64,000 nucleotides of DNA from Candidatus Harrisonbacteria bacterium (GTDB lineage: Bacteria > Patescibacteriota > Minisyncoccia > UBA6257 > 02-FULL-45-10c). This document shows, piece after piece, positions 1 through 64,000 of the stretch. A model generated the notes under the pieces. It saw only the letters and a program-made list of their open reading frames with translations. It was not told the origin of the DNA and did no database searches. Within the stretch, counting starts at the first letter, position 1, and the number at the start of each line of letters is the position of its first letter. Location: assembly GCA_016214655.1 (NCBI GenBank), contig JACROC010000002.1, positions 67,801 to 131,800 on the forward strand. Reading direction: 5' to 3'. Both the position numbers and the translations under genes were made by a program.

Positions 1-1
1 A

Positions 2-817
2 ACCCTCCCTACAATAGCCGGCAACTACAATACACCAGGCGATGCCAGAGGTGTTTATGTCACCGAAAATTACGCTTATGTGACAGACGGATCTGCCGGT
101 CTACAAATTATAAATATTGCTAATCCGTCAGTGCCATCGCTCACCGGAATTTTTAACACGCCAGGAAGCGCGGAAAAAGTTTATGTTTCCGGAAATTACG
201 CTTATATTGCCGACGGCTCCGCTGGACTGCAGATAATCAACGTATCTAATCCGGCCAGCCCAGTTTTAACCGGATCTTACGACACGTCCGGTAGTGCCGG
301 CGATATAAAGGTTTCCGGGAAATATGCCTATATTGCCGATGGTTCCAATGTTCTTCAGATTGTTGACGTCTCTAATCCGGCTAATCCAAAACCAGTTGGC
401 AGCTATGACAATGCCAATGACTCCAGTGAAAACATTTTCATTGCTGGTAAATTTGCATACGTCACAGTCGGCAGCGCCGGAATACATATAATTGATATCA
501 AAGGAGCAAATATCATTTCCGCCGATATAGATAACCTCACGTCAAATAACATTAATATAAAAAATAATTTTTATATTACCGGCCAACTGACTGCCAATAA
601 TGCCGTAAATACCGGCGCCGGCGGAATAGCCAGCGAAGGAATAATTTCTTCAGCGCACTATCTCCATGTCGGAAAAGCCACTGCCGGATCGCCGCCAACG
701 CCTGATTGCGACTCGGAATCAGAGGTCGGAAGAATAGCAATTGATTTCAACAGCAACCGCCTTTACGTTTGCATTGGCGGAAGCCGGGGCTGGGATTCGG
801 CATCTTTAAGCAATTAA
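2..817 (+). CDS. LVIVD-repeat (beta-propeller) surface protein, 5'-partial; the frame is open to the window start
   Basis: Repeated units '[30 protein letters not shown]' are typical of LVIVD repeats. The frame is open from position 2. The C-terminal ~45 aa ([31 protein letters not shown]) is shared with the next gene. Confidence 0.75.
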   Translation, partial: [271 protein letters not shown]

Positions 818-821
818 CAAT

Positions 822-1835
822 ATGACAACTAACTATATAAACAAAAAAACGGAAAAACGGAAAAACGGAAAAACTTTATATTGGTTTTTTAGTTCTTTCG
901 TTTTTGGGTTTTTTGGTCTGGCAATTATCATTGCCAGCGCTGCCACTTTCGATTCCGACGTCCTGCCATCCAAAAATAATACCTACAATCTAGGATTCCC
1001 TACCCTAAGATGGCAAGATTTATATCTTTCCCGAAATTTAATTGTCGGCGGCAATTTACTAGCCGGCAGCCTAATCGCGGATCCCGCCGGTTCCAACGGA
1101 ACTTTTTATTACAACGCTACCCTATCATCTTTCCGAGCTTATCAAGGGGGAAGCTGGAATGATCTTGGGCTATGGAATTTTTCCAGCGCCACTAATCAGA
1201 TTTACAACTCTAATTCTGGAAAAGTAGGCATCAATACCCCTAATCCTTCTCAGAAATTGGAAGTAAGCGGCACGATCCGCGCAAAAGGATTTCTCCTGCC
1301 CACCGGCGCCAACAACGGTTATCTTCTTACTTCGGATAGCAACGGCGCGGGAACTTGGCGCGCTCCTGCCGTGAGTTTATGGCTGCCAAACGGAAACCAC
1401 ATTTATAATTCCAACAATGGCAATGTCGGCATCGGCAACAGCAACCCGCAGGAAAAACTGCATATTTCCAACGGAACCCTAATAATTGATAACAGCGCCA
1501 ACCCATCAATATTGGGAGCCAGTATTGCCACGGCAAAGATCAATAATCTGACCACAACCTCAATGACCGTAACGGAAAACTTAGATTTGGATATAACTAA
1601 TAATTTACAAATCGGAAATTCACTATCTGCAGGCCGCGGCGGGATTTTCAGCAATGGAGAGATTTCTTCTTCGGACTATTTAAAATTCGGCAAGATTAAC
1701 AGCGGACCGCCGGTAAGCGAGGACTGCAACTCCGATTCCGAACGCGGAAGAATCACTATGGATACCAATAGCAACCTTCTTTACATCTGCAATGGCGCAA
1801 CCCGCGGCTGGGACAACCTGAGTCTATTCGATTAA
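822..1835 (+). CDS. Membrane-anchored surface protein with phage-tail-fibre-like repeats and the shared C-terminal module
   Basis: N-terminal TM helix (YWFFSSFVFGFFGLAIIIASAA). Repeats 'IYNSNSGKVGINTPNPSQKLEVSGTIRA' and 'IYNSNNGNVGIGNSNPQEKLHISNGTLII'. C-terminus 'DCNSDSERGRITMDTNSNLLYICNGATRGWD' is homologous to the C-terminus of the upstream gene. Confidence 0.7.
   Translation: MTTNYINKKTEKRKNGKTLYWFFSSFVFGFFGLAIIIASAATFDSDVLPSKNNTYNLGFPTLRWQDLYLSRNLIVGGNLLAGSLIADPAGSNGTFYYNATLSSFRAYQGGSWNDLGLWNFSSATNQIYNSNSGKVGINTPNPSQKLEVSGTIRAKGFLLPTGANNGYLLTSDSNGAGTWRAPAVSLWLPNGNHIYNSNNGNVGIGNSNPQEKLHISNGTLIIDNSANPSILGASIATAKINNLTTTSMTVTENLDLDITNNLQIGNSLSAGRGGIFSNGEISSSDYLKFGKINSGPPVSEDCNSDSERGRITMDTNSNLLYICNGATRGWDNLSLFD
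845..874 (+). repeat. Tandem 8-nt repeat (aaaaacgg) of about 3.75 units inside the 5' end of the surface-protein gene
   Basis: Sequence acaaaaaaacgg aaaaacgg aaaaacgg aaaaac read directly. The unit length is not a multiple of 3. Confidence 0.8.
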
Positions 1836-2423
1836 AAGGGGCAAGAGATTTTTAATCGCTGTTTGGCGATGGCCGATCAAGCCCTCTTCCTCCATAGTCA
1901 CGTCTCCCAGTACCTTATTTAACGCCGGAACATAAAAAAGCGACCGGAATGGAAATCCGGGAATCATATTAGCTGATGGAGTTTCCAATATCCGTCCGCG
2001 CAAGATACCTTCCGCGGTCACGACTTTGCTTTGCGGCGAAAGCTTTAAAGCCACTGCCACCCGGAATTGCGCGCCGCGGTTTTCCGCCGGCACACCCCTT
2101 AATTTCCGCAGCGCTAAATCAATTAGTTCCTTGTCGGTTGCTTTATATCCTGGCCAGCGGCGCGAAAATACTCCCGGCTCTCCGTTTAAACAATCAATTT
2201 CCAAACCGGAATCTTCCGCTAATACCGGCAAATCAGTAAAACGAGAATAAAATTCCGCTTTTTTAACCGCATTTTCTTCAAAAGTTCTGCCATTCTCCTC
2301 CGGCTCATCATCAATATTTAAATCATTCAACATTAATAACTTAAACGGCAATTCTTTTAGAATTGCTTTGTATTCCAGAATTTTTCCCGGATTATGTGTT
2401 GCAATAACTATATATTTCATCAA
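1824..2423 (-). CDS. rdgB: Non-canonical purine NTP pyrophosphatase (RdgB/HAM1 family)
   Basis: Motifs 'IATHNPGK' and 'EDSGLEIDCLNGEPGVFSRRW' are typical of Ham1/RdgB ITPases. Confidence 0.85.
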   Translation of the reverse strand: MMKYIVIATHNPGKILEYKAILKELPFKLLMLNDLNIDDEPEENGRTFEENAVKKAEFYSRFTDLPVLAEDSGLEIDCLNGEPGVFSRRWPGYKATDKELIDLALRKLRGVPAENRGAQFRVAVALKLSPQSKVVTAEGILRGRILETPSANMIPGFPFRSLFYVPALNKVLGDVTMEEEGLIGHRQTAIKNLLPLLIE

Positions 2424-2439
2424 AAATTGCTTATGAACT

Positions 2440-2991
2440 CTATTTTTTCGCGCGCATTATAAAATAAGGAAGAAAATTCCTAGGCTCGAAAGATAAGTCC
2501 ACTTTTTTAAAGAATTTCTTCAATATAGGCAAAACTAACGGTGTATATTGATAAACCAAAAATATCCCGCCCTTATTAATTGCCGAATAAGTATTCAGGA
2601 TAACTTCCGACCGCTCTTTTGGCTTAATAACAGTAAAAGGAATTCCGGAAACCACAGCATCAATTCTGGGCAGACCCAATTTCTTTAAATCTCTGGAGGC
2701 GACTATTACATCATCATTCAAAACTTTTAACCGATTGTCATTAATCTTCCTAAGTTCAGCGGCAAAATCTTTATTCAGCTCAAAAGCGACCAGCCGTCCG
2801 TCCGCCGACAATCGCTTTAAAATCTCTTTAGTAACAATCCCGTCACCGGCTCCATATTCAACAATATATTTAAAATCCGAACCCAATTCCTTCATCAGGC
2901 TCTGCACAACATATTTGGAACTGACGGTAATGGCGCCAACCTTATAATCTTTAATTACCGCTTTTAAAAAATTAAATCCGCTCATAAACAA
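2440..2991 (-). CDS. Class I SAM-dependent methyltransferase (RrnaAD / COG3963-like)
   Basis: 'VGAITVSSKYVV' and 'EYGAGDGIVTKEIL' resemble the PmtA/KsgA-like N-terminal SAM-binding region. Confidence 0.6.
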   Translation of the reverse strand: MFMSGFNFLKAVIKDYKVGAITVSSKYVVQSLMKELGSDFKYIVEYGAGDGIVTKEILKRLSADGRLVAFELNKDFAAELRKINDNRLKVLNDDVIVASRDLKKLGLPRIDAVVSGIPFTVIKPKERSEVILNTYSAINKGGIFLVYQYTPLVLPILKKFFKKVDLSFEPRNFLPYFIMRAKK

Positions 2992-3044
2992 ATTTATACG
3001 TTAATTAGGTTCTTTATAAAATAACATAAATCCACTTAAAAATC

Positions 3045-3073
3045 AAGAAATTAAAAACCCGTGAATTCACGGG
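3045..3073 (-). terminator. Rho-independent terminator after the 92-aa gene
   Basis: Perfect palindrome cccgtgaa/ttcacggg (3058..3073), followed on the minus strand by a T-run. Confidence 0.6.
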
Positions 3074-3089
3074 TAAACCTATCTCAATT

Positions 3090-3368
3090 CTAATCTCCTG
3101 AAAGCCGGCCACAAAAATGAATTATTCCCTTATTTCTTTGGTTCCTGACGCTAACCAAAATAACATGCTGGGTAATATTGCCGAGGTCCGGCTTAAGATT
3201 TTCTAAAACATCCAACACTTCAGCGCGATTTTCTGCCTGTTCAACCGCGGCGTTATCATTTGGCGCGTAGATTTTTTCAATGGAAAAATCTATAATCTCT
3301 CCCTGGGTTACAAATGATATAAAGCCATATTGTGCTAAATATAAATGTCCTCGATGGCCCTTGCGCAT
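3090..3368 (-). CDS. Hypothetical protein (92 aa)
   Basis: ORF only; a terminator hairpin lies downstream. Confidence 0.4.
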   Translation of the reverse strand: MRKGHRGHLYLAQYGFISFVTQGEIIDFSIEKIYAPNDNAAVEQAENRAEVLDVLENLKPDLGNITQHVILVSVRNQRNKGIIHFCGRLSGD

Positions 3369-3439
3369 CAGAGCTCCTATTTTAAAAACTAAATATAATT
3401 TAAATTAAAACTCTTAAAAAATCAATATTTTTCATACCC

Positions 3440-3468
3440 TTGACCTTATGGTTAAAAGCTGTTATACT
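3440..3468 (+). promoter_or_regulatory. Sigma70-like promoter for the 3523 gene
   Basis: TTGACC, a 17-nt spacer, then TATACT, with RBS GGAGG before the ATG at 3523. Confidence 0.55.
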
Positions 3469-3522
3469 TTTTAAAGCTTAGAAGTTCTTTGACAGACAGC
3501 ACTTAGGAAAGGAGGTAATGGA

Positions 3523-4305
3523 ATGACCGTAGCATTGGTGGCTGCTGTAGTTGCGGCGGTGATTATAGGTGTGGCTATGGAAAGCTTTTCTGCGGTTGTT
3601 GTTGCTGCACTCATCGGCGGCGGAATAGTTTTTGGGGGTAATGCGCTAATTACTTACGGCGCCCTCGCCGGACTGATAACTGGTTTAACTTTGGCTGGAG
3701 CGCTTGCGGTCGGTACGGCTGGATTCTGGCTGCTCGTAGCAGTATCTACCGTTGCACTCGCTTGTCTAGTTGAGAACGAAGAAGGAGCTTGGGCTACTGG
3801 GACGCTTCTTCTAACGCTTCTACTTCTCCAGCTGTTCGGTGACATCAAAGTTTTCACTTCTGCATACAACCATCCGCTTGTCGCCCTTATGTGCGTTGCC
3901 GGATATTTTATGGCTGGAATGGCTTGGGCAATTTGGAAATGGGTGCTTTATAACCGTGACCAAAAAATGCTATATGACGAACGGAGGACTGCATTCCTAA
4001 AGGATAATAATATTACCGACAACACAATACCCGCAGATCTAAAAACGAATTTTGATCAGTGCGTAAACGGAATTGACATTCGTCCGCCAGTTACCGAACA
4101 TAAGGAACGAGTTCTGCGATGGATGACTTATTGGCCGTGGAGCGCGCTTGCTTGGTTGCTCAGCGATCCAATCCGCCGGTTATTCCGGGAAATTTATCAT
4201 CAAATTCAAAATACTCTGCAGAAAATTTCAGACCGGATTTGGCAGGGAGTTGAAAATGATCTGCCGCCACCTGCGACTAGCAGGCGAAGGCGGAATCAGC
4301 ACTAA
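3523..4305 (+). CDS. Hypothetical polytopic membrane protein, GC-rich
   Basis: Several hydrophobic helices (VALVAAVVAAVIIGVAM...). Strong RBS aggaaaggaggtaatggaATG. GC is noticeably above surrounding DNA. Confidence 0.6.
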   Translation: MTVALVAAVVAAVIIGVAMESFSAVVVAALIGGGIVFGGNALITYGALAGLITGLTLAGALAVGTAGFWLLVAVSTVALACLVENEEGAWATGTLLLTLLLLQLFGDIKVFTSAYNHPLVALMCVAGYFMAGMAWAIWKWVLYNRDQKMLYDERRTAFLKDNNITDNTIPADLKTNFDQCVNGIDIRPPVTEHKERVLRWMTYWPWSALAWLLSDPIRRLFREIYHQIQNTLQKISDRIWQGVENDLPPPATSRRRRNQH

Positions 4306-4350
4306 AAACAAAATAGCGAGGTTTTACCTCGCTTTTTAATTTCCCGAAAT

Positions 4351-4827
4351 TCAATCGCTGTTCTTATTGGAAGACGAACTACCGGATCCCTTGCCCATGA
4401 CCAACCCCAACAATAAAAGAAAACCGCCGATCATCAGCTTAGTCTGATCCCACTCTGCCCCGCCAGATACAGTCAAAAGCAATGAATTATGGAGTAAATA
4501 TGTTCCATAAATAAGTGAAAGCCGTCCAACTGCAACACTAACGAGCATCAAGAGTGATAAAGCTCCTCCGCCAAGCAATCCGAGGAGCGCACCAGCTACC
4601 GCGCCAGCTTTTCCTCCGCCGCTCTCGCTGCCGACAAGACCGCCGGTAACAGCTCCGCCAACTGCAAACATTAATGTAGCTAAACCAACCACTAACCCAA
4701 TCAAAGCCGAAGTCACTACATACCACCAGAATAGAAAATTAGTGCTTGTCAAAAAAATCTCCGGCCAATTGGTCGTGCGGAACAAGTAAAGAAATCCGGC
4801 ATAAATGGCCGCCAACAAGATTCCCAC
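4351..4827 (-). CDS. Hypothetical Gly-rich membrane protein; GTG start with an AAGGAGG RBS
   Basis: TM helices and a Gly-rich loop (GGAVTGGLVGSESGGGKAGAVAGA). RBS aaggaggcacaaGTG at 4825-4827. Confidence 0.55.
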   Translation of the reverse strand: MGILLAAIYAGFLYLFRTTNWPEIFLTSTNFLFWWYVVTSALIGLVVGLATLMFAVGGAVTGGLVGSESGGGKAGAVAGALLGLLGGGALSLLMLVSVAVGRLSLIYGTYLLHNSLLLTVSGGAEWDQTKLMIGGFLLLLGLVMGKGSGSSSSNKNSD

Positions 4828-4950
4828 TTGTGCCTCCTTTGATTAGGATTTCAAACGACTATGATTAAAATAACACCAAACAAAATCAAAGTCAATCCTT
4901 ATTGTACATATATAATTAGATTGTAAACACTTTTCCGCCATCGCCTCCAC

Positions 4951-5100
4951 TCTATAAATACCCGAAATTATGTTCCGTGCGGCAACTACGGAGCGCCAAA
5001 TTGCTGGGTCTTACTATGTAAGAATTTGGCGTGAGGCGTAGGCGGCGTCAACCGCTGGAGTTGGCGAACGCCGGTGCCGTCAGGAATATAATTTCGGGTA
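4951..5100 (-). ncRNA. Candidate structured cis-regulatory RNA, copy A, in the 5' leader of the 4827 membrane-protein gene
   Basis: GC-rich island homologous (~75% identity) to copy B at 5827..5957. Hairpins gccaaatt..aatttggc and cttac..gtaag are preserved in copy B with different sequences (compensatory changes). An 18-bp long-range stem pairs 4959-4976 with 5083-5100. Confidence 0.55.
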
Positions 5101-5163
5101 TTAAGACCTGAATGATCCCACCGCCAGCCCGAATGTCGGAAAAGCGTCAACAATCCGTTAAGA

Positions 5164-5775
5164 TTATACAACCTTATATAAGTTATTTTCTTTTATATAT
5201 TCAGAAACGCCCTTAGATAAATATTGACTAACCGGCTTGCCGCTGGCTATCAATGAACGTACATCGGTACTGGAAAAATTTGACGGGTCTAAATTTCTTT
5301 CCAACACCATAACATTTTTAGGCAAATTTTCCGGCAAAGAGATTCCTGGCCGGACAAGCACTATAAAATTAGCTTCTTTATATAATTTTTCGCCATTCAC
5401 CCATTTGGTTTTTATATCATTAAAACTGTCAGAACCAACTACAAAATAAAATTCAAAATCCGGATACTGATTTTCCAATTCTGTTTTAGTTTCATAAGTA
5501 GTGGTCAGCTTCGGACGATCCAATTCTAAAGTGGGTATTTTTATCGGCACCTTGGCATCCTGAAATAATTCCTTGATTAAAATTTCTACCATTTTAAACC
5601 GATGCTGTCCGCTGACACTCATAGCCTTATCGTGCCGGTCGGCAGATGGCATCACCCAGATCTCATCGCAAGGAAATTTTTTAAGGACAGAACGGATAAC
5701 CGAAACATGGCCTAAATGAGGCGGATTAAACGCCCCTCCAAAAATAACTATTCTTTTACCACTATTCTTTGTCAT
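5164..5775 (-). CDS. nadD: Nicotinate-nucleotide adenylyltransferase
   Basis: 'IVIFGGAFNPPHLGH' is the (H/T)xGH nucleotidyltransferase motif of NadD. The internal ATG (MTKNSGKR...) was preferred over the longer ORF extending to 5847. Confidence 0.85.
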   Translation of the reverse strand: MTKNSGKRIVIFGGAFNPPHLGHVSVIRSVLKKFPCDEIWVMPSADRHDKAMSVSGQHRFKMVEILIKELFQDAKVPIKIPTLELDRPKLTTTYETKTELENQYPDFEFYFVVGSDSFNDIKTKWVNGEKLYKEANFIVLVRPGISLPENLPKNVMVLERNLDPSNFSSTDVRSLIASGKPVSQYLSKGVSEYIKENNLYKVV

Positions 5776-5826
5776 TTTATGATTATCAAGCCAAAAATTT
5801 ATTTCGGCAATCTCCGCCGTCCTTTT

Positions 5827-5957
5827 CCTACCGACACCGGCGTTCATCGACTCTTGCGGTCAGCGCCGCCTACGCTTCACCGCGATTTTTCGCTTCGCGA
5901 AACCCAGTAAATCGCAATTCCGTAATTGCCGCACGAAGAATAGTTTCGGATATTTAC
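5827..5957 (+). ncRNA. Candidate structured cis-regulatory RNA, copy B, in the 5' leader of the histidine-phosphatase gene
   Basis: Homologous to copy A. It has hairpins gcgattt..aaatcgc and ttcgc..gcgaa at the positions of copy A's hairpins. It shares the conserved strings cgccgcctacgc, acccag and ttgccgcacg. Confidence 0.55.
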
Positions 5958-6036
5958 ATAAAAAAATGATTGCTTTCCATCGAAATTTCTTTTAAAATAT
6001 AGACGGAACTTAGTTAATTCAATAGGGAAAGCAAAG

Positions 6037-6819
6037 ATGAAATGGCCGCGGAAGCTGATCCTTATCCGGCACGGCGAATCTGCTTATAATCTTATGAAAA
6101 AACAGAAGGAGTCAGACCCGGACTATAAAGAATTCAGGAAGGCATATGAGGAATTTGAAAGAGACGGCTTTCGCAATGAGCTCGCCCGCCAACTGGCGGA
6201 AAAACTGAAAGAAAAATGCGATGTCGGAGTAAGCGATCCGGAAACTCCCCTTTCTCCCGAAGGGCATCGCCAAGCTTTAGAAACTGGAAAAGGCCTGTCT
6301 GTTCATTCCCGGCTTCCTGATGTCATTTTCGTTTCTCCATATGTCCGAACTCAGCAAACGCTCGCTGGATTAGTAAAAGGCTGGCCAAAACTGGGAACGG
6401 TCAAAATTATCCTAGATGAACGCATCCGGGAGCGGAATATCGGCTTATTGGAGATATTCAACGACTGGCGAATATTAAATGTGCTTTATCCGGAGCAAGC
6501 CAGACTGCACGCACGGCAAGGAAAATTTTATTACCGCTATCCGCAAGGAGAAAGCATTGTGGATGTGCAATCGCGAAACCGGCAATGGTTCCAAACCCTT
6601 ACCAGAGATTGGGCCGGCAAACGAGTACTAGTGGTATCCCATCACCTGACTATCCTTAGCATCCGAAGCCTACTGGAACGCTGGACTCCAGAACAATTCA
6701 TTGATGTGGATGAAAATCACTCTCCGAAAAATTGTTCATTAACTGTTTATCGCGGAGATCCGAAACAAGGCACCGACGGCAAACTTTGCCTCGAAACCTA
6801 TAATCAAGTTTTCTATTAA
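6037..6819 (+). CDS. Histidine phosphatase family protein (phosphoglycerate-mutase-like)
   Basis: The 'LIRHGES' RHG catalytic motif sits at the N-terminus. Confidence 0.75.
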   Translation: MKWPRKLILIRHGESAYNLMKKQKESDPDYKEFRKAYEEFERDGFRNELARQLAEKLKEKCDVGVSDPETPLSPEGHRQALETGKGLSVHSRLPDVIFVSPYVRTQQTLAGLVKGWPKLGTVKIILDERIRERNIGLLEIFNDWRILNVLYPEQARLHARQGKFYYRYPQGESIVDVQSRNRQWFQTLTRDWAGKRVLVVSHHLTILSIRSLLERWTPEQFIDVDENHSPKNCSLTVYRGDPKQGTDGKLCLETYNQVFY

Positions 6820-6846
6820 AAAATAAAGGCGCATTTCTGCGCCTTT

Positions 6847-8064
6847 TTAATATTTGCATTCCTCTGATTCGTTTCTTGTATATCCGAAAATCTTCTTAAA
6901 TCTTTCAATATCATTCGAATCTCCCATCGCCTTTGCCAGATTATCACTCAACTTCACCGTGCCGTGGCCGTTAGCTTCAGTAACCTTAACCACCAATGAT
7001 AACGCTTTAAATCCTAAGTCGTTGGTAAGGTTTGTCCCCCATCCGAATACAACATTAGTTCTTCCGCTAAATCGCTCATGGAGTTTAACGATCATATCCA
7101 CATCCAGCCCATCACTGAAAACAATAGTCTTTGTTTTAGGATCAATACCATATTTCTGATAAAACGCAATCGCTTTTTCACCGAACTCAAATGGATCTCC
7201 CGAATCCTGCCGAAAACCTCGCCACTTTCTCACCTGCTCTAAAGTTAAATCCTTAAAAAAGAAATCAGTTCCATAAGTGTCAGTAAGCGCAATTGATAGC
7301 GGCTCGCCATACTCCTTCCACCAAAGCTGTAACACCTTATTATGAGAGTACCGGATAGAATCATCACTGCCATGATAAACTCCAGATAACACCATATCCA
7401 TTTCGTGCGCAAAAGTGCCGATCGGACGGATTCCAAATCGTTTTGCAAAAGCAACATTTGAAGTTCCCAGAAGCTGATCCGGAACCGATCGCACTAAGCG
7501 GCCGATAACGTTATCCTGCCAGTAACGGCTGAATCGTCGGCGCGTGCCAAAATCTGAAAACTTTATTCCGGGATACAGGTTCAAAATCTCGATCTTTCGA
7601 GATAAACGGCTCTGTCCTTCACTCCAAACTCCAACTTCCGACCGCCCTTCCTTTCTAAGTAAAGAACGGTAATAAAGTTCGTTCACTACGGATAAAATCA
7701 GAGTTTCCCACCAAATCGCTTCCGGCCAAAGTCCAAAAACCTCAATCTTGTAAGTAGCGCCGTCTCTAGCCACAACAACTTCCGGAAGCTTCAAATTTTT
7801 TAAGAATCCTAAAAAGTCTTCGGAAAAAATCTTGAGTCCGCGCAGATATGCAATTTCCTCATCGGTAAACCGCAGGCTCCTAACATGATCCAATTCCATT
7901 CTCAAGTCTTCTTCATTGATATATTCAGCCAGCAGAACATTTTTTGTCCGATTTTTAAAACTGTACCTTACGGGTACAGTTTGATAATGCTTCCAGGCAA
8001 CCTGTGCCATCGTAAGCTTATAATAATCAAGATCTAACAGAGATCGGATGATTGGAGTATTCAT
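6847..8064 (-). CDS. pncB: Nicotinate phosphoribosyltransferase
   Basis: 'FSDFGTRRRFS', 'AHEM', 'FRQDSGDPFEFGEKAIAFYQKYGIDPKTKTIVFSDGLD' and 'VKLSDN' match NAPRTase. The start was set at MNTPIIRSLLDLDYYKLTM. Confidence 0.85.
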   Translation of the reverse strand: MNTPIIRSLLDLDYYKLTMAQVAWKHYQTVPVRYSFKNRTKNVLLAEYINEEDLRMELDHVRSLRFTDEEIAYLRGLKIFSEDFLGFLKNLKLPEVVVARDGATYKIEVFGLWPEAIWWETLILSVVNELYYRSLLRKEGRSEVGVWSEGQSRLSRKIEILNLYPGIKFSDFGTRRRFSRYWQDNVIGRLVRSVPDQLLGTSNVAFAKRFGIRPIGTFAHEMDMVLSGVYHGSDDSIRYSHNKVLQLWWKEYGEPLSIALTDTYGTDFFFKDLTLEQVRKWRGFRQDSGDPFEFGEKAIAFYQKYGIDPKTKTIVFSDGLDVDMIVKLHERFSGRTNVVFGWGTNLTNDLGFKALSLVVKVTEANGHGTVKLSDNLAKAMGDSNDIERFKKIFGYTRNESEECKY

Positions 8065-8065
8065 A

Positions 8066-8665
8066 TTAACCGCGGTCTCTAAAGAGAAGGAAGGTTTCGA
8101 TTGAAAGAGAAATAACGCCACTGCGCACCATTTCCTCTACCGCCCTATCTCCGTCGCCTGGATTGATATTTACTGCCCTAGAACCGTCAGAGAGAAAATA
8201 AGTCTTGAAACCCGCTCGTACAGCGCTTAGCGCCGTAGCTTTCACGCAATAATCAGTAGCCAAACCGCCGACATAAACCTCTTCCACACCCGCCACCCGT
8301 AAAACCCTTAACAAATTCATGCCAATATCAGTCACCCCATCAAAGGCAGAATATCCGCCATCATCATTAAGATCCATGCCCTTAGAAACGACGATCGCCT
8401 GTTCTACCTTAAGATCTTTATGAAATTTCGCGCCTTCAGTATTCTGTACACAATGCGGAGGCCACAAACCACCGCCAGTGTTAAAGTGCCTTGTTTCTGC
8501 CGGATGCCAATCACGAGAAGCGATAATTATCCAACCCTTTCGCAAGGCAAAATCTGCCATCCGATTAAGCGGTTCAACCACTTTATCGCCGTCTTTCACG
8601 GCCAATGCTCCGCCCGGACAAAAATCATTCTGTACATCCACCAAAATCAGCACTGCCCTTGCCAT
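8066..8665 (-). CDS. pncA: Nicotinamidase / pyrazinamidase (isochorismatase family)
   Basis: 'LILVDVQNDFCPGGAL' is the PncA motif. The start is at MARAV, preceded by aaggaggcaaagATG. Confidence 0.85.
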   Translation of the reverse strand: MARAVLILVDVQNDFCPGGALAVKDGDKVVEPLNRMADFALRKGWIIIASRDWHPAETRHFNTGGGLWPPHCVQNTEGAKFHKDLKVEQAIVVSKGMDLNDDGGYSAFDGVTDIGMNLLRVLRVAGVEEVYVGGLATDYCVKATALSAVRAGFKTYFLSDGSRAVNINPGDGDRAVEEMVRSGVISLSIETFLLFRDRG

Positions 8666-8793
8666 CTTTGCCTCCTTTTTTCCTTTTTCGAGGAACGTTG
8701 TCATATTACCTATGGGCCACGCCCCTCGTCAATCCTGTTAGAGGCCGCGAGAGCTCACAGCGAGCTTCTGCCTCTAACGGGATCAACCTTACT

Positions 8794-8816
8794 AATAGTG
8801 TATCATGGACACTAAC
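8794..8816. promoter_or_regulatory. Candidate NrtR operator 1 (AATAGTGT-N7-ACACTAAC) upstream of pncA-pncB
   Basis: A palindrome TAGTGT-N7-ACACTA that also occurs at 11052..11074 and 15943..15965. All three are in promoter regions of NAD/ADP-ribose genes. Confidence 0.5.
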
Positions 8817-8902
8817 AAATAGTCAATACAAAAAGCCTTTGCTAAATTAGTGGCGCTTTAACGCGTTAAAGCGCCGAACAAGTAAAACTAAAATTAAAAT
8901 TG

Positions 8903-8925
8903 AAAAAACCCGCGGTCAGCGGGTC
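8903..8925 (-). terminator. Terminator after the ADP-ribosylglycohydrolase gene
   Basis: Hairpin acccgc-ggtca-gcgggt, followed on the minus strand by TTTTTT. Confidence 0.55.
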
Positions 8926-8932
8926 TATCAAC

Positions 8933-9862
8933 CTATTCCAGTTTCTTTTCTAATTTCTCTCCTAGCTGAATCAAGTAATCTCTGCCACATGGTCCGTTCT
9001 CCAGATCTCTTAGTAGAAATTCCGGAAACGAATCAAGTCCGCACTGGATTGCTTTTAAGCCAGTCGCAAGTGCGGCAACGCTATCTGTATCCCCGCCGAG
9101 CAAAACTGATTCTTTAAGCACGCTTACGGTGTCAGGATATTTTGTAACCAGATACAACACCGCTCCCGCAGTCCGCATACCATCGCAAGGAACGCCGTAA
9201 TCTTTATCTGCTTCTCCAAAAAGTAAGACTGGATCAAATTCTTTCATATCCCCGATTGCCGTCCAATACTCGGTAGATTCCGGATCAATAGCCAAACTTA
9301 GTTCCAAACAATAATTAAACAATTTATCAATCGGTCCGACATCGTGCAAAAAATAATGCGATGCAAGCGCCATGCAAACCGAAGACGCTTTTCCTTTAAG
9401 CGTATCGTGCGTAACTGAGGCATTTGTCATTGCGGCTTCAATCACTAATCTTGCATTCTTCAGAAGGCCTAATGGCGTTGCGCGCATTGCCGCGCCATTC
9501 CGGATAGAATTAGTCTTAAGCTTCGCAATCAATCCTTTCCCATCCGACACCTCCGGCAGCGTAATTCGCAATCCCTTGCCATAACCATTCCGTTCATCGC
9601 GCTTATAAGTTTTTACAAAATAATCAGCGAAGTTTTCTTTGGTCAACAGCTTTCCGGACAAAAGCAATTCCGCAATCGCAATGGACATCTGCGTATCATC
9701 AGTATATTCTCCGGCTCCGTTTCCCCATTCTTCTTTCGGATTCCTCTGATATTTAGTAAAATCAAAAACCCTAGGAATTTCATATCTGGTCATAGTCTCA
9801 TAGCGGATCCCGAATGCATCGCCCACCGCAAGTCCCAATAAAAGATTTTGTATCTTATTCAT
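8933..9862 (-). CDS. ADP-ribosylglycohydrolase family protein
   Basis: The N-terminal 'LLGLAVGDAFG' motif is characteristic of the DraG/ARH family. Confidence 0.75.
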   Translation of the reverse strand: MNKIQNLLLGLAVGDAFGIRYETMTRYEIPRVFDFTKYQRNPKEEWGNGAGEYTDDTQMSIAIAELLLSGKLLTKENFADYFVKTYKRDERNGYGKGLRITLPEVSDGKGLIAKLKTNSIRNGAAMRATPLGLLKNARLVIEAAMTNASVTHDTLKGKASSVCMALASHYFLHDVGPIDKLFNYCLELSLAIDPESTEYWTAIGDMKEFDPVLLFGEADKDYGVPCDGMRTAGAVLYLVTKYPDTVSVLKESVLLGGDTDSVAALATGLKAIQCGLDSFPEFLLRDLENGPCGRDYLIQLGEKLEKKLE

Positions 9863-11033
9863 CGCCTTTCTCTGTTAAAACCGAAAGAATCTTGCCAATA
9901 TTACTCCAATCAAGGAGTCTCTCCGACAAAATTTCCTTCACGGTTTTTACTTCAATATAAGTACGTTCGCCAGTGGGATTATCTAAATCCGCCCCATGCA
10001 CAACGCCCCTTTGACTGATAAACCATTGCATTTCCTTTTCGGTAAGCTCTACGGAAAAAAGATGCGCCTTATGCGCGGTAAAAGTTCCGGCTAACTGACG
10101 CGCGCCATGAGCTTGAAAACGCTTCGGCTCACATTTGAAGCCAGTTTCTTCATAAACCTCTTCCGCAGCAACCGAATACGGGTCGCTGTTGGGCTTAGCC
10201 GGAGATCCGCCCGGCAACTCCCAAATATAGCAGTCCGGAGTGGAGGCGGGCGTCCTAAATTCCCTAACCAATATTACTCGAGACTGTAAAATATCCAACG
10301 CTCGCGTATAAAGAATTACCGTGGCAATATCTGGCCGAGAAATCAAAATCTCGTTGGTTTTATTTCTGTTTTCACTGGCAATATGGATATTCAGGTGCAT
10401 GGCAAAGCTAAAAATGTGTTCCCGGTTTTTCCCAACTCGATGAATCCATTTCAAAACCGCGCCATCAATTCGATTCCCGACTCTCTTCTGCGCTCTATAC
10501 CACAATTGAAAAGTTCCAGTCCGCCAAATCCGAAGCGGCACGTCCCGTTCCCCGCCAACTCGCATCGCTCCTGGATTAAGCAGGTCTAAACACTTTTCAA
10601 TCGTTTCCTGCAGAGTATGTAAAATCGGAATATCATTTTTCTCGGCAACCAGATCAAGATATTTAATCTTTTCCGCTTCCGGCGGATATCCTAAAACCGA
10701 TTTGCCCAAATGAACATAAAGCCCGAATTCCACATTCGTCGTAAAGCCTGGCAGCATTTCCAAGTTGCGCGGCACCCAGAAAAGAATGCAATCGGCGGCA
10801 TTCAGTGCCTTATGTTCCCATTCAACTTGCTCCCGATAATTAAAATTCTCATAAATTCCGCCGCCACGATCTTCCGGCACAAATACCACCCCGTCATAGC
10901 CGAAGGTTTTTAAGATGCGCAACGCCTCAGAGCGCCAAGATTTAACTTCCGCTTTCTGCGGAGTCGGCCCGGCAAGGAAAATAGATTTCTTCCAAGCCAG
11001 CGGAAACGTTTCACGGCTATAGACCACTTCCAT
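9855..11033 (-). CDS. Fusion protein: nucleoside 2-deoxyribosyltransferase-like N-domain plus NUDIX hydrolase C-domain
   Basis: N-terminal 'SIFLAGPT...W...VVFVPE' resembles the NDT-like fold. The C-terminal 'ELPGGSPAKPNSDPYSVAAEEVYEETGF' is a Nudix-box-like motif. It overlaps the downstream gene by 8 nt, so the two form an operon. Confidence 0.6.
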   Translation of the reverse strand: MEVVYSRETFPLAWKKSIFLAGPTPQKAEVKSWRSEALRILKTFGYDGVVFVPEDRGGGIYENFNYREQVEWEHKALNAADCILFWVPRNLEMLPGFTTNVEFGLYVHLGKSVLGYPPEAEKIKYLDLVAEKNDIPILHTLQETIEKCLDLLNPGAMRVGGERDVPLRIWRTGTFQLWYRAQKRVGNRIDGAVLKWIHRVGKNREHIFSFAMHLNIHIASENRNKTNEILISRPDIATVILYTRALDILQSRVILVREFRTPASTPDCYIWELPGGSPAKPNSDPYSVAAEEVYEETGFKCEPKRFQAHGARQLAGTFTAHKAHLFSVELTEKEMQWFISQRGVVHGADLDNPTGERTYIEVKTVKEILSERLLDWSNIGKILSVLTEKGDE

Positions 11034-11051
11034 ATTTTCACCTATTAAATG

Positions 11052-11074
11052 TTAGTGTACTAATTACACTTTAT
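11052..11074. promoter_or_regulatory. Candidate NrtR operator 2 (TTAGTGT-N7-ACACTTT) in the divergent region between the Nudix-fusion gene and a methyltransferase
   Basis: Same TAGTGT-N7-ACACT architecture as sites 1 and 3. Confidence 0.45.
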
Positions 11075-11117
11075 TTTGATATTAGAATTCTGTCAATAAC
11101 ATTGATAGACTGACTGT

Positions 11118-12068
11118 ATGGAAAAAGAATTAGCCCGCGGCAGAAAATTCCGCATTTATAGCTCTTTAATGGATGCGGCAATTGAGCAAAAAATAAAAGA
11201 TGTTATACCATGGGTCAAACCAGGAATAATCGTGGATGCCGGCTTTGGAACCGGCCTGCTCCTTTTCCGATTATGGGAAAGATTCAGGGATTCTAAGCTT
11301 ATCGGCATCGATCTCTCTTCGCATTTTTTTGAAAAATCCCAAAGGCAATTCCATAACATCCCCAATGTTACGCTGCTCAAGAAAAACATCATTCAGCAGA
11401 ATCTTCCAAATAATTCAGTGGATACTAAAATCTTTTCCACTATTCTCCATGAGGTATATTCTTACAATGGCTGTAATTTAAAATTTGTAAAGACTGCGCT
11501 CAAGAATTCCCTAAAAGAATTAAAACCAAGCGGCCGCATTATCATCCGCGATGGCGTAAAACCAGAATCAGAAACTATCTGCCTATCATTTAAAAATGGT
11601 GATGACACAGAAACAATGTTTCTGCGCTTTGCCAAAGAATATAAACATAATAAAGGAATAAAATATAAAGTTCTAATAGACAAGTGGCTAGGCAAATTAT
11701 ATTGTACCGACTCTTCTTCGGCTTACGAGTTTCTTTCTAAAAAAGACTACCGCGATAACTGGCATATTGAAGTAAACGAGCAATTTGGATATTTAACTCT
11801 TAAAAAATATATGAAACTACTGCAAAAACTTGGCTTCAAAATAATTTATACAAAGGCTTATCTAAATCCCTGGATCCTAAAGAACCGCTGGCTTGGTAAA
11901 GTAAAACTTTATCGAAGGACAAGGCACGAATTAAAAACCATTCCTTATCCAAATACAAATTTAGTAATTATTGCGGAAAAACAAAAACCCCCGAAGGGGT
12001 TTAATTGGCAAAACATTGCCGGGCATCCTGATTCAAAAATTTCCATAATCGGCGGCAGAATTCTCTGA
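11118..12068 (+). CDS. Class I SAM-dependent methyltransferase
   Basis: 'IVDAGFGTGLLL' glycine-rich SAM-binding motif. Confidence 0.65.
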   Translation: MEKELARGRKFRIYSSLMDAAIEQKIKDVIPWVKPGIIVDAGFGTGLLLFRLWERFRDSKLIGIDLSSHFFEKSQRQFHNIPNVTLLKKNIIQQNLPNNSVDTKIFSTILHEVYSYNGCNLKFVKTALKNSLKELKPSGRIIIRDGVKPESETICLSFKNGDDTETMFLRFAKEYKHNKGIKYKVLIDKWLGKLYCTDSSSAYEFLSKKDYRDNWHIEVNEQFGYLTLKKYMKLLQKLGFKIIYTKAYLNPWILKNRWLGKVKLYRRTRHELKTIPYPNTNLVIIAEKQKPPKGFNWQNIAGHPDSKISIIGGRIL

Positions 12069-13248
12069 AGCGTTCCCAATGGGAAGGCCTGTATCCTTTT
12101 TCCGTATAATAATATCTTCCTCCTAAAACGGCTTTACCGGAAGCAGAGTCCAGGCAAGTATCATTAGAGTAAATATGAGTTTCCATAGAAGTATCAACTG
12201 CAATATGGGCTTGTTTTAAAATCTGGCGGATCGCCTTTTGCATCAAAATCCGATAACGCTGGTTACCATAAAGTTTTTCAATAGCAGCTGCCGGCTTCTT
12301 CCGCCTTAACGTAAGACCTGCCCGGATAATCATCCTGGAGACAAATTTATCGCCCTGCATCACATAAGCAATCACTGCGGAATTGGCAATATCTTCATAA
12401 AGCCCCTTACGATAATCGCCACCCTCCAAATTCACACAGCTATCCCAAGGTTTTTCGGTTGAGGCCTGCAGAATATCCAGCGACTCATTAGAAATTACTA
12501 AATCTATCACATGCTCTTCGGAACGGCCGAAAAAAGAAAGGATCGGATTCCGCGGATGCACCCCTAACCGCATCAAAACTTTAGTAATCTTCCTTGAATC
12601 AGCAATGATCTCATCCGGCGAAATTGGTGAGTTGAACATCTCTAATAATAAACCGATCTTTTCTTTCAAAGCTGCTGAATCGGTGGTCGCATTGACAACA
12701 TACCTGCCAGCCACTTTATCAAGAAAATTATTCCTTACGGATCTTTTTTCTAACGCATCCGCCAAAAGCTGTTCGTCCACCAAACGCCGCAATGCTTCTG
12801 GTTCCGGCAAGTCAGTCTTATGGCTTGCTTTTGCTAAATCGGAAAAACCGAATTCAAAAATATCCGGAGCATTCCAGGTATTTAAAAACTTTTTCTGCCG
12901 CTCCTCCTTAGCGCCAGACCGCGAAAGATTTAAGTCAAATAGCTGGGCATGGCCTCGCCATAAATAAACCTCTCCGAAATTTCTTTTAAGATATTCTTCA
13001 ATACTTCCGCTCTTGGCAATCTCTTCTAACACCTGGCCAAGCCTCGGAAAGTAGCGCAATAATAATTTCCGTAATTTTTGCCCTTGATAGATTTGCAGCG
13101 AATATTTATCTAAAGATTCTCCGAAAGAAACTAATTCTGAAAGAGAAGAATCCTCGCGACAAGTCGCATGAATTTTAACTGATAACGACCCGTTTCTGGC
13201 AGCCTTTTCCGCACTATGCAAGGATTCTGGAAATTGCCGGTCTCCCAC
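12001..13248 (-). CDS. Hypothetical protein (415 aa), co-directional with nadE and nrtR
   Basis: Long ORF with no recognisable motifs. It is probably the last gene of the nadE-nrtR operon. Confidence 0.5.
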   Translation of the reverse strand: MGDRQFPESLHSAEKAARNGSLSVKIHATCREDSSLSELVSFGESLDKYSLQIYQGQKLRKLLLRYFPRLGQVLEEIAKSGSIEEYLKRNFGEVYLWRGHAQLFDLNLSRSGAKEERQKKFLNTWNAPDIFEFGFSDLAKASHKTDLPEPEALRRLVDEQLLADALEKRSVRNNFLDKVAGRYVVNATTDSAALKEKIGLLLEMFNSPISPDEIIADSRKITKVLMRLGVHPRNPILSFFGRSEEHVIDLVISNESLDILQASTEKPWDSCVNLEGGDYRKGLYEDIANSAVIAYVMQGDKFVSRMIIRAGLTLRRKKPAAAIEKLYGNQRYRILMQKAIRQILKQAHIAVDTSMETHIYSNDTCLDSASGKAVLGGRYYYTEKGYRPSHWERFREFCRRLWKFLNQDARQCFAN

Positions 13249-13331
13249 TTGATCCTCCGTTTACTCATATTTAGTTTTGAGTGACTGATGATATTTTAAC
13301 AGAAAAATAATAAAAAGTCAAAGAGCTATTA

Positions 13332-14012
13332 TTAAAAGAATTTCTTCAATTCTGTCGGCTTGGTAGTAATGAACTGATAAAGCTTCGCTGGGCGCTGAGG
13401 CGTGCCGGAAAGCATTTTACGGGTAGATCGCATTAATCCAAGAGATAAAAATTTCTTACGGAAATTCCGCTTATCCAATTTTTTATCCAAAATTATCTCA
13501 TAAGCGCTCTGAAGCTGATTGAGGGTAAAATATTTCGGCAATAAAGAAAATACCACATTAGTATATCCCAGCTTCGCCTGCAGCCGCTTGACGGCATAGC
13601 TGATTATATTTTTATGATCAAAAGCAACCGCCGGAAGCTTCTTTACCGGATGAAACGCCGGGGTTTGCAAATCGCCGCTTCCTTCAAACCCGATTTTATC
13701 CCGCGGCACAAGCGCAAAATAAGCAACAGTCAGCACGTGGCCGCGCGGATCGCGTCCCAAACTGTCAAAAGTATAAAGCTGTTCCGCATAAACATTTCTA
13801 ACTCCGGCTTTTTCCTTTAAAATCCTGAGCGCGCCTTGCTCTGAAGTTTCATTCCTTAAAAGAAAACCTCCTGGCAAGGCCCAGGATCCTTTGAATGGCT
13901 GGTCAGCTCTTTTAATTAATAAAACCTTTAATTGGCCGTCTTCTATAGTAAAAATGACGGTATCTACGGTAACTGCTGGCGGTGTGTATAATTTCATAAT
14001 TCTTTTAGCCAA
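13332..14012 (-). CDS. nrtR: NrtR-family transcriptional regulator (Nudix-like domain plus C-terminal winged helix)
   Basis: Nudix-like 'LPGGFLLRNETSEQGALRILKEKAG' with the C-terminal 'FTLNQLQSAYEIILDKKLDKRNFRKKFLSLGL' signature of NrtR regulators. Confidence 0.75.
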   Translation of the reverse strand: MAKRIMKLYTPPAVTVDTVIFTIEDGQLKVLLIKRADQPFKGSWALPGGFLLRNETSEQGALRILKEKAGVRNVYAEQLYTFDSLGRDPRGHVLTVAYFALVPRDKIGFEGSGDLQTPAFHPVKKLPAVAFDHKNIISYAVKRLQAKLGYTNVVFSLLPKYFTLNQLQSAYEIILDKKLDKRNFRKKFLSLGLMRSTRKMLSGTPQRPAKLYQFITTKPTELKKFF

Positions 14013-15934
14013 AGATTTACTTCTGCGTCAGATGGCATGCGCCAATCACCGCGAGGTGATAATGCGACCGATCCGACTTTCGGCCCATCCGGCATAACCG
14101 ACCGCTTCCACTGATTGCGGAAGAACCGGGTCACAAAAACCTTCAGCCATTTATGGATCGTCTCCGGCTTGTATTTCTTATCAAAAGCGTTTTCCGCCAA
14201 AAAAAGGATCTTTCTAGGACTGCTTCCCCACCGCAAAAAATGATACAAGAAGAAATCATGAAGTTCGTAGGGACCAACCAAATCCTCAGTTTTTTGCGTA
14301 ATGCCCTTTTTACCGCTACGCACCAACTCCGGAGAAATCGGCGTCGCTAAAATATCTCTTAATACTTTCTTCGCTTTTACAAAATCTCCCTGCTCACTTA
14401 CCCATTCCACCAGATATTTAACTAATAATTTGGGGATACTCGCATTAACGTTATAATGGGAAATCTGATCGCCGGTAAATGTATTCCAGCCAAGCGCAAT
14501 CTCCGAAAGATCGCCCGTACCCACCACGATCCCGCCAAGTTGATTGGCTTTATCCATCAGCGTCAACGTCCGATAACGCGCCTGCACGTTCTCAAAAGTA
14601 AGGTCCTGAGTTTTAGTATCGTGGCTGATGTCTTTTAATTGCTGCAGCGCGCCTTTAGTAATATCAATTGTTTCAATACTCACTCCAAGCGCTTCTGCTA
14701 ATTTCAGCGCATTGGATTTTGTCCTTTTAGTTGTCGCGAATCCCGGAAGCGTATATGTATGAATATTTTTTAGCGGCAATCCTAAAAGGCCGGCGGTTTT
14801 TACCGCGACCAAAAGAGCCAGAGTTGAATCCAGGCCGCCAGAAACACCGATCACCAGATTCTTTATCCCCGCCTGCTCCAAACGCTTCACCAGCCCCGCA
14901 GATTGGATCGCAAATATTTCTTCCGCCCGCTTGCTGCGCTCAGCCGGATCCTGCGGCACAAAAGACCACGGATTCACGTGCCTATCAAACGTACGCACAG
15001 CCAAAATTGGAAGCGGCACATCTGCAAAACGGAAATTTTTTCTGGCAGATTCATGAATTGATTCTCCGAAACTCGTCTGGCGTTCGCGATCCAATGAAAG
15101 ATGCTCCAGATCTATATCGGAAAAAATAAGATCACTAGTCCGGGAAAACCGCTGGTTTTCAGAAAGTATATTGCCATTTTCCGCAATCAGCGCATGCCCG
15201 CCAAACACCACATCAGTCGTGGATTCATGAACGCCGCATGAAGAATAAATATAACCGCACACCCCGCGCGCAGATTGCTGGGCAATAAGGTTCTTGCGGT
15301 AATCTGCCTTCCCCACTAAATCATTAGAGGCGGAAAGGTTGGCAATAATCGTCGCGCCAGCCACTACCTGAAACGAACTCGGCGGAATCGGCACCCAGAG
15401 ATCTTCGCAAATCTCTAAGCCCAGAACCGCTTCCGGCATATTCTTAAATCGGAAAAGAAGGTCTGTCCCGACAGGAACGCTTTTACCGTCAATCAGCGTT
15501 TCTTTCGCAATTAAATCGCGAGCGGACGCAAACCACCGCTCCTCATAAAATTCTTTGTATCCTGGAATATATGTCTTCGGAACCAGCCCTAAAATTTCGC
15601 CGCGACTCACCACTGCGCCAATATTAAAAATTTTTCCGTCCAAACTAAATGGCAATCCGGCAACTAAAACGGCATTTAAATTCCTAGAAGCCTTTTTAAT
15701 GGCAATCAAGGCCTCTTTAGCTTTTTTTAATAAATTCCGCTGATGGAATAGATCGGCGCAGGTATAACCGGTTAGACCAAGTTCCGGGAAAACTGCAACC
15801 GAAGCGCCGAGTTTTGCGGCTTTTTCCGCCAAAGTTAAGGTCTGCTTAAGATTATAATCAACGTCTCCCACTTTAAGGGTTGGTACGGCTGCCGCTACTT
15901 TTATAAAGCCAAATTGATTTAATTTACCGGCCAT
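13994..15934 (-). CDS. nadE: Glutamine-dependent NAD+ synthetase (nitrilase domain plus NAD synthetase domain)
   Basis: The N-terminal C-N hydrolase domain has 'FPELGLTGY'. The C-terminal PP-loop has 'VIGVSGGLDSTLALLVA'. Confidence 0.85.
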   Translation of the reverse strand: MAGKLNQFGFIKVAAAVPTLKVGDVDYNLKQTLTLAEKAAKLGASVAVFPELGLTGYTCADLFHQRNLLKKAKEALIAIKKASRNLNAVLVAGLPFSLDGKIFNIGAVVSRGEILGLVPKTYIPGYKEFYEERWFASARDLIAKETLIDGKSVPVGTDLLFRFKNMPEAVLGLEICEDLWVPIPPSSFQVVAGATIIANLSASNDLVGKADYRKNLIAQQSARGVCGYIYSSCGVHESTTDVVFGGHALIAENGNILSENQRFSRTSDLIFSDIDLEHLSLDRERQTSFGESIHESARKNFRFADVPLPILAVRTFDRHVNPWSFVPQDPAERSKRAEEIFAIQSAGLVKRLEQAGIKNLVIGVSGGLDSTLALLVAVKTAGLLGLPLKNIHTYTLPGFATTKRTKSNALKLAEALGVSIETIDITKGALQQLKDISHDTKTQDLTFENVQARYRTLTLMDKANQLGGIVVGTGDLSEIALGWNTFTGDQISHYNVNASIPKLLVKYLVEWVSEQGDFVKAKKVLRDILATPISPELVRSGKKGITQKTEDLVGPYELHDFFLYHFLRWGSSPRKILFLAENAFDKKYKPETIHKWLKVFVTRFFRNQWKRSVMPDGPKVGSVALSPRGDWRMPSDAEVNLWLKEL

Positions 15935-15942
15935 GATAATAT

Positions 15943-15965
15943 AATAGTGTCACTTTTACACTATT
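15943..15965. promoter_or_regulatory. Candidate NrtR operator 3 (AATAGTGT-N7-ACACTATT) in the 41-bp nadE/nadK divergent intergenic region
   Basis: The most symmetric copy of the TAGTGT-N7-ACACTA palindrome. Confidence 0.5.
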
Positions 15966-15975
15966 CTAACCTAAT

Positions 15976-16821
15976 ATGATTAACCCGTCAATAAAGTCGG
16001 TTGGTTTCTTTTATCGGCCGGGTAATCCAAAGATAGCGGCCTGGGAAAAGAAAATCTGTGCCTGGCTTAAACAAAAATATCCGCAAGTTAAACTAACCGA
16101 GAAAAAGCCGCAGGCTCTGATTGTGCTTGGCGGCGATGGAACTATCTTGGAAGCCGCCCGGCGATATCTTTCACAAAATCCGCTGGTGGTAGGATTAAAT
16201 TTAGGCCACATCGGTTTTTTGGCATCAGTCCGCAAGCCGAAGGATTTCCTATCCGGACTAAATTTATTAATAAAAGGAAAATACCGCATTACCGAAAGAA
16301 TGATGCTGGCTGCCGAAGTTAAAAGAAAAAATAAAATAATCTTAAAAACCTATTCCTTAAACGATATTGCAGTGCAAAGTCTGCTGGGGGTAGCGGAGAT
16401 GGAAGTCGGCATTGACCATCAGCCGGTCCAATACATCCGCGGCACGGGCGTTCTAGTGGCCACCGCTACCGGCTCAACCGCCTATAATCTTTCGGCACAC
16501 GGACCGATTGTAATGCCAGACATCAAATGCTTTATTGTAACTGAACTAATGGATCATAACGTACCCACCCCAAGCATCGTGGTAAAAAGAAACCGGGAGA
16601 TTTATATAAAAATTTCCGACTTCCGGGAACGCGGCGTTCTTTCGATTACCAAAACCGGAGAAAAAGTTGATGTCATCCTTTCTTCCGACTGTGAGAGTGC
16701 TTTTCCGATAAAAATCGGTGATGAAATCACTATCCGCCGCTCCCCCCGCCTGGTCCGCTTTGCCGAATTCGAACCGCATTATTTCTTCAGAAGCCTGCAG
16801 GAAAAATTCGCTTTTCGATAA
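15976..16821 (+). CDS. nadK: NAD kinase
   Basis: 'LIVLGGDGTILEAAR' is the GGDG motif of NAD kinases. Confidence 0.8.
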   Translation: MINPSIKSVGFFYRPGNPKIAAWEKKICAWLKQKYPQVKLTEKKPQALIVLGGDGTILEAARRYLSQNPLVVGLNLGHIGFLASVRKPKDFLSGLNLLIKGKYRITERMMLAAEVKRKNKIILKTYSLNDIAVQSLLGVAEMEVGIDHQPVQYIRGTGVLVATATGSTAYNLSAHGPIVMPDIKCFIVTELMDHNVPTPSIVVKRNREIYIKISDFRERGVLSITKTGEKVDVILSSDCESAFPIKIGDEITIRRSPRLVRFAEFEPHYFFRSLQEKFAFR

Positions 16822-16823
16822 AC

Positions 16824-16856
16824 AAAAAGGCTCTCTTTCGAGAGCCTTCAATTTTT
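16824..16856. terminator. Bidirectional terminator hairpin (ggctctc-tttc-gagagcc); left copy of a ~50-bp direct repeat
   Basis: A-run, 7-bp stem, T-run. About 85% identical over ~50 bp to 20803..20852. Confidence 0.6.
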
Positions 16857-16869
16857 GAAAAAGAACTAA

Positions 16870-18708
16870 TTACTTTTCGCCGTTCAGCGCAACTTTCTGA
16901 GCCTGCAGCTGAACGCGCATCTGGTCAGCCATCGTTTCAACATTCTTCTTGTACGATTCATCGCGATACCGCCTCTCAACCTCAAACTGCTGTTCCAGCG
17001 CAGTCATAATCAGTTCCGCGGTAAGCGGCTGATAGAGCTTTTTGACAAGCTCCGTCCGCTCATCCCAAGATCTAGTCCGGAATGCTGACGGATTAGTAAA
17101 CCACTCTTCTGGAATCTCAAAATCCGACGCTTGAGCAATGGCCACCTGAATGGCATTCTTTACCGGTCTGCCGGTAAATTTCGGATCTCTGGCACGAAGC
17201 TCGGCGCAAAGCTTTCCGATATTCTCCCAAGTACCACCTTTCTTTCCTTTATACATCTTCTGGATTTCCGGAGAAAACAGCGATGCAATCTTATCCGGAG
17301 CCGGCCTGGACATCGGAACGTATTCCCCTTGGGAAACTTCCAAAAGTCCGGTCTTCTTGAAATTCCGAAGCTCATGCGCGACAAGATCAGTGTAATCTTC
17401 CGTACTCTGCGGTCCCTGGATGATAGCGCGATAGACAAACCTCTGCCTGAGCGCATCATCAGTCGCCGTCGGCTTATTCGTCGCCGCCACCGCAATGTAG
17501 TTGCCAATGTAATTGGTGCCGGTACCGGCAAAAAAGTCCATCAAAGCTTTCATGATGTCCATATCCGCGCCGCTGGTTCCAGCCGTATCTCGATTGCCGG
17601 ACAAAAGAAGATCGATGTCATCAACAAAAAGCAAAGTCAGAGTCGCCGGATCCTTAACCACTTCTAGTAACTGAGCAATCAGCTGGGCGGTTTTTCCATA
17701 CCACTCGCTCTTAATCTGATCGGCACTAATGGACTTGAAATTATACGGTGTCGCCATCTGCTCGGCACGCATCGCCAAATGAGTCATCATCATCCGCTGG
17801 CGGATAGTCTTACCGGTACCAGGAGGGCCGTCAACTAAAATTGATTCAATCAGTCCGCCGAAATCCGAAATCGGATTTTTCTGTAACATTGGATCATAGA
17901 GTGCCAACCGGTCGCACAATCTCCGCATCATAATTGTGACATCAGGATCACCGACAACTTCATTCGGCTGAACCGGCGCCCAGCTCATGATTTGGATTTC
18001 CTTACGATCATCAACCTTCAATCCAGTGACCGCAAAACTTCCAAGATGGAAAGTAGTGTGGTTTACCGGAGCCAGCAATTCCGCCGGAGTTTCGTTCACC
18101 GCGGCTACCGCTTTTACGGAAACCGCTTTCCAATAATCCCTGGTAACCGCCAAAAGATCTCCAGTATTTTGAATCAAAGATACGCCGCCGGTCGTTGTGA
18201 CCCTCAAGGCATCGGTGTAATAAGAAAGTGCCCAGGTCAGGTCAATGGAAACTCCTTTGCCGACCACTAATTCGCAATTGTTGGTATCCAGCTGTGCCAC
18301 TTGAGGATTATTCTTTTTCCGAAGCTCTTTTTCGCAGCGGGCCACGATATAGCTCGCCATCACAAAAAAAGAATAGGCGCTGATAAACTTAGCTTTCGTC
18401 TGAATAGCTGGAGTTATGGGAATTCCCTGATTTTTCGCTTCCTCCACAGCTCTGCGCTGTCCGGTGCGATCCATTAAGAGATCAAAGAAATAGAGATAAA
18501 GACAAGTTGCCTGGCGAAGAATGTAAACCAACGCCAGCTCTTCCGGAAGCGTCCGGTATGTCTCTTTAGGAGACAACTGCCTGAAAACATCTTCAATATC
18601 ATCCTTGCCCTTCACGCTCTTTAAATGCTTTTCTGCGATTGAAGTCCATTTCTCCAGATCCGCGTCAGTGATCGGGTGCGACTGTTTGGTCGTCGGCACT
18701 TCAGCCAC
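16870..18708 (-). CDS. AAA-family ATPase with a large N-terminal domain of unknown function
   Basis: Walker A 'GPPGTGKT', Walker B 'LLFVDDID', sensor 'ATNKP', Arg finger 'RQRF'. GC-rich. Confidence 0.7.
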   Translation of the reverse strand: MAEVPTTKQSHPITDADLEKWTSIAEKHLKSVKGKDDIEDVFRQLSPKETYRTLPEELALVYILRQATCLYLYFFDLLMDRTGQRRAVEEAKNQGIPITPAIQTKAKFISAYSFFVMASYIVARCEKELRKKNNPQVAQLDTNNCELVVGKGVSIDLTWALSYYTDALRVTTTGGVSLIQNTGDLLAVTRDYWKAVSVKAVAAVNETPAELLAPVNHTTFHLGSFAVTGLKVDDRKEIQIMSWAPVQPNEVVGDPDVTIMMRRLCDRLALYDPMLQKNPISDFGGLIESILVDGPPGTGKTIRQRMMMTHLAMRAEQMATPYNFKSISADQIKSEWYGKTAQLIAQLLEVVKDPATLTLLFVDDIDLLLSGNRDTAGTSGADMDIMKALMDFFAGTGTNYIGNYIAVAATNKPTATDDALRQRFVYRAIIQGPQSTEDYTDLVAHELRNFKKTGLLEVSQGEYVPMSRPAPDKIASLFSPEIQKMYKGKKGGTWENIGKLCAELRARDPKFTGRPVKNAIQVAIAQASDFEIPEEWFTNPSAFRTRSWDERTELVKKLYQPLTAELIMTALEQQFEVERRYRDESYKKNVETMADQMRVQLQAQKVALNGEK

Positions 18709-18779
18709 CTCCTCTTTGCACGGCCTTTCTAAAAAAGAGGGGGGATTTTACTCCCCCCGTCCGGCAGATATCGGACAAA

Positions 18780-19379
18780 TTAATGCCCCCGGAGGTGATC
18801 ATCCAGCCTTCGAAGACGCTCTGTCTTATCCGCCTGACTTTTGGCATCGGCTTCCTTGCGCCGATTCTCCAAACCCTGGCGGACGCCGTTCACCAGCGAA
18901 CCGACTCCATCAGCCAAACCCTTCACGATATTCTTCAGCCAAGTGGAATCATCCACGGGCGGAGTCTCTTGCTCCACCGGTGCTGGCGGCTGCTGAGAAA
19001 CCACTGGCGGAACGTTCTCTGGCAAAGCCGGAGGCGTTCCCGAAGATTCTGGACGCCAATCGCTTTGCGGCTCCACCAGCATCATCGCCAAGCGGTCAAC
19101 CAAGAAAAGGCCGAGAGTCAGTCCGACCGCCTGAAATGGCGAAAGCGCCAGCTCGGCGTAAAGCCGGGCTCCGACTCCCCAATGAAAACTGGTCGCCACC
19201 TCGAAAACCAGGGCAACAAGATAATAACCGATCCAGTGCATCTTGGTGCCGAGGATCAGCGGACCGAAACGCAAAAGCGTTCTCCGCTTGCCGTAATAAT
19301 AGCAGACGGTCACCGTCAAAACTGCCAAAGTCACGCCAATAAAAAAGTGCGTCATTACTTCCTGCAGGAACATCGCCAC
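18780..19379 (-). CDS. Hypothetical membrane protein with a Pro-rich C-terminal tail
   Basis: TM helices; RBS aaggaggtggcgATG; GC-rich. Confidence 0.55.
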   Translation of the reverse strand: MAMFLQEVMTHFFIGVTLAVLTVTVCYYYGKRRTLLRFGPLILGTKMHWIGYYLVALVFEVATSFHWGVGARLYAELALSPFQAVGLTLGLFLVDRLAMMLVEPQSDWRPESSGTPPALPENVPPVVSQQPPAPVEQETPPVDDSTWLKNIVKGLADGVGSLVNGVRQGLENRRKEADAKSQADKTERLRRLDDHLRGH

Positions 19380-19462
19380 CTCCTTGCAGCTGAACAGCTG
19401 TTGTCATTCATGTTGTGTAGAACTGACTATATGATAGTACAAAAAAATAAACTTGTCAATAT

Positions 19463-19500
19463 AGCATACTTGACAAAATAGTTTCAGAAATGTTAGTATA
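19463..19500. promoter_or_regulatory. Divergent promoter region with an inverted TTGACAA repeat
   Basis: cttgtcaa-N10-ttgacaa. TTGACA-18-TAGTAT on the plus strand for the 19580 gene. The reverse TTGACA-17-TATCAT serves the 19379 gene. Confidence 0.45.
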
Positions 19501-19579
19501 TCTTCAGCACTAAACAACACGAAGACAACGACGTTTAGTATTAGCTAAGCCGCAGTTTCACACTGCGGCAGGAGGCAAA

Positions 19580-20749
19580 ATGGGAAAGACAACGGACACG
19601 CTTCTAGATGGACTGAAAGAGAGGCGCGGCCAATTAGGGAAGCTTCAGACTGGCGTCACTACAATCACTGGCCTGGACGAATTGGATGTTACTAAAGAAG
19701 GCGGGGCCAAGACTACTGCGCAGGTTCTAAAAGGGGCTAGCAGCAAGCTAGCCGAGGCCAAGGTCTTTGGCGACCGTATGGAGCAGGAGCTCCGCGATCT
19801 CTGTATGGGGCTTGAGACCAAGCTTGAGGAAATCGGATATTCAGTTTCCGATTCTTACCGCTTCCGTGGCACAGAAAAGGTTTGGGCGTTTTTCGGTGGC
19901 CTAGGACTAAAGTCCTGCACTGATCGCGCTCAACGCCTCCGCCTGCATCGGCTCCAGACTCAGGATGTCCAAGAGAGCGTTAAGGAAGTCAATGATCTGG
20001 TGGAAAAGACTATCCGCGAACTTGGAGAGATCGAAAAGCAGTATCTCGCCGATATCGGTGATGTGAAAGCCGGCACTGGCTACAACGCCACTCTGCGTTT
20101 GGTCATCGAAAAGCTAAAGGAGGCTCAGCCAAAATTCCGCGAAGTCAAAGAACGACGGGAGAAGTTTGAAACCGAACTGAAGACCCTTCAGATGGAACTT
20201 GAGTCCGGAACTGTTTCCGAAAGCGAGCGTCCGGCCAAAGAAGACGAACTGGAGGAACTCCGAAAGAACCATCAGAAGGCTTATCTCCTTGAAACCGAAT
20301 TACATGAGGTTATCCAGAACGCCCAACGGGCAATTCCGGAGATTCAGAAGAACCGCGATGCTGCACAGCAAGCAGTCCAGTCTCTACGACAGATGCGCCG
20401 AGGCCTCCTCGAGAAGATGGAGAACTTCCGCATCGTGCTGGAAACGGCGATGACTGCGGTCCGGGCTCGCGCGAAACTCGAGCGTTACGAGAACGTTGAT
20501 CCAGCCCTGAACAAGACCATTACACTGCTCAGCGAGCATAACGTGAAGGTGGCGGCCGCAGCGATGGAGATTGCCATCGAACGAGCCAAACATGCGGCCA
20601 TCAATCCGGAAGATTCCGCCAGATTACTCAATGAACTCACCGAAAGCATCAATACCTACGCTACCGAACTAGCCGCACTGGAAGAGGACGCCAAGCAAGG
20701 CGCCAGGAAGAAACGAGGCACTTCGCAAGCTAACGGAGACGGCAACTAA
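19580..20749 (+). CDS. Coiled-coil protein (possibly TelA-like), GC-rich
   Basis: All-helical, charged heptad-like sequence with no TM segment. RBS ggcaggaggcaaaATG. Confidence 0.5.
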   Translation: MGKTTDTLLDGLKERRGQLGKLQTGVTTITGLDELDVTKEGGAKTTAQVLKGASSKLAEAKVFGDRMEQELRDLCMGLETKLEEIGYSVSDSYRFRGTEKVWAFFGGLGLKSCTDRAQRLRLHRLQTQDVQESVKEVNDLVEKTIRELGEIEKQYLADIGDVKAGTGYNATLRLVIEKLKEAQPKFREVKERREKFETELKTLQMELESGTVSESERPAKEDELEELRKNHQKAYLLETELHEVIQNAQRAIPEIQKNRDAAQQAVQSLRQMRRGLLEKMENFRIVLETAMTAVRARAKLERYENVDPALNKTITLLSEHNVKVAAAAMEIAIERAKHAAINPEDSARLLNELTESINTYATELAALEEDAKQGARKKRGTSQANGDGN

Positions 20750-20758
20750 AATTATCAA

Positions 20759-20790
20759 GCCGCACCAACGGGGTGCGGCTTTACTTTTTA
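20759..20790 (+). terminator. Rho-independent terminator
   Basis: gccgcacc-aacg-gggtgcggc, followed by a T-rich tract. Confidence 0.6.
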
Positions 20791-20802
20791 AAATTTTCTA
20801 CT

Positions 20803-20836
20803 AAAAAAGCTCTCTTTCGAGAGCTTTCTAATTTTT
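20803..20836. terminator. Bidirectional terminator hairpin (agctctc-tttc-gagagct); right copy of the ~50-bp direct repeat
   Basis: Near-identical core to 16824..16856. Confidence 0.6.
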
Positions 20837-20851
20837 ATAAAGAACAAATAA

Positions 20852-22888
20852 TCACCAGCTGCCGGAGGCGCCGCCTCCGCCAAAACTTCCGCCACCAAAT
20901 CCTCCGAAACTGGAACCGCCACCACTAGATCCACTACTTGAACCGCCGCTAGAGCCAAAACTCGAACCGGATGACCAACTGGAACCGGACGAATATCCGG
21001 AAGAATAACTGCTTTCTCTTGCTCGCTCCTCTTCTTCCTCTTCCTCGCGTTGGCGTCGCGCTTCTTCCGCTCTGCGTCGACGAGCTGCATCTTTATCTGA
21101 CTCTGCTCTTTTAACAACATCTGCAATTAAAGATTCAAGCCCAAGTAAAACCGGATAGACAACAACCCAATCAATTGGAGTACGTTCAGTCATCTTCTGG
21201 ACCTTCTGGTATTCCTTTTTTACATCCCCAACCATAGATTTGGTATTTCGGGTTACGTCATTATGCGAAACAATCCTCTCTAACCGAGTAATGCTTTCAG
21301 GATAGTTTCTGATTAACTTCGGGCCCTCTCTGCGAGCTTCAGCCGCATAAGCGATTTCTTTCTCGCCAGCGTCGTTTACACTATTCATAAATCTCTCGGC
21401 GGCAATCAGAGCTGCTAAAGCTGTAACCCAGTTTAAGCCATTCCCCATCTCATTTTGGCAAGCAGACCTTGCCCGTTCATAGTCCTGCTCACCTTCCCCA
21501 GCCTTCTTCCGAGTCATATCAGAAACATCCTCGTGATCAACTGTCTTTTGCATCGCATCCAAAACATCCGGAAGGCTCTTCAATAACGCCCTGCCTTTTA
21601 CCGCAGAGGCAATTTCTTTTTCAGCCGCTTCCGTAATGTTACGCAAGGCAACCTCAACTGCGACTAATGCCGTCGCGGCCTTCAACCAATTCAGCTTGTT
21701 GACAGATTCATTTTGACAACGAAACCGCGTTTTTTCATAATCTGCTTCTGATTTCTTAAGTAACTCACGAGTCTCGGATGAAACATCTTGATGGTTAAGT
21801 TTATTACGAAGCGCTCCAGCTTGGCGCGGCAAATCTTCTAATAGATGTTGCGCGTCTTTCTGGGCCTTACGAACTTTCGCTACATCGCTTTTCACTGACC
21901 CCAAAAGCTTAATCGCAGCATGTAAATCAGCGGAAACCCCCTCAACTTTAGTCTTAATAGTATCAGCATCTTCATAACTGCCATTGGAATGTTCAGACTT
22001 GATTTTATCTCCGCGCTTTTGAAAAGCCATCAAACTATCATGCACACCGGCGATTCTTTGAACTAACGGGTCCCAAACCTCTTGCGGGTGCTCTGACTTA
22101 AATGCACCAAGTAAAACTTCTGTCTCCGACTGATCTGATCTCAAACGTTCGATTTCACTTTCACATTTTTCCAAAAGCTTAACATTTTTCTGATACTGCT
22201 CCTTTAACCGCCTCTGGCGGCGATATCGGGCGATAGCTATAAACCCAACCAGCAAAACTCCGGCCAGTACGGTAACCACAATAAAAGTGTACTTTACAAC
22301 AAAAGCACGGTGCTCTTGGGCCAGCCTTTCCTCGCGGAGCCTTTTAGCTTCGGTAGCGGCCAGCTCTTCCTCGCGGACAGCCATCGGCTTATTGCCAAGC
22401 TCGCGGATCATAGCCCCAACTCCAGCGGTGATTCCCTCAGACATCTTCCCTTGCTTGAAGCGAGGAACCAATTCATCATTAATAATCCTTGCAGACAAAG
22501 CATCTGGCAGCCATTCTTCCATTCCATAACCGGTATGGATGCGCATACGCCGCTCATTCGGCGCAATTAATAACAATAATCCAGTATTCTTCATTGCACT
22601 GTGTTTCCAGGCCTTGCCAATTCCCCAGCCAGGCAAAGAAACCAATTCCTGCGCAAACTCTTCTACCTCCAATCCCTGAAGAGAACCGACTGTGACGACT
22701 GCTATCTCAATAGCAGTCTGCTTTTCATAATCGCTAAGCCGCTTTTCTAAATCCTTTTCAGCGGATTCCGGAATAACATTGGCAAAATCATTGACATAAC
22801 CTGCCGGCTTAGGCACATCGATTGACAAAGCCGAAACAAAATTAACAAAACCGATTAAAGCACCTGCTGCTAGCGCAACCCGCTTCAT
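20852..22888 (-). CDS. TPM-domain protein (YgcG-like) with TM helix, long coiled coil and a Gly/Ser-rich C-terminus
   Basis: TPM domain 'YVNDFANVIP...IEIAVVTV'. C-terminal GSSGGSSSGSSGGGSSFGGFGGGSFGGGGASGSW. Confidence 0.75.
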   Translation of the reverse strand: MKRVALAAGALIGFVNFVSALSIDVPKPAGYVNDFANVIPESAEKDLEKRLSDYEKQTAIEIAVVTVGSLQGLEVEEFAQELVSLPGWGIGKAWKHSAMKNTGLLLLIAPNERRMRIHTGYGMEEWLPDALSARIINDELVPRFKQGKMSEGITAGVGAMIRELGNKPMAVREEELAATEAKRLREERLAQEHRAFVVKYTFIVVTVLAGVLLVGFIAIARYRRQRRLKEQYQKNVKLLEKCESEIERLRSDQSETEVLLGAFKSEHPQEVWDPLVQRIAGVHDSLMAFQKRGDKIKSEHSNGSYEDADTIKTKVEGVSADLHAAIKLLGSVKSDVAKVRKAQKDAQHLLEDLPRQAGALRNKLNHQDVSSETRELLKKSEADYEKTRFRCQNESVNKLNWLKAATALVAVEVALRNITEAAEKEIASAVKGRALLKSLPDVLDAMQKTVDHEDVSDMTRKKAGEGEQDYERARSACQNEMGNGLNWVTALAALIAAERFMNSVNDAGEKEIAYAAEARREGPKLIRNYPESITRLERIVSHNDVTRNTKSMVGDVKKEYQKVQKMTERTPIDWVVVYPVLLGLESLIADVVKRAESDKDAARRRRAEEARRQREEEEEEERARESSYSSGYSSGSSWSSGSSFGSSGGSSSGSSGGGSSFGGFGGGSFGGGGASGSW

Positions 22889-23370
22889 TGGCCGCCCCCA
22901 AGAATCACATCGTCCGGGAGCTCGTTTATATCATCTGATTTTCTCGGAAAATGCTCCGCGAGCTCATGGCCAACACGGTTCACGGCTAAAAGCACGCCTT
23001 CGGCAAATAAACCATCTCGGAAATACTGTGCCATGTCGGCTGATAACTTCTGCCACTCCTCGGGAACAATCTTGGCATTAATTCCTTCATCTGCCACGAT
23101 TTCGAACTTCCGCTCTCTCAGCGCTAAAAGAATAAGTACGCCAGTCTTATCGCGAGTATTCTGCATGCCGGCTCTTTCAAACTCCATTAAAGCCTGAATC
23201 CGGGAATCCAGATAGTCGCACTTTTGAAGAACCACTACCCGGATCTCTCCGGAAGTTTTCTTTTCCGCTTCGCCAACAGCTTCCTTAATCCGTGCCAATG
23301 CCTCTTCAGAAAAAAAGTCAGACGGTTTGTCTGACTCTAATCTTAAAAGACGCCGCAAAGAATTAAGCAT
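22885..23370 (-). CDS. TPM-domain protein
   Basis: 'EIRVVVLQKCD' TPM-like. Operon partner of LemA. Confidence 0.6.
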   Translation of the reverse strand: MLNSLRRLLRLESDKPSDFFSEEALARIKEAVGEAEKKTSGEIRVVVLQKCDYLDSRIQALMEFERAGMQNTRDKTGVLILLALRERKFEIVADEGINAKIVPEEWQKLSADMAQYFRDGLFAEGVLLAVNRVGHELAEHFPRKSDDINELPDDVILGGGQ

Positions 23371-23981
23371 TATAAATCAACCTTCGGAGCCTTCTTCGCT
23401 TCCTCGTCCATCTTGAAATAAGGCTTCACTTTAAATCCAAAAACAAATCCGACAGCATTGGCTGGAAACTGCTTCCGGAAGGTATTATATTCCTGAGCGC
23501 TATCGTTGTAATTCTTTCTCTCCACCGCAATTCGATTCTCAGTTCCCTCAAGCTGAACCATCAGGCTCTCAATTTGGGTATTGGCCTTAAGTTCCGGATA
23601 CTTCTCCATAACCACCATCAAGCGAGAAAGCGCGCTAGAAAGCTGGCCCTGAACCTCCTGAAACTTAGCAAGATTTTCCGGAGTCAGATCTCCAGCGTTA
23701 AGATCAAGCTTCACCTTACCAGCATCGGACCGCGCCTTAGCAACATCCTCAAAAGTACCGTGCTCGTGTTTCATGTAGCCCTTTATAGCATTCACTAAAT
23801 TCGGAATAAGGTCGTAGCGGCGCTGATATACGTTCTCAACCTGAGACCACTTGGCATCAACATTTTGATCAAGTGTAGCATACTTATTAAAAGTAACCAC
23901 AATCGATGGCGCCATCACGACGCCAACTCCGGCTATAACAAGTAACATCGCAACAACGACTCCTGCTACCAGCTTCTTCAC
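23370..23981 (-). CDS. lemA: LemA family protein
   Basis: N-terminal TM helix. 'QVENVYQRRYDLIPNLVN' and 'NYNDSAQEYNTFRKQFPANAVG' are LemA signatures. Confidence 0.8.
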   Translation of the reverse strand: MKKLVAGVVVAMLLVIAGVGVVMAPSIVVTFNKYATLDQNVDAKWSQVENVYQRRYDLIPNLVNAIKGYMKHEHGTFEDVAKARSDAGKVKLDLNAGDLTPENLAKFQEVQGQLSSALSRLMVVMEKYPELKANTQIESLMVQLEGTENRIAVERKNYNDSAQEYNTFRKQFPANAVGFVFGFKVKPYFKMDEEAKKAPKVDL

Positions 23982-24125
23982 TCAGCACCTCCTGATTACT
24001 GCTTTTTCTTGATGTCATTCTTTCCCCGGCTAAAAAACCGAGGTCCCGATTGTTGTTTTCGGGATTCCTTATCAAGGTACGTCAGTAGAAATAATAACAT
24101 GAAACTTGCATACTTGTCAAAATCA

Positions 24126-24153
24126 AAAATCCCCGTATTAACGGGGATTTTTG
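24126..24153. terminator. Bidirectional terminator hairpin
   Basis: aaaatccccgt-atta-acggggatttt. Confidence 0.6.
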
Positions 24154-24167
24154 GAAAGCATCTATAA

Positions 24168-25046
24168 CTAGAAAGCTAAATCTCCGCAAGCAACATAAAC
24201 CCCCGCCTCGGCTGCGGATTTATGGACATTTAAAACCAACGGCAATTGCGCCCTCAGCTGATCAAAGGATATGTCCAGAGTGGTTTCTGATTTTCCGTTA
24301 ACCGGAAAAGTTAACGGCCATTTTACTCCGCCAATCGAAGCACAGGCGCCAGAATGAATATGTGCCGGCTGAGTAACGCCTTTCGGCGCCCCTTCCAATC
24401 TTAATTTAACTTCTGTCTTACCGCCTCTCTCGCTTAAAACCGCAGTTCCGGATTCCCCGGAATTATTCTGAACCGATAATGACACAACTATTGTTTTGAC
24501 AACCTCTCCCCGGCCAAGCGCCTTTTGAGAAGCTTCTAGCGCCCGTTCCAATCCTTCCTTGGCCTGTTCCGGGACTTTTGCCAGATTTTCTTGGAGAACT
24601 TCCAATTGTTTTTTAGTGGTTGAAGCCGCTTCTTCGGCCAATTTCTTGATATCCTGGCCTTTATCTTTTAGTTCTTCCGCCTTCTTCAAAGCTCTGCCTA
24701 ATTGATCTTCGTATTTTTGAAGCGTTCTTTCGGCAATTTCGGTTTTGCCTTTTTCCACCATCCTTTGATATTCCGCCAATCTCACTCCGGCTAAATGAAG
24801 GTATTGCTTGGCCTTATTTTCGGCTCCAAAAGTGAAAAAAAGCTGAATCTGCTCCTTCCAGGACTTCAAGAAATATAAAGGGCTGTCCGGAGTCAATCCG
24901 GCCTCCGGAAGACTAAACTTATCTACGCCTGCCATAGCGCTTTTTTCTTCTTGGCCATGCGACAAACTCATGCCCAGACTAAAAACCAACAAACTAACCG
25001 CTAAATAGAACAGTATTTTTCTATTAATAGAAATAGATAATTGCAT
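24168..25046 (-). CDS. Secreted protein with an N-terminal DUF5667-like region and a CHRD-like C-terminal domain
   Basis: Signal peptide present. 'QPAHIHSGACASIGGV' resembles the CHRD AHIH.G motif. Confidence 0.5.
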   Translation of the reverse strand: MQLSISINRKILFYLAVSLLVFSLGMSLSHGQEEKSAMAGVDKFSLPEAGLTPDSPLYFLKSWKEQIQLFFTFGAENKAKQYLHLAGVRLAEYQRMVEKGKTEIAERTLQKYEDQLGRALKKAEELKDKGQDIKKLAEEAASTTKKQLEVLQENLAKVPEQAKEGLERALEASQKALGRGEVVKTIVVSLSVQNNSGESGTAVLSERGGKTEVKLRLEGAPKGVTQPAHIHSGACASIGGVKWPLTFPVNGKSETTLDISFDQLRAQLPLVLNVHKSAAEAGVYVACGDLAF

Positions 25047-25084
25047 ATTTTATATTTTAATTATTATAAATTCATTATAGCATA

Positions 25085-26257
25085 TTATAAATCCAGCAGG
25101 GATTTTATATTTTCAAAAATATCGTAAGAAGTCAGAATATACGCCTCGTCCCATTTAGATTCAGTCTTATCGCCGCTGGCGCCGTGAGTGACTATCCCGA
25201 TTAAATTACCTTTATAAAATGCCGGGCCGCCGGAAAACCCTCCCCTAAAATACGGAGTGATTACGCCAAGTTCGGTGTCTTTCCAAAAATCCGGCTCGTA
25301 ATAATAAGGGTTGCGCTTAATAGAATATCTTAAGCCGCACGGCTTAATAGAACCGTCGCAAACCGATTCCCGATAATAAGTTATTTCTACAAACTGGCTG
25401 TCAAATCTTTCCAATTTTTGAGGGCTAGCGCTCTCTCTTCCCGGATAACCAATAATAGTAATCAAATCTCCGCCTTTTAAAACAACCGGCTTAGGCAGCA
25501 ATTTGAACGCAGGCAATCCGCTTGCGCCTTCAATCTTCAAAATGGCGTAATCAAAACCGGCGCTATCGCGATAATCTTCATCTGTGGGCTTAAAAATTAT
25601 TTTAACCGGCTTAAAACGAGAGTCGCTTTGTTGTCCCCAAAAGCCAATAGAAGAAATTGGGGTCCGATCTTTGTCAGTTTGCGCAGCATCGCATCCCTGA
25701 AGAGTCCAGATTCTTCCGGCCGGATCGTTCAGTATTTCTGCGCGCACTTCTAAAATATGCCTGGCAGTCAAAATGTGGCCATCAGGCGTGATAATAACTC
25801 CGGTTCCGACATTATATTCCTGCTCGCCCCACGGCTGGCGCGAATCCTTAAAATACTGGGTCTGAAATGAACAACGGGTCAAAACAATACTGCGGACGTC
25901 GATGCTTTTTTCGCTTAAAGATTCCGGAACGATCAAAGGGGCCGGAGTCGCCGTACTCACCCGGACCAAAGGCAAAGCCGGCTTAGAATCAGTTGGCAGA
26001 ATAATCTTCGTGAGCAGCGGCTTACTCAATGGCTTAGTCGCAGTTGCCGCTTGATTATGCGGGATTGTTGTCGTTGAAACCGATACCGGAATCGCAATCA
26101 ACGCTTCAGCAGTAGTAGTGCCGACCTCCGTAACCGGGGCAGTAGACGTAGAAAATTCCGCAGGCCGAAAAGTATTATTTCTGAAATATAGGCCAACAAT
26201 AGCCAGAGTTGATGCAATAATAAACGATACGGTCAATTTAAATAAAGAACCCATCAT
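25085..26257 (-). CDS. Membrane-anchored trypsin-like serine peptidase (S1 family)
   Basis: His motif 'GHILTARHIL' and Ser motif 'GFSGGPAF'. N-terminal TM helix. Confidence 0.65.
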   Translation of the reverse strand: MMGSLFKLTVSFIIASTLAIVGLYFRNNTFRPAEFSTSTAPVTEVGTTTAEALIAIPVSVSTTTIPHNQAATATKPLSKPLLTKIILPTDSKPALPLVRVSTATPAPLIVPESLSEKSIDVRSIVLTRCSFQTQYFKDSRQPWGEQEYNVGTGVIITPDGHILTARHILEVRAEILNDPAGRIWTLQGCDAAQTDKDRTPISSIGFWGQQSDSRFKPVKIIFKPTDEDYRDSAGFDYAILKIEGASGLPAFKLLPKPVVLKGGDLITIIGYPGRESASPQKLERFDSQFVEITYYRESVCDGSIKPCGLRYSIKRNPYYYEPDFWKDTELGVITPYFRGGFSGGPAFYKGNLIGIVTHGASGDKTESKWDEAYILTSYDIFENIKSLLDL

Positions 26258-27051
26258 AAAACCATTTTAAATTCATTAGAAACTTGCGCTTCTAAAAATA
26301 AGAATAAAGGAAACTCTGATCTAGCTCGGTTTTCGGCTGCTGCCCGCGGCCCCGGCTCACTTTTTTTATTGGAAACCCACTCTTCAAGCCGGCAAACTGA
26401 AAAATTATTTTTATTCAAAGCCTTAAAATAAAACTGCAGCGGGCGGTGAAAAGATAGCGTATATTCATTTGCCTGCTCGCCCGGATGCATTTGAATTTTA
26501 ACTTTTGATTCCGATAAGTAACTATCAATTCTCCGGAATTGAATTTTATTCTCTGCGTCCCAGCCCCAGCTGCTCTCCTTCGGATTCCGGAAAGCCGGGT
26601 GGTTCATTACCAAAAATATTTTTCCTCCCGACTTCAACACGCGGGCGCACTCTTTAAAAACACCGTTAACATTTTCCATATTTTGGATTGCCAAAACCAG
26701 CGTAATCTTATCCGCAGATTTACCGGAAAGAAAATCCAAATCGTCTGCCGGCGCAACACGGAACTGAAGCCCGGCTTTATCTTTGCCGCTGATTCCCTTA
26801 TTTGCCAAATCAATCAGCTCTTTTGCAATATCCGCGCCAATTACTTTAGCGCCTTTTTTCGAAAATTCTTTGGCAAAGAATCCCTGCCCGCATGCAAGAT
26901 CCAAAATCACTTCTCCTTTTTTAATATCCAAAAGCCGCAGCAAATTCGGCAGAATAACATTTTTTTGATATATCCCCTCTCCGCCTAATAAATTTTCATA
27001 CCAATCTGCCACACCTCCCCAAGAAGTATTTTTCTTGTTCATCCCACGCAT
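26254..27051 (-). CDS. Class I SAM-dependent methyltransferase
   Basis: 'VILDLACGQGFFAKEF'. Confidence 0.7.
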   Translation of the reverse strand: MRGMNKKNTSWGGVADWYENLLGGEGIYQKNVILPNLLRLLDIKKGEVILDLACGQGFFAKEFSKKGAKVIGADIAKELIDLANKGISGKDKAGLQFRVAPADDLDFLSGKSADKITLVLAIQNMENVNGVFKECARVLKSGGKIFLVMNHPAFRNPKESSWGWDAENKIQFRRIDSYLSESKVKIQMHPGEQANEYTLSFHRPLQFYFKALNKNNFSVCRLEEWVSNKKSEPGPRAAAENRARSEFPLFLFLEAQVSNEFKMVL

Positions 27052-27055
27052 AAAA

Positions 27056-27712
27056 TCATTTTACTACACTTAAATCGCTGATTCTAACAGAATTTTCTTT
27101 AGTAAACTGTCCGACCCGAATCCGTTCTAAATCTGCCAGATACCCGCCGCAACCTAACTCTTTACCGATATCCCGAGCCAAGGAGCGGATGTAAACTCCC
27201 GGACCGGTTACTGCGCTTAATTCCAAAAACGGCCACTGGTATTTAATCAAATTGATTTTTTTTATTTCCACTTCCCTTGCCTTTAATTCCGGCGCCTTAC
27301 CCTGACGCGCCAATTTATAAGCTGATTTCCCGCTTATTTTAATGGCAGAAAATATCGGCGGAACCTGCATAATTTTTCCCTCAAACTTTTTCAAAACTTC
27401 TCCAACTTCTTCTTTTGATGGCTGCCGGATAATTTTCTTTTCTGTCTTATCGCCCTCTTCATCATCAGTACTGCTGATTACACCCAACTTGATTTCGGCC
27501 AAATATTCTTTCTCTTTTTTAACTTCACCACCCAATCTTTTAGTCGCCTCCCGGCCGATGCCAATCACCAAAACTCCGCTTGCAAGCGGATCCAAAGTAC
27601 CGGCATGTCCAATCTTTTTATCGCCGATGGTCTTCTTAATCTCCCTCAAGATATCATAAGACGTCGGGCCTTTCGGCTTATAAACCGCAAAAATTCCGGA
27701 GGTTTTTTCCAT
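27056..27712 (-). CDS. truB: tRNA pseudouridine(55) synthase
   Basis: 'GIFAVYKPKGPTSYD' and 'GHAGTLDPLASGVLVIGIG'. Confidence 0.85.
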   Translation of the reverse strand: MEKTSGIFAVYKPKGPTSYDILREIKKTIGDKKIGHAGTLDPLASGVLVIGIGREATKRLGGEVKKEKEYLAEIKLGVISSTDDEEGDKTEKKIIRQPSKEEVGEVLKKFEGKIMQVPPIFSAIKISGKSAYKLARQGKAPELKAREVEIKKINLIKYQWPFLELSAVTGPGVYIRSLARDIGKELGCGGYLADLERIRVGQFTKENSVRISDLSVVK

Positions 27713-27716
27713 AAAA

Positions 27717-28901
27717 TTATATCTTGCATTTCAACATTTGCCTGGCAATTTCTCCCATCTCATCAGTATGAATCACCGCGATTTTAACTGGAGCCCTCTT
27801 TTCATGAATAAAGCCGTCGGAGCCAACTAATTTATCATTTTTTTTCTCATCCAAAGCTATCCCCAATCCCTCCAGCTCGCTGCAAATCCTGGAACGCATA
27901 ATAAAAGACCTCTCCCCAATAGTTGCCGTAAAAACTAAAAGTTCCAGCCCATTCAAGGCTGCCGAGTAAGCGCCGATATATTTTTTGATGTGATAAACAA
28001 AAGTTTCCAGAGCAATCTTTGCCTTACGGTCACCGGCTTTCTCCAATTTGATCAACTCTCGGACATCCGCAGTTTTGCCGCTCAAACCCAGCAAACCGCA
28101 TTTGGAATTAAAATAGGTTTCCAACTGCCGCAAACTCAAGCCAAGCTTCTGCGCTAAATAAATAACCGCCCCGGCATCAATATTTCCAATCCGCGTACCC
28201 ATCGGCACCCCCTCCAGAGGCGTAAACCCCATCGAGGTATCAATACTTACTCCATTTTCCACCGCCGCAATACTGGAACCGCTGCCCAAATGGCAAATTA
28301 TCATCTTGGACGGAAGCTCGCCTAGTAAACTTTTAACCTTCGGCAAAATAGACTGCATAGAAATTCCATGATAGCCGTAGCGGTACATTCCAAATCTCCG
28401 AACTACTTTTTCGGGCAAACTATAAAGTTTAGATTGAAACGGCATATTCGCATGAAAGGCACTATCCGAAACTCCCACAACCTGAACGCCGGGCAAAATC
28501 TTTTTTAACTGCCTAATTTCGGCAATAATCGGATGAATATGAAGCGGAGCTTCCTGTTCTGAAGCTTTTAATTTATTAAAATAGGTTTTATCCACTACAC
28601 AGCTGGATAAAAAATAGTCTCCGGGCGCAACCACTCGCAAACCAATCATCTCAATATCTGATTTAGCGCTGATTATCTTTTTTGCTTGCAATAATTCTAA
28701 CAAATAGCGTATGGACGCACCATACTCAGCTTGAGTAATATTTTTTTTATTCCTCTGCAAACCGGCAGTAAAAGTCACCACCAATTTACCATCCTCCTTT
28801 TCAAAGTGGGCTTTACAAACTTCTTTTCCACCGGCATATAAAGCGTATTTCTTGGACGCGCTGCCGGTATTTACAATTAAATATTTCTTGTCCATTGCCA
28901 A
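27717..28901 (-). CDS. ackA: Acetate kinase
   Basis: 'LIVNTGSASKKY', 'YGYHGIS' and 'ICHLGSGSSIAAVENG'. Confidence 0.85.
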   Translation of the reverse strand: MAMDKKYLIVNTGSASKKYALYAGGKEVCKAHFEKEDGKLVVTFTAGLQRNKKNITQAEYGASIRYLLELLQAKKIISAKSDIEMIGLRVVAPGDYFLSSCVVDKTYFNKLKASEQEAPLHIHPIIAEIRQLKKILPGVQVVGVSDSAFHANMPFQSKLYSLPEKVVRRFGMYRYGYHGISMQSILPKVKSLLGELPSKMIICHLGSGSSIAAVENGVSIDTSMGFTPLEGVPMGTRIGNIDAGAVIYLAQKLGLSLRQLETYFNSKCGLLGLSGKTADVRELIKLEKAGDRKAKIALETFVYHIKKYIGAYSAALNGLELLVFTATIGERSFIMRSRICSELEGLGIALDEKKNDKLVGSDGFIHEKRAPVKIAVIHTDEMGEIARQMLKCKI

Positions 28902-31225
28902 TTTTCTATTTCCTCCGGATCAACTCCGTATTTCTTAATAAATTCGCGGTGTTCTTCTAATTTCTTGTCATACTTTTTTATAAGCTGATCAGATTTATCT
29001 TGACTGACAACTCCGGCCTTAGCCATCTTAGCGAAGACTTCTTTTGCCAGATGATAGCGGCTAGTTTCATTCCTGACTTGCATATCGAATGGCGTAGTCG
29101 TAGAACCGTTCTCAATATAGCCATGAACCGAAAACCGCCTATTGTCATTTTCTTTATCAAAAAGAATCTGTTTTAAGGTTCCCGGATAGCCGTGAAAATT
29201 GAAAATAACCGGTTTGTCGTGCGTAAAATAACTGTCAAAACTCCAAGGAACTACACATTCGCTGTTGCCGATTTCTAAAACTGAAAGTTCCATAATATTC
29301 ACAAATCGAACTTTAATTTCAGATGCTTCTTGCTTAATGATATCTATCGCGGCTAAAGCCTCTTTGCTTAAATAATCACCCACGGCAGAGATCACGATAT
29401 CCGGATCCGGATCGCTGGCAAAGTCCCAAGTCATCAAGCCATTTCCCATCTCTTTTTCAGCCAGTTCCGGCGTCAGCCATCTTGGCTCCTGAGTCTTGCC
29501 AGCCACAATAACATTGATTGCATTTCTCAAGGAAAGACATTTTTTCAATACCGCTAACGTGCTGTTGCCATCCGGCGGAAAATAAACATGCACCAGACAG
29601 CCATGCTTATGCAAAATATTACTGATAAAACCGGGATTCTGATGCGAAAAGCCATTATGTTCCTGCCGCCATCCGGAAGAGGTCAGAATGTAATTTAAAG
29701 AAGGCACATCTCCCCGCCAGGGGAATTCTCGCGCTATTTTTATAAATTTAGAATATTGATCAACCATGCTGGAAATTATCTGAATAAAAGCCTCATAAGA
29801 AGCGAATATTGCATGGCGGCCGGTCAAAACATAGCCCTGCATCATTCCCTGTAAAGAATGCTCGCTTAACATTTCCATTACCCGCCCGGACGGCTCCAAA
29901 TCCTTATCCCACTTCTCTTTCGGCAACATAAAGGCTCTGGCAGTCGTTTCAAAAACTGCATCCAATTTATTGGAATAAGTTTCGTCCGGAGACATTAAGC
30001 GGAAATTTTTATTTTCCTTATTCAATTGGAAGACTTTATTCAAATACAATCCTGCGCGGCGCATACTGCTGGAACCCATAGTGCCCGGAACAGATGCATC
30101 TTCGCTGAATTCCGAAGCTGTTGGTAAAATAAGCGGTTTCATAGCTTCTTCTCCGCCAAAAGTATGTTTATTCCGCCCCATCAGCAATTCCGGAGCCGGA
30201 ATTAATTCCCGCACCCCATCTATGAATCCAGAATCGGCATTAAAAAGTTCGTTAAAATTATAAGAACGGAACCACTTATCAATTGCCTTAAGTTCGTCCT
30301 TATTAGTCTTAGCGCCGGAAGCAATAACCTGATGCGATAAATAATTGCCCTCTATTTTTTTTCCGTTTAATTTTTTAATCCCAGTCCAGCCCTTGGGAGT
30401 TTTTAAAATAATCATCGGAAAGCGCGGCGGCAATTCAGACGAAGCTCCCTTCCGGGCCCGATCTTGGATTTCGCGGATTGACCGGTAACAATCCTCCATC
30501 ACCTGCAATGTTTTTTCGTACAAATTTTTACCGTCAACTATATGCGGTTCATAACCATAACCGATAAAGAGGGCCTTAAGTTCACGATTAGACATTCTGC
30601 CAAAAATAGTCGGGCCGGAAATTTTATATCCATTAAGGTGCAGAATCGGCAGCACTGCTCCGTTAGTTGCCGGATCAATAAATTTATTAAGATGCCAAGC
30701 CGTTGCCGTTGGTCCAGTTTCCGCCTCACCATCGCCAATAACACAGGCCGCTATCAAGTCCGGATTATCTAAAACCGCTCCGTAAGCAGTAGAAAGCGCA
30801 TAACCAAGTTCTCCGCCCTCTAAAATAACTCCCGGAGAACCTGGATTGCTATGGCTTGGAAAGCCATAAGGCCAGCTGAAATTTTTTGCCATATAACCTA
30901 TGCCATTCGCATTCTGAGTGACGTCCGGATAATATTTGCCAAGGGTACCTTCAATGAAAAGATTGGCCTGAAGCGCCGGAAAACCATGCCCCGGGCCTAA
31001 AATAAATAACATCCTAGCATTATATTTTTTTATCAAATAATTTAAATTTGCATAAACAAGGTTAATGCCGGGGCAAGTTCCCCAATGTCCCAGTAACCGC
31101 GGCTTAATATCGTCAAAAGAAAGTTTCCGCCCTAATAAAAAATTATCCTGCAGATAAATCTGAACCGCAGTCAGATAATTAGCCGCCCGGACGTATTTTT
31201 TTATAGATTCTAAGCCATGTTCCAT
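28877..31225 (-). CDS. xfp: Xylulose-5-phosphate / fructose-6-phosphate phosphoketolase
   Basis: 'GHWGTCPG' and 'ILGPGHG'. 782 aa. Overlaps ackA by 25 nt, which is the typical xfp-ackA arrangement. Confidence 0.85.
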   Translation of the reverse strand: MEHGLESIKKYVRAANYLTAVQIYLQDNFLLGRKLSFDDIKPRLLGHWGTCPGINLVYANLNYLIKKYNARMLFILGPGHGFPALQANLFIEGTLGKYYPDVTQNANGIGYMAKNFSWPYGFPSHSNPGSPGVILEGGELGYALSTAYGAVLDNPDLIAACVIGDGEAETGPTATAWHLNKFIDPATNGAVLPILHLNGYKISGPTIFGRMSNRELKALFIGYGYEPHIVDGKNLYEKTLQVMEDCYRSIREIQDRARKGASSELPPRFPMIILKTPKGWTGIKKLNGKKIEGNYLSHQVIASGAKTNKDELKAIDKWFRSYNFNELFNADSGFIDGVRELIPAPELLMGRNKHTFGGEEAMKPLILPTASEFSEDASVPGTMGSSSMRRAGLYLNKVFQLNKENKNFRLMSPDETYSNKLDAVFETTARAFMLPKEKWDKDLEPSGRVMEMLSEHSLQGMMQGYVLTGRHAIFASYEAFIQIISSMVDQYSKFIKIAREFPWRGDVPSLNYILTSSGWRQEHNGFSHQNPGFISNILHKHGCLVHVYFPPDGNSTLAVLKKCLSLRNAINVIVAGKTQEPRWLTPELAEKEMGNGLMTWDFASDPDPDIVISAVGDYLSKEALAAIDIIKQEASEIKVRFVNIMELSVLEIGNSECVVPWSFDSYFTHDKPVIFNFHGYPGTLKQILFDKENDNRRFSVHGYIENGSTTTPFDMQVRNETSRYHLAKEVFAKMAKAGVVSQDKSDQLIKKYDKKLEEHREFIKKYGVDPEEIENWQWTRNI

Positions 31226-31227
31226 AT

Positions 31228-31270
31228 GAGACCAGGATACGAATTTGAGCCAAGTTCGTATCCTGGTCTC
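31228..31270. promoter_or_regulatory. Perfect 16-bp-arm inverted repeat (gagaccaggatacgaa-N11-ttcgtatcctggtctc) abutting the xfp start codon
   Basis: Read directly. It ends 2 nt before the xfp ATG (31223-31225), and no RBS lies between. Confidence 0.6.
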
Positions 31271-31278
31271 TTAATTAT

Positions 31279-31295
31279 AATCCAATAATTGGATT
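31279..31295. promoter_or_regulatory. Palindrome aatccaat-a-attggatt upstream of obg
   Basis: Perfect 8-1-8 palindrome, read directly. Confidence 0.4.
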
Positions 31296-31323
31296 AATAA
31301 AAATTTTAGATTACAATAACAGA

Positions 31324-32298
31324 ATGTTAATCGATGATGTTACCATTACCGTGGCTTCCGGAAACGGAGGGCGCGGAGCAGTGGCTTTTAATAAAAATAT
31401 GATGAGCTTGGGTCCGGCCGGCGGCAGCGGAGGAAATGGCGGCAGCGTTTACTGCGAGGGCGTTGTTGACCTTTCGGCATTGCGCCAATTCCGGTTTAAA
31501 AAAGATCTGGCCGCCAATAATGGAGAAAACGGCAAAGCCCAATTTAATGACGGCAAAGACGGCCAGGATCTGATCTTAAAAGTTCCGGTTGGAACGGTAA
31601 TTCATAATTTAGAAACCAGCCAAGATGCGGAAATTACCGCTATCGGCGAACGCACGCTGGTTGCCAAAGGCGGCCACGGCGGCAAAGGCAATTTTCTTTT
31701 CCGTTCGCCCCGCAACACCAGTCCGAAAAGATTTCAGGAGGGCTTACCCGGAGAGAAATTTACCCTAAGATTAGAACTCAAACTTATTGCCGACGTCGGG
31801 TTGATCGGTCTCCCGAATGCCGGGAAATCCAGCTTACTTAACGAACTGACCAGCGCTAAAAGCAAAGTTGCGAATTATCCATTCACAACCCTGGAGCCAA
31901 ATTTAGGAACTTATTATGAATTAATCCTTGCTGATCTTCCCGGACTGATTGAAGGCGCATCCGGCGGCAAAGGATTGGGAATAAAATTTCTACGCCACGT
32001 TGAAAGAACTAAAATACTGTTTCATTTAATCTCCGCCGAATCCGCCGGACCCGTAAAAGAATATAAAATAATCCGCAAAGAATTAGGCGCCTATAACAAA
32101 GAACTTCTCAAGAAAAAAGAATATCTCTTTCTCTCAAAGAGCGATGCGGTCAGTCCGGCTAATCTGAAAAAGAAACTGGCGGTTTTGAAGAAATTAAATC
32201 CATCCGTAATAGCGATTTCAATATACGATTTTAACAGTATTGAAAAAGTTAAAAAGATTCTTAACGGTATTATCAAAAATAAGTACGCGAAAAAATAA
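31324..32298 (+). CDS. obg: GTPase Obg
   Basis: Gly-rich N-domain 'SGNGGRGAVAF...GPAGGSGGNGGSVY'. G1 'GLIGLPNAGKSSLL'. Confidence 0.85.
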   Translation: MLIDDVTITVASGNGGRGAVAFNKNMMSLGPAGGSGGNGGSVYCEGVVDLSALRQFRFKKDLAANNGENGKAQFNDGKDGQDLILKVPVGTVIHNLETSQDAEITAIGERTLVAKGGHGGKGNFLFRSPRNTSPKRFQEGLPGEKFTLRLELKLIADVGLIGLPNAGKSSLLNELTSAKSKVANYPFTTLEPNLGTYYELILADLPGLIEGASGGKGLGIKFLRHVERTKILFHLISAESAGPVKEYKIIRKELGAYNKELLKKKEYLFLSKSDAVSPANLKKKLAVLKKLNPSVIAISIYDFNSIEKVKKILNGIIKNKYAKK

Positions 32299-32320
32299 AA
32301 ATAAGCCTTTAGGCTTATTT

Positions 32321-33943
32321 TTAAATTATCTTTGCCTTTTTTAGCACTTGCCGGACAGAATGCGGATAATCATGAACTTTTGCCAAGGCTTTGCGCGCTT
32401 GCGCCTTGCTGATAAATCCAACCGTCACCTCCCTGGCTAAACGCGTTGTATCAGGATGAAAACCTAATAATCTTCTGGCTTTATTCTCTGCCGCCCGCGC
32501 GAATAAACAAGAATTAGAATTGGACTCAATCAAAGCCTCGCCTCTAGGTATCCGCCAGCCTAATTTTCTAAGGATTCTTCCGGTATCGGAAATCTTGCGC
32601 TGAAGAAGAAAAGGCAGATGCACGATATAAACTGCCGGTTTATTTTTAAACGGTTTTAATCTCCGGATAGCGGAAAAAATAAATTTTTGGGAGTCGCTAT
32701 TCTGGCTTAATCCTGCCCATTCGTTAATTCCTAAAATCACCGCGCGTGCGCCATACTTTAGCGCTTCGGCATAATAAGCGCGGATAATAAGCCGCCGGCA
32801 TAACTGGCAAGTTCTTACAAACGGTATGGCATGCCGGCATTTAATTGAATAATGTCTTCTGCCCTCCCCATACCACCGCCGAAACTTTTCTCTTAACTCC
32901 GGAGAGTCTTTTTCATCGTATAAGTCTGCGGTTTTTATAAAACTTAAACGATCCGCCGGACGGATATATTTTCTTACATCAATCTTTTTATAATCAGCGC
33001 CTAATTTCTTAACAACTCGCCTAGCGCGCCGAAAAATATGTTCTGGGTAATATCCGGTGTCCAGGGAAAAAGCCAGCGGAGTAAATCCTAATCTCTTAAC
33101 TTCGTAAAGGGTTGCGGTGCTGTCCTTTCCTCCGGAAACACCGACTAAAGCGTCGTATTTGCCGCGGCCGGTATTCCTGATAGAGAGCAGAAATTTTAAC
33201 TCTTTCTGAAACAGCCGAATACTGAAATTTGATTCATATTGCGCGCATACATCGCAAAGTCCAGACTTACTGATAACGGTCGAAGAATTGACACTGGAAT
33301 TCACGCATCGTTTGCATTCCGCCGCTTTTACCAGCGCCTTAATCTGCCTGGCAATCTCCTTCCTCTGGGTAACCGCAGTATTAAAAGAAAGATGGCTGAT
33401 TTTCTCCACTTCATTAGTGGAAAAAAGCCGCTGTTCAATTTCCTTTTCTTTTTCTGCCAGCTTACGGGAAAAACTTTCCCGCTTCGCCAGACGGCTGACT
33501 AACTGCCTGGCTGGCGTTTTAAGATAAACAATTAAATACCCGTGATTTTTTAAATAGACCGCGTTCCGATAACCGCGGGTACCGGATATAATTACAAACT
33601 TCTTTGAAAAATCTTTTTCGTGCAGATAAATTAAAGTTTTGGCGATTACTGCCGGGGAATACTTATTTTTTAAATAGGTAAAAAGATTTCGCGCTTCTTC
33701 TCTCTCAAGTCTCGCCATAAACGGCTTTTTATAAATCTTTTTGATCGCCCGTAAAAAAGAATTTTCACCGCGCGGCAATTTATCAGCAATAGCCGCAGCG
33801 GGCTTAATAATATAAGTGGAAGCTTCAATATATTTGGCAGCCGGAAATTCGGCTAAGAGATATTTAGCCAGCGTGGTCTTGCCGCTCCCCGGAGCGCCGA
33901 AAATAGCAATTCCTTTATAAGTAGCTAGGCTTCGGATTTTCAT
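32321..33943 (-). CDS. Fusion protein: P-loop NTPase/kinase-like N-domain, Cys-rich zinc ribbon and PP-loop ATP pyrophosphatase C-domain
   Basis: Walker A 'GAPGSGKTT', PP-loop 'GVSGGKDST', and CxxC clusters (CKRC...CDVC; CQLC). Confidence 0.55.
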   Translation of the reverse strand: MKIRSLATYKGIAIFGAPGSGKTTLAKYLLAEFPAAKYIEASTYIIKPAAAIADKLPRGENSFLRAIKKIYKKPFMARLEREEARNLFTYLKNKYSPAVIAKTLIYLHEKDFSKKFVIISGTRGYRNAVYLKNHGYLIVYLKTPARQLVSRLAKRESFSRKLAEKEKEIEQRLFSTNEVEKISHLSFNTAVTQRKEIARQIKALVKAAECKRCVNSSVNSSTVISKSGLCDVCAQYESNFSIRLFQKELKFLLSIRNTGRGKYDALVGVSGGKDSTATLYEVKRLGFTPLAFSLDTGYYPEHIFRRARRVVKKLGADYKKIDVRKYIRPADRLSFIKTADLYDEKDSPELREKFRRWYGEGRRHYSIKCRHAIPFVRTCQLCRRLIIRAYYAEALKYGARAVILGINEWAGLSQNSDSQKFIFSAIRRLKPFKNKPAVYIVHLPFLLQRKISDTGRILRKLGWRIPRGEALIESNSNSCLFARAAENKARRLLGFHPDTTRLAREVTVGFISKAQARKALAKVHDYPHSVRQVLKKAKII

Positions 33944-33977
33944 ATTCTGAGCATAACAAAAAGTCGCCTCATCGGCG

Positions 33978-34145
33978 ACTCATATTCTATAAAATTCCTT
34001 CTTCTTTCGCTTGATCAAGTAAAAGATCGGCATGCGCCCGCTTATTCTCTAACGATATCTCGCAATGATTTGGTTCAACGCAATTCGCACCAGACTTATC
34101 AATTTTGCATTCATCGCAAACCCACGGCTTATGCTTAGTCTTCTT
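33978..34145 (-). CDS. Small Cys-containing protein (55 aa), hypothetical
   Basis: Hand-translated MKKKKTKHKPWVCDECKIDKSGANCVEPNHCEISLENKRAHADLLLDQAKEEGIL. RBS-like gagggg upstream. Not in the ORF track because it is under 60 aa. Confidence 0.3.
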
Positions 34146-34162
34146 TTTCTTCATCTGCCCCT

Positions 34163-34441
34163 CTACTTAGATTTCCGAACTACCACAAAATAGCCCATAT
34201 TATGTCCATAACTGCCATTACCATTGCCAGTCATAGCTGATACCTCCATCATGGGAAAATTTTTTAGAAAAGTGCTTAATGCATTAGCGAAATTTGCCTC
34301 GATACACGGAAAATAATAAACTCCGTTCCCATAATCCAATGGAGTGCATCCACTTTTCTTGATATTGTTCGGATCTTTTGCCGCATCACAAGCCGCAAGC
34401 AAAGCAACCGCCAACAACGGAAATACAGCTCGTCTGACCAT
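34163..34441 (-). CDS. Small lipoprotein
   Basis: Lipobox 'LLAVALLAAC'. RBS aaggaggggaaaATG at 34441. Confidence 0.55.
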   Translation of the reverse strand: MVRRAVFPLLAVALLAACDAAKDPNNIKKSGCTPLDYGNGVYYFPCIEANFANALSTFLKNFPMMEVSAMTGNGNGSYGHNMGYFVVVRKSK

Positions 34442-34560
34442 TTTCCCCTCCTTTTCAACGAACGTTACGACCATAAACATAATAACATAAAAATTAAGGT
34501 GATGTCAAATTAAAAAGCGGCCTCACAAAGCGGGGCTTTATTTTTAAAATAATCTTTCAG

Positions 34561-34816
34561 CTCCGGGAGCAGGGATCGAACCTGCGACCGTCGCGTTACA
34601 CTTACCCTCTAATTACTTAAAGGCGTGGACTATATCTTTACCTCATTAAGGTATCTCGGTATCTAGTCTCTACGGAGCCCTCGATTTTACGAGGTTCCCA
34701 CGGTATTATCCGCCAGCTGACGGACTTCACCGTTATCCCGAGAAGTTTCAACCTAAGTCGCCTTAGGAAGCTGCGTCATTTCACAGCGCGCCGCTCTACC
34801 GCTGAGCTATCCCGGA
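34561..34816 (-). tRNA. tRNA-Asn(GUU) interrupted by a group I intron
   Basis: Exon 1 (34783..34816) gives acceptor UCCGGGA, U8, D-arm GCUC-AGCGGUA-GAGC and anticodon-stem 5' strand GCGCG + CUGU. The intron is 34599..34782. Exon 2 (34561..34598) gives UAA + CGCGA, the T-arm GCAGG-UUCGAUC-CCUGC, the 3' acceptor strand UCCCGGA and discriminator G. The spliced anticodon loop CUGUUAA, with U1-A72 and G73, matches bacterial tRNA-Asn. Confidence 0.7.
34599..34782 (-). ncRNA. Group I intron (184 nt) in the tRNA-Asn anticodon loop
   Basis: P1 hairpin GCUGU|G..GCAGC has a U.G pair at the 5' splice site. R-like element GUAGAGACUAGA and S-like element AAGAUAUAGUCC are present. The 3' terminal residue is G. 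Confidence 0.65.
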
Positions 34817-34913
34817 GCTCAAAGATTATTATTTTTAATACAAAGAACTATTCTACAATATAAGATAATATAACAAATATCCAGAAAAAAATAAACTCCT
34901 CAGTTAATCGATT

Positions 34914-37196
34914 CTAAATCTCACAAACTCCGCTGACGCACGCCAATTCTTTTGACCCTTCGGTCTCATCGTCTTTTTCATAAAGAAGAATCTTGGCAAA
35001 ATCTATTTCCGGAAAAGCGGCAACTTTTTTCTTATAAGTTTCTTCATCTACTGCTTCGTATGGAGCAAGCACATAAACATGCTCTTCGCGCGGCAAAAAA
35101 GAAAGTCCGCCCAGCATATCCCAATTCTCATAAAGCCAATTAGCAACTTTAACCCACTCATCCTCCCCGACCGAAATAGTTACTGATGGATTATGCTCGG
35201 TATAATTCGTTTTTACTTTTCGCCAATATTCCAGCTGTTCAGCCGCGCTCAAATCCCTAAGAATAGAAGAATCTTTGGGAGCTGCCACTGGGAATTCTAT
35301 CACATAAGTCGTTGCTGCGCCTTCGGCCTGCCCAACCTCCGGAAAATAAGGAATTTTTTGATCGCGAAGCATATGGAACAAACTATCCGTAGCCGCAATC
35401 CTAATTCTTCTCAGATAATATTTGGCGTGCCGCGGATGCAGCCCGGAAGAAGCGTCAACCAACTGCGATACTGTTCCGGACGGCTTAACGCAAGTCACAC
35501 AAGTAGACGGAGTAATCCCAAACTTGGCGGCATACTTTTTATTTATCTCGATTGCCTTTTGCTTTAATTTCCTCAAAACCCTGTCTTTCCTTACCGCCTG
35601 ACAATCCCATTGTCCAGTAATGGAAACTCCGAGTAACCGCTCTTCCTCACAATGCTCTTTCCACTCTTTGGAAAGGAATTCAAAATTCGTAAGAGTAGAC
35701 TGATAAGTTCCCAAGATTGTTGCCAGCCGTATTTTACGAAGCAAAGTCTTTTCAGTGTCTTCTGATCTCGCAATTACCTCTGATAAATTGCAAAATTCCT
35801 TGGATTTTAAAACGATCTCTCCGCAAGGATTTGTACCGCAGGTAGCAGAATCTTTCTTAAAAACTTTCCAGCGCCGCTCTGGCAACTGCTTCTGCAAACT
35901 GCCGCGGTTAAAGATTCCCCTTTCTCCGGTGCCGCTTTTTGCCAGTGCCAGCCATTCTTCCATAAAATCTTTAGTTGATGGCTTATTATTGTAAACCGCG
36001 GAATTATTAGCCATAGCTCGATGAGGATTAGTTACATAAAACTGTCCTTGCTTAGCAGCCCGCATTTCCGAATCATCCAAATCGGAAAGGGAAATCAAAG
36101 CGCTCCGCCTGACACCGCCCATAACTACAATTTCTCCAATTTTACAGATAATATCATGTACATCTAAACTTCCGAGCCGCCCTCCTTGCCGGCTGAAAAT
36201 TTTATTTCTTGTAAAATTTAATAAATCCTGCAATGGCCTCGGACCAGAAGTCTTACCGCCCATAGTTTTTAACCGGGCGCCTTCCGGACGGATCTTAATA
36301 AAATCAAACTGCACGTCGCCGCCGTTAAACCAAGTTTTCAAACCGAAATAAAAAGCTTCCGCCCAGCCCTCTTTGCTGTCATCAATAACATGAACCGGAA
36401 CTTTCTTATGATTAGTCTGCCGCTTGATCTGCGGAAGCGCGTGGACATTCTGGTGTTCAACCGAAAAACCAACACCAGTGCCGCACATAGAAATATACAT
36501 AATCTCGGCAAAATCTCTCAACTTGCGCGGAGCAATAAAAGAACAGTTATACGCGGCGACATTAGACTTACGGGCTGCATCCCCGGCCGACCACATCAGA
36601 CGCATGGATGGCATGACCTCCTGCCTCAAAATTGCCTCCCGGATTTCCCTGTATTCTTTTTCCGAAAGTTTTTTGCCGATTTTTTCTTTCATAAAGTTCA
36701 TGAACCGGTCCACAGTTTCAATCCAGGTCTCGCGGCGGCCTTCTTTTTCAATCCAGCGCGAATACGACCGGTAATAAATAAATTCTGCCAGAGGATTTCT
36801 GAAATATTTTTTGCTCTCGGCTGCCAGATCCTTAACGTGCTCAGGAATTTCCCTGGTTTGTTCCCTTAGTTTAGCTCGCTCATTCCTATAAAGAATGTAA
36901 GCTTTGGCGGTCTGGAGAAAATCCATCAAAATCAGGTTCGTTTCCACGATATCTTGTATCTCTTCAATATCCGGATTTACATCCGGCGGCAAAATACCGC
37001 CCTTCATGTACTTTTTCAGTAAATCCTGGACGACCGCATCGGCAACCTTCTCCGCCGCATCCGGATTACCCTCTCCGGTAGCCATCATGGCTTTCAAAAT
37101 CGCATTTGTAATTCTTGCCTTGTCAAAAGGCACAAGCCGGCCTTCGCGTTTTCTGACATACCTGAATCCAACTTTTGATTTTACCGGAGACATCAT
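34914..37196 (-). CDS. nrdJ: Class II (adenosylcobalamin-dependent) ribonucleotide reductase with an N-terminal ATP-cone
   Basis: 'NPCGEIVLKSKEFCNLSEV' active-site region. The ATP-cone is 'VRKREGRLVPFDKARITNAI'. Confidence 0.8.
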   Translation of the reverse strand: MMSPVKSKVGFRYVRKREGRLVPFDKARITNAILKAMMATGEGNPDAAEKVADAVVQDLLKKYMKGGILPPDVNPDIEEIQDIVETNLILMDFLQTAKAYILYRNERAKLREQTREIPEHVKDLAAESKKYFRNPLAEFIYYRSYSRWIEKEGRRETWIETVDRFMNFMKEKIGKKLSEKEYREIREAILRQEVMPSMRLMWSAGDAARKSNVAAYNCSFIAPRKLRDFAEIMYISMCGTGVGFSVEHQNVHALPQIKRQTNHKKVPVHVIDDSKEGWAEAFYFGLKTWFNGGDVQFDFIKIRPEGARLKTMGGKTSGPRPLQDLLNFTRNKIFSRQGGRLGSLDVHDIICKIGEIVVMGGVRRSALISLSDLDDSEMRAAKQGQFYVTNPHRAMANNSAVYNNKPSTKDFMEEWLALAKSGTGERGIFNRGSLQKQLPERRWKVFKKDSATCGTNPCGEIVLKSKEFCNLSEVIARSEDTEKTLLRKIRLATILGTYQSTLTNFEFLSKEWKEHCEEERLLGVSITGQWDCQAVRKDRVLRKLKQKAIEINKKYAAKFGITPSTCVTCVKPSGTVSQLVDASSGLHPRHAKYYLRRIRIAATDSLFHMLRDQKIPYFPEVGQAEGAATTYVIEFPVAAPKDSSILRDLSAAEQLEYWRKVKTNYTEHNPSVTISVGEDEWVKVANWLYENWDMLGGLSFLPREEHVYVLAPYEAVDEETYKKKVAAFPEIDFAKILLYEKDDETEGSKELACVSGVCEI

Positions 37197-37275
37197 AAAA
37201 ATTAAAGTTGCTTAATAATTTAATTTTAGAATTTGCTCACCGCCAAGTAAATAGTTGCCTGTGGATAGAATTATA

Positions 37276-37300
37276 AAATACCCGCTTGCGGGTGTTTTAT
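37276..37300 (-). terminator. Terminator after ftsZ
   Basis: acccgc-ttgc-gggtgt hairpin, followed on the minus strand by attttat. Confidence 0.45.
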
Positions 37301-37317
37301 ATCTCATTTCCTATATT

Positions 37318-38439
37318 CTATTTCTTTTTCCGCCTCAAAAATGTCGGTATATCCCAGACATCAGAATCTTTTTTGTGTTCCGGTTTATGTTCCAGTTTCC
37401 TGGGTAATTTCGGTTCTTCGACAGTTGCGCCCTTGGCTAACAGCGGTTCAGGCTTTTTTTCTACCGGAGCAGTGAATAAATTAGAAAGTGAGGAGGGATT
37501 TTTTGTTGATGATGTTCCGCTGAATCCAGTTGCAATTAGAGTAACTTTAATTTGGCCATTTTTCATATTGCGGTCATGGTAAGCGCCAAAAATAATTTTC
37601 GCCGAAGGATCCACTGCTTCAGAGATGGTTTTGGCAATATCGTTAATTTCATTCATTTTCAAATCTTTAGCCCCAGAAACTCCGAAAAGTACTCCCTTAG
37701 CTCCTTCGATTGAAACTTCCAACAAGGGCGAATTAACCGCTTGGCCAACCGCAGTCATTGCCCGGTCTTGCCCTGAACCAAGTCCAATGCCAACCAAAGC
37801 AGTACCAGCATTTTCCATAATCGTTTTGACGTCCGCAAAATCCACATTTATGATTCCCGGCATGGCAATTAATTCGGCAATACCCTGAATCGCATCACGT
37901 AAAATATCGTCCACAATTTCAAAAGCTTTAACTAAAGTAGTTTCCTTATCAATAACGCTGAAAATCCGGTCATTAGGAATAACAATCAAAGTATCAACCT
38001 TATCTTTCAATTTCGTTAATGCCTCCTGGGCGATTCTTCCGCGCTGCGCTCCCTCAAAAGAAAACGGTTTAGTAACAACTGCTATTGTCAAAGCACCCAT
38101 TTCCTTGGCTGCCTCGGCAACTACCGAAGATGCGCCACTACCAGTACCGCCGCCCAAACCAGCAGTAATAAAAACTAAGTCCGCGCCCTTAATCGCTTCC
38201 ACAATTTCCGCTCTGGTTTCTTCCGCCGCCTGCCTGCCTAAATCCGGATTCATGCCAGTGCCAAGACCCTTAGTAAGATTTTTGCCAATATGAATCTTAA
38301 CATCGGCATGGCACAACTCTAAATCCTGAGTGTCGGTATTGATAGCAATAAAATCCACTCCCCTAAAAAGCTCCTTTCTCATTCTGGAAATCGCGTTGCC
38401 GCCGCCGCCCCCGACTCCGACAACCTTGATTTTCGCCAT
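37318..38439 (-). CDS. ftsZ: Cell division protein FtsZ
   Basis: 'VVGVGGGGGNAISRM' and 'GLGGGTGSGASSVVAE'. The start was set at MAKIKVVG with a GAGG RBS; the longer ORF runs to 38601. Confidence 0.85.
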   Translation of the reverse strand: MAKIKVVGVGGGGGNAISRMRKELFRGVDFIAINTDTQDLELCHADVKIHIGKNLTKGLGTGMNPDLGRQAAEETRAEIVEAIKGADLVFITAGLGGGTGSGASSVVAEAAKEMGALTIAVVTKPFSFEGAQRGRIAQEALTKLKDKVDTLIVIPNDRIFSVIDKETTLVKAFEIVDDILRDAIQGIAELIAMPGIINVDFADVKTIMENAGTALVGIGLGSGQDRAMTAVGQAVNSPLLEVSIEGAKGVLFGVSGAKDLKMNEINDIAKTISEAVDPSAKIIFGAYHDRNMKNGQIKVTLIATGFSGTSSTKNPSSLSNLFTAPVEKKPEPLLAKGATVEEPKLPRKLEHKPEHKKDSDVWDIPTFLRRKKK

Positions 38440-38488
38440 TTCATGCCTCAAACCCTCTTCGTTATTTTTTTTATTTTTAACAGCCATT

Positions 38489-39718
38489 TTACGGTAATAA
38501 ATTTTTAAAAAGATTTTTAACCCAAGAACCCACTCCGACCGCTTGGCCATCGCTGTACAGCCGGTCCCTCCCCCAAAGCAACAAGCCGATAGCGCCGACA
38601 AATTCCGGATCTTCGGCCTGGAGGCTCAATTCTCCGCTCGGCATCTCCAAAGAAGAAAGGTCTGGGATACCGATCTGCGCCGGCAAATCTAATTCCTCTT
38701 TCGCTAAATCTACTAAGCCGGGAATCTTTGACCCACCGCCTACCAGAACAACTCCTACCGGCAACTTTCCGGCCTTGCCTATTTGTTTAAGTTCATTATT
38801 AACAAATTCAAAAATTTCAGCAAGCCTCACCTGGATAATATCGGAAATAAACCGGCGGGAAATATTAGTTTTAGAATTCGGATCGATTTTTTTAAGATCA
38901 ATGGTTTCCCGGCCGGAAGCTCCGCGCGGAGAAGCCGAACCAAAAGTAAGCTTTACCGCCTCTGCCGCATCAACTGAAGTTTTTAAACCAATCGCTAAAT
39001 CATTGGTAATGTTTCCGGAACCAAGCGGAAAAACCGCCGCATGAATAAGCTTATTTTCTTCATAAACACAAAGGCTGGTTGTACCAAAGCCGATATCCAC
39101 CAAGGCGACGCCTAAATCTTTTTGATTTTTTGAAAGCACCGCTCTGGCGCCGGCCAACGGCGAAAAAATAAGCCCGCCCACAGTAGCGCCGGCCATTTCT
39201 AAACATTTAGTAAGATTTTTTACCGATGGCGCAAAAGCATCAATGATTAAACTGTTGACTTCTAATCGATTGCCGATCATTCCTAGCGGATCGCGAATAT
39301 CTCCGACTCCATCAACCACGAATTCCCTGGTAATGGCATGTAACACCATGCGGTTCGGCGGCAAATTAATCGCTTGCGACGCCTGAACTGCCCGGTCAAT
39401 ATCATCCTGATGAATTTCATAATCCGCCCTGGCGACAGCCACGATTCCTTTGGAAGATTGGGTGTGGATATCTCCGCCGTTAACATTAATAAAGATATTA
39501 CGGATAGCATTGCGAGAAAGCTTCTTTATCTCACCAAACATTACATTCAGCGCCCTGGTCATTTCCGCCAAATCATCAATAGAGCCCTTCCGCATGCCGC
39601 CGGACGGGGTTTTTAAAAGCTTAACTACAACGGTCTTGCCGTCTTTCCTGACCTCGGCAATGACGGTTTTTAAACTATTGGTGCCAATATCTAAACCAGT
39701 AATAAAATTATTAGCCAT
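38489..39718 (-). CDS. ftsA: Cell division protein FtsA
   Basis: 'ITGLDIGTNSLKTVIAEV' actin-like fold. Confidence 0.8.
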   Translation of the reverse strand: MANNFITGLDIGTNSLKTVIAEVRKDGKTVVVKLLKTPSGGMRKGSIDDLAEMTRALNVMFGEIKKLSRNAIRNIFINVNGGDIHTQSSKGIVAVARADYEIHQDDIDRAVQASQAINLPPNRMVLHAITREFVVDGVGDIRDPLGMIGNRLEVNSLIIDAFAPSVKNLTKCLEMAGATVGGLIFSPLAGARAVLSKNQKDLGVALVDIGFGTTSLCVYEENKLIHAAVFPLGSGNITNDLAIGLKTSVDAAEAVKLTFGSASPRGASGRETIDLKKIDPNSKTNISRRFISDIIQVRLAEIFEFVNNELKQIGKAGKLPVGVVLVGGGSKIPGLVDLAKEELDLPAQIGIPDLSSLEMPSGELSLQAEDPEFVGAIGLLLWGRDRLYSDGQAVGVGSWVKNLFKNLLP

Positions 39719-39735
39719 TAAAATAAAAGAGTGAG

Positions 39736-40137
39736 TCAAAAATTGCCACTTAATTGCTTAAGTAATCGCTTTTCTTTATTCTCCATCTTAATTCTATCAC
39801 TTTTTTTCTCATGATCATAACCAAGAATGTGCAAAACTCCGTGCACCAGCATCAGTGCCAAATCTTCTTTATGGCGCCTGATATAAATCGGGTCTAAATA
39901 TATCTCTCCAAGTTTAATCCCGGGAAAATTCTTCGGTTTTTGAAAAGAAAGCACGTTGGTGGGCTTATCTTTTCCGCGAAAACGCTTGTTAAGATTGCGC
40001 ATCCGCCGGCCGTTGATAATATATAATTCAATTTCGCCTTTTTTCGGCAAAAATTCCGATAGCCGCTTAGCAATTTTTAAAAGTGTCCTGTTAAATTTTT
40101 TAACCTGTTTATCCAAAATGATAACTGGCAATTCCAT
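39736..40137 (-). CDS. ybeY: rRNA maturation endoribonuclease YbeY
   Basis: 'HGVLHILGYDHE' zinc-binding motif. Confidence 0.8.
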   Translation of the reverse strand: MELPVIILDKQVKKFNRTLLKIAKRLSEFLPKKGEIELYIINGRRMRNLNKRFRGKDKPTNVLSFQKPKNFPGIKLGEIYLDPIYIRRHKEDLALMLVHGVLHILGYDHEKKSDRIKMENKEKRLLKQLSGNF

Positions 40138-40160
40138 GAAATTAATATAAATTATACCCC

Positions 40161-40190
40161 AAAAACAAAGGCGGCCATAGGCCGCCAAAA
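40161..40190 (-). terminator. Terminator after the pilin-like gene
   Basis: ggcggcc-ata-ggccgcc hairpin, followed on the minus strand by tttgttttt. Confidence 0.55.
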
Positions 40191-40194
40191 AATT

Positions 40195-40593
40195 TTAATT
40201 TAACTCTTGCACTTCCATAACTTCGTAACCGCTTTCTCCCACATAGACAGGCATAAGCAGCCACTGCCGATACTTCAGCCGAACTTTATTCCCCCTCTCC
40301 ATGGCCAGTGACAGCTTCTTCAAAACCGCTTCGCTCTTTTTATCCACACTGAAATCAAACGGAGCTTGAGTGGCAACCTGCTCTCCTTGCCCAACCTGAA
40401 GCTGAGCCTCGTGGGTTTTGAAAACCACACCCTTCACCGAAAGCTTGGTCACATAACCAACGCGCTCGCCAGTGGAATAATTGGGCATAACTCCGATGAG
40501 ATTAACCTTGGATAAAACCAGACTTCCCAAGATACCAACAATGAAAAGAATAATCATCAGTTCAATCAGCGTGAAACCCCGGCTCTTCTTCAC
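40195..40593 (-). CDS. Type IV pilin / pseudopilin (prepilin-type N-terminal cleavage/methylation domain)
   Basis: 'KKSRG|FTLIELMIILFIVGILG' class III signal. GTG start with RBS aggaggtgggga. Confidence 0.7.
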   Translation of the reverse strand: MKKSRGFTLIELMIILFIVGILGSLVLSKVNLIGVMPNYSTGERVGYVTKLSVKGVVFKTHEAQLQVGQGEQVATQAPFDFSVDKKSEAVLKKLSLAMERGNKVRLKYRQWLLMPVYVGESGYEVMEVQELN

Positions 40594-40680
40594 TCCCCAC
40601 CTCCTTTGGTAAGGTACGACTGGATAAATACTAACACAACGACAATAAAAAGTCAAAACAAAAAGCGCCCTCGCGGCCGC

Positions 40681-41313
40681 TTAGAAGATTGCAAGATCTT
40701 TTAATTCTGGCATTGATTCGATTATAAAATCCGGCTTCATTTTCTTTAATCTTTCGTGATCATGCAGTCCGCCGCAAAATGCAATACTTACACAGCCGGC
40801 GCTTTTTGCATGCCGCACGTCCCCTTCCTGGTCACCGACATAGGCGACCTCGCTAGCAGACAAATCAGCAGCGACCGCAAGATCGTGCAAGGCCTGAGAC
40901 TTATCCGAAACACTGCCGAAAATCTTGAAAAACAAACCATGAAGACCGTATTTTCCCAAAAGCGGCGCAGTGATCGTATTCTGTTGAGTACTTACGATAG
41001 CCAGCAATAATCCATTTGATTTCAACCACCCTAAGGTTTCTTTCAGTCCAACAGCAGGAGCCGGATGTTCTTGGCTCTCGTAGAATTCATTGTAAATCTT
41101 ATAAAGATCGTTATCGCTTGCCATTTCTTCGGTTATTCCGTATTCACGATAGATCCTCGTCCAAGGCTGACCAAACTTTTTCTGCAAAATTTCCAGCGGC
41201 AATAACGGCTTCCCGTACCTCGGGAAAATTCCATTAATCGCTTCCCAAAAAATCTTCGTATCGTCAAAGAGTGTCCCATTCACATCAAACGCCACTAGCT
41301 TAACTTTTTTCAT
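40681..41313 (-). CDS. HAD-superfamily hydrolase (subfamily IA-like)
   Basis: 'KLVAFDVNGTLFDD' motif I and 'YVGDQEGDVRHAKSAG' motif IV. Confidence 0.65.
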   Translation of the reverse strand: MKKVKLVAFDVNGTLFDDTKIFWEAINGIFPRYGKPLLPLEILQKKFGQPWTRIYREYGITEEMASDNDLYKIYNEFYESQEHPAPAVGLKETLGWLKSNGLLLAIVSTQQNTITAPLLGKYGLHGLFFKIFGSVSDKSQALHDLAVAADLSASEVAYVGDQEGDVRHAKSAGCVSIAFCGGLHDHERLKKMKPDFIIESMPELKDLAIF

Positions 41314-41372
41314 ATTTATTATTTTAATCCTAAAGCTACCTGCAGTATAGACCAATCCTTCTTTAAAAATCA

Positions 41373-41519
41373 AAAACCCGCGCAAGCCCGGTATTTTCTA
41401 GTGCTACACTATCATGCAGCTCTATGCTATAGCATAGAGCCGTTCTCATAGTACTATCCTACAAGATAGCACCTATCTATTTTTTAATTTAAAAAATAGT
41501 TCAACAAGCTTCGTCAAAT
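41373..41519. repeat. ~147-bp direct repeat, copy 1
   Basis: Identical over 139 bp to 42401..42539. It contains a 22-bp perfect palindrome gctctatgctatagcatagagc (41420..41441) and a 10-bp palindrome atagtactat. Confidence 0.85.
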
Positions 41520-41738
41520 AAATACCGGATGACCAATAATTGGCACGCGCATCGCAAGCGCAAAAGTCGTTATAAATAATATACCAACCGGAGTCATAAT
41601 AGCGGACCAGAACAACTTATCATAATCTTTCATTTCTCTAAATCTACCATCGCTCGTCTTATAACTAGCTTTGTACCAATTGGTACCTAAAAAGGATAAA
41701 AAAATTCCGGCCAGAAACAGAACCCACCATCCCATCAT
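41514..41738 (-). CDS. Small membrane protein (74 aa)
   Basis: Two predicted TM helices. Its 3' end runs into repeat copy 1. Confidence 0.4.
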   Translation of the reverse strand: MMGWWVLFLAGIFLSFLGTNWYKASYKTSDGRFREMKDYDKLFWSAIMTPVGILFITTFALAMRVPIIGHPVFI

Positions 41739-41837
41739 ATTTTAATTTTATTTTTGCAAACATCTAAAAAGAGATTACATCAAACAAAATATCCGCGCAA
41801 GATCCTCAATCAACCCAAAGTAGCCCAATATCGCATC

Positions 41838-41861
41838 GGCACTACACCGCGGTGTAGTGCC
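41838..41861. promoter_or_regulatory. 24-bp perfect palindrome ggcactacaccg|cggtgtagtgcc
   Basis: Read directly. It lies in the intergenic region upstream of the 74-aa gene. Confidence 0.5.
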
Positions 41862-41913
41862 ATCCCATAAGATACTGCTAATTTCTCTTCACGATTCAAA
41901 AATGAAAAACGGC

Positions 41914-42336
41914 TCATTGAGAGCCGTTGGCTTTCTCTAAACCACCCTTCAAAAATCTTATGTAATATCGAACCTCGGATAATTCTGAACAATCAGCAAG
42001 ATGAGTCATCAAATGCTTATAATCTTTTTCGGTCATCTTAGAGATATCTTCTGGCGGCTTTGGTGTTTCCTTAAATAATTTCTCCAGCTTTTCATCTAGC
42101 ATCTCTTCAATCCTAGTTTCCTTTAGATAAACTAAGAGTGCGTGCGCGCTTTTATGAGATCTGACATGATCTCCTATGCAAATAACAGCTAACGCAACCA
42201 ATCGCCCACATTCAAGCAAGTTATTATAATCCTGTAAATTACGCTTTTTTAATTCCTCCAAAATCAGCGCCAGCGCATCTTCCCTCTCAAATAATTTAAC
42301 CTGACCAGCCCAGTAATTCACCGATCCAGCTCCCAT
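41914..42336 (-). CDS. Hypothetical protein (140 aa)
   Basis: RBS gaggaggttaaATG. A terminator hairpin overlaps its stop codon. Confidence 0.5.
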   Translation of the reverse strand: MGAGSVNYWAGQVKLFEREDALALILEELKKRNLQDYNNLLECGRLVALAVICIGDHVRSHKSAHALLVYLKETRIEEMLDEKLEKLFKETPKPPEDISKMTEKDYKHLMTHLADCSELSEVRYYIRFLKGGLEKANGSQ

Positions 42337-42393
42337 TTTAACCTCCTCAAAAACTATTTATTCAAGAACTACCAAGTATTCTAAATTAGATAT

Positions 42394-42539
42394 AAAAACC
42401 GCGCAAGCCCGGTATTTTCTAGTGCTACACTATCATGCAGCTCTATGCTATAGCATAGAGCCGTTCTCATAGTACTATCCTACAAGATAGCACCTATCTA
42501 TTTTTTAATTTAAAAAATAGTTCAACAAGCTTCGTCAAA
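42394..42539. repeat. ~147-bp direct repeat, copy 2
   Basis: See copy 1; the only difference is a 1-nt indel at the 5' end. Confidence 0.85.
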
Positions 42540-42803
42540 CACAAATAGAAAATTGACTATATAAGAAACTGTTAATCCCAGTAATAACATTTTCCAGCTT
42601 CTCAACCAAACAGCAAGTAAAACCGGGAGCAATAAACTCAAATACCAATAATGAAACATCGGCTCGACAGCTCCCGAAAGAATGGCTAATACCATCCATT
42701 CCTCAGACTTATCAAATAATCTAATAAATGGTATACTGGATTTATGAACATCGAAAAATATCCCCTTTCTGCTCCTCGTAAAAATAAGAGTGATAGAGAA
42801 CAA
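42522..42803 (-). CDS. Small membrane protein (93 aa; possibly 58 aa from an internal Met)
   Basis: Hydrophobic helices. The 5' end overlaps the divergent GDPD gene by 60 nt, so one of the two starts is probably shorter. Confidence 0.35.
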   Translation of the reverse strand: MFSITLIFTRSRKGIFFDVHKSSIPFIRLFDKSEEWMVLAILSGAVEPMFHYWYLSLLLPVLLAVWLRSWKMLLLGLTVSYIVNFLFVFDEAC

Positions 42804-44108
42804 AAAACGAAGGATGATAGGGGCGCCTTCGAAAACTTAAAATATTTTACCCTTAATGAAGAAGAGGCAAAAATAATAATAGAAACAGAAAAGTATCCGA
42901 AATTTCTTTCCATAGAAGAAACGGCGCAAAAGATGAGGGAGGTTCTGATAAATTCACCTCATCGTCCAGAATTCGTTGCTGAGATGAATGGCGTACTCGA
43001 AAATCTTAAGAGGTCCGCTGAACTCCTTGAGCTCTCGTTTAAAAATCAGGCAGAATATAACCTTGTTGATAAACGATGGATGCGCCGACCTGATTATATG
43101 AAAGAAGCACTTGAAAAAGGGCGCCTTGCTATGGAGCTTGATGTGCGCATGGATAAAGATGGTGCGTTTTGGGTTTCCCATGCTACCGGCGCCCGCGCTA
43201 GTTTCACTCCGCCTTTTATTCATGAAATGACTACAGAGGAAATGGAGAAAAGGGGGAATCGTTTTACTGTCGAAGAGGCTCTACAAATATTTTCGGAATA
43301 TAACGACGGAAAGCATAAAATTATTCTTGAGCTTAAAACTCTTGGATCAGACGAAAAAAATTTTCCCAGAATTGTAGAAAATCTTAAAGCCTTGATAGAC
43401 AAAAATGGATTAAAAGACGCGATAGCCATATCTTCTCTTTCGCCTGGCCTGCTCATGTCTGTTCATAAAGTTTTTCCGGCAGCGCCCCTAATTCTGAATG
43501 GCGGAATTGTCCCCGGTATTAGTTATGAGCGGCCCCAGGAGCAACAAGGAATTACTGAAAAGGTAATGAATTATATTAAAAGAAAACTTATTCCGGCAGA
43601 TAAAAAATGGAGGGCATTTGGAATCAAACTTCCTTGGCTCGGAAAGCTTTCAGAAGTTTTAATTTCCGCCTCTGAAGAAACTGTTATCCGTCCTGACGGA
43701 GAAGGAACGCAGACTGGCTATGCTTTGATGCGCCTACCGGATGATCTGACTAGAGCATTTTTAGAACAGAAACAAGAAGGTCGGGAACTTGGGGGCATGG
43801 TTTCGCTTTCTGCAGTAACCATTTTTGCCAGCGTTCTTGATGCGGTTGGCGCATCAGAGAAAGCAAAAGAAATGAGGCAATATTATACCGAGGTAGTAGA
43901 TAGACTCGGTCTCGGGAAAATGGCTACGACATGGGGACAAGGATTAAGCGAAATACCATTTCTTGGGAGTACTCTTTTTAGAAAATTGGAGCCAAAAGAA
44001 CAAATAAGAGTTTTTAAAGAACAACTCGGAAAAGACACTATGGTCTATACCAAAGGTCCAGAAAGATTTGCGCACGAGCTTCCAGATTTTATTGCGACCT
44101 ATGAATAG
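42744..44108 (+). CDS. Glycerophosphodiester phosphodiesterase (GDPD) family protein
   Basis: 'RLAMELDVRMDKDGAFWVSHA' is the GDPD catalytic motif. Confidence 0.65.
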   Translation: MNIEKYPLSAPRKNKSDREQKTKDDRGAFENLKYFTLNEEEAKIIIETEKYPKFLSIEETAQKMREVLINSPHRPEFVAEMNGVLENLKRSAELLELSFKNQAEYNLVDKRWMRRPDYMKEALEKGRLAMELDVRMDKDGAFWVSHATGARASFTPPFIHEMTTEEMEKRGNRFTVEEALQIFSEYNDGKHKIILELKTLGSDEKNFPRIVENLKALIDKNGLKDAIAISSLSPGLLMSVHKVFPAAPLILNGGIVPGISYERPQEQQGITEKVMNYIKRKLIPADKKWRAFGIKLPWLGKLSEVLISASEETVIRPDGEGTQTGYALMRLPDDLTRAFLEQKQEGRELGGMVSLSAVTIFASVLDAVGASEKAKEMRQYYTEVVDRLGLGKMATTWGQGLSEIPFLGSTLFRKLEPKEQIRVFKEQLGKDTMVYTKGPERFAHELPDFIATYE

Positions 44109-44150
44109 ATTAATAAGTCCAATAAAAATATTCGCCGACAGCGAATATTT

Positions 44151-44591
44151 TTATCCCAACTTTTCTTTAACTGCCTCACTTATCATTTTCCCATCCGCCT
44201 TCCCTTTCAGTTCTGTCATAACCGCTTTCATCACCAAACCCTGATTGCTTTTATCAGCTAAACCAGTGAGTACTTTCTCTACTGCCACAACCACCTCTTC
44301 CCGCGACATCTGCTTCGGCAAATAAACTTCCAAAATGGCCAGTTCCTTTCTCTCATTATCCGCAAGATCAGCGCGGTCTCCCTGCTCAAATGCCAATACG
44401 GATTCCTTTCTCTTTTTAGCTTCTCGCATCAAAACTTGTGCCACTTCTTCTTCAGTCAATACCGCATCCTTGCCTTTCTCAATAGCTTTATTCTTCAATG
44501 ACGCATTAAGCATCCTTAAAACGCCGACTTTGTCGGCGTTGCCAGCTTTCATCGCTTCTTTTAAATCTTGGCTAAGTTTTTCCTGTAACAT
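44151..44591 (-). CDS. GatB/YqeY domain protein
   Basis: Typical YqeY sequence 'LKEAMKAG...LTEEEVAQVL...LEVYLPKQMS'. Confidence 0.75.
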   Translation of the reverse strand: MLQEKLSQDLKEAMKAGNADKVGVLRMLNASLKNKAIEKGKDAVLTEEEVAQVLMREAKKRKESVLAFEQGDRADLADNERKELAILEVYLPKQMSREEVVVAVEKVLTGLADKSNQGLVMKAVMTELKGKADGKMISEAVKEKLG

Positions 44592-44594
44592 AAC

Positions 44595-44804
44595 CTATAA
44601 CAGGCCTAATTTTTTGGCCCTTTCAGTTTCTTTCACTTTCTCAGCTCTATATTTTGCCGCCAATCTTAATTTATTGCGATTCTGGGAACGCTTATAAAAT
44701 CTCCGCTTTTTTGCTTCCTTTAAAATACCGCTTTGCTGAATCTTTTTAGAAAAGCGATATAAAAGCGAACTAATATTTTCTCCATCTTTTTTTCTAACTT
44801 GCAT
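44595..44804 (-). CDS. rpsU: 30S ribosomal protein S21
   Basis: 'KKRRFYKRSQNRNKLRLAAKYRA'. Confidence 0.85.
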   Translation of the reverse strand: MQVRKKDGENISSLLYRFSKKIQQSGILKEAKKRRFYKRSQNRNKLRLAAKYRAEKVKETERAKKLGLL

Positions 44805-44948
44805 ACCCGGTGCTACAACTGCGATTGCACTTCGCAGAATTTAACATTTTTTAATTAAATAAAACGACTATTAATACTGATTTTTTGCTATTACCAGATA
44901 GCTAAGAGCGAATTGGTTAAATTCCTATCGCAGTTGTAGCTACCGGGC
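44802..44948 (-). promoter_or_regulatory. Long-range inverted repeat (~23 bp with a 1-nt bulge) enclosing ~105 nt of the rpsU leader, with the start codon inside one arm
   Basis: catacccggtgctacaactgcgat (44802-44825) pairs with atcgcagttgtagctaccgggcat (44925-44948). Confidence 0.45.
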
Positions 44949-44974
44949 ATAGGTTATATTAACAAAAATTAATC

Positions 44975-45337
44975 TTATTTATCAAGCCCCGGGTGCGGCA
45001 TTGCATCAATTTCTTCTTTTCTTATCCAACCCCCCAATAAATGCAAATGGAGGTGGTCAATCACCTGTCCGCCTTCGCGGCCGACGTTAAATACCAATTT
45101 ATATCCTTTTAATCCCACTTTTTCCGCTAAAGATTTTGCCACAAAAATAAGCACCGCCACAATGTCATGATGATTGTTGCCCAAGTGCGCGATTGACTGG
45201 ATATGCTCTTTAGGAACCACTAAATAATGAACTGGCGCGGATGGCCGGATATCTTTAAAAGCAATAACGCTATCATCCTCATAGATAACATCAGCCGGAA
45301 TCTCTTTTTGAGTTATTTTGCAAAAGATACATTCCAT
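44975..45337 (-). CDS. HIT (histidine triad) family protein
   Basis: 'VIDHLHLHLLGG'. Confidence 0.8.
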   Translation of the reverse strand: MECIFCKITQKEIPADVIYEDDSVIAFKDIRPSAPVHYLVVPKEHIQSIAHLGNNHHDIVAVLIFVAKSLAEKVGLKGYKLVFNVGREGGQVIDHLHLHLLGGWIRKEEIDAMPHPGLDK

Positions 45338-45344
45338 ACAGATA

Positions 45345-46643
45345 TTATTTAAATCTTTTCTTCACTTCATTAACCACTTTTCTGAGTGGTACGGTTTCCT
45401 GAACGCCATTCTTAAGATCACGGACAATAATTGAATCTTCAAATGCCTCTTTTTGCCCGAAAATCAGCGCGTAATCGGCATTTTCCTTATTCGCCGATCG
45501 CAATTGCGCAGCCAAAGAATCTTTGCCTAGCGATTCTAAAACCGGAATACCGGCATCGCGCAATTCTTCTATTAAAGACAAGCTTTTCTTTTTAGCCACA
45601 TCCCCAATATGGATAAAAAATACCTTTTGCCTGCTGCGCAAACCAAGATTAATTTTAGTCTTTCTCATAACCTCAATTACTCTTTCCATACCAACCGCTC
45701 CCCCGACTCCGGAAGACTGCCTTGAACCAAAAAGTTCCAGCAGATAATCGTATCGGCCGCCGCCAGCCAAAGCAAAATCAAACTTAGTGCCATCTTCAGC
45801 AACCGAATCGGTAAAAAATTCAAATGCAGTCCGGTTATAATAATCCAGACCGCGGACCAGATGATGATCCAGCTGATAAGACAATTTTAATTCTTCCAAA
45901 AATTCCAGCACTCCCTTAAAATGTTTGTTGCAATTGGAACAAAGAGAATCCAAAATCATCGGAGTACTGGCTTTGTATTGCTGGCACTGCTCATTTTTGC
46001 AATCAAGCAGCCGCAATGGATTCTGCTTCATCCTGCGGCGGCAATCCTTACATAATTTAGGAGCCAGATCCCTGTAATAATCCAGTAATTTTTTCCGATA
46101 AACCGGCCGGCAGTTTCTGCAGCCGATACTATTAATATGAAGTGATAGATTTTTTATTTTAAACCGCTCCAGCAAACGATAAATGGCCAGAATCAGCTGC
46201 GCATCGTATACCGGATCGTCATCGCCCCCGATAATCTCAAAACCAGCCTGATGAAATTGCCTGAACCTTCCGGACTGCGGCTGTTCTTTCCGGAACATCG
46301 GACCGATATAAAATAATTTCAACGGCTGACCCAAATGGCTCAATCCATGCTGAACATAAGACCGGACAATGGAAGCGGTTCCCTCCGGACGGAGCGCAAG
46401 TCGGTCTCCAGAGCGGCTTTTAAACACAAACATCTGCTTCTCAACGATGTCCGTGGTTTCGCCGAGAGATTTCTCAAATATTTCCGCGCGCTCTAAAATG
46501 GCAGTGTCAATCCGGCTAAAATTATAATAATCCGCGATATAATCTACTTCTTTTCTGACCTTATCCCACCACATCTGCTCCTGCGGAAGAATATCGTGCA
46601 TTCCTTTCGGGGATTGTAAGTTTTGAATTTTTGATCTAGACAT
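45345..46643 (-). CDS. hisS: Histidine--tRNA ligase
   Basis: 'PKGMHDILP', 'RPEGTASIVR' and 'GGGRYD'. Confidence 0.85.
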   Translation of the reverse strand: MSRSKIQNLQSPKGMHDILPQEQMWWDKVRKEVDYIADYYNFSRIDTAILERAEIFEKSLGETTDIVEKQMFVFKSRSGDRLALRPEGTASIVRSYVQHGLSHLGQPLKLFYIGPMFRKEQPQSGRFRQFHQAGFEIIGGDDDPVYDAQLILAIYRLLERFKIKNLSLHINSIGCRNCRPVYRKKLLDYYRDLAPKLCKDCRRRMKQNPLRLLDCKNEQCQQYKASTPMILDSLCSNCNKHFKGVLEFLEELKLSYQLDHHLVRGLDYYNRTAFEFFTDSVAEDGTKFDFALAGGGRYDYLLELFGSRQSSGVGGAVGMERVIEVMRKTKINLGLRSRQKVFFIHIGDVAKKKSLSLIEELRDAGIPVLESLGKDSLAAQLRSANKENADYALIFGQKEAFEDSIIVRDLKNGVQETVPLRKVVNEVKKRFK

Positions 46644-46672
46644 AAATTTTCTAATCGCTAGTCGCTAACCGC

Positions 46673-47212
46673 TTAATAAGCGAACGCTTGCACCTTTGTA
46701 ATCGGCAACAATCTCAATCTAGCTATTCCGATTATATACTTTTTCGGCAGAGTCCCCCAGCTCCTGGAATCATAGCTGTAATTCCGGTTGTCACCAAGCA
46801 CGAAGTATTCTTCGCCGCTCAAAGCAGTGGAAAGATTTCCGGAGGTCTTCAGGCCAACCGGCAAATACTCTTCCTCCAAAAGCATTCCGTTTAGGTTTTC
46901 ATTGTCTGCAATATATACGGATCCTTTTTTAATTTCAACTTTTTCTCCGGGCAAACCAACAATCCTCTTAATATAATAAGTCGAGGGATTATCCGGATAT
47001 TTAAAAACAATCACTTCTCCGCGCTTCGGTTCACGCAGCCGATAAGTGATTTCATCAATAATCAGATAATTGCCCGTGCCAAAGGTCGGCTCCATACTTG
47101 CGCCACTGACTAAAAACGGCTGGATCAAAAAAGAACGGATTAAAAATACCGTTACTACGGCCACCACCACAACCTCTAAAACTTCCCAAACCGCTAGAAA
47201 AAAAGACTTCAT
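46673..47212 (-). CDS. lepB: Signal peptidase I
   Basis: 'VSGASMEPTF' and 'YIKRIVGLPGE'. Confidence 0.85.
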   Translation of the reverse strand: MKSFFLAVWEVLEVVVVAVVTVFLIRSFLIQPFLVSGASMEPTFGTGNYLIIDEITYRLREPKRGEVIVFKYPDNPSTYYIKRIVGLPGEKVEIKKGSVYIADNENLNGMLLEEEYLPVGLKTSGNLSTALSGEEYFVLGDNRNYSYDSRSWGTLPKKYIIGIARLRLLPITKVQAFAY

Positions 47213-47246
47213 GGCTGAATAGGTAAAATTTTACTATAATAAAAGC

Positions 47247-47732
47247 GTGAATACAAGCAAGCCAAAATTTAAACTTATTATAGGCCTGGGCAATCCGGAT
47301 CCGGAATATCAAAACACCTACCATAATGTTGGTCACCTATTCGCCGACTTCTTAGAGAGCCAGGCATCGAACGTCAGATGTCGGGTGTTAAAATCAGATG
47401 TCTACATGAACGAGTCCGGGACCTTTGTAAAAAAAGCACTGAAAAAATATAGGACAAAACCGGAAGAGTTGCTGATAGTCCACGACGACAGTGATATCAC
47501 TCTCGGCAATAATAAATTGGCGTTCGGCCGAGGCGCTGCCGGCCACCACGGCATAGAAAATATTATGGCGACGCTTAAAACGAATAATTTTTGGCGGATC
47601 CGCATCGGCATCCGCCCAGCCAAAGAAAAAATCCGCCAAAAAGCGGAAAAATTCGTACTTAAAAAAATAACAACCGCGGATAAAAAAATCCTTGAATCGG
47701 TGTTTCAAAAGGCCGCCGAAGCTACAGCTTAA
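47247..47732 (+). CDS. pth: Peptidyl-tRNA hydrolase
   Basis: 'LIIGLGNPDPEYQNTYHNVGH'. Confidence 0.85.
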   Translation: MNTSKPKFKLIIGLGNPDPEYQNTYHNVGHLFADFLESQASNVRCRVLKSDVYMNESGTFVKKALKKYRTKPEELLIVHDDSDITLGNNKLAFGRGAAGHHGIENIMATLKTNNFWRIRIGIRPAKEKIRQKAEKFVLKKITTADKKILESVFQKAAEATA

Positions 47733-49230
47733 AAGTAAGTGTAAACGAAACCGTCTTATCCGGATTTACAACTATATTAGAAAGCGGGAGAGAAACATTT
47801 TTAAACCCGCCCTGAAACAACGTATTTTTAAAATTAACCGCCGCAGATTGGTCGGCGGCTTTGCCGGTTAGAAGAGCAGAAGATTGCGAAGAATCAAGCA
47901 GGATTCTTGTTATATTAACGTCATTTTTGAGCGAAGCATTGACGCGAGTCAGCGTCGCTGACAATTCACTTTTTTGGCCGCGCGCAGCAAATATCTTATC
48001 TAACAATTGGTTGAATGCTTTCGCCTGTTCCTGCAAAGCCAATACCTCATTTCCAGCCGGACTTTTAACAATCTCCTGAAGCTGAAGCACCAACTTATCC
48101 GAAGCTTGAGAAAGGATAGTGTCCACCAAGATAAAAAGCAGGATTATAAAACCAAGAGTAGCCGCGATTATATTACGCCAAGATTTAACAAAAAACATTA
48201 TTTGCGATTGCCGATAATCTTCTTCCGTTCCTGTCGCCATCAGACTGATTAAAATATCTTCCGCCCTGGACATTCTGCCGCGCAGCATGCTTCCTAAAAC
48301 GCCGAACCAAGACGGAGGTAAATCGGTAAATTTATTCAGCTTCAGTTCAATAACGTCAAATTGAAAATTTTCATTGATGAAATTTTTGATTTCCGTGTTT
48401 AGGGCCTGAGTAACTAAAATTAATTTTTCCAGCCTCCCCTCCCAATGACTGCCATAAAATGCATAAACTTTCTTGATCTCTCGGATAATAGTTTCTTTAA
48501 AATCGGAAAATAGTATTTCTCTGCCCGATCTGCCTTCATCCTGAATCAGCTTCCAGGGAGTAAAATAATCAAAATACAAATTCCCATGCCGCAGCACCAT
48601 AAAATCGATTCCGTCACTGGAAACATTAAGAACCACTTGCGGCTTTTCAATATCCACCCCGGCAGCGAATTCCTTGATGCTACGCGCCAGGGCCAAAGCC
48701 GGAAACTCCACCGCTACAGGAACAAACCCGGCCTCAACTAAAGAACCGATATACTCATTAATAACCATAGAATTGGCAAAAGCACCCAATATTTCCAAGC
48801 GGCCATCTTGCTCCCTGACCCCGATTTTTTCCCAATCCGCATAGCTCAAATTAAGATCAATTGGAGAAATGCCGACCAAATTCAATTTAGCGGCATCGGC
48901 CAGATTCCCATCCGCCAAAGGCGGTAAATTAAAAACCTGCGTATAAACATTAATGGAAGGGACCAGTAAAATAACTGGAGTTTTTTCCTTTGGTAAAGAA
49001 AATTGCTGATGAAGCCTTTTTAGATTTTCTGCCAGTTTTTCTTTATCTTTAATCCTGCCATTCTCAATAATGCCCGGCTCCAAAATAACCGCGGATTTTT
49101 TCAAACTACCGTCATTCTGCAGCTGGCAAATCCTGATAGCCACATCTTTAATCTCAAGCCCGGCAATCGGCCGCTCATTCTTAAAAAATTTCTTGAGTGC
49201 AAGAGAAGATTTTTCCGGCAATAATTTCAT
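47722..49230 (-). CDS. pilM: Type IV pilus assembly protein PilM with a C-terminal PilN-like TM segment (fusion)
   Basis: Actin-like N-domain 'IAGLEIKDVAIRICQL'. C-terminal TM 'IIAATLGFIILLFILV'. Confidence 0.65.
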   Translation of the reverse strand: MKLLPEKSSLALKKFFKNERPIAGLEIKDVAIRICQLQNDGSLKKSAVILEPGIIENGRIKDKEKLAENLKRLHQQFSLPKEKTPVILLVPSINVYTQVFNLPPLADGNLADAAKLNLVGISPIDLNLSYADWEKIGVREQDGRLEILGAFANSMVINEYIGSLVEAGFVPVAVEFPALALARSIKEFAAGVDIEKPQVVLNVSSDGIDFMVLRHGNLYFDYFTPWKLIQDEGRSGREILFSDFKETIIREIKKVYAFYGSHWEGRLEKLILVTQALNTEIKNFINENFQFDVIELKLNKFTDLPPSWFGVLGSMLRGRMSRAEDILISLMATGTEEDYRQSQIMFFVKSWRNIIAATLGFIILLFILVDTILSQASDKLVLQLQEIVKSPAGNEVLALQEQAKAFNQLLDKIFAARGQKSELSATLTRVNASLKNDVNITRILLDSSQSSALLTGKAADQSAAVNFKNTLFQGGFKNVSLPLSNIVVNPDKTVSFTLTFKL

Positions 49231-49260
49231 TACTCTAATTATAACCTATCTTTAAGCGCC

Positions 49261-49728
49261 CTATAATTCTACCTCCTTTAATGATTGCAGCCGCGCCTCT
49301 CCCGTAGCCGAATCGACGGAAACTATTGCTTCAAGTTTCCGGCTTCTATTTTCCGCCGTTCCGACAGCCGTAATTTTATGTTTCCCATCTCCAACGCAAA
49401 TCGGTTCGGGCAAATCCTTACAAACAGAAACTTCGACCGAATAATTGCCGACCGGCAAAGTATATGATGAAGAGGTAAAATTTTTGTCCCTGACAACCCT
49501 TATTAAAGCATCCTGAATTCCGGATCTGGCAGCAAAAAGCGCCCTCGAACCCAATCTTATCCCGAATTCCGAACTCACCAAAAGATAAGAACTCAGTGTG
49601 GCGGCAATCATAATTTCCATAATTAACCCCCCCAACAAAAGAACGGTTGGCAAAGCGGCCACCCCATGAAAACATTTAACATTTAACTTTTGACACTTAG
49701 CCATATGTATTAATTTTACGGGCTCCAA
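49261..49728 (-). CDS. Pseudopilin-like protein (minor pilin)
   Basis: Prepilin-like 'LGG|LIMEIMIAATL' with a Glu at position +5. Confidence 0.5.
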   Translation of the reverse strand: MEPVKLIHMAKCQKLNVKCFHGVAALPTVLLLGGLIMEIMIAATLSSYLLVSSEFGIRLGSRALFAARSGIQDALIRVVRDKNFTSSSYTLPVGNYSVEVSVCKDLPEPICVGDGKHKITAVGTAENRSRKLEAIVSVDSATGEARLQSLKEVEL

Positions 49729-50684
49729 TTTAAAATTACGTCATCGACTCGCGGCGATAAAATACCAGCTCCATCGGGTTCCAAAATAATTTTATAGCGT
49801 AAATACCGCTTATTATCGTGATCTGCTTGGCGCACCGCAATCTGAACACTAGGTCCGGCCGGAACATAAAAACTCGAAGAAGAACCATCAGAACCAAGGT
49901 AATCCCAAGGCCCGGATGCGCTATTAGAAGAAGCAATTTGAAATTTTACGTTGGTTCCGGCAGGTTTTTCTCCCTGCCATATTACAGTATTTAACCTCGC
50001 GCCAACAGCAATAGCGGTATCAAAAATACTAGAAATTAACTCGCCTTGATTTGGAACAGCCGCCAGCAACGAGGTGGAAGCGCTAATAAAAGCCGAAGAA
50101 AAAAATTTAGTATTCGGCTCGCCGTATGGGCCGCTGTATCCGCTGCCGCCGGACCAGTCGGTTTGCTGGAATGAACTGTTCCGCCATCGGGTTAAATATA
50201 AAACTCCATAAGCTGTTGAGGTAGCGCCGCCAACGGGAAAGCTGACAACTATGGTTGCCTTTTGAGTCGATGAATCATCATTGGCGAAATTATAGCTGGC
50301 CTCAATATTACCGGTTGCATCGCGTGAAACATTTTCAATATAAAAATAGCGGCTGAAATTGATATTATTGACATTAATCAGTTCTTCCCCGGTTTGAACG
50401 ACTATCCCATTGGCGGAAGTCGCCAAATAATATCTATTTTCACCGCCTTCCGCCAAGTTATAAATTCCTTGCCAGCCGGATTCAGTAAATGCAGTTAAAT
50501 TATCCGATAAGCCGTTAGCCAGCGACGAAGCGAGCCGATTTTTCTGAGAAAGCTCGCCGGAGCGCAAGATTATAAAAAGCGCGCCAGAAGCGGTTCCGAT
50601 CATTAGAACTCCTACACCCAAGGCAACTAAAATCTCAATAAGTGCCTGGCCGCTATTTCGCATAGTCGATGACCCCATTAGCAT
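49716..50684 (-). CDS. Pseudopilin / minor pilin
   Basis: 'NSG|QALIEILVALGVGVLMIG' class III signal. Confidence 0.6.
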   Translation of the reverse strand: MLMGSSTMRNSGQALIEILVALGVGVLMIGTASGALFIILRSGELSQKNRLASSLANGLSDNLTAFTESGWQGIYNLAEGGENRYYLATSANGIVVQTGEELINVNNINFSRYFYIENVSRDATGNIEASYNFANDDSSTQKATIVVSFPVGGATSTAYGVLYLTRWRNSSFQQTDWSGGSGYSGPYGEPNTKFFSSAFISASTSLLAAVPNQGELISSIFDTAIAVGARLNTVIWQGEKPAGTNVKFQIASSNSASGPWDYLGSDGSSSSFYVPAGPSVQIAVRQADHDNKRYLRYKIILEPDGAGILSPRVDDVILNWSP

Positions 50685-51114
50685 TTATATTAATCGTAAA
50701 AAAACTGCTCTCGTTGCCGCTTAAAGCAAGCTTAACCACCGCCGGCGAAGTAGCGCCGCTGACTTTAGAAAAAATAATATCCTTTGTAGTTCCTTCGGCC
50801 GGATCCGAAAATTTTAAGCTTAAAGGCAAAAATATTTTATTTTGGACAGAGCCGGTAGCATAATCATTTCCGCTGAAAATGGAATATGAATCATTATCGT
50901 TGACTGCGGCGTCAAAATGGACCCCCCACTTGCTGGATGCTTGCTGGGATATAGCCCTCGATTGCGCATCGCGCAAATAAGCGACCAAATTCTCAGTTGC
51001 CAGCTCTAGCTCTCTTTGGCTGCGGAAACCGGCAAGATTTAAAACAACAATACTCCCAATAATAACCAAAAGTCCGATAGAAATTATAAGTTCTAGTAAA
51101 GTGAAACCCCTCAT
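50653..51114 (-). CDS. Pseudopilin (prepilin-type N-terminal cleavage/methylation domain; GspH-like)
   Basis: 'MRG|FTLLELIISIGLLVIIG'. Confidence 0.7.
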   Translation of the reverse strand: MRGFTLLELIISIGLLVIIGSIVVLNLAGFRSQRELELATENLVAYLRDAQSRAISQQASSKWGVHFDAAVNDNDSYSIFSGNDYATGSVQNKIFLPLSLKFSDPAEGTTKDIIFSKVSGATSPAVVKLALSGNESSFFTININANGVIDYAK

Positions 51115-51115
51115 T

Positions 51116-52324
51116 TTAAATTCCCCCTACCAGCTGATAAATCGGCACCACCACGGCCAAGGCGATTGATCCGATTAAAACGCCGATAAAAAGAAGCATG
51201 ATCGGTTCAATAAATGCAACCATAGTCTTAACGGCATTATCCACCTCCGTTTCATAAAAACCGGAGAGGGTTTTGAGAATTTCGTCCAGGTGCCCGGCCT
51301 TTTCCGAAACAGAAATTAGATTAATTACTACCAGCGGAAAAACTGCTTCCCGGCGAAAGGCATCTCCGATGGTAAGACCCTTAGCAATACCTTCGCGGGC
51401 GATATGCCTTAAGCTCGATTTAAATTTTTCCGAGCCAACCGCATCGGCAGTGATTTCCAAAGAATCAATAATCGGCATGCCAGCTCTTAATAAAGAAGCG
51501 AGAGTGGCAGCAAAACGCTGGAGCGCCAGCTGATCAATAACCGTACTAATCAGCGGCAAATGAGATGCCAGCAGAGAGAGCAACTTCTTACCAACAGGGA
51601 CTGCCAGCAGAAAATAAGCAACACCCACGACCGCAATGCCTCCTAAGGGAAAAATAATCAGCGCATTCTTGCTCAAAAATAACCCGATGCCAAAAACTAT
51701 CCTGGAAAAAAGCGGGGGCTGCACGCCGGTGGATAAAAATACATTAGCGATTTTCGGCAAAGCAAAAGTCACCAAAAGCAGGAGCATTAAGAGCGACATA
51801 ACCAGCAGAATAATTGGGTAAATCAACGCCGACTTGATTTTACTCTTCAACTCCCTCTCCTTTTCCAAGGAAACACTTAAGTTGTCCAGAACCGCGGTCA
51901 GATTTCCGGACGCTTCCCCGGCCTTAACGAGATTCACAAAAACTGAAGAAAAAAAATTGGGGTATTTGGCAAAGGTAATGTAAAATGGGTTCCCTTTTTC
52001 CAGATTATTCTTAATTTCGGTCAGCAGAGCTTTCAACACCGGCTTATCCAGATCGTTAATTAAAATATCAATTGCTCTAAAAAGATCGGTGCCGGCTCTC
52101 AGCATTAAAGAAAGATACCTGGTCAAAAATACTTTGTCAGAAATAGTGACCTTCTGCCCAAAGAATTTTACCCCGCTAAAATCGATGGTGCTTACCGCTT
52201 TGACGGAAACCGGCTTCAAACTCCGGCCAGCCAATATTTGAGCAACCTCACCGGATGCCTGCGCGACCATTTCTCCTTCCACGATCTTACCGTCAGGTTG
52301 TGTTGCAATGTATTTAAATTTCAT
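51116..52324 (-). CDS. pilC: Type IV pilus / type II secretion platform protein (GspF/PilC family)
   Basis: Two GspF repeats and polytopic helices. It follows pilB. Confidence 0.8.
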   Translation of the reverse strand: MKFKYIATQPDGKIVEGEMVAQASGEVAQILAGRSLKPVSVKAVSTIDFSGVKFFGQKVTISDKVFLTRYLSLMLRAGTDLFRAIDILINDLDKPVLKALLTEIKNNLEKGNPFYITFAKYPNFFSSVFVNLVKAGEASGNLTAVLDNLSVSLEKERELKSKIKSALIYPIILLVMSLLMLLLLVTFALPKIANVFLSTGVQPPLFSRIVFGIGLFLSKNALIIFPLGGIAVVGVAYFLLAVPVGKKLLSLLASHLPLISTVIDQLALQRFAATLASLLRAGMPIIDSLEITADAVGSEKFKSSLRHIAREGIAKGLTIGDAFRREAVFPLVVINLISVSEKAGHLDEILKTLSGFYETEVDNAVKTMVAFIEPIMLLFIGVLIGSIALAVVVPIYQLVGGI

Positions 52325-52325
52325 T

Positions 52326-54029
52326 TTATTCTCTTATAACCCTAAGTACTTCTTCCACCGTAGTCATTCCCTGCATGGCTTTTCTCAAGCCATCTTCAAA
52401 CATAGTAATCATCCCTCTTTTACGTGCCAATTTTCTAAGTCCATCAAGAGAAAAATCCGGATTAATAATATAAGCCCGGATCTCATCGTCAACGTTCAAT
52501 ACTTCGTAGATTCCAATTCTGCCTTTCAAGCCGCTGTGGCCGCAACTCTTGCATCCCTTACCGCGAAAAAGAGTTTTTGGCAGTTTCAAGCTTTCGATGC
52601 CTAAATCCTCGATCTGTTTTTTAATTAATTGTAGCAAATAATCGGTCGGCTTATAAGATTCTATGCAATCGTTACAAATTTTACCCACCAAACGCTGGGC
52701 AAAAGCCATATTTAGAACCGCCGAAACTAAAAAAGGCGGAATTTTCAAATCGGTTAATCTCGGAATAGCCGTCGGCGCATCATTGGTGTGCAAAGTAGAT
52801 AAAAGCAAATGACCCGTCAAAGCGGCATTGACGGAAATTTCTGCCGTTTCCGGATCCCTGATTTCACCGACTAGAATAATATTCGGATCTTGCCTCAAAA
52901 GCGCCCGCAATCCGCTGGAAAATGTAATTCCGGCCTGGGGATTAATCTGAGTCTGATTAACATATTTAATATTGTATTCCACCGGATCTTCAATTGTCAC
53001 GATATTCACCTCGGGATGATTTAAACCATTAAGAATGGAGTAAAGTGTAGTGGTTTTTCCGGATCCGGTTGGTCCGCAAATTAAAACCATTCCGTAAGTT
53101 TTGTGTATATTCTCTTCTACGATTTTAATCGTATCCGGAAGCATGCCCAATTCCACGAAAGATAACGGGCGCTGAGCAGCGGTTAACAAGCGCATCTCCA
53201 CCTTCTCGCCGTAAAAAGTGGGGATAACTGAAACACGGAGGTCAATAAAATTCTGTTCTAATTTCTGGCGGAAACGGCCGTCTTGCGGGCGAGTATGCTC
53301 ATCCAATTTTAAACTTGCTAGAAGTTTAATGCGGGCGGTAATCGCTGAATGGACTTCTTTGGGTAATCTCATCATTTCCCTAAGTATTCCATCAATACGG
53401 TAACGGACTAAAAGAATATCTTCTAAAACTTCTAAATGAATATCCGAAGCCCTTAAAGAAGCCGCATAAGCAAGGAGATTATCTACGATGGCAACAATCG
53501 GCAGTTCCTCCGCCGCCTTCTCCGCGCCTGCAGCGCTGGCACGAATAGAAGCAGCCACATTTTCTTCAATTGCCCAACGAAAATCCTCTACCCCGCCGCG
53601 AGAATATACTGAGAAGGCTTCATTGAAATCCTCAGGTGAAGCAATGTAGGGTCTAATATCGGCTTTTAAATATCGCTTTAAAAATTCAATTGAAGCTAAG
53701 TCGCTGGGATCTTCCATAGCCACCGCCAAAGAACCATCTTCTTCTTTCCTAAAAACAACCGCGCGCTTCTCGCGAGAAATCTCCTTTGGCAAAAGATGAA
53801 GTATCTTCTCGTCAATTACCTGGGAAGATAAACTGGCTTTCTTAACCCCAAAATAAGCCGCGACCAAATCATAAAAATATTTCTTAGTAATAAAGCCGCG
53901 GGATACTAAAATATCAGCCACCTCAAAACCCATCCGGCCAGCCTCTACGACGATTTTATCAAACTCCTCCGCATCAATCAGTTTTTCCGTTATTAACAGC
54001 TCTTTTAATTTTTCATTAGGGATTCTCAA
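52326..54029 (-). CDS. pilB: Type IV pilus assembly ATPase (GspE/PilB family)
   Basis: Walker A 'GPTGSGKTTTL', His box, and a tetracysteine 'CNDC...CKSC'. Confidence 0.85.
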   Translation of the reverse strand: MRIPNEKLKELLITEKLIDAEEFDKIVVEAGRMGFEVADILVSRGFITKKYFYDLVAAYFGVKKASLSSQVIDEKILHLLPKEISREKRAVVFRKEEDGSLAVAMEDPSDLASIEFLKRYLKADIRPYIASPEDFNEAFSVYSRGGVEDFRWAIEENVAASIRASAAGAEKAAEELPIVAIVDNLLAYAASLRASDIHLEVLEDILLVRYRIDGILREMMRLPKEVHSAITARIKLLASLKLDEHTRPQDGRFRQKLEQNFIDLRVSVIPTFYGEKVEMRLLTAAQRPLSFVELGMLPDTIKIVEENIHKTYGMVLICGPTGSGKTTTLYSILNGLNHPEVNIVTIEDPVEYNIKYVNQTQINPQAGITFSSGLRALLRQDPNIILVGEIRDPETAEISVNAALTGHLLLSTLHTNDAPTAIPRLTDLKIPPFLVSAVLNMAFAQRLVGKICNDCIESYKPTDYLLQLIKKQIEDLGIESLKLPKTLFRGKGCKSCGHSGLKGRIGIYEVLNVDDEIRAYIINPDFSLDGLRKLARKRGMITMFEDGLRKAMQGMTTVEEVLRVIRE

Positions 54030-54103
54030 TTCATTTGAGGGTTTAGGGTTCAGGGGTTAGGGGTTAGAAAAATTTCTATACCCTATACCCTATGCCCTAT
54101 ACC
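54030..54103. repeat. Telomere-like G-tract repeats (GGGTTTA GGGTTCA GGGGTTA GGGGTTAG) followed by complementary C-tract repeats (ATACCC TATACCC TATGCCC TATACCC)
   Basis: Read directly. Four G-tracts on each strand satisfy a G3+N1-7 quadruplex pattern. The two halves form an imperfect inverted repeat. Confidence 0.8.
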
Positions 54104-54694
54104 CTACAATTTTAGTAATTGCCACCATGGCAACACGCTTAGCCACTTACTTATTATTATAGTCAAAAACGCGGTCGGCAGCCAAAGATAATAAAAAGAA
54201 AGACGCTCGCTTTTAACAAATGATAAATGACTACTGACAAATGACAAAATAAGAGCCGAAATCAAAAGCACAAATAAATAAACAAGCCAGGCAGGATGGC
54301 CAACTGAAAAAATCGCGGTCGCCAGCAAATATGGTTCTATCAGTTCAAAAAACCTTTCTCCAAATCTTTTATTTAAATATCTGGTTGCCGCTAAAAAAAT
54401 AATTCCTACAATCAATGACAATAAATATTGGTTAAAAAATCTGGTTCTGATAAAAAACACAAAATAATCTAAATTCCGGTATGGAGGAAGAAAGAATTTT
54501 CCGATTTCATTCCCTTGCCACAACTTATATTGAGCCCAAGAATAATAGCCCGCTAATCCGAAAATTATGATTGCAGCCGAAATAAAGATTGTTAAACCGA
54601 AAAACCCGCTCCTATAAAAATCAGAGCGGGTTTTTCTGGATATCAGCTGAACAGAAAAAATTATAACAAGAAACCCAAGAATAATTATGTCCAT
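54104..54694 (-). CDS. Hypothetical polytopic membrane protein
   Basis: 5-6 TM helices. No prepilin-peptidase motifs were seen. Confidence 0.5.
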   Translation of the reverse strand: MDIIILGFLVIIFSVQLISRKTRSDFYRSGFFGLTIFISAAIIIFGLAGYYSWAQYKLWQGNEIGKFFLPPYRNLDYFVFFIRTRFFNQYLLSLIVGIIFLAATRYLNKRFGERFFELIEPYLLATAIFSVGHPAWLVYLFVLLISALILSFVSSHLSFVKSERLSFYYLWLPTAFLTIIISKWLSVLPWWQLLKL

Positions 54695-54697
54695 TAC

Positions 54698-55273
54698 CTA
54701 GAGCGAAAGTCCCGGAGCTGTTCCAAGTTCATAAACATCAGCGTCAGTGCCGCCATCTTTGGATTCCTTATCATCCGTACCGGTATTTGCATATCTGGCA
54801 CTTTCCAGATTCGCATCCAACTCAAACGTCTTGGCGGTATTATCGCAGGCATAGGAATAGAAATAAGTTGCATCGTTGATTGGATCAATCGGCAAAATTG
54901 CCAGCGGTGCGCCGCCTGGAATAGCGCCAAGATTCACTGGCACCCAGCCATTGCCATCCACTTCCCTAGTAAGATCCTCGGTAGTAGTTTTAGTACCGTG
55001 GCGTCCGCCGCAATTGGCCGCAACTCCTGAAGCACCAACATAACAAAGGGTCGAGCAGCTATTTGTGCCGCCATCCATATCAGGACCAGTGACAGTAGCA
55101 AGATAAGTGGCTAACGCGCCATTTAAATTACTCAAATCCTGAAACCTGGTAGCATCGCGTCCTTGGGCAAAAAATTGGGCTGGATTCAATACCAAAACCG
55201 TAACCGTACCCAAAATGGCCAAAATACCGATAACGATGACTAATTCTAATAATGTAAAACCTTTAATTGCCAT
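54698..55273 (-). CDS. pilA: Type IV pilin (probable major pilin)
   Basis: 'MAIKG|FTLLELVIVIGILAILG'. Confidence 0.8.
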   Translation of the reverse strand: MAIKGFTLLELVIVIGILAILGTVTVLVLNPAQFFAQGRDATRFQDLSNLNGALATYLATVTGPDMDGGTNSCSTLCYVGASGVAANCGGRHGTKTTTEDLTREVDGNGWVPVNLGAIPGGAPLAILPIDPINDATYFYSYACDNTAKTFELDANLESARYANTGTDDKESKDGGTDADVYELGTAPGLSL

Positions 55274-55377
55274 AAAAAATTAAAATTAAGCTTATTTTCT
55301 CGACCAGTTATGATTAGTTTAAGTATAGCATATCCATAATAAACGTAACCCAAGGCCTGTGGATAACCACGTCACCT

Positions 55378-55746
55378 TTACACCCCCAGAAAAGCCCTTA
55401 TTTTGGAGACTAATTCATCAATAGTAACCTTGGCCTTTACGATATAATCCGCCACGCCTAATTCCCTGCCCCTTTCAACGTCGGTATCCTGGCCTAAATT
55501 AGAGATAATAATCACCGGAATCTTAGCCGTTTCCGAAACTGCCCTTATCTCTTCCAAAACCTCAAATCCGGACTTTCCCGGCAAAATAAGATCAAGTAAA
55601 ATCAGGTCCGGCTTTTGTGCCTGGGCAGCTTTTGCCGCTTCACTACCGCTTTTCACCGAAACCAAATCAAACCCTTCCCGCTTCAGGCGGTTTCCCAGAA
55701 GAGAAGACAAAAACGGGTCGTCTTCAATAAGTAAAATCTTTTTCAT
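55378..55746 (-). CDS. Single-domain response regulator (CheY-like receiver)
   Basis: 'ILLIEDD...DLILLDLILPGKSG...KAK' with the conserved Asp/Lys pattern. Confidence 0.8.
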   Translation of the reverse strand: MKKILLIEDDPFLSSLLGNRLKREGFDLVSVKSGSEAAKAAQAQKPDLILLDLILPGKSGFEVLEEIRAVSETAKIPVIIISNLGQDTDVERGRELGVADYIVKAKVTIDELVSKIRAFLGV

Positions 55747-55785
55747 AATCGGAGCAATTCCTAATAATGCGAATTATAGCAAATA

Positions 55786-56064
55786 ATGCTGATAATACCT
55801 AGGCTATTGACGAAATATTTTAATATGATATTATCTGAACAGTACAAATTCGTAAAGCTCGGGGAACGCATGAGAAAGTTGCTGAACGATTATTGGTTTT
55901 ACTGCAAGCATGTCTGGCGTAACCCGCTCTGTTACATATTAACACTGCCGCCGCTCTTCGGCTCAGGTTTAATCGTAATGAGACTAACTACTACGACTTT
56001 CCTGATGCTCCTTGTTCCTGCCATTGTGATGTTACAGCTCTATCTAGAATCCAAATTACTATAA
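55786..56064 (+). CDS. Hypothetical small hydrophobic protein
   Basis: ORF only, with a terminator hairpin downstream (56093..56130). Confidence 0.3.
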   Translation: MLIIPRLLTKYFNMILSEQYKFVKLGERMRKLLNDYWFYCKHVWRNPLCYILTLPPLFGSGLIVMRLTTTTFLMLLVPAIVMLQLYLESKLL

Positions 56065-56092
56065 AAAACTCCACCGAAAAACTAACCCTCAA

Positions 56093-56130
56093 ACAAGACG
56101 CCGAATCTTAATTGATATGGCGTCTTTTTT
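56093..56130 (+). terminator. Rho-independent terminator
   Basis: aagacgcc...ggcgtctt stem followed by TTTTTTT. Confidence 0.55.
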
Positions 56131-56589
56131 TATTTAAAAAATCTAACTCCTATCAACCACTCCACTAAAATAAAAACAAGCTAGTATGTTTTGTAGAGCA
56201 ACAGTGAGTTTATTTTTTCTGCATCATAAAAACGGGTTACTGTGCTTTGTAGAGAAACTACGAAACCCAAACTCCATCAACCAAACTAAAAAAGGTTTAC
56301 TTGTTTATCGTGCAGTAACTACGGAGCCGCGATTTGCTAGGTTTGTTTTGCGAAGCAAAACAAAAATCGCGGCGAGGCGTAGGAGCCGCTTGCCGCAGGA
56401 GCAAGCGGACTCCGGTACTGTCAGATAAATAAGTAAACCTTTTTAAGAAAACTTTCTAGTTATCCCAACCTTATGCGACCCGATATAAATATCGGATAAG
56501 CAAATCGAGACTTAAGGTTCCTCGATCAACACCTTTGAATATGCTTTCGCATACTATCGTTCTCCATCAAATATAAATATTTGATTTTT

Positions 56590-58555
<1,966 letters not shown>

Positions 58556-58957
58556 TAAATTTGATTGCAGGAAACCCTCGAACGAGTTTCTCGCAACCAA
58601 ATTCTGTATTGGGACAACTAGAAAATTTTCTTTTTTAATCTTGGACTCGCTCATCCCGCAACACGGGACAAACGATTTTGCTCAATTAACTAATTGATAA
58701 TTTTACCTTTTTGTTTTATCAAAGCGGCGAGTACTATTTTCCGTGAAAATAATACACCCGCCTTGTTCCTCGGTTTCCCAAGAAGCAAGGCGGATGTACT
58801 TTAAAAATCCAAATATTTATTTTTTAATTAAGCACCAATAATCATATTAGTAATATACATTATATTCGCAAACACAAATAGCGTCAATACCCCTCCAAAA
58901 CTTTCTTCCCCGCGCAGTTTAAATGCGCGGAGACTGAAAATTCTCGAGAATTTTCGT

Positions 58958-59188
58958 TTATTGTTGTCCGCTTGGCATGCAAGTGCCGCAATCCGAACAA
59001 TCCATCTTAATCGGAGTAGCTAAAGCGGCAAGAACCAGCGCATTCCAATACCAAGCTAACGGCTCCAGGCCCGCGACTAATCCCCGACTCCAGACTGCTA
59101 CCCATGCCATAACTAAAGAAACTGCGCTAGCCAGCCACAAAAGCTTCCAAAGCAAGCACTTCCGTGAATGACTCATTAAACTTTTCAT
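58958..59188 (-). CDS. Hypothetical small membrane protein with a Cys-rich C-terminus (76 aa)
   Basis: Two hydrophobic helices and C-terminal 'DCSDCGTCMPSG'. GC-rich. Could be spurious. Confidence 0.3.
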   Translation of the reverse strand: MKSLMSHSRKCLLWKLLWLASAVSLVMAWVAVWSRGLVAGLEPLAWYWNALVLAALATPIKMDCSDCGTCMPSGQQ

Positions 59189-59310
59189 AAAATTGCAGGA
59201 ATGATTATTGCGACCTTTATTTATAAATCCAATTATAACAATAAAATCTCCGGTGGCAAAATACTAGGTCCCTTGCCAAAACAAAATTTCATATATATAA
59301 TAAATCAAAT

Positions 59311-59580
59311 ATGAAACAAGATGTCCATCCAACTTATTTTCCAAAAGCAAAAGTGAAATGCGCTTGCGGCGCGGTTTTTGAAATTGGCTCAACTAAGCCG
59401 GAACTCTTAGTCGAAATCTGCTCCCATTGCCACCCCTTCTTTACCGGTAAAGAAAAACTTATTGATACCGCCGGAAAGGTAGAGAAATTCAAAGCGCGCA
59501 GAGAAAAAGCCGCTGCTTCTGCTGCTAAACGCCAGACTAAAAAGGGAAAAAAGCCAAGGGTAAAGAAGCAGAAGAAATAA
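59311..59580 (+). CDS. rpmE: 50S ribosomal protein L31
   Basis: '[10 protein letters not shown]...[33 protein letters not shown]'. Confidence 0.85.
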
Positions 59581-59597
59581 CTACCTTGAGCGATTAG

Positions 59598-59628
59598 CGA
59601 CTAGTGGTTAGCCACTAGTTTTTATTTT
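59598..59628 (+). terminator. rpmE terminator
   Basis: actagtgg-ttag-ccactagt followed by tttttatttt. Confidence 0.6.
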
Positions 59629-59681
59629 GAATATTTCAAAGTTTACTAGTCGCTAGTGGCTAGTCGCTAACTACTAAAAAT

Positions 59682-60407
59682 ATGGTTCAAAAACTAATTC
59701 TCGAAATAAGAGGCGGAGCCGGCGGCGATGAAGCCTCTATCTTTGCCGGTGACCTGGCCAGAATGTATCAGCGTTATGCCGCAACTAAAAGCTGGAAATT
59801 TGGCATTCTCGATACCAGCGCCGGAACAATTGGCGGCTATAAAACTTTTATCAGCCGAGTGGAGGGTGAGGAATGCTTTAACGCGTTAAAACAAGAGTCC
59901 GGAGTGCATCGAGTACAGAGAATTCCTAAAACCGAAAAATCCGGCCGCGTGCATACTTCTACCGCTACCGTGGCAATTCTGCCGGTAGTAGAACCGAAAG
60001 AAGTAAATATTAATCAAGGAGACCTTGAGGTTACTTTCTCACGCGCCGGCGGCCCAGGAGGACAGAATGTGAATAAAATCGAATCCGCAGTCCGGATCTT
60101 GCATAAACCGACTGGCATTGTAGTTTCCTGCCGGGAAGAACGGAATCAGCATGCCAACCGCGAACGCGCTATGGAGGTGCTCCGCGCAAAGCTATATGAA
60201 ATCCAGCAAACTAAAGAAGTCGGAGATATTACTGCCGCCCGCCGCGAACAAGTCGGCAGTGCGGATAGGTCAGAAAAAATCCGCACCTACAATTTCCCGG
60301 ACGACCGAATAACCGACCACCGATTCAATATTAAAGTGCACAATATAGAAAATGTTTTAGAAGGCGACCTAGATGCGCTTTTAAAGAAAATCAACAAAGC
60401 CCAATAA
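59682..60407 (+). CDS. prfA: Class I peptide chain release factor (RF1-like, PKT motif) lacking N-terminal domain 1
   Basis: 'ILEIRGGAGGDEA', 'RVQRIPKTEKSGRVHTS' (a PxT-type codon-recognition loop) and 'GGQNVNK' (the GGQ motif). It is only 241 aa. The upstream 100 nt hold the rpmE terminator and have stop codons in all frames. Confidence 0.7.
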   Translation: MVQKLILEIRGGAGGDEASIFAGDLARMYQRYAATKSWKFGILDTSAGTIGGYKTFISRVEGEECFNALKQESGVHRVQRIPKTEKSGRVHTSTATVAILPVVEPKEVNINQGDLEVTFSRAGGPGGQNVNKIESAVRILHKPTGIVVSCREERNQHANRERAMEVLRAKLYEIQQTKEVGDITAARREQVGSADRSEKIRTYNFPDDRITDHRFNIKVHNIENVLEGDLDALLKKINKAQ

Positions 60408-60409
60408 AA

Positions 60410-61906
60410 TTATTGAGAGCTTGCGTCCAAAATTTCAATATCCCTTTCAAAATCCGCCGCGCGTTCGGCAACACGATATCCGTATCGGCCAACTCTCATA
60501 TAAGAACGCCAGCTGCCTCCGGCATAATATTTTGCCGCGGCACAATTTTCCTGCGAAAAAATAGTGCTATAAATAGATTGGCATCCTGTAAGGCCGTCCT
60601 TTAAATAGAGCGCAGTCGCGGTAAATGCATCCGCATTATTGAATGGCGATGGCGGCTCATTGCCGGTAATACCGACTACCCGTTCTTTGTAAATCTGCCA
60701 GGTAGCTGGCATAAATTGCGCGGGTCCCATTGCTCCGCCATAGGAGCCGTCCGAAATAATCGGGCAAGATATTGGTGTTTTCGCGGGATCAAGCTTCAGC
60801 TCCGACATCAGTGCCAAAAATACAGATTTTTGCTGATTACTCATCACCGTTCCGCTTGGATTTCGTCTCGGATCATTGTAATAACATTTACCTAGATTCA
60901 CGCCGATCACGCCGTCCACTGACGATTCCTGGGTAAGTATCGCAAGGGTAAATGCGGCGCGCACACCCGTTGCGCTCTCGGCAACTTTCGCGATTTTCAC
61001 CGCCTCGCCAAAAGGCAATTCGCCTCCCCCCAGTAATTTAAAAATTTGGCTTCGGATTTGAGCGGCGGTCTTTTGAGTCTCCTTCAGGAGAGTTTTATAC
61101 TTTTCTTCATTTCCTTTCGTAATCTGCAAAAGGTTGGCTTTTTCACTTTTAACATTATTCAAAGAAGCCCGCTGGGAATCTTGGTAAGTTTTTAATTGCT
61201 CGGCGTCATTTTTCCTGACCGCCAGGGCTTCTTTTTCATTCAAGAGATCTTCGCGAAGCTGCAAAACCTTTTCCAAAGCACCGCGCACGCTTTCCTGCAC
61301 ATCTATTAAATCGCTGATATCGGCAAAAAAGTCCGCCAACGACGGCTTGCGCAACAAAATCTCGGCCAAGCTTACATTTTCTTTTTCATAAATACTCTGA
61401 AGATAACGGGTAAGCGTATCCTTGCTCTGGTCTATTTTTTCCTCCGTCTGGCTAATTTTATTTTTATTCACAACAATCTCTCCGTTTAATTTCTGAAGCG
61501 AAAGAGTAATGGCCTTGACCTGAAGATTTAACTTATTAATCTTTGCGTTCAAACGGCTGATTTCATCCTGCAAACCCTTACCCTTACTCTTATATTGATC
61601 GACTGTTTCCTGGTAATTGGCAATCTGCGCTTCCAGATCTTCCAGCTGTTTTTCTAATTGTTGTCGCTCATCTTCATTTTCCGCGGCAAAAGAATGCTGA
61701 TTCTGCCCGACCGGCGCCAGCGCCGATCCGAAAACCAAATAGGAAAAAACAACTGCTGTAACAGCGATTTTGGACAATAAAATAAAAGGGATTTTAATAA
61801 TCTTTCGGCTGCTTAAATTCACCCGCGATTTAATTTCAAGATCACTGCTCTTATTTGAATATAAATCCCTGAGAACTCGGGGCCTATTTCTAAACATATA
61901 TTTCAA
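60410..61906 (-). CDS. Membrane-anchored coiled-coil protein with a C-terminal lytic transglycosylase (MltB-like) domain
   Basis: 'GAMGPAQFMPATW' is a lytic murein transglycosylase motif. N-terminal TM helix and ~250 aa of coiled coil. Confidence 0.65.
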   Translation of the reverse strand: MKYMFRNRPRVLRDLYSNKSSDLEIKSRVNLSSRKIIKIPFILLSKIAVTAVVFSYLVFGSALAPVGQNQHSFAAENEDERQQLEKQLEDLEAQIANYQETVDQYKSKGKGLQDEISRLNAKINKLNLQVKAITLSLQKLNGEIVVNKNKISQTEEKIDQSKDTLTRYLQSIYEKENVSLAEILLRKPSLADFFADISDLIDVQESVRGALEKVLQLREDLLNEKEALAVRKNDAEQLKTYQDSQRASLNNVKSEKANLLQITKGNEEKYKTLLKETQKTAAQIRSQIFKLLGGGELPFGEAVKIAKVAESATGVRAAFTLAILTQESSVDGVIGVNLGKCYYNDPRRNPSGTVMSNQQKSVFLALMSELKLDPAKTPISCPIISDGSYGGAMGPAQFMPATWQIYKERVVGITGNEPPSPFNNADAFTATALYLKDGLTGCQSIYSTIFSQENCAAAKYYAGGSWRSYMRVGRYGYRVAERAADFERDIEILDASSQ

Positions 61907-61948
61907 TTATATCAAAGAAAGGCCCGATTGAATCGGGCCTTGAAAGAA

Positions 61949-62650
61949 TTATTTTGACGGCGGGATTTTAGCTTCCGGTACAGGCTGGGCTTCTGTCGTT
62001 GCGGGTTGCGCCGTTTCCCGTTCAGCTTTCTTCTCTTCAGTTTCCACTTTGACTGCCTCAACGCCGCCGGTAGCTGCCTGCTGCATAGCGAGCTCTTCTG
62101 CTTCAGTCATTTTAGCCGTTACCGTAACAACCACCGTATCCGGACTGACTAAAAATCTGACGTTGGCCGGAATTGCCAAATCTTTTACATAAATACTTTG
62201 GCCGATATCAGTTAATCCGGCCAAATCAACTTTCAGATCATGGGGTAGATCAGCCGGCAAAGCCTCTACTTCCATCTCCTGAAGGGATTTTACTAAAAGA
62301 CCGTTCTTTTCTTTTACTGCCGGCGCTATGCCGACAAATTCCAGCGGAATGCCGACTTTCAGCTTCTCATCCATGCGGACCTGATATAAATCAACACTTT
62401 CAATATCGTCAGTTAAAGAATCATAAGCAACTTCTTGAATCAGTACTGGGTGCTTCTGGCCGTCCAATAAAACATTAACGATGGTGTTTTCGCCCGCTTC
62501 TTTATAAACCTTCTTAAATTCTCTTTTGGGAACGCTTAAATGAAGGTTCTCTAAACCTCTTCCGTAGAGCTCGGCTGGAATTAGCCCCTCCCTACGGAGT
62601 GCCTTAACGCCACGCCCCAGTATCTCACGCTTTTGAACCTGTAATTCCAT
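61949..62650 (-). CDS. rplY: 50S ribosomal protein L25 / general stress protein Ctc
   Basis: 'LQVQKREILGRGVKALRREGLIPAELYG' with an acidic C-terminal tail. Confidence 0.8.
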   Translation of the reverse strand: MELQVQKREILGRGVKALRREGLIPAELYGRGLENLHLSVPKREFKKVYKEAGENTIVNVLLDGQKHPVLIQEVAYDSLTDDIESVDLYQVRMDEKLKVGIPLEFVGIAPAVKEKNGLLVKSLQEMEVEALPADLPHDLKVDLAGLTDIGQSIYVKDLAIPANVRFLVSPDTVVVTVTAKMTEAEELAMQQAATGGVEAVKVETEEKKAERETAQPATTEAQPVPEAKIPPSK

Positions 62651-62719
62651 AACTTAATACATCTAATAACAATGTAGGTTATTATACATTTTCCAAAAAA
62701 TAATTGCAAGAAGAAGGAG

Positions 62720-64000
62720 TTATATCTCTAAATCTTTATCGATATCGCGGATTTCCTTTTCTACCAGCATTTCTGAGCCATTTAATTGTTTGATGATTTC
62801 TTTCTTTAATTCCCGGTTATCCGGCGAAGAATCACTGATGCGAGTTTCAATGTATTTTTTTAGCGCGCCAAAGGCTATATGCAACGCGTGCTCGCTTTCC
62901 GCAATACTGTGTTTCAATTTTTCTTTGGTTGATTTTATCTTGTAAAAGATAGCTATCAGCAAAACCAGCAAACCGATTAACACTACTACCAGCATTATAT
63001 TACCGAAAATTGACTGGAAACGGGCACTTGCAGATTCTTGCACCGGTATTTTGTACTTTTCGGTAGTGGCACTCTTTAATCCTTTTTCATCCTCCGATTC
63101 TGCCCAGATGTTGTAAACTCCCGCCGAAACCGGCTTTTTATAAATTAAAGTAAAGTTACCGCTGGAATCGCTGGCAACCGTTTCAACCATTGGCTCATCC
63201 CCATCTTTCTGCAGAGAAATTTTTATCTTTGAGTCAGGCGATGCAATGCCTCGGACAACTAAAATATCTCCGTCATAAAGCTGCTGGGGCAGATCCAGAA
63301 ACTCCGGGGTTTTCAGCGTGTCAACGGTGATCTCGATTGAGGATTCCAAATATTTGTCCGCTCCGTAATAAGCGCGTACGGTAATTACATGCTTCCCCGG
63401 ACCGAGCTGAGGCGTTGTATAAATATGATTCCCGTCGTCCTGCCATGTCAGGAAATCTCCGCTGTCTATCCGAATTTCATAATGGTCTATGGGCGAATCA
63501 AAATTTCTGACGTCAAATTTCAATCTGGGGCTAGGCGTATTAACCGGCATACCATCCAAAGAAGTAATAGCAAACCTGGCCTCCGGCGATGGCAATCTCG
63601 GAGCATTTATTTGCGGCTCAATGACATATTTAGCATTGCCTATTTGGGTTAAAATATTAGTTCCTAATCCGTCATTGGCTAAAACCGATGAAGAAGGAAA
63701 GGTGAGATTGGCGGTTCCTTCGGCTTTTGGCTTAAAAGTAATCTGCAGAATCTTGCCATTCCTCCCGATAAAACCCGGATTCAATACCACCCCTTCCATT
63801 CTTATCTTGCCGGTACTATTGTCAAGGGTCGGCTCTTCCACCCAAAAATTGATGATAGAACCGCTTTTAGACAGACTAGAAACGGATAATATGTCTTTCG
63901 GAAAATCTATTATTGCCTGAACCGCATTCATGGCCTGATCCGGGCTGGAAACATTGACACTAACGCTGAAAGCGCCTCCTACACTGTAAGTTCCGGATGC
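62720..64000 (-). CDS. Large surface protein with a C-terminal TM anchor, 5'-partial; the frame is open past the window end
   Basis: No stop upstream of the M at 63931. C-terminal helix 'IMLVVVLIGLLVLLIAIFY'. Confidence 0.6.
   Translation of the reverse strand, partial: ASGTYSVGGAFSVSVNVSSPDQAMNAVQAIIDFPKDILSVSSLSKSGSIINFWVEEPTLDNSTGKIRMEGVVLNPGFIGRNGKILQITFKPKAEGTANLTFPSSSVLANDGLGTNILTQIGNAKYVIEPQINAPRLPSPEARFAITSLDGMPVNTPSPRLKFDVRNFDSPIDHYEIRIDSGDFLTWQDDGNHIYTTPQLGPGKHVITVRAYYGADKYLESSIEITVDTLKTPEFLDLPQQLYDGDILVVRGIASPDSKIKISLQKDGDEPMVETVASDSSGNFTLIYKKPVSAGVYNIWAESEDEKGLKSATTEKYKIPVQESASARFQSIFGNIMLVVVLIGLLVLLIAIFYKIKSTKEKLKHSIAESEHALHIAFGALKKYIETRISDSSPDNRELKKEIIKQLNGSEMLVEKEIRDIDKDLEI

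Follow-up and report, generated by a model that had tools for sequence, protein, structure and literature searches.

A proposed horizontally mobile three-gene cassette encoding an AAA+ ATPase, bracketed by two copies of a predicted terminator unit, in Candidatus Harrisonbacteria

The 64-kb stretch of Candidatus Harrisonbacteria (CPR) DNA analysed here, referred to as the window, carries a block of three genes, ~4 kb in length, that encode a coiled-coil protein, a small membrane protein and an AAA+ ATPase. The region 16871–20802 is a self-contained, horizontally mobile cassette of these genes, located between a convergent nadK and a LemA-TPM-TPM operon, and the trio is enclosed exactly by two direct repeats of 47–50 nt. 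All three protein families are without functional annotation and the module was previously unrecognised, as an earlier note on this DNA had supposed. The overall explanation favoured here, to which a probability of about one half is given, is that of a mobile cassette with a terminator unit that was duplicated at a later time, and an AAA ATPase that remodels its coiled-coil partner. The features of the region are as follows.

15976–16821, plus strand: nadK (NAD kinase, 281 aa; Pfam NAD_kinase and NAD_kinase_C), left flank, outside the cassette and convergent with the AAA gene
16824–16873, minus strand: left repeat, predicted whole 3′UTR and intrinsic terminator of the AAA gene, from the AAA stop codon
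16870–18708, minus strand: classical-clade AAA+ ATPase, 612 aa (PF00004, E 8e-18)
18739–18758, minus strand: GC-rich hairpin and T-run between the membrane-protein and AAA genes (terminator scan)
18780–19379, minus strand: small membrane protein, 199 aa (ORF, translation)
19431–19499, both strands: candidate sigma-70-like promoters, arranged back to back between the divergent genes (consensus scan alone)
19580–20749, plus strand: coiled-coil protein, 389 aa, all-helical
20757–20790, plus strand: predicted intrinsic terminator of the coiled-coil gene (10-bp stem at 20757–20781, and T-run), inside the right repeat boundary
20803–20854, minus strand: right repeat, predicted whole 3′UTR and intrinsic terminator of the 678-aa TPM gene, from the TPM stop codon
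20852–23981, minus strand: LemA-TPM-TPM operon (LemA, 23370–23981; TPM, 22885–23370; TPM of 678 aa, 20852–22888; Pfam LemA and TPM_phosphatase), right flank, outside the cassette

The enclosed genes had been described as GC-richer than the flanking DNA, and this is borne out. The segment has a GC content of 0.50–0.52 against about 0.43–0.44 for the window, and the GC3 values of the genes for the AAA ATPase (0.537), the membrane protein (0.625) and the coiled-coil protein (0.587) are the three highest among the ~56–57 genes of the window (0.441 ± 0.048 for window ORFs, n = 56). The largest tetranucleotide distance within the 64 kb is that of the 4-kb interval 17001–21000 (z = 3.2). The trio is compositionally foreign in the Harrisonbacteria genome and is bracketed exactly by the repeats. 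In other hosts, the GC3 of the trio is in line with the local GC3. At locus L011, the closest relative (see below), the AAA gene has a GC3 slightly above that of nadK (0.475 vs 0.432), and part of the compositional deviation may therefore be gene-specific or old.

The two repeats are equal at 40 of 47 positions (85%) in the ungapped register 16824–16870 vs 20803–20849, in agreement with the positions and the identity of about 85% first reported for them. If one indel is allowed, the similarity reaches the stop codons at 16870–16872 and 20852–20854. Both copies contain the identical hairpin core GCTCTCTTTCGAGAGC, again as reported, and their longest identical run is 16 nt. The earlier note had asked whether the similarity might be limited to a 16-nt hairpin; it runs ~25 nt beyond the core, and so is not confined to the hairpin, and the non-structured spacer is also similar. 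A-tracts, GC stems, GNRA-like loops and T-tracts are common to terminators, and unrelated terminators reach pairwise alignment scores of up to 14.5, so that some resemblance could arise by chance or by convergence of two unrelated terminators. The present pair, however, scores 29.5–33 in local alignment, against 9.2 ± 1.2 for mismatched flank pairs (n = 400, maximum 16.5) and 7.9 ± 1.5 for shuffled sequences, and a 25-nt pattern allowing up to 3 mismatches finds only the two repeat sites in 64 kb, where shuffles expect 0.00 matches. A reading of the similarity as chance is effectively refuted.

Another repeat pair is present in the window, at 41373 and 42394, 146 nt in length and 99% identical. 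The existence of such other pairs, and the intergenic, palindromic and terminator-like nature of both flanking copies, might suggest a dispersed, terminator-bearing intergenic family (REP- or MITE-like), two members of which flank the trio by chance. This is very unlikely. Families of that kind would have many copies at unrelated sites, but there are two in 64 kb. No third was found in the window, either at up to 3 mismatches or with an nhmmer profile built from the pair, and the profile found none in 118 further loci. The stems of all other predicted terminators in the window are unrelated to the repeat hairpin, and the similarity spans the whole unit from stop codon to U-tract rather than a free-standing element.

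To judge from their sequences, the repeats represent the same functional unit in duplicate, a predicted 3′UTR with a Rho-independent terminator. The left copy has a 10-bp stem (16826–16849), a GAAA loop and a U-tract, with a predicted RNA fold of −17.4 kcal/mol (z = −2.9), and on the plus strand it lies directly behind nadK. The stem of the right copy is at 20806–20827. With 10-bp stems, GAAA loops, U5–6 and energies of −15.6 to −17.4 kcal/mol, both are predicted intrinsic terminators. One stem position shows a compensatory change between the copies (G16829:C16846 on the left, A20808:T20825 on the right), indicating that both have been kept as hairpins. Of the other signals, the candidate minus-strand promoter (19459→19431, 11/12 consensus match) would serve the membrane-protein and AAA genes, and the candidate plus-strand promoter (19470–19499, 10/12 match, with TG) the coiled-coil gene. 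The hairpin at 18739–18758 may act internally as an attenuator or a partial terminator, and a hairpin is found at the matching position in L011, L001, L002 and L115.

Comparison of loci indicates that the trio is a discrete, conserved and horizontally mobile module. It recurs, each time as a unit, at 10 or more loci in CPR, other bacteria and phage-like contigs, and the contexts differ (the window, L001, L002, L005, L033, L034, L115, L117 and L118). L005, which is phage-like, has a clamp loader, an RNA ligase and 7 tRNAs. L013, a 113-kb IMG/VR contig, has the coiled-coil and AAA genes with no membrane-protein gene detected. In about 60 loci from different phyla, the gene for the coiled-coil protein lies next to that for the AAA ATPase. 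Loci L033 and L034 share 85.9% DNA identity that is confined to the trio, beginning 19 nt ahead of the coiled-coil start and ending at the AAA stop codon, and their flanks are unrelated. The L033 trio is itself bracketed by a 42-nt direct repeat (93% identical) that represents the last 14 codons of lon; none of its 3 differences alters an amino acid, all being synonymous, and the stop codon is intact. Of the loci tested (41 having both flanks, 3 more of CPR type, and five that were re-tested with 500 nt), flanking repeats above the null occur only in the window and L033, and they are absent at 8 of the 10 CPR-type loci with both flanks. Searches of the segment with Pfam, NCBIfam and PADLOC found no integrase, transposase or other recombinase, the AAA domain being the sole match.

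The timing of the duplication can be judged from L011, where the AAA ATPase has 88% amino acid identity to that of the window and its gene is convergent with nadK at the same junction, with a terminator hairpin different from the window's. Between the two loci dS is 1.22 for the AAA gene and 1.28 for nadK, while the window repeats differ from each other by 15%. Given the shared junction, the other terminator and a dS of about 1.2, the window repeats are younger than the arrival of the trio. On this comparison they were not left behind by the original acquisition, and the proposal of an acquired island with an att-like duplication loses that part; the cassette as mobile, foreign and exactly bracketed (L033, and L033/L034) stands. 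In the synteny comparison that the note suggested, L011, the only close relative, has the trio at the same nadK junction, and L012 has the LemA-TPM-TPM operon without the trio. An empty nadK|TPM site was seen in none of the relatives examined. The nadK relatives (61% identity) and the TPM relative (54%) have unrelated neighbours, and are too distant for informative synteny.

One repeat copy lies at the end of the resident TPM operon and the other at the end of the AAA gene, so that a resident 3′ end has been duplicated across the cassette. The duplicated TPM 3′ end at the far side of the cassette would resemble an att site. Since the duplication postdates the divergence from the nearest relative, it represents a later event in the window lineage and not the first arrival. 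The cassette may have been re-integrated or replaced at the same site, or one terminator may have been copied onto the other, in either direction. In a purely local form of copying, through ectopic gene conversion or repair spanning 4 kb, the trio would be a vertically inherited resident beside nadK and its bracketing incidental. An old nadK|AAA junction with young repeats, the similar dS values of the AAA gene and nadK (consistent with co-inheritance), a segment without a recombinase, and the lack of flanking repeats at most trio loci are all compatible with this, yet it is considered somewhat unlikely. At 16 nt, the longest identical run is short by the standards of RecA-type conversion, and local copying leaves unexplained both the independent case of L033, with the same topology and a repeat from a resident gene's 3′ end, and why exactly the bracketed genes are outliers in GC3 and tetranucleotide usage.

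The preferred reading, a mobile cassette with a later-duplicated terminator unit, brings the trio close to integrative genomic islets, which are known with att direct repeats corresponding to the 3′ end of the target gene and which include integrase-less ‘cis-mobilisable’ remnants. As in those elements, repeats of about 42–50 nt exactly bracket a compositionally foreign gene block, one of the two copies corresponds to a resident gene's 3′ end (TPM 3′UTR and terminator in the window, the last 14 codons of lon in L033), and the block is found at unrelated sites in other genomes. Flanking direct repeats, resident 3′-end origin and deviant composition are thus shared with att elements, but scans of the three proteins (Pfam, NCBIfam, PADLOC) revealed no integrase or recombinase of its own. 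The trio differs further in the lack of a tRNA or tmRNA target, in its very small size (3.7–3.9 kb), in that most copies are without repeats, and in that the window repeats are younger than the residence of the block at its site.

The gene content was as originally described: a 612-aa AAA protein, a membrane protein whose linker is Pro-rich, and a 389-aa helical protein. The AAA ATPase, which matches a Candidatus Harrisonbacteria protein at 100% identity, has a single AAA module between a helical N-domain of ~270 aa and a long C-terminal helix. Its fold and motifs, as predicted, place it in the classical-clade AAA ATPases (Cdc48/Vps4/katanin group). The PDB sequence matches are VAT, AFG2, Cdc48, FIGNL1 and Vps4, and those of the AF2 model (pLDDT 88) by Foldseek are Cdc48, FIGNL1, Rix7, Vps4, spastin and katanin. 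Across 52/52 family members there is no variation in Walker A, the pore-loop aromatic-x-Gly, the sensor-1 Asn or the two Arg fingers, and all of them have DD in Walker B (FVDDID), not the canonical hhhhDE. No MIT or Vps4_C domain was matched in Pfam. An identification as Vps4/CdvC was rejected, given the missing MIT, a CdvC score of 39.7 bits vs a cut-off of 650, and a neighbour that is not ESCRT-III by Pfam.

The 199-aa membrane protein has no Pfam match; its N-terminal membrane domain of ~105 aa is conserved and is followed by the Pro-rich linker and then by a C-terminal helix that is charged and ends in RGH, and homologues occupy the same position in L001, L002, L005, L033, L034, L115, L117 and L118. 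The coiled-coil protein, which accompanies the AAA ATPase as a conserved partner in different phyla, matches no Pfam or PDB family. Its AF2 model is all-helical but of low confidence (pLDDT 64), and its family comprises only 69 representative clusters among 1.84 billion, nearly all of about 365–400 aa and the rest shorter fragments. A likeness to TelA (PF05816) had been suggested with a question mark and is not upheld, TelA being absent among the Pfam matches listed, as are PspA_IM30 and Snf7 (best 25 families for each of the 12- and 49-member sets). Assignment to PspA/Vipp1/ESCRT-III was likewise rejected; the best Vipp1 match in Foldseek, obtained with the pLDDT-64 model, is non-significant (E 0.28). 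The AAA+ ATPase would be a hexameric, substrate-threading remodeller that probably acts on assemblies of the coiled-coil protein, its invariable partner. Membrane tethering, in this reduced form of the system in CPR, would fall to the small polytopic protein by way of its cytoplasmic C-terminal helix.

The AAA family and the coiled-coil family recur in a widespread, uncharacterised four-gene operon, which encodes the coiled-coil protein, a ~375-aa protein (mid), the AAA ATPase and DUF6638, and is found in Vibrio vulnificus, V. parahaemolyticus, Sinorhizobium, Mesorhizobium, Ca. Moduliflexus and many metagenomes. The window AAA ATPase is homologous to that of the operon over its full length, including the N-domain, the coiled-coil proteins are homologous, and the coiled-coil gene is similarly upstream of the AAA gene. 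However, the window locus has the small membrane protein in place of mid and DUF6638, and with these two families absent it represents a reduced variant of the operon. In L047, mid, AAA, DUF6638 and the membrane protein are all found together.

The earlier suggestion of a defence module was not supported, as PADLOC-DB v2 gave only weak AAA-core matches among known anti-phage systems (IetA and TRIP13), and the partners matched nothing. A role in anti-phage defence or phage counter-defence, rather than as a housekeeping remodeller of membranes or proteins, is thought decidedly unlikely. It would suit the patchy distribution and variable contexts of the trio, its presence on phage-like contigs, its outlying composition and the weak similarity to the IetA and TRIP13 models. 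On the other hand, only the generic AAA core matches, far under curated cut-offs; scans of the partners detected neither an IetS protease nor another effector domain (nuclease, protease, toxin), and in Mesorhizobium and Sinorhizobium the related four-gene operon shows conserved synteny with housekeeping genes (tdk ... fhs), which is atypical of defence islands. The resemblance to IetAS itself is a weak alignment of the AAA core to IetA (E 2e-9; 33 bits vs an NCBIfam cut-off of 510), while the N- and C-terminal regions and the partners differ, and there is no IetS-like protease.

The ESCRT-III/Vps4 (CdvB/CdvC) and PspA/Vipp1 systems have associated AAA+, SPFH and TPM proteins (PMC11237479, PMC10936438). 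The trio differs from these in having no detected MIT domain, no PspA_IM30 or Snf7 match, an insignificant similarity to the Vipp1 fold and a DD Walker B. What likeness there is, taken as analogy only, lies in an AAA of the classical clade whose pore loop is aromatic and whose second region of homology, ‘LRQRFxxR’, is Vps4-like, in an AAA gene placed beside one for a long helical-hairpin protein, in the link to the membrane, and in neighbours of the TPM/LemA (window) or Band_7 (L001, L002) type.

In this Candidatus Harrisonbacteria (Parcubacteria/CPR) MAG, the segment between nadK and the LemA-TPM-TPM operon is a discrete mobile three-gene cassette, held between two copies of one terminator unit whose duplication is recent. 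It forms a repeat-bounded genomic islet with an uncharacterised AAA+ system. The content is as the earlier note described it (an AAA ATPase, a Pro-rich membrane protein and a helical protein of 389 aa), the last gene being transcribed divergently from the other two. The features that matter for its boundaries are these.

16824-16873, minus strand: left repeat, directly 3′ of the AAA ATPase stop and also directly behind the convergent nadK gene
16870-18708, minus strand: AAA ATPase gene
18739-18758, minus strand: GC-rich hairpin between the membrane-protein and AAA genes
20757-20781: separate terminator of the coiled-coil gene itself, on the cassette side of the right repeat
20803-20854, minus strand: right repeat, directly 3′ of the stop of the TPM-domain gene
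20852-22888: gene for a TPM-domain protein of 678 aa

Both boundary sequences lie where the earlier note had placed them, and the identity of about 85% that it gave corresponds to 40 of 47 positions between 16824-16870 and 20803-20849 in ungapped register. With one small indel allowed, the alignment carries on to the stop codons (16870-16872 and 20852-20854). Some 25 nt outside the hairpin align as well, and the similarity is therefore wider than the 16-nt core. The local alignment score of the pair is 29.5-33, against at most 16.5 for mismatched flank pairs and 7.9 +/- 1.5 for shuffles. On the minus strand the two copies are built alike: ~22 nt of spacer come first, then a hairpin with a 10-bp stem and GAAA loop, and last a U5-6 tract. 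Each is predicted to be a complete 3′ UTR with its Rho-independent terminator. One of the seven differences between the copies is a compensatory pair (G16829:C16846 vs A20808:T20825), so the hairpin form has been maintained in both. That the two belong to a dispersed repeat family would also account for their similarity; we consider this very improbable, the matches to a 25-nt repeat pattern with up to 3 mismatches being the two sites alone in the window (0.00 expected), with no third copy detected by an nhmmer profile of the pair in the window and all fetched loci, and with the stems of the other predicted terminators in the window unrelated to the repeat stem. No convincing terminal inverted repeats were seen at the cassette ends.

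Several other features of the window were recorded. A 146-nt direct repeat (99% identical; 41373-41518 and 42394-42539, spacing 1021 nt) encloses two small minus-strand ORFs, for a 74-aa membrane protein (41514-41738) and a 140-aa protein (41914-42336), and is a second repeat-bounded mini-unit in this genome. Related inverted repeats of 28-132 nt, 72-86% complementary (4955-5086 / 5825-5956, 5836-5890 / 56362-56416 and 56286-56317 / 56416-56447), surround an ORF at 5164-5847 and recur near the rRNA operon. Just downstream of the full-length 16S rRNA gene (57148-58556, minus strand) there is an Rfam match to group II intron D1-D4 (56874-56950, minus strand; 37.9 bits, gathering threshold 35). 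The 678-aa protein whose gene ends at the right repeat has a TPM domain and a TM helix, followed by three tandem modules of ~75 aa and, at its end, a Gly/Ser-rich tail; the module pattern, read by eye from the translation, is 'H[QE]DVS..T+..........Y....C/..Q.E....NW'.

The segment also stands out by composition. Its GC is 0.50-0.52 vs about 0.43-0.44 for the window, the GC3 values of the trio (0.537, 0.625 and 0.587 vs 0.441 +/- 0.048 for 56 window ORFs) are the top three in the window, and 17001-21000 is the strongest tetranucleotide outlier of the 64 kb (z = 3.2; the rRNA region has z = 1.9). All three profiles agree with the first reading of a compositionally distinct block. In other hosts the GC3 of the trio equals the local GC3, and only in the window genome is it an outlier.

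Judged by gene order in the fetched homologous loci (L001 and so on), the trio is a conserved module: the three families are adjacent, mostly in the same arrangement, in multiple loci with differing neighbours.

L001: trio between amino-acid permease and Band_7/SecDF genes
L002-L004: trio between Band_7 and NUDIX genes
L115: trio between rplU and the RNase Y gene
L033, L034, L117, L118: trio present
L005: trio on a 138-kb phage-like contig with a clamp loader, an RNA ligase and seven tRNAs
L013: coiled-coil and AAA genes on a 113-kb IMG/VR contig, membrane-protein gene not detected

Band_7/SPFH genes adjoining the trio are themselves GC3 outliers in L001 (10357-12249, 0.51 vs about 0.39) and L002 (2399-5538, 0.76 vs about 0.47). 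No tRNA gene was found near the trio in the window, L001, L002, L033 or L034, and there is none anywhere in the 64-kb window.

Evidence for mobility comes from L033 and L034. Here 784-4282 of the first and 3882-7332 of the second share 85.9% nucleotide identity. The shared stretch begins 19 nt ahead of the start of the coiled-coil gene and ends exactly at the AAA stop codon, and both flanks are unrelated. Flanking direct repeats were sought in 41 loci that have the complete module and both flanks, then in three more CPR-type loci, five loci being re-tested with 500 nt. Scores above the null maximum of 16.5 were obtained in two loci only, the window (29.5) and L033 (34.5). The left repeat of L033 consists of the last 14 codons of the resident lon gene (Lon_C domain; 'AEPVPARPERTVLN*'); the right repeat lies 57 nt past the AAA stop and has three differences, none of which alters an amino acid when read in frame with lon; like the lon copy, it leads into a stop codon. 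The topology is the same in both cases (with AAA forward, a resident 3′ end with the repeat, coiled-coil, membrane-protein and AAA genes, then the second repeat just past the AAA stop), and in each the repeats enclose just the trio (3.68 and 3.93 kb), with no recombinase within either. A 17-nt inverted repeat in L033 (633-649 / 716-732) has a 5′ arm that is partly lon-tail repeat and a partner 66 nt downstream; the segment duplicated in L033 thus likewise takes in part of a terminator-like structure belonging to the resident gene. A frameshift breaks the coiled-coil gene of L033 (803-2018) into two ORFs that overlap (803-1756 and 1686-2018), which may reflect a pseudogene or faulty assembly.

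The age of the duplication was judged from L011 (ENA ERZ27247320), the closest relative of the window locus (AAA proteins 88% identical). As in the window, AAA and nadK are convergent neighbours there, with the same junction; dS is 1.22 (AAA) and 1.28 (nadK), near synonymous saturation. The trio therefore had its place beside nadK before the lineages of window and L011 diverged. The intergenic terminator of L011 has a different stem, AAGCACCAT-TGAAAG-ATGGTGCTT; compared with it and with the terminators of L012, a TPM relative, for the direction of copying, the window repeats give only background-level scores. Of the four-fold sites of window and L011, 46-50% differ, whereas the two repeats differ by only 15%; their similarity must therefore have arisen or been renewed much later in the window lineage. 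To judge from these divergences, the first insertion of the trio did not leave these repeats. The idea of an acquired island thus survives as regards a discrete mobile trio and falls as regards its repeats (L011 terminator differs, dS >1); more generally, what the earlier note had observed is confirmed and its interpretation partly supported. No empty nadK|TPM site was found. The only two nadK relatives in GTDB genomes (61% identical) share no neighbours with the window, and a TPM relative (54%) likewise has unrelated neighbours, a distance at which synteny is uninformative. L012 was considered as an empty site and rejected: it has the LemA-TPM-TPM operon (TPM 54%) without the trio but also without nadK.

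Two events could have produced a young repeat pair around an old resident: the cassette may have been re-integrated or replaced at the same site, or one terminator may have been copied onto the other. Incidental terminator conversion of the latter kind, with no part played by the cassette, would suit the long residence beside nadK, and the recurrence of the same topology in the independent locus L033 speaks for a cassette-linked duplication; we think conversion unlikely, though of the alternatives considered here it deserves the most weight. Under the cassette-linked reading, which we think the most likely, the duplication would be an att-like copy of a resident gene 3′ end, made at (re)insertion by machinery supplied in trans.

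The predicted model of the 612-aa protein, a classical-clade AAA+ ATPase, is confident (pLDDT 88), and the nearest relatives of its AAA module are Cdc48/VAT D2, AFG2, Rix7, FIGNL1, Vps4, spastin and katanin. In 52 aligned family members Walker A, the pore-loop aromatic-x-Gly and the sensor-1 Asn are invariant, as are Arg420 and Arg422 within a Vps4-like 'LRQRF' motif; catalytic and pore motifs are canonical except for Walker B, which is DD (hhhhDDID; residues 362-365), not DE, in 52/52. Pfam has no match for its helical N-domain (~270 aa) or its long C-terminal helix, and none for the membrane protein (199 aa, polytopic). The latter has a conserved N-terminal domain of ~105 aa with invariant G14, P39, S63, Y73, E75, S79, A83, G89 and D94, then a linker rich in Pro and a charged helix at the C-terminus that frequently ends in [RK]-G-H. 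Between its gene and the AAA gene, a hairpin with a T-run keeps its position, with differing sequences, in five loci (the window; L011, 11-32; L001, ~7935-7960; L002, 7961-7980; L115, ~5938-5965). It may attenuate transcription internally and thereby set stoichiometry, and suggests lower expression of the ATPase than of the membrane protein.

The all-helical coiled-coil protein belongs to a small, coherent family (69 matching representative clusters among 1.84 billion; nearly all about 365-400 aa, the remainder shorter fragments) with a conserved helical hairpin, 167-209 / 217-306, and the tip ELESGTVSExERPAKE. Foldseek of its AF2 model (pLDDT 64) against the PDB gave generic coiled-coil, SMC, ClyA or AhlB matches, none significant (E >= 1.7e-3), and profile searches of PDB and Pfam gave keratin- and tropomyosin-type noise. 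The suggestion that it is TelA-like was dropped, there being no TelA match among the Pfam families listed; membership of PspA/Snf7 was likewise rejected, with neither PspA_IM30 nor Snf7 among the top 25 families listed per set. A defence function had also been proposed and could suit a mobile trio shared with phage-like contigs. PADLOC recognises no defence system here, PADLOC, NCBIfam and PHROGs assign the trio to no system, and INPHARED phages gave no match; we regard this function as improbable.

The AAA and coiled-coil families occur also in a strictly ordered operon of coiled-coil (~360 aa), unknown (~375 aa), AAA (~645 aa) and DUF6638 (~450 aa) genes. At least 238 metagenome relatives were confirmed by tblastn, and about 60 of the 80 fetched have this four-gene form; in one locus, L047, the membrane protein stands together with the unknown protein, AAA and DUF6638. 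Hosts include Ca. Moduliflexus, Mesorhizobium, Sinorhizobium, Vibrio vulnificus and V. parahaemolyticus; every gene of the operon is annotated there as 'hypothetical', 'ATP-binding protein' or 'DUF6638'; the rhizobial operon is in conserved synteny with housekeeping genes. A literature search for DUF6638 found nothing. In S. meliloti Ak57 (L114, 8100-9845) the AAA and DUF6638-like genes are separated by two inserted genes, one with an endonuclease domain, the other for an IS4-like ISRm16 transposase.

The repeats alone are a modest curiosity, and the larger lead is this cross-phylum, uncharacterised AAA+/coiled-coil system, present in genetically tractable Vibrio and Sinorhizobium, with a minimal three-gene version circulating among CPR bacteria and large phages. 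Two independent cassettes with 42-47-nt duplications of resident 3′ ends and no recombinase hint at a trans-acting or unconventional route of insertion, in organisms about whose mobile elements little is known. The window locus is also a caution that a direct repeat flanking an island need not be the original scar; here it is demonstrably younger than the island's residence at the site. In our boldest reading, to which we give a probability of about 20%, the trio and its DUF6638 relative would be an undescribed bacterial and phage ATP-driven polymer remodeller at the membrane, in which a Vps4/Cdc48-type AAA+ protein assembles or disassembles new coiled-coil filaments, and which travels as an integrase-less cassette that enters resident 3′ ends or terminators and duplicates ~45 nt of the target. 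This remodeller would be a functional analogue of ESCRT-III/Vps4 or PspA. In the mechanism that we consider the most likely, the ATPase would act as a hexameric threading motor on coiled-coil assemblies, with the small membrane protein as its membrane adaptor in the reduced CPR/phage version. Should the ATPase indeed remodel the coiled-coil protein at the membrane, bacteria would have a new counterpart of machinery of the ESCRT-III/Vps4 type. The TPM/LemA genes that adjoin the trio in the window, and the Band_7 genes in L001 and L002, are a resemblance of context only.

Follow-up and report, generated by a model that had tools for sequence, protein, structure and literature searches.

Introduction

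The tRNA-Ile(CAU) gene of Azoarcus sp. BH72 harbours a group I intron of subgroup IC3 that is about 205 nt long. The catalogue of known tRNA group I intron types was expanded to 21 by Williams (bioRxiv 10.1101/2020.01.27.920355), and it includes a type designated Asn.4Ug which, according to a later paper (PMC13011429), the tool sometimes mis-scored as Thr.2Ug. That paper, by Nakagawa, Amikura, Omae and Suzuki, appeared as a preprint in July 2025 (10.1101/2025.07.03.662931) and in mSystems in January 2026 (PMC13011429), and it describes tRNA-Asn(GUU) introns between positions 35 and 36 in complete genomes of Patescibacteria (15 introns in 95 genomes), with an overall range of intron lengths of 184–894 nt. 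Two introns from this phylum, one of 234 nt in tRNA-Asn and one of 196 nt in tRNA-Asp, were shown in vitro to be excised precisely at 35/36 in a GTP-dependent manner (PMC13011429, Fig. 4), and mutation of ωG to C blocked exon ligation (PMC13011429). The same authors report that tRNAscan-SE, ARAGORN and tFind either miss such genes or miscall them as Thr(UGU) interrupted at 33/34 (PMC13011429), and in their account the Thr result is an artefact that arises when ARAGORN and tFind shift the intron by two bases (PMC13011429, Table 1, Fig. 3).

The class is therefore known from the literature, which includes evidence of its splicing in related Patescibacteria, and the locus analysed here, which lies in a 64-kb window (the whole stretch of DNA that was studied), is an ordinary further example of it. 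We consider it very likely that this locus is a Patescibacteria tRNA-Asn(GUU) gene split between U35 and U36 by a 184-nt, ORF-less and probably self-splicing group I intron. With the Asn.4Ug introns of Patescibacteria it shares the host tRNA, the insertion site, the design of P1 (exon end CUGU, guide GCAG), the uridine at –1 and the terminal guanosine, as well as the failure of tRNA finders and the miscall as tRNA-Thr(UGU) at 33/34.

Results

The split tRNA-Asn(GUU) locus runs from 34816 to 34561 on the minus strand, as do all of its parts given below, and spans 256 nt, of which 34 belong to the 5′ exon, 184 to the intron and 38 to the 3′ exon. The 5′ exon (34783–34816) reads, in order, acceptor strand UCCGGGA, U8 and A9, D arm GCUC-AGCGGUA-GAGC, G26, anticodon-stem strand GCGCG and C32-U33-G34-U35, an assignment that rests on the sequence, on the ARAGORN call for the spliced product and on 72/72 identity to two uninterrupted genes (L120 and L121). 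U35, at 34783, is the –1 uridine of the 5′ splice site. The intron (34599–34782) was delimited from RF00028, a family HMM, covariation, the minimum-free-energy (MFE) fold and conserved columns; it begins with GAAAUGACGCAGC, ends with GGGUAAGUG and contains no ORF within its 184 nt. The 3′ exon (34561–34598), assigned from the sequence and from uninterrupted homologues, consists of U36 A37 A38, the stem strand CGCGA, the variable loop CGGUC, the T arm GCAGG-UUCGAUC-CCUGC, the acceptor strand UCCCGGA and the discriminator G73; it does not encode CCA. Joining the exons in silico yields a 72-nt canonical cloverleaf that ARAGORN calls as tRNA-Asn(GUU), with the insertion between U35 and U36 (CUGU/...G/UAA). 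The anticodon stem contains a G27·A43 mismatch, which is also found in all six uninterrupted tRNA-Asn genes with the same arm. The ligated anticodon loop CUGUUAA, together with U1-A72 and G73, had been taken in an earlier note on this DNA as the signature of tRNA-Asn, and uninterrupted genes that are 72/72 identical bear this out.

A scan across species-representative bacterial genomes, one per species, with the two core motifs R and S revealed at least 119 loci, nearly all of them in Patescibacteria MAGs. After correction of the ARAGORN boundaries, 89 of the loci listed are 35/36 introns behind an invariant CUGU; among the matches listed, at least 41 interrupt tRNA-Asp (196–274 nt), at least 27 tRNA-Asn (185–265 nt), at least 20 tRNA-Tyr (184–228 nt) and at least one tRNA-His (218 nt). 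The closest relatives of the window intron among the matches listed share about 73–83% identity with it over the aligned parts. [quoted passage not shown] The expectation that 184 nt would be among the smallest sizes held in that the intron ties the reported minimum (PMC13011429), but it is not unique, because its relatives include one intron of 184 nt in tRNA-Tyr and one of 185 nt in tRNA-Asn.

Alignment of the window intron with the 89 relatives (90 sequences) supports a P1–P9 model in which 87% of the cells are paired, compared with 37–44% after the partners are slid by 1–3 columns. Compensatory changes occur in 31 of the 53 pairs; P2, P3, P6a, P8 and P9 covary strongly, and P4 and P7 are invariant, the invariance of P7 being in part a product of the search pattern, which spanned it. 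A leave-one-out HMM built from the 89 relatives matched the window intron with 144 bits (E = 6.5e-44) over model positions 3–224 of 226, and the family HMM gave no match in the 64-kb window besides the intron locus. Where family columns are at least 90% conserved, the intron agrees at 85 of 88. It departs at the other three, through alternative GNRA loops in two cases and a compensated pair in P3 in the third, and on comparison with its relatives it looks intact rather than decayed. Homology to the 35/36 family extends over the full length, and the insertion site is that of the family, with a GUN anticodon and CUGU followed by NAN. The family may possibly spread among the tRNAs with GUN anticodons, those for Asn, Asp, Tyr and His, because one guide, GCAG, recognises their common C32-U33-G34-U35.

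The RF00028 alignment placed the P3–P9 core correctly but wrongly assigned P1 and P2 to the 5′ exon and the flanking sequence upstream; the structure was therefore drawn by hand, giving the order P1-P2-P3-P4-P5-P6-P7-P3′-P8-P7′-P9-ωG. P1 (34770–34787) is formed by exon nucleotides G31-C32-U33-G34-U35 and intron G1, which pair with C8-G9-C10-A11-G12-C13 of the intron (GCUGU/G with guide CGCAGC) across the loop L1 AAAUGA, and it places a U35·G9 wobble at the 5′ splice site. The pairs C32:G, U33:A, G34:C and U35·G are invariant in 90/90 sequences (window and relatives), and the +1:8 pair covaries (AU 55, GC 14, CG 13). P2 (34752–34767) is a CCUAAG-GCGA-CUUAGG hairpin with a GNRA loop, compensatory changes in 6/6 pairs and 95% of cells paired. 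The 5′ strand of P3, UCUCGG (34738–34743), pairs with CCGAGA (34654–34659), with 100% of cells paired and covariation in 4/6 pairs, and this 3′ strand closes the P3/P7 pseudoknot. The stretch 34701–34732 holds the invariant P4 (CGGU/ACCG), J4/5 GAA, the P5 hairpin and J5/4 AAU. P5 itself (GUCCGUC-AGCU-GGCGGAU; 7 bp with a 4-nt loop) is a short helical variant from which the CUAAG/UAUG receptor-like motif is absent, whereas most family members have it.

The P6/P6a hairpin (34674–34699; GG..CCUCG-UAAAAU-CGAGG..CC) has two invariant basal G-C pairs, and 4/5 of its distal pairs covary. The 5′ strand of P7 (34664–34670; G, a bulged A, then GACUA) lies in the GUAGAGACUAGA element and is invariant in the family; its partner UAGUCC (34627–34632), placed by the pairing model, is part of the AAGAUAUAGUCC element, which comprises J8/7 and P7′. 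By analogy, the guanosine-binding site would be the G-C pair beside the bulged A of P7. P8 (34640–34652; ACCU-UAAUG-AGGU) covaries in 3/4 pairs and belongs to the shortest of the family's P8 types, and P9 (34606–34623; CCUUUAA-GUAA-UUAGAGG, with a GNRA loop) covaries in 6/7. L9 is GUAA where the family usually has GAAA, and the remaining family members with GUAA likewise have a receptor-less P5; as judged from these sequences, the combination of P5 and L9 looks like a coordinated variant and not like decay. The last intron nucleotide, seen directly in the sequence (...GUAAGUG/UAA), is ωG at 34599, and GUG or AUG forms the 3′ end of 27/27 family tRNA-Asn introns among the matches listed. Inspection by eye gave no pairing of the 3′ exon that would be convincing as P10. 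An unconstrained MFE fold of a 202-nt segment (z = –3.96) recovered P1–P6, P8 and P9 but not the pseudoknotted P7.

Structural hallmarks of a group I intron are found: P1 with its U·G pair, the core helices P3–P8 including the P4–P6 stack and the P3/P7 pseudoknot, the P7 bulge and ωG. Each of the motifs that had been picked out by eye in the earlier note, namely a GCUGU/GCAGC P1 with U·G, GUAGAGACUAGA, AAGAUAUAGUCC and a terminal G, is present, and its central claim of a tRNA-Asn(GUU) split at 35/36 by a compact 184-nt group I intron agrees with the sequence, RF00028, the HMM and covariation alike.

In default mode, ARAGORN found no tRNA in the 64-kb window, and an Rfam scan of the same window at E ≤ 0.1 returned no tRNA match. 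The warning that intron-blind scans would miss this gene therefore stands. When introns were allowed (ARAGORN -i), the locus was called as tRNA-Thr(tgt) i(33,184). A search with RF00028, suggested earlier as a check, was positive by E-value (9.5e-11 for a local 601-nt segment and 1.1e-8 for the 64-kb window) but reached 46.6 bits, below the gathering score of 50. A default Rfam scan consequently leaves the intron unreported, and the E-value mode was used to recover the match. Published surveys applied laxer cut-offs, of at least 18–20 bits (Williams 2020) and of E < 1e-4 in a genome-wide survey (PMC13011429).

A scan of metagenomes for the predicted ligated 31-mer gave matches in six contigs, and in each of them the 31-mer lies within an uninterrupted tRNA-Asn(GUU). 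In two of them (L120 and L121) the tRNA is 72/72 identical to the ligated exons, and a further contig (L124) shows the gene order FtsA-FtsZ-RNR-tRNA-Asn as in the window, without the intron. The existence of these uninterrupted counterparts indicates that the intron is an insertion into a resident tRNA-Asn gene and is present in some relatives and absent from others. The RNR that adjoins the tRNA in the window shares 80% amino-acid identity with the RNR of a Ca. Harrisonbacteria MAG, which itself lies beside an intron-containing tRNA-Asn. This MAG gives the best agreement in synteny and identity, and the host is probably an organism of Parcubacteria/Paceibacteria type. A promoter scan of the minus strand found no sigma-70-like promoter upstream of the tRNA, and the sole downstream hairpin (34519–34537) is weak, terminator-like and biased towards the plus strand; the tRNA may share a transcript with the RNR gene upstream of it.

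The window also contains a 16S rRNA gene with an insertion of ~480 nt, its junctions at 57203/56719, at the decoding-centre site. This insertion is highly structured (z = –5.97) and gives an above-threshold match to the group II intron D1-D4 motif; no match to a D5/D6 model, no reverse-transcriptase ORF and no GUGYG start were found in it. It is a possible group II intron and may merit a separate look, because PMC13011429 reports none in Patescibacteria.

Discussion

The nearest published relatives of this intron are the tRNA-Asn intron of GCA_030583765.1 (205 nt) and the tRNA-Tyr intron of GCA_016699995.1 (192 nt), which score 160 and 143 bits, respectively, on the family HMM and share the whole core. 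In the supplementary tables of PMC13011429 the exact intron sequence does not occur, and only core motifs are common to it and three other introns. At 184 nt the intron is shorter than the tRNA-Asn introns in the accessible part of Table S3 and equals the overall minimum of 184 nt reported by that study (PMC13011429), and it lacks the HNH homing endonuclease ORF that is present in four Asn introns of that study. The two introns that were validated in vitro also align over the full length of the family HMM, albeit weakly (23.7 and 39.7 bits), and are, judging from these alignments, homologous to this intron but of more distant subtypes.

The likeness to the Azoarcus intron that had been noticed earlier holds for the R element and for the compact architecture; outside the R element there is little similarity. 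Like the window intron, the Azoarcus intron has a compact P1–P9 layout that carries no peripheral extensions, GNRA loops capping P2 and P9 and the same GUAGAGACUAGA, but it occupies another tRNA and another site and is not known to carry the AAGAUAUAGUCC form of the S element. When the Azoarcus sequence was compared with the family HMM, the only aligned segment was the 12-mer GUAGAGACUAGA, and the likeness is a resemblance in R element and architecture, not membership. As measured by eye, only 23 nt (P3′ and P8) separate the 5′ strand of P7 from J8/7, which leaves no room for P7.1/P7.2, the peripheral elements of IA. The intron looks IC3-like in this respect, whereas the published assignments of 35/36 introns are mostly IA: in PMC13011429, 25 of the 28 introns at 35/36 are placed in IA and no Patescibacteria tRNA intron in subgroup IC. 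The self-splicing tRNA-Leu(UAA) group I introns of cyanobacteria and plastids are similar in being located in the anticodon loop, usually ORF-less and provided with a U·G-defined 5′ splice site, but they reside in another tRNA at another site and are larger (for example 249 nt at 34/35 in Nostoc PCC 7120); the Nostoc intron gave no match to the family HMM at E ≤ 10.

The identity of the tRNA requires some care, because the 5′ exon ends in GU and the intron in GUG, so that two different 184-nt excisions fit the rule of a –1 U and a terminal G: excision at 35/36 gives Asn(GUU), and excision at 33/34 gives Thr(UGU). A tRNA-Thr(UGU) with the same 184-nt intron two bases upstream is what intron-aware ARAGORN calls, and the shifted boundaries CU/GUGAAA...GUAAG/UGUAA are formally acceptable. 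We nevertheless regard this alternative as very improbable. With these boundaries the nucleotide before the cleavage site would be U33, which pairs with A and not with G in P1, while the wobble at U35 is invariant in 90/90 sequences. The tRNA body, with U1-A72 and G73, is that of the family tRNA-Asn genes (27/27 among the matches listed), whereas uninterrupted tRNA-Thr(UGU) genes in the listed loci have G1 and a discriminator U (21/21). U1-A72 and G73 are identity elements for AsnRS. The Asn junction, moreover, occurs in nature as an uninterrupted gene that is identical at 72/72 positions, and when spliced homologues were sequenced, the intron had been excised at 35/36 (PMC13011429). The locus is accordingly read here as tRNA-Asn(GUU).

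Whether the tRNA-Asn(GUU) gene is functional is a separate matter. The intron could be an inactivated copy, one that does not splice or that needs an absent protein cofactor, with the cell being served by an uninterrupted tRNA-Asn gene outside the window. The RF00028 score below the gathering threshold, a P5 without the usual receptor-like motif and the lack of a clear P10 could be taken in this sense, and the search covered 64 kb of the genome. Against this, all helices are intact, 85/88 conserved positions are kept and the three differences are structurally neutral; the relatives with an L9 GUAA share the receptor-less P5, which makes a coordinated variant look likelier than decay. [quoted passage not shown] We thus consider an inactive copy unlikely, although less so than the Thr assignment, and this locus is probably the cell's only tRNA-Asn gene. 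The reading that tRNA-like halves and group-I-like motifs lie side by side by chance, for which the sub-threshold Rfam score and nothing further could be cited, has a negligible probability and is refuted by the RF00028 match to the window (E = 1.1e-8), the HMM match (E = 6.5e-44), the covariation of the helices and the identical uninterrupted tRNA.

A splicing mechanism is proposed for the intact tRNA-Asn intron in which the locus would be transcribed as a 256-nt precursor. The guide CGCAGC would pair with G31-C32-U33-G34-U35 and intron G1 to form P1 and set the U35·G wobble at the 5′ splice site, and the P3–P9 core, with its P3/P7 pseudoknot and the GNRA loops L2 and L9, would fold round P1. 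An external guanosine bound in P7 would then attack after U35, whereupon G184 would occupy the same site and the freed 3′-OH of U35 would attack after G184, joining CUGU to UAA in the anticodon loop CUGUUAA. CCA would be added after splicing, because it is not encoded. We infer by analogy that this copy would self-splice, since two introns that share the 35/36 site, homologous though more distant, splice in vitro. There is perhaps an even chance that the intron is an active ribozyme, tying the shortest natural group I introns, in which L9 GUAA docks on a plain P5 in place of GAAA on CUAAG/UAUG. If so, it would be useful as a minimal scaffold, being shorter than the intron of Azoarcus, and of modest interest to ribozyme engineers.

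Conclusion

The locus adds one instance, equal in length to the shortest on record, to a class of introns that has already been validated, and it opens no new question. If splicing is demonstrated, it would be a compact candidate for ribozyme work. In practice, default tRNA finders miss the tRNA-Asn gene of this genome or miscall it as tRNA-Thr(UGU), both of which were seen here, and a tRNA missed or miscalled in this way distorts estimates of tRNA complement and of genome completeness for Patescibacteria.

The compact introns inserted between positions 35 and 36 occur in all four tRNAs with a GUN anticodon, as revealed by the loci from our core-motif scan of species-representative genomes (L003-L119) and by an alignment (A1) of the window's intron with 89 related 35/36 introns. 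Among the matches listed, the hosts are tRNA-Asp (at least 41), tRNA-Asn (at least 27), tRNA-Tyr (at least 20) and tRNA-His (at least one, L045). A second scan locus, L026, is probably also a tRNA-His host. Every family case listed has an invariant C32-U33-G34-U35 before the intron, and the guide is GCAG. tRNA-His is absent from the hosts in Table 1 of the survey of Patescibacteria tRNA introns by Nakagawa et al. (PMC13011429).

Within A1, the type of the L9 tetraloop (columns 358-361) tracks the type of P5 (columns 108-166), in counts uncorrected for kinship. A receptor-like P5, CUAAG...UAUG, is present in 61 of the 81 members with GAAA in L9, and in 0 of the 7 members with GUAA, one of which is N-masked in P5. 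The window's intron is one of the seven GUAA members, which lack the CUAAG...UAUG P5. This association fits a tertiary contact between L9 and P5 in which both partners switch type together.

At least nine of the core-motif loci (L023, L068, L071 and L090, and L007, L029, L051, L056 and L098) come from MAGs labelled as Bdellovibrio/Bdellovibrionales or as 'uncultured Gammaproteobacteria'. ARAGORN assigns the host tRNAs of L023 and L090 as Phe(GAA) and Leu(UAA), with different splice sites. These labels could reflect either mis-binned or mis-labelled Patescibacteria or a genuine occurrence beyond the phylum.

The 16S rRNA gene of the window (56598-58556, minus strand) is also interrupted, by an insertion of approximately 480 nt (56720-57202, minus strand). 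Good alignment to the Rfam model stops at ...CCUGUACUCAC, near 57203 (E. coli position ~1397), and the true continuation, CGCCCGUCAC...AAGUCGUAACAAGG, picks up again near 56719. The insertion is strongly structured (MFE z -5.97), and a group II intron was considered, given a match to RF01998 (group-II-D1D4-1) at 56950-56874 that scores 37.9 bits, above the gathering score of 35. Three hairpins come after this match: a short one, a D5-like one that has a 2-nt bulge on its 3' side, and a D6-like one. Other observations speak against this assignment: RF00029 gives no match, the insertion has no RT ORF and does not start with GUGYG, and no group II introns were reported among 95 complete Patescibacteria genomes (PMC13011429). 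The 3' end of the gene (~56598-56610, minus strand) reads ...GCUGUGCGUGGAUCAAUUAAAC; the usual anti-Shine-Dalgarno CCUCC was not found behind GGAUCA, nor within the following ~200 nt.

A probably spurious match to the Rfam Thr_leader model at 54521-54640 (plus strand) is sub-threshold (37.4 bits versus a gathering score of 55) and lies within, and antisense to, a 196-aa ORF on the minus strand (54104-54694). Just downstream of tRNA-Asn, a hairpin and T-run (34519-34537) has a terminator score mainly on the plus strand, and a strong sigma-70-like promoter, TTGACA-18-TATTAT (34508-34479, minus strand), faces a small ORF (34163-34480). A scan for a promoter-like site upstream of tRNA-Asn itself found none.

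Uninterrupted tRNA-Asn(GUU) genes are found in other organisms, among them those of three metagenome contigs. The genes in L120 (2128-2199) and L121 (2056-2127) match the window's ligated exons at 72/72 positions, and that in L124 (5941-6012) at only 62/72, within a gene order, FtsA-FtsZ-RNR-tRNA-Asn, that is syntenic with the window. Fairly close relatives therefore differ in whether they carry the tRNA-Asn intron.

Follow-up and report, generated by a model that had tools for sequence, protein, structure and literature searches.

Why would two neighbouring intergenic spacers of a bacterial chromosome carry the same hairpin-rich stretch of about 147 bp, in direct orientation and with hardly a difference between them? 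The question is raised by a 64-kb window (the whole stretch of DNA analysed here) of the chromosome of an uncultivated Candidatus Harrisonbacteria, a member of the CPR known from a MAG. The repeat, called R from here on (copies R1 and R2), fits no element family known so far; most likely it is a structured spacer that was copied locally, and not the boundary of a gene cassette or a transposon. In its full form, which we hold with a probability of about 0.4, this reading takes R as a lineage-specific structured spacer that serves as a hairpin barrier or weak terminator in the 3' tail of messages, and that two neighbouring intergenic stretches came to share through recent copying or homogenisation.

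The repeat, its copies and their identity

The sequence-only reading of the region had described a repeat of about 147 bp in two copies, 100% identical over 139 bp and 1,020 bp apart. Sequence comparison confirms the repeat and its identity and corrects the measures, since the exact core comprises 141 bp (41378-41518 = 42399-42539) at an offset of 1021. Beyond the core a C-run differs by a 1-nt indel (CCC vs CC) and is followed by AAAAA in both copies (41372-41376 / 42394-42398), and the ungapped match amounts to 99% over 146 nt (41373-41518 vs 42394-42539). No residue of homology is left in the flanks of R1 and R2 on either side, the edges of R being sharp, and the 64-kb window holds no copy besides these two. 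R is non-coding, with stop codons in 6/6 frames.

How much weight can this identity bear? Its length of 141 bp is also the default final k of MEGAHIT, and groundwater CPR MAGs, Harrisonbacteria among them, were assembled with MEGAHIT defaults and IDBA-UD scaffolding (PMC7906910); that the MAG under study (HZB99) is part of that project is an assumption. The duplication, or at least its perfection, might then be partly a product of short-read assembly, arising from a single R with a looped or heterogeneous 1,021-bp path or from two diverged copies that were collapsed, and the arrangements X-R-B-R-Y and X-R-Y plus a B-R loop do yield an identical de Bruijn graph. We consider this decidedly improbable: the four junctions (orf57-R, R-orf140, orf74-R and R-HAD) must be in the reads for the graph to hold them, orf140 is found upstream of the HAD gene in the relative L001 too, the similarity of the copies runs past a 141-mer (AAAAA and one indel), and the window is free of Ns. 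Nonetheless, with the identity equal to the MEGAHIT final k, both the perfect identity and the copy number are to be taken as provisional. The earlier claim that perfect identity implies recent duplication or gene conversion survives in part: this is still the simplest origin, and in a short-read metagenome assembly the identity tells less than it seems to. A repeat whose identical core is as long as the k-mer of the assembler is also a warning on how MAG structure, copy number and 'perfect identity' are read.

Position among the genes

The local genes all lie on the minus strand, where the order is orf57 (unannotated), R2, orf140, its terminator, orf74, R1, the HAD promoter, the HAD hydrolase gene, ybeY, ftsA and ftsZ (Table 1). 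The 3' ends of two small ORFs had been said to read into the repeats in different frames, and both stop codons are indeed supplied by R, the TGA of orf74 at 41516-41514 and that of orf57 (or its 93-aa version) at 42524-42522, with ORF overlaps of 5 and 18 nt. The placement of each copy upstream of the next minus-strand gene also holds, the distance to the ATG being 57-58 nt in both cases (HAD at 41313, orf140 at 42336). Read on the transcribed (minus) strand, R begins at the stop of a small hydrophobic ORF and ends in a G+C hairpin plus T5 at the next promoter region.

Table 1. Features at and around the two copies of the repeat; positions are those of the window.
Feature	Position	Strand	Remarks
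HAD-family hydrolase gene	40681..41313	-	downstream of R1
HAD promoter TTGATT-18-TATACT	41344..41373	-	sigma-70-type; abuts R1; kept in relatives without R
R1 (repeat copy 1, 147 bp)	41372..41518	-	flanked by the orf74 stop and the HAD -35 box
Promoter-proximal end of R	41372..41392	-	reads ACCGGGCTTGCGCGG(G)TTTTT: short G+C hairpin and T5; contains CTTGCGCGG
Palindrome TAGTG-CTA-CACTA	41399..41411, also 42420-42432		NrtR-type half-sites, wrong spacing
22-bp perfect palindrome GCTCTATGCTATAGCATAGAGC	41419..41440, also 42440-42461		strongest hairpin of R, -13.3 kcal/mol as RNA
10-bp palindrome ATAGTACTAT	41448..41457, also 42469-42478		
Palindrome AGATAG-CAC-CTATCT	41464..41478, also 42485-42499		
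23-bp A/T palindrome CTATTTTTTAATTTAAAAAATAG	41477..41499, also 42498-42520		
orf74 (HZB99_00775)	41514..41738	-	small hydrophobic orphan protein; stop inside R1
Copy 1 flank AAATACCGG	41520..41528		last orf74 codons; complementary to CCGGTATTT in R (41388-41396), closing the stem
Third local copy of CTTGCGCGG	41793..41801	-	54 nt upstream of orf74
24-bp palindrome GGCACTACACCGCGGTGTAGTGCC	41838-41861		near the third local copy of CTTGCGCGG
orf140 intrinsic terminator	41908..41928	-	8-bp stem, -13.2 kcal/mol, T-run
orf140 (HZB99_00780)	41914..42336	-	helical-bundle protein; strong Shine-Dalgarno sequence
R2 (repeat copy 2, 146 bp)	42394..42539	-	follows orf57 directly, within the 407-bp spacer that separates orf140 from the divergent 454-aa gene
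orf57	42522..42695	-	hydrophobic, unannotated at NCBI; stop inside R2; putative coding
Copy 2 flank TAGAAAAT	42546-42553		pairs with ATTTTCTA (42414-42421)

The two hydrophobic ORFs have marginal coding statistics, equalled by 7.5% of spurious open frames, and orf57 would grow to as much as 93 aa if TTG at 42803 were its start. They show no similarity to each other, nor does either of them to a 158-aa gene of L001, and the idea that they are paralogues or remnants of that gene was dropped on this account. Only two close homologues of orf140 were found. Its candidacy as a DNA-binding regulator of R was likewise abandoned, the AlphaFold model being a helical bundle (pLDDT 80) with no PDB match at E < 0.5.

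Palindromes and folding

Each copy carries the 22-bp perfect palindrome and the 10-bp palindrome that had been pointed out before, and the further inverted repeats mentioned alongside them proved to be three more palindromes, making five local palindromes in all. Allowing up to 3 mismatches, the window has 2 matches to the 22-bp palindrome, and 100 shuffles have none. The tetramer ATAG/CTAT occurs 11 times in the 147 nt of R where 0.86 would be expected (an excess of about 13-fold), against at most 5 in any other 147-nt window and at most 8 in 5000 shuffles of R; these tetramers stand as inverted pairs. Spacerless perfect palindromes are, in turn, the usual form of intergenic hairpins in this genome.

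Folding, which had been proposed as a check on the repeat, predicts a strong structure that is far stabler than shuffled sequence, with z values of -5.5 (copy 1) and -3.5 (copy 2) for the minus strand of R and its flanks. Both the RNA and the ssDNA folds consist of five separate local hairpins, the ends of R being unpaired with each other; the 22-bp hairpin is strong, but it lacks a U-tract. In the minus-strand fold of either copy the five hairpins sit inside a stem that R forms with the last codons of the upstream ORF, even though the flanks differ, and the null probabilities of these flank/R closing stems are 0.008 and 0.028.

The promoter-proximal end of R is weakly terminator-like by prediction: its RNA reads ACCGGGCUUGCGCGG(G)UUUUU, the 3' end being GCGCGG(G)TTTTT in DNA letters, and the terminal hairpin reaches -6.4 to -7.3 kcal/mol, with no call for it in the terminator scan. 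A related motif, ccgcgcaag, had been noticed at about 41795, and CCGCGCAAG is in fact present at 41793-41801; the window has 5 copies of it against 0.79 expected, 2/5 of them inside coding regions. Together with GGCACTACACCGCGGTGTAGTGCC, the CTTGCGCGG at this place might mark a decayed R-like spacer, which the statistics do not support. A third, decayed copy of R at 41739-41925 was in this sense considered and rejected, its alignment score of 46-51 comparing with a shuffle maximum of 52 and nhmmer giving E = 7.3; a 16/20 match to R plus a colinear CTTGCGCGG make the segment suggestive, below significance.

Relatives and collections

The comparison covered six loci reached by way of HAD homologues (L002-L007, of which one is the L001 contig) and four reached by way of the 454-aa neighbour (L008-L011); none of them contains R or any ATAG-rich window, and R is absent from relatives whose HAD proteins are 57-74% identical. 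What stands at the HAD site of L001, L005, L006 and L007 is an ordinary terminator hairpin (-16 to -18 kcal/mol for the three hairpins folded), followed by TTTTGATTT and then by TTGAYT-17/18-TATACT or a close variant. The T-run of the terminator enters the same conserved -35 box in these relatives, and in the window the promoter comes directly after R1. As L001 shares with the window the placement of orf140 upstream of the HAD gene, the genes are resident here and R is the addition. For R2 no empty site was found, synteny upstream of the 454-aa gene not being conserved.

Searches of Rfam and of phage, plasmid, viral, genome and metagenome collections returned no match for R. The exact scan with the 22-mer gave 0 matches in genome, metagenome and viral contigs, two other 23-24-mers of R gave 0 exact matches in viral contigs, and the 98 viral matches of a 14-mer core are chance palindromes whose similarity does not extend. 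Distant-mode blastn against phages and plasmids produced only short A/T-rich chance matches (E >= 0.03), and in Rfam nothing reached the gathering score, the best regional matches having E >= 2.9, far under threshold. Furthermore, a tyrosine recombinase had been suggested as something to look for nearby, and among the ~55 proteins of the window there is no Phage_integrase or other recombinase family, and no transposase, RAYT, integrase or reverse transcriptase either.

The proposed reading: a structured spacer copied locally

In the mechanism that we propose, transcripts of orf74 and orf57 would carry R1 and R2, respectively, as their 3' tails, where the RNA of R could form a hairpin stack that shields the upstream message from 3' exonucleases and that weakly ends transcription, or insulates it, before the next promoter. 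Ectopic recombination, gene conversion or template switching, acting from one spacer to the adjacent one, may have given rise to the second copy, with integron or transposase activity probably not involved. For R as a spacer speak its position and orientation, the terminator slot in relatives, the folding, the 3' end and the commonness of such palindromes in the genome; for a local origin of the copies, the sharp edges, the unrelated flanks, the adjacency of the two copies, the lack of mobile-element genes in 64 kb and the gene order shared with L001.

Like R, the intrinsic terminators of the clade fill the slot between a stop and the next -35 box and combine a G+C hairpin with a T-run. The real terminators here are single G+C-rich hairpins of 8-12 bp, in contrast with R, where a terminal hairpin of about -6 to -7 kcal/mol is preceded by ~120 nt of additional hairpins. 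Three observations sit uneasily with parts of the mechanism. The terminal hairpin of R is weak for a terminator, real ones here having -13 to -18 kcal/mol, and no U-tract follows the strong 22-bp hairpin. Should orf57 not be expressed, the spacer that holds R2 would be one between divergent promoters, and there would be no upstream message for R2 to end. Finally, a generic hairpin role leaves the 13-fold excess of ATAG/CTAT unexplained, which hints at sequence-specific recognition.

Alternative explanations

Could R be mobile in its own right, or belong to one of the repeat classes that bound mobile cassettes? A non-autonomous element of the MITE, REP or PATE kind, inserted twice nearby with its enzyme encoded elsewhere in the genome, would account for a discrete, sharp-ended unit in nearly identical copies that is extragenic, adjoins stop codons and gives stops to two unrelated ORFs, that is as rich in hairpins as REP/BIME, RUP and Correia elements, and whose site exists in relatives without it; moreover, further identical copies may be hidden at contig ends, because an assembly with k = 141 would break contigs there. 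We nevertheless think it unlikely, and the window offers no positive evidence for the earlier proposal of a miniature mobile element: there are no terminal inverted repeats (the first 35 nt against the reverse complement of the last 35 give a best score of 7, p = 0.24), the flanks TTTAAAAATC/TAAATACCGG and AATTAGATAT/CACAAATAGA share no direct repeat under either boundary definition and hence show no target-site duplication, the two copies in 64 kb both fall within 1 kb, the transposase, RAYT, integrase and reverse transcriptase genes are missing from the window, and neither the exact scans of genome, metagenome and viral collections nor blastn of phages and plasmids matched R. The REP/BIME (REPIN) sequences of enterobacteria and pseudomonads resemble R in being extragenic, after stops or between cistrons, and in having palindromes that give stable mRNA hairpins, and their role as a 3' exonuclease barrier and site of partial termination is, by analogy, the one that we suggest for R. 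REP units are imperfect palindromes of 20-40 nt with a conserved GTAG head, present in tens to hundreds per genome and tied to a RAYT transposase; R, unlike them, joins five different palindromes into one 147-bp composite that is seen in two side-by-side copies, with no RAYT in the window and with 2 occurrences of GTAG on its minus strand. Correia/NEMIS of Neisseria, RUP/BOX of pneumococci and ERIC of enterobacteria share with R a length of ~100-160 bp, an intergenic position, strong folding and the ability to provide neighbours with stop codons, terminators or processing sites, but elements of the Correia/RUP/ERIC type have terminal inverted repeats, often a target-site duplication (TA for Correia) and many dispersed copies, all of which R lacks (as to copies, within the 64 kb). 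A bolder version is a long shot: R would be the earliest case seen of a CPR-specific family of small structured elements that travel as units, either promoter-to-terminator or processed RNA, that a dedicated protein recognises by their ATAG/CTAT inverted pairs, and that settle beside sequence able to pair with their own subterminal stretch, with more copies hidden where the contigs of short-read MAGs break. Such settling would explain the complementarity of CCGGTATTTTCTA to both of the flanks, unrelated as these are. That R is an attC site of an integron, or belongs to an integrase-less attC cluster (CALIN), and bounds a two-gene cassette is hardly credible. R does consist of direct repeats of attC-like length (57-141 bp in attC/CALIN) after small co-oriented ORFs, with one GTTGAAC/GTTCAAC heptamer per copy. 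However, attC needs paired R''/R' and L''/L' boxes and one long bulged bottom-strand hairpin, and R fails these defining structural features: no second core site (RYYYAAC/GTTRRRY partner) exists at its other end on either strand, its ends are not complementary, and it forms five local hairpins rather than one bulged hairpin. With no integrase in 64 kb and the bracketed orf140 resident at the HAD locus of L001, the attC-like cassette boundary put forward by the sequence-only reading is not supported. DGR template/variable repeats, common in CPR, are likewise two near-identical direct repeats of ~100-150 bp within ~1 kb, one of them touching an ORF 3' end; unlike R1 and R2, they have adenine mismatches, a variable repeat in the coding 3' end of the target gene and an adjacent reverse transcriptase, and a DGR pair was discarded given 0 substitutions in 141 bp, ORF overlaps of 5 and 18 nt and no reverse transcriptase in the window. 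To our knowledge, R does not fit the features of dif/Xer, parS, SlmA, CRESS/rolling-circle origins, retron ncRNA, IS110 bridge RNA, TnpB omega-RNA or TIGR arrays either, and their partner genes are absent.

Other explanations leave R in place and give it a different function. Judging from the sequence, R could be a binding array at the DNA level, operator-like or architectural, with ATAG/CTAT as half-sites, through which one regulator would control both the HAD gene and orf140. The 11 inverted-pair tetramers would suit it, as would the equal distance from R to the start codon in both copies in spite of the unrelated DNA between them, the place of R2 in a divergent spacer whose upstream gene is unannotated at NCBI, and a palindrome with the half-sites of NrtR-type boxes (TAGTGT-N7-ACACTA), three of which occur in the NAD gene cluster of the window. 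We find such an array quite unlikely. The five palindromes are unlike each other in sequence, arm length and spacing, which is not the look of a single repeated operator; R stops upstream of the -35 box without overlapping the promoter; and orf140 is simply a helical bundle that matches no DNA-binding fold. An NrtR operator (a 19-21-bp palindrome) in particular was set aside, the spacing of TAGTG-CTA-CACTA being wrong and R containing no match to the box at <=2 mismatches. The suggestion of a repeated promoter module fares no better for the HAD gene, its sigma-70-type promoter lying just outside R and being conserved in relatives without R. R may, alternatively, be a self-contained sRNA gene, or else serve as the 3' target region in a pair of the type I toxin-antitoxin kind with the small hydrophobic ORFs; in either case it would have been duplicated as a unit. 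The minus strand of the duplicated unit has TTGACG at its start and the hairpin with T5 at its end, so that it spans from a -35-like box to a terminator-like end, its predicted structure is strong, and both copies come directly after small hydrophobic ORFs whose length (57-74 aa) and character are those of type I toxins. This strikes us as improbable, given that no acceptable -10 box lies 16-19 nt past TTGACG, that the promoter scan inside R found, on both strands, nothing but one weak plus-strand site straddling the edge of R1 (and no convincing plus-strand promoter common to both copies), that no Rfam family matches at E < 2.9, and that orf74 and orf57 are mutually unrelated and doubtful as real genes; no homologue of R came from the collections searched, and for this reason covariation offers no support.

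Implications

CPR/Patescibacteria have small, gene-dense genomes, and their non-coding elements are almost unstudied. As a locally copied structured spacer, R would be a small example of how terminator/promoter junctions are remodelled in such genomes, a hairpin-dense spacer having been copied between intergenic regions. A direct repeat of 141 bp also exposes the 875 bp between its copies, which hold orf140 and orf74, to deletion through homologous recombination. If more copies of R exist, they may give a handle on an undescribed repeat family.

The repeat and its genomic setting

The palindrome-rich repeat R, reported by the sequence-only reading, was recovered in both direct copies, R1 and R2, identical over exactly 141 bp (41378-41518 = 42399-42539, offset 1021), the match continuing through AAAAA past a one-base difference in a C-run. 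On both sides, the flanks of the two copies resemble each other only at chance level, and the unit has, therefore, sharp ends. No further copy was found in the 64 kb by a window-wide repeat search and nhmmer, and both sites of the 22-bp palindrome in the window fall in R (0 in shuffles). In the orf140-orf74 spacer, CTTGCGCGG plus a 16/20 match hinted at a decayed third copy of R, which was rejected as not significant. R has 38% G+C, versus 43.7% in the window, stop codons in all six frames and five local palindromes (13, 22, 10, 15 and 23 bp). It also holds 11 ATAG/CTAT tetramers where 0.86 are expected (every other 147-nt window has five or fewer, and 5000 shuffles of R reached a maximum of eight), an excess that is left without explanation.

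The window, an unremarkable stretch of CPR chromosome, contains ftsZ, ftsA, ybeY, hisS, S21, genes for 16S rRNA and the type IV pilus, an NAD-metabolism cluster and no tRNA genes. The local genes around R are all encoded on the minus strand. The stop codons of two small ORFs, orf74 and orf57/93, fall within R (5 and 18 nt in, respectively, in different frames), and in both copies 57-58 nt separate the end of R from the next start codon. The 140-aa and 74-aa proteins, encoded by orf140 and orf74, match HZB99_00780 and HZB99_00775, respectively, from a Candidatus Harrisonbacteria MAG at 100% identity; orf74 retrieved itself alone among 1.84 billion representatives, and orf140 has two close homologues only, its predicted model being a helical bundle for which the structure search gave no match. 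The coding statistics of orf74 and orf57 are marginal (7.5% of spurious open frames score equally), and orf57 may not be a gene. The genes flanking R tell little about it.

Features around the repeats and elsewhere in the window
Feature	Coordinates	Strand	Remarks
orf57/93 (93 aa from TTG 42803)	42803 or 42695 to 42522	-	First in minus-strand order; without NCBI annotation
R2	42394-42539	-	Between orf57/93 and orf140
orf140		-	After R2
Good terminator	41928-41908	-	After orf140
Spacer with 24-bp perfect palindrome and third CTTGCGCGG	41838-41861 (palindrome)		Between orf140 terminator and orf74
orf74		-	Ahead of R1
R1	41372-41518	-	Between orf74 and HAD promoter
HAD promoter, TTGATT-18-TATACT	41373-41344	-	After R1
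HAD hydrolase, then pilin-like gene, ybeY, ftsA, ftsZ		-	End of minus-strand order
Pilin-like gene	40195-40656	-	N-terminal methylation motif; between HAD and ybeY
TTATCA-17-(TG)TATACT	42709-42746	+	Promoter-like; ends 6 nt before HZB99_00785 ATG
TAGTGT-N7-ACACTA	8796-8814, 11053-11071, 15945-15963		Three near-perfect palindromes; intergenic, NAD cluster
Weaker box	19494-19512
Nudix + NrtR winged-helix regulator	13335-14012	-	NAD cluster
Terminator-containing 47-nt segments	16824-16870, 20803-20849		85% identical (AAAAAGGCTCTCTTTCGAGAGCCTT...)
16S rRNA gene	57148-58556	-	Match spans 1409 nt of 1533-position model
Group II intron D1-D4 domain match	56874-56950	-	Rfam, 37.9 bits against a gathering score of 35; directly 3' of 16S gene

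Some other features deserve mention. The 454-aa gene HZB99_00785 has no Pfam match, one JGI homologue being labelled glycerophosphoryl diester phosphodiesterase, and the closeness of its promoter-like site to the ATG means that its mRNA may be leaderless. The two 47-nt segments are another case of like hairpin modules at separate intergenic sites. The group II intron match has no neighbouring ORF of at least 90 aa that could be, for instance, a reverse transcriptase. The NAD cluster (NAPRTase, isochorismatase/PncA-like, ADP-ribosylglycohydrolase, NadE and NAD kinase, besides the regulator) and its boxes, with four matches at two or fewer mismatches against 0.69 expected, look like an NrtR regulon in a CPR genome. 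The 24-bp palindrome, GGCACTACACCGCGGTGTAGTGCC, contains everted half-sites CACTA...TAGTG, also present in R and the NrtR-type boxes.

Comparison with related loci

The HAD proteins of seven related Patescibacteria loci (L001-L007, with L001 and L003 on the same contig) are 57-74% identical to that of the window, and R is absent from all seven. Where enough upstream sequence is available (L001, L004, L005 and L007), the R1 position is taken by a single canonical terminator hairpin (-16 to -18 kcal/mol as folded from L001, L005 and L007), whose T-run leads into the -35 box of a promoter conserved as TTGAYT-17/18-TATACT or a near variant of it, and the window has this promoter directly after R1. 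Therefore, R occupies a “terminator slot”, with the HAD promoter outside it, which, for HAD, runs counter to the suggestion of a repeated promoter module; that promoter is older than R. In L001, an orf140 homologue also lies upstream of HAD, with an unrelated 158-aa membrane/zinc-ribbon gene in between, so that orf140 is resident at the locus, of which only the small ORF and R vary. It is therefore hard to see the repeats as marking the two ends of a cassette of two genes brought in from elsewhere. Homologues of the divergent 454-aa gene lie in differing contexts, and no empty R2 site was recovered from them.

The compact junction hairpin-TTTT-GAYTTT, 17-18 nt, TATACT or a close variant is kept across relatives (window 41344-41380; L001 ~905-960; L004, L005 and L007, ahead of their HAD genes). 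The pilin-like gene is missing between HAD and ybeY in L001 and L007, which makes the neighbourhood a likely hotspot for small lineage-specific insertions.

Predicted folding

In predicted folds, the minus strand of R plus flanks is far more stable than shuffled sequence (copy 1, -54.5 kcal/mol, z -5.5; copy 2, -52.1 kcal/mol, z -3.5) and forms a row of hairpins; these local hairpins also form in the plus strand and in single-stranded DNA, as palindromes predict. Only the 22-bp palindrome is strong alone (-13.3 kcal/mol); the last element before T5, ACCGGGCUUGCGCGG(G), is weak (-6.4 to -7.3 kcal/mol) and was not called by the terminator scan. Moreover, the sequence that adjoins each copy at its ORF-proximal end can, in both cases, pair with one subterminal stretch of R, CCGGTATTTTCTA, with 9 complementary nt for copy 1 and 8 for copy 2 (null probabilities 0.008 and 0.028), the flanks being unrelated. 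This pairing, which closes the hairpins into one domain in both predicted folds, is a second feature without explanation.

Candidate identities and proposed function

Known families offered no relative of R: no Rfam family reached its gathering score (all matches in the region have E >=2.9), exact scans with pieces of R gave 0 matches in genome, metagenome and viral collections, and blastn against phage and plasmid records returned only short A/T-rich chance matches. Some IMG/VR phage contigs carry the core TATGCTATAGCATA in regularly spaced tandem copies (e.g., L012 1023-1134, three of them 49 nt apart; L105 ~256-400), without wider similarity to R; these are probably phage regulatory palindromes.

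At a rough probability of 0.4, the favoured reading is that R is a lineage-specific, non-coding, hairpin-dense spacer that fills the gap from the end of a small ORF to the promoter that follows. It would probably be transcribed as the 3' tail of the small ORF, where its hairpins would form a barrier and terminate transcription weakly, a function in which it resembles REP/BIME elements; recombination or template switching would recently have copied or homogenised it between the two neighbouring spacers. The weaknesses of this reading are the predicted feebleness of the terminal hairpin, the doubtful reality of orf57 (both small ORFs being marginal) and the ATAG/CTAT excess left over.

A non-autonomous mobile element is rather unlikely, no terminal inverted repeats (p = 0.24), target-site duplication or dispersed copies within the window having been found for the miniature element formerly suggested; a Pfam scan of the ~55 window proteins found no integrase, transposase, RAYT or reverse transcriptase. 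DGR repeats were discarded as well (no A-specific differences between copies, no RT). An array of protein-binding sites is unlikely. Perfect spacerless palindromes are the usual intergenic hairpin form in this genome (e.g., at 3057, 8852 and 58936), and the symmetry of R alone is thus no argument for protein recognition. An NrtR operator was discarded too, R having the half-sites TAGTG/CACTA at the wrong spacing. A small-RNA gene (the structured small RNA of the sequence-only reading) or a type I TA-like module is improbable; the unit suggestively starts with TTGACG and ends with a hairpin plus T5, but an acceptable -10 box is missing after TTGACG, and no homologue was found for covariation. 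An attC-like boundary is scarcely credible, with a lone GTTCAAC/GTTGAAC heptamer per copy lacking a partner at the other end, non-complementary ends and a fold other than a single bulged hairpin.

That the structure was shaped by assembly is also quite improbable. The identical 141 bp equal the MEGAHIT default final k, and groundwater CPR MAGs including Harrisonbacteria, a set to which this MAG may belong, were assembled with MEGAHIT defaults and IDBA-UD scaffolding (PMC7906910). Due to this coincidence, a single chromosomal R with a 1,021-bp path that is looped or varies in the population would give the same graph. It is nevertheless very unlikely that the repeat was invented, since the graph needs all four junctions in reads and a relative supports the order orf140-then-HAD. 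The claim that perfect identity implies very recent duplication is weakened in that small differences between copies may have been collapsed. Furthermore, contigs are interrupted at repeats that are identical over more than 141 bases, so that other copies of R could go unnoticed at the ends of contigs, and the count of two is a minimum. In general kind, R is a familiar type of repeat, though an orphan.

Follow-up and report, generated by a model that had tools for sequence, protein, structure and literature searches.

REP/BIME, the Correia/nemis elements of Neisseria and ERIC are short imperfect palindromes that lie between co-transcribed genes, fold in the mRNA and alter its stability or processing. 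Elements of the REP/BIME type have conserved unique sequences and are present in at least 100 copies per genome; REP/BIME itself is a conserved palindrome of ~35 nt with a cognate transposase, RAYT, that mobilises REP, and Correia elements are accompanied by target-site duplications. Repeats of another kind, the STRR heptanucleotides of cyanobacteria, are reportedly arranged in tandem and dispersed between the genes of Nostoc and Calothrix, and are also said to occur inside the RNase P RNA gene. STRR heptamers, with units CCCCAGT and others, are found in structured-RNA helices of Nostoc and Calothrix as well; we know of no description of inverted arms in STRR, or of their association with genes of the 23S rRNA intervening-sequence protein (S23p/IVP) family.

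In Xanthomonas and Nostoc, Rehm et al. (2015; PMC4692102) described heptamers that form G-quadruplexes (G4s), GGGAATC and GGGGA(C/T)T, whose function is unknown; there are ~185 of these repeats per genome, 70–75 of which are convergent inverted pairs capable of forming a stem-loop. The S23p-type intervening sequences (IVSs) of Coxiella and Leptospira are regarded as selfish elements, with a sporadic distribution and a variable heptamer copy number; in that of Coxiella, tandem heptamers precede an S23p ORF, and RNase III cleaves at the first of them (Warrier et al. 2016; PMC4990558). Direct repeats of the heptamer TAACTGA are found in Beggiatoaceae, cyanobacteria and Bacteroidetes, and MacGregor (2015; PMC4679880) proposed that they have a part in translation. 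Heptamer repeats that overlap stop codons, just upstream of starts lacking a Shine–Dalgarno (SD) sequence, are known from two of these studies (PMC4679880, PMC4692102).

The element described here lies in a 64-kb window (the whole stretch of DNA analysed) from a genome of ~43% GC. It occupies the junction between a gene for a 196-aa multi-pass membrane protein (54104..54694, minus strand; stop codon TAG at 54106–54104) and pilB (52326..54029, minus strand), which was assigned by domain and homologue searches to a T2SSE/MshEN ATPase of 567 aa with a TTG start. The TTG aligns with the ATG of orthologues (M-x-I-P-N-E-K-L-K), and PilB matches a protein annotated in a metagenome-assembled Candidatus Harrisonbacteria genome with 100% identity along its entire length. 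The membrane protein had no match in Pfam or NCBIfam; syntenic orthologues of 188–197 aa are present at the related loci L001, L005, L007, L089, L090 and L092. The original prediction had placed the repeat within a pilus operon, a context confirmed by the N_methyl pilin-like genes, pilB (T2SSE), pilC (T2SSF) and a GspH-like gene; as a correction, the genes on either side of the element are on the minus strand.

The repeat sequences were found as quoted on the plus strand: GAGGGTTTAGGGTTCAGGGGTTAGGGGTTAG at 54038–54068, a 10-nt spacer at 54069–54078 and ATACCCTATACCCTATGCCCTATACCC at 54079–54105. The imperfect inverted repeat that had been described is also real, and consists of two inverted arrays of four 7-nt units each (Tandem Repeats Finder: period 7 in both halves, 4.3 and 4.4 copies). 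Its position exactly between pilB and the membrane-protein gene was correct, but its extent was not: the repeat continues beyond 54103 into the stop codon of the membrane ORF, and the TAG at 54106–54104 is both that stop and repeat unit 1.

Read on the minus strand, that of the mRNA, the 5' arm (54076..54106; TAGGGTA, TAGGGCA, TAGGGTA, TAGGGTA and TAG) is G-rich, with four G3 tracts and five TAGs, one every 7 nt, a spacing that results in stops in all three frames. It is followed by a 9-nt loop, AAATTTTTC (54067..54075, minus strand), which is partly paired in the folding model, leaving an apical loop of 4 nt. The C-rich 3' arm (54037..54066, minus strand; TAACCCC, TAACCCC, TGAACCC, TAAACCC and TC) has CTA, CTA, CTG and CTA phased at 7 nt and, likewise every 7 nt, TAA, TAA, TGA and TAA; its complement is the G4 motif of the plus strand. 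The G-rich strands of the two arms have only the TAGGG core in common, their spacers differing, and each arm has been homogenised individually, one as (TAGGGTA)n and the other as (TAACCCC/TAAACCC)n. Between the stem base and the pilB start there is a 7-nt spacer, AAATGAA (54030..54036, minus strand; read directly), with no SD-like sequence and with an out-of-frame mini-ORF, ATG-AAT-TGA, that overlaps the TTG. No SD would be expected, since the 3' end of the 16S rRNA reads GGATCAATTAAAC and lacks CCTCC.

Both a G4 and a hairpin are within the capacity of the sequence, as had been predicted. Each strand has a canonical motif of four G-tracts (G3+N3-4 x4), with G4Hunter scores of 1.96 for the plus-strand arm and 1.40 for the mRNA-strand arm, and the element is the sole site in the 64 kb with four G-tracts per strand. 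GGGN4GGGN4GGG has four matches in the window, all at the element, compared with 0.5 expected, and no shuffle reached four. For the mRNA strand, the minimum free energy (MFE) of the hairpin is −35.9 kcal/mol (z = −4.7), and for the plus strand it is −43.9 kcal/mol (z = −6.2), values matched in 0/200 shuffles of either strand. When G-quadruplexes were allowed in ViennaRNA, the full element still folded as the hairpin (−35.9 kcal/mol), whereas the isolated G-arm formed a G4 at only −8.4 kcal/mol; in the model, the hairpin is preferred over the G4 for the full element. The arrays had also been called telomere-like, which holds as a resemblance only: a telomere or linear-replicon end was rejected because the repeat sits inside an operon on a 137-kb contig.

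Unlike REP/BIME, Correia/nemis and ERIC, the window element is built of tandem heptamer arms, and a conserved unique sequence, a duplication and a high copy number were not seen in the 64 kb. Compared with MITEs, which combine terminal inverted repeats with a target-site duplication and near-identical further copies, it does have inverted arms; a second hairpin in the 64 kb has different units. STRR are likewise tandem heptamers and occur in Nostoc and Calothrix, the genera whose plasmid IVP genes have heptamer arms (below), but their units (CCCCAGT and others) differ. Among published repeats, the element most resembles the GGGAATC/GGGGAYT heptamers of Xanthomonas and Nostoc (PMC4692102). Like these, the element has tandem 7-nt units with a G-tract in each, at least four without G-tract mutations, and four is the number preferred there; it is intergenic between co-oriented ORFs, with the G-rich strand of one arm coding and overlapping the stop or within 50 nt of it, that of the other non-coding and within 50 nt of the next ORF, and the two form a convergent pair. 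In contrast to the GGGNATC type, the units here are GGGTATA/GGGCATA and GGGTTTA/GGGTTCA/GGGGTTA with a phased TAG, the host belongs to the candidate phyla radiation (CPR) and has ~43% GC, and there is one G-rich copy in 64 kb rather than ~185 per genome. S23p/IVP is never mentioned in that paper, whereas here the same architecture brackets IVP genes.

As in S23p-type IVSs, the terminal inverted sequences make a long stem, and in the relative L007 an S23p ORF with arms is found at the very same junction. Unlike an IVS, however, the window element has a 9-nt loop without an S23p/PF05635 ORF and is located at an operon junction in mRNA instead of in helix 25 or 45 of the 23S rRNA; excision at the pilB junction would cut the operon transcript and not fragment an rRNA. 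TAACTGA repeats (PMC4679880) are similar in that they provide stops in three frames and in that their arrays (2–6 copies) often lie over the upstream stop and end a few nt before an SD-less start, but they are direct only (1 inverted case in 170 sets), with another unit, no hairpin and no IVP link.

The 74-nt gap upstream of pilB is a lineage-specific insertion. The orthologous junction between the membrane gene and pilB is 4 nt in L001–L004 and 3 nt in L005 and L006. At the equivalent site in L007 and L008 there is an IVP gene with TAG/CTA-phased arms, encoding a 138-aa four-helix-bundle protein of the "23S rRNA intervening-sequence protein" (S23p/IVP) family; the L092 junction has a hairpin with a (TGACACC)x5 arm, and those of L089 and L090 have other inserts. 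In a neighbour-joining tree of pilB, the lineages with a short gap and with a filled gap interleave. Because relatives get by with a 3–4-nt junction, the element is not a conserved pilus regulator, and the stakes for pilB itself are small. Inspection of the flanks against L001, L005 and L007 identified no target-site duplication; the only direct repeat visible around the element is AATTG, at unequal distances. Strain variants of the pilB junction, sought in metagenomes for polymorphism in unit number, gave 0 matches; after the identical protein, the nearest pilB relative is only 77% identical.

We defined a class of phased arms as follows: the coding strand has at least three TAG-phased units, spaced 6–9 nt apart, and after them CTA-phased units; the left arm begins at the upstream stop or close to it; and at most 10 nt separate the end of the right arm from the next start. 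The sample was 80 CPR loci with an IVP gene, 78 of them with full flanks. At least three TAG-phased units of 7–8 nt were found upstream of 71/78 IVP genes (control windows 2/152) and CTA-phased units downstream of 67/78 (control windows 4/152), a shared pattern that may partly reflect common descent, since the 80 loci are those most closely related to a single query protein. Both arms were present at 64/78 genes, whereas swapped polarity gave 4 and 4. Among 65 two-arm cassettes, 42 had the stop of the upstream gene within the array, as one of its TAGs (in 24, as the first), and in 44 the next gene started at most 10 nt past the last CTA. Cognate arms paired better than non-cognate ones (−0.99 and −0.62 kcal/mol per nt, respectively), the cognate arm being the best partner in 13/65. 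IVP genes are associated with phased heptamer arms. The pilB-upstream element has the same features (five TAGs, the first of which is the stop; CTA, CTA, CTG, CTA; a pilB start near the stem) and belongs to this family, defined by its 7-nt periodicity, inverted arms and stop-to-start-codon placement.

Unit sequences vary widely among the elements (TAGCTT, TAGGAA, TAGGGN, GGTGACA). Most CPR members have TAGCTT-type units that are incapable of forming a G4 and still prefer 4–5 units; a G4 motif was found in 1/72 left arms and 0/68 right arms, and GGG in 19/259 units. The cassette also occurs without its gene: hairpins lacking the ORF were seen at L007, L033, L055, L057, L068, L069 and L072 and at 59581–59681 of the window, and at 7002–7160 of L007 both arms are kept together with the first 22 IVP codons.

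The hairpin at 59581..59681 (plus strand) lies between rpmE (L31) and a release-factor-like gene, and folds with an MFE of −41.7 kcal/mol (z = −6.4). Its arms, GATTAGC GACTAGT GGTTAGC CACTAG and CTAGTCG CTAGTGG CTAGTCG CTAAC, are separated by a 27-nt loop and have no G-tracts; the first TAG is the rpmE stop, and an ATG follows 5 nt past the last CTA. A half array without an inverted partner, TTAGCGA CTAGCGA TTAG (46644..46672, minus strand), occupies the 29 nt that separate hisS from the signal peptidase I gene. The 64-kb window thus has three heptamer arrays, which differ in sequence. No IVP gene was found in it by tblastn or by hmmsearch with an HMM made from the IVP proteins at the 80 loci, and the polA/fpg junction, sought as an empty-site control for IVP cassettes, is absent from it.

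Beyond the CPR, (TAGGGAG)n/(CTCCCTA)n arms lie either side of an IVP gene in Nostoc edaphicum and TAGGGTG/CACCCTA arms either side of IVP in viral contigs, and the plasmid IVP genes of Nostoc and Calothrix have heptamer arms. The same architecture brackets S23p/IVP genes in CPR bacteria, cyanobacteria, Gemmatimonadota and some viral contigs, and has a gene-free form too. TAGGG/CCCTA hairpins were found at at least 120 metagenome loci; among the matches listed, four units was the commonest arm size and the spacers of the two arms were complementary in 57/120, compared with 12 expected. No IVP gene was detected with the HMM in the stretches fetched around the 120 listed hairpins. The orientation of the surrounding ORFs was mixed among these matches, and noisy in high-GC contigs. 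The concern that the motif might be a generic repeat is therefore justified in part: it is not common in the 64-kb window, but its type is widespread (at least 120 metagenome loci; Xanthomonas and Nostoc, PMC4692102).

The original prediction drew attention to the G4 motifs and offered attenuation, protein binding and slippage as candidate roles. In the form of a quadruplex switch, the four G-tracts of the mRNA, or of one or other DNA strand while it is being transcribed, would fold into a G4 that blocks or modulates RNA polymerase or the ribosome and so tunes pilB. We consider this improbable. The canonical motifs on both strands are consistent with it, as are the G4s formed in vitro by related G-rich heptamers, which favour four units (PMC4692102), and the mostly four-unit arms of the metagenome TAGGG hairpins among the matches listed; however, the complementary C-arm is just 9 nt away and the hairpin is the modelled minimum, G4-incapable CPR arms have the same period, position and 4–5-unit preference, the second window hairpin has no G-tracts, and no regulatory role was seen for such repeats in PMC4692102. 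Orthologues lack the element at the pilB junction, and therefore no conserved regulation rests on it. The G4 potential looks like a by-product of the TAGGG unit sequence. It is also improbable that the hairpin serves as a terminator, attenuator or 3'-end stabiliser, ending or protecting the pilin and membrane-protein transcript and raising those genes over pilB and pilC. A strong stem directly after the stop codon, downstream of a pilin-like gene, would suit differential expression in a pilus operon, and REP-type hairpins stabilise upstream mRNA in E. coli. Yet the stem is followed by CAAAUGAAUUGAG, without the U-tract of an intrinsic terminator, and the site was absent from the terminator scan; pilB starts ~8 nt past the stem, the promoter scan gave no promoter-like site inside the element, and relatives do without it. 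The right arm in the family typically abuts the next gene start, which fits read-through better than termination.

Alternatively, the 4–5 units per arm might be putative sites for a multimeric nucleic-acid-binding protein, such as a pentameric S23p/IVP or another factor, with the hairpin secondary. The association of the arms with IVP genes across phyla, the clustering of unit number at 4–5 and the restriction of the similarity between the G-rich strands of the window arms to the TAGGG core all point this way, as do the Xanthomonas S23p, a homopentamer according to a report cited in PMC4990558, and the homology of the IVP family to the DGR accessory protein Avd (PMC10053308). Against this, there is no IVP gene in the window or near the listed metagenome hairpins, and the units diverge so widely among elements that a single sequence-specific binder is hard to reconcile with them; we regard such an array as improbable. 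A functionless simple-sequence repeat, in which heptamer slippage and inversion or template switching produced a microsatellite-like filler that is merely tolerated, is unlikely. It would account for the separate homogenisation of each arm, which is expected from slippage, and is compatible with the lack of a target-site duplication, the half array at 46644–46672, the variation of the junction among relatives and the status of heptamers as a favoured long repeat period in bacteria (PMC4692102, PMC4679880). However, slippage alone leaves unexplained the strict polarity (TAG arm upstream, CTA arm downstream) and the anchoring to stop and start, and does not account for the co-variation of arm spacers, the better cognate pairing or the recurrent tie to one gene family.

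The element is probably an IVS-like heptamer hairpin without an ORF. It would fold in the mRNA of the operon and there serve, as RNA, as a structured spacer between the two cistrons. Co-transcription with the operon is very probable, because the element starts at the upstream stop and ends 7 nt before the SD-less pilB TTG. In the mRNA, the arms would pair as 5-bp UAGGG/CCCUA blocks with small internal loops between them, giving a stem-loop of ~68 nt whose base would juxtapose the upstream stop codon and the pilB start; the insert would be tolerated because the stem loops it out. A ribosome ending the upstream gene would have to melt the stem base, which would free the pilB start, so that translational coupling over the former 3–4-nt junction would presumably persist. 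By analogy with rRNA intervening sequences, the stem is a plausible target of the double-strand RNase, RNase III, and may be cleaved. Its 2-nt spacers are not complementary, making it a chain of 5-bp blocks and hence a non-ideal RNase III substrate; tblastn with an approximate RNase III query gave no match within the window. There was no meaningful Rfam match at the site (gathering thresholds over the window, permissive ones at the site), only sub-threshold chance matches to miRNA hairpins with E-values of 1.7–8.7. The 9-nt loop holds no IVP remnant; given this and the lack of a target-site duplication, the element could have grown in place, by slippage and inversion, and not from a cassette. 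The G-rich subfamily, with its four-unit mode, equally fits the G4 argument of PMC4692102.

More tentatively, heptamer hairpins like that upstream of pilB may belong, as members that lack the ORF, to one class of IVS-like cassettes that extends across phyla and is built around S23p/IVP four-helix-bundle genes, with arms of phased 7–8-nt units docked between a host stop and the next start, or in rRNA helices, so that the stem loops the insert out. In the CPR there is a TAG in each unit, and all three frames thereby contain stops. Such a class would unite the rRNA intervening sequences, the G4-forming heptamers of Xanthomonas and Nostoc, the STRR-like arrays of cyanobacteria and the intergenic hairpins of the CPR, with putative recognition of the 4–5 units by a pentameric IVP protein. 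No publication linking these heptamer-hairpin types with S23p/IVP cassettes was found in the literature searched. Since G4-incapable relatives have every other property, caution is needed in reading a G4 function into the G-rich members. Heptamer arrays and rRNA intervening sequences have been described apart for decades, neither with an accepted function or origin; the present data join them through the S23p/IVP family, a fixed polarity and a stop-to-start docking geometry, across CPR bacteria, cyanobacteria, Gemmatimonadota and viral contigs.

The element fills the entire gap (54030-54103) between the 196-aa membrane-protein ORF (54104-54694, minus strand) and pilB (52326-54029, minus strand; T2SSE and MshEN domains, TTG start). 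On the mRNA strand, the upstream stop codon TAG is the first repeat unit of a left arm reading TAGGGTA TAGGGCA TAGGGTA TAGGGTA TAG. A loop (AAATTTTTC), a right arm (TAACCCC TAACCCC TGAACCC TAAACCC TC) and the spacer AAATGAA follow, and then the pilB TTG. Tandem Repeats Finder returned two period-7 arrays (4.3 and 4.4 copies), and both arms score as G-quadruplex (G4) candidates (G4Hunter 1.96 and 1.40), bearing out the original prediction of four-G-tract arrays on both strands. Within the 64 kb the claimed rarity also holds: all four GGGN4GGGN4GGG matches fall at this hairpin, against 0.5 expected. The imperfect inverted repeat folds, as had been proposed, into a long stem-loop with interruptions (mRNA strand: -35.9 kcal/mol, z = -4.7; other strand: -43.9 kcal/mol, z = -6.2), its arms pairing as 5-bp UAGGG/CCCUA blocks with 2x2 internal loops (one 1x1) between them. 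The hairpin extends from the stop codon to 7 nt short of the pilB start, which has no Shine-Dalgarno (SD) sequence. The repeat is real and non-random. The earlier description was accurate except for strand and end coordinate: the genes are on the minus strand and the repeat, stop codon included, covers 54037-54106. Between hairpin and pilB there is also a two-codon mini-ORF (ATG-AAT-TGA, 54026-54034, minus strand) whose stop overlaps the pilB start (aTTGa); it could have a role in termination-reinitiation.

TAGN4TAGN4TAG matches ten times in the window, at three loci (0.3 expected): the pilB hairpin, a half array (46644-46672) and a second hairpin (59581-59681; units TAGCGAC/TAGTGGT/TAGCCAC; minimum free energy -41.7 kcal/mol, z = -6.4) between rpmE and a release-factor-like gene. 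Here too, the first TAG is the upstream stop codon, and an ATG lies 5 nt past the last CTA. The release-factor-like ORF directly after it (59682-60407, plus strand) has only 241 aa and lacks about the first 100 PCRF positions, profile positions 101-194 matching residues 4-97.

We compared the membrane gene-pilB junction across the same operon fetched from pilB relatives. Along its full length the window pilB matches, at 100% identity, a protein annotated in a Candidatus Harrisonbacteria metagenome-assembled genome; identity to the nearest relatives after that is at most 77%. The junction is 4 nt in L001-L004 and 3 nt in L005/L006. In L007/L008 it is filled by a 138-aa PF05635/TIGR02436 gene ("23S rRNA intervening-sequence protein", S23p, four-helix bundle, Avd-like; IVP below), in L092 by a 93-nt hairpin with right arm (TGACACC)x5, in L089 by ~90 nt with other hairpins and in L090 by 83 AT-rich nt. 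Because the junctions vary in this way and short-gap and filled lineages are intermixed on a pilB neighbour-joining tree, the window's 74 nt are a lineage-specific gain at a repeatedly colonised junction. They do not constitute a regulatory site conserved in the pilus operon, the relatives' junctions being 3-4 nt or differently filled. In L090, the pilB-pilC gap (3731-3867) holds an insert of ~135 nt with a 16-bp perfect terminal inverted repeat (TCCCTCACCCTTGAAG ... CTTCAAGGGTGAGGGA) adjoining a TAA stop and an ATG start; this is the docking geometry of the window element, without heptamer units.

The L007 IVP gene is itself flanked by inverted arms, TAG-phased upstream (TAGGGAT TAGCTTGT TAGG... 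TAGCTTAT TAGC) and CTA-phased downstream (CCCTAAAAAGCTAATAAGCTA...CTAAAAAGCTAAT). ORF-less hairpins of like build occupy three more operon gaps of this 8-kb locus. The hairpin at 7002-7160 retains both arms and the IVP ORF's first 22 codons, which makes it an ORF-deleted derivative. Across many candidate-phyla radiation (CPR) phyla we retrieved 80 loci with a gene related to this IVP, 78 of them with complete flanks; several also hold ORF-less hairpins. At least three TAG-phased units (spaced 6-9 nt apart, no more than 200 nt away) were present upstream in 71/78, CTA-phased units (within 160 nt) downstream in 67/78, and both in 64/78, compared with 2/152 (TAG) and 4/152 (CTA) control windows, and 4 and 4 with swapped polarity. 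The units recurred every 7 nt (134 intervals) or every 8 nt (88), the usual array had 4-5 units, and the commonest units were TAGCTTG and TAGCTTTT. Among 65 two-arm cassettes, one of the array TAGs serves as the upstream gene's stop in 42, with 24 of them using the first TAG, and in 44 a co-oriented ORF (60 codons or more) begins within 10 nt after the last CTA. Pairing is stronger between cognate arms than between non-cognate ones (-0.99 versus -0.62 kcal/mol per nt; the best partner is the cognate arm in 13/65, and it ranks in the top 10% in 32/65), so a long-range stem encloses the IVP ORF, the layout seen in rRNA intervening sequences.

Beyond CPR, a metagenome scan (TAGGGNN x3, 5-35 nt, CCCTNNN x3) found TAGGG/CCCTA hairpins at 120 loci or more, on contigs of 40 to 72% GC among the matches listed. 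Most listed matches are bacterial-looking intergenic hairpins (units such as TAGGGAT, TAGGGGC and TAGGGAG), most commonly with four units per arm; a few resemble eukaryotic TTTAGGG arrays. At 57 of the 120 listed loci, the free 2-nt spacers of one arm are the exact complement of those in the other (12 expected by permutation, maximum 25). A plus-strand search matched 81 of these loci, with 4 of the 81 hairpins within a long open frame. No IVP gene was found in the stretches fetched around the 120. The hairpin pattern recurs in 16 viral contigs (L219-L234, IMG/VR), and three others (L235-L237) carry an IVP gene between TAGGGTG and CACCCTA arms, which suggests viruses as a possible route of horizontal spread. 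Other IVP arms are (TAGGGAG)n/(CTCCCTA)n in Nostoc edaphicum, (GGTGACA)n/(TGTCACC)n in Anabaena sp. 90, TTAGCTG/AAAGCTA in Calothrix and 8-mers in Gemmatirosa. On plasmids of Pseudanabaena (L214) and Anabaena sp. 90 (L217), a CRISPR-Cas locus contains, between cas6 and cas4, a gene of the IVP/four-helix-bundle type accompanied by long heptamer arrays; the L214 arrays (~17 copies of AAAGCTA) are in direct, not inverted, orientation on the two sides.

Presumably the pilB hairpin, in which a scan found no promoter-like or terminator-like site, is co-transcribed with the operon. Its stem would loop out the 67 inserted nucleotides and bring stop and start together; a ribosome ending at UAG would have to melt the stem bottom, exposing the strand that immediately precedes the pilB start, with the result that translational coupling, as across the relatives' 3-4-nt gap, would be preserved. 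Analogy with S23p-type rRNA intervening sequences also makes the stem a plausible substrate for RNase III; in Coxiella, where several heptamers stand in tandem, this enzyme cleaves at the first (PMC4990558). The window 16S rRNA 3' end (56595-56610, minus strand) reads GGATCAATTAAAC, not GGATCACCTCCTT. Since it lacks the CCUCC anti-SD, SD use is not expected; the L007 16S 3' end (700-715) lacks it likewise, which implies SD-independent initiation in this lineage. The window 16S gene (56600-58556, minus strand) is interrupted after TGTACTCAC (~position 1395) by ~470 nt with an Rfam group-II-intron D1-D4 match (56874-56950, 37.9 bits), its 3' exon (CGCCCGTCAC...GTCGTAACAAGG...) resuming near 56720. 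In L007, a LAGLIDADG homing-endonuclease ORF (1-700) directly upstream of the 16S 3' exon points to a different rRNA insertion at a comparable place.

Rival to coupling is a G4 switch, the centre of the original prediction. With G-quadruplexes allowed in ViennaRNA, the isolated G-arm forms a G4 (-8.4 kcal/mol), whereas the full element keeps the hairpin fold. Around CPR IVP genes, a G4 motif occurs in 1/72 left and 0/68 right arms, and GGG in 19/259 units. Because these mostly non-G4 arms share period, polarity, position and the 4-5-unit preference, and the second window hairpin lacks G-tracts, the capacity to form a G4 belongs to the TAGGG unit and not to the heptamer-hairpin class. A G4 is possible for the G-rich subfamily, where its formation in vitro is published (PMC4692102), but the G4-centred reading in the original prediction is probably a side issue. 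The hairpin might instead act as a terminator or 3'-end stabiliser. The heptamers could also form a putative protein-binding array, or be a neutral repeat.

The closest published description is of the GGGAATC/GGGGAYT heptamer repeats of Xanthomonas and Nostoc (PMC4692102). The window element shares all their positional and structural features but not the unit consensus and, judged by sequence, appears to be a CPR-genome instance of this kind. With TAACTGA repeats (PMC4679880) it has in common stops in three frames, stop-codon overlap and an SD-less start downstream. S23p-type rRNA intervening sequences serve as an analogy; the element lacks an ORF and lies outside rRNA, and so is not a member. 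S23p is unmentioned in PMC4692102 and PMC4679880, and in the incompletely searchable literature we found nothing linking heptamer arrays with IVP genes; the link may be new. That all these elements form one unified intervening-sequence-like cassette class is a possibility that we rate below even odds. The pilB hairpin is of low importance for pilus biology; it is an entry point to a cross-phylum class of heptamer hairpins that dock from stop to start and are associated with S23p/IVP genes.
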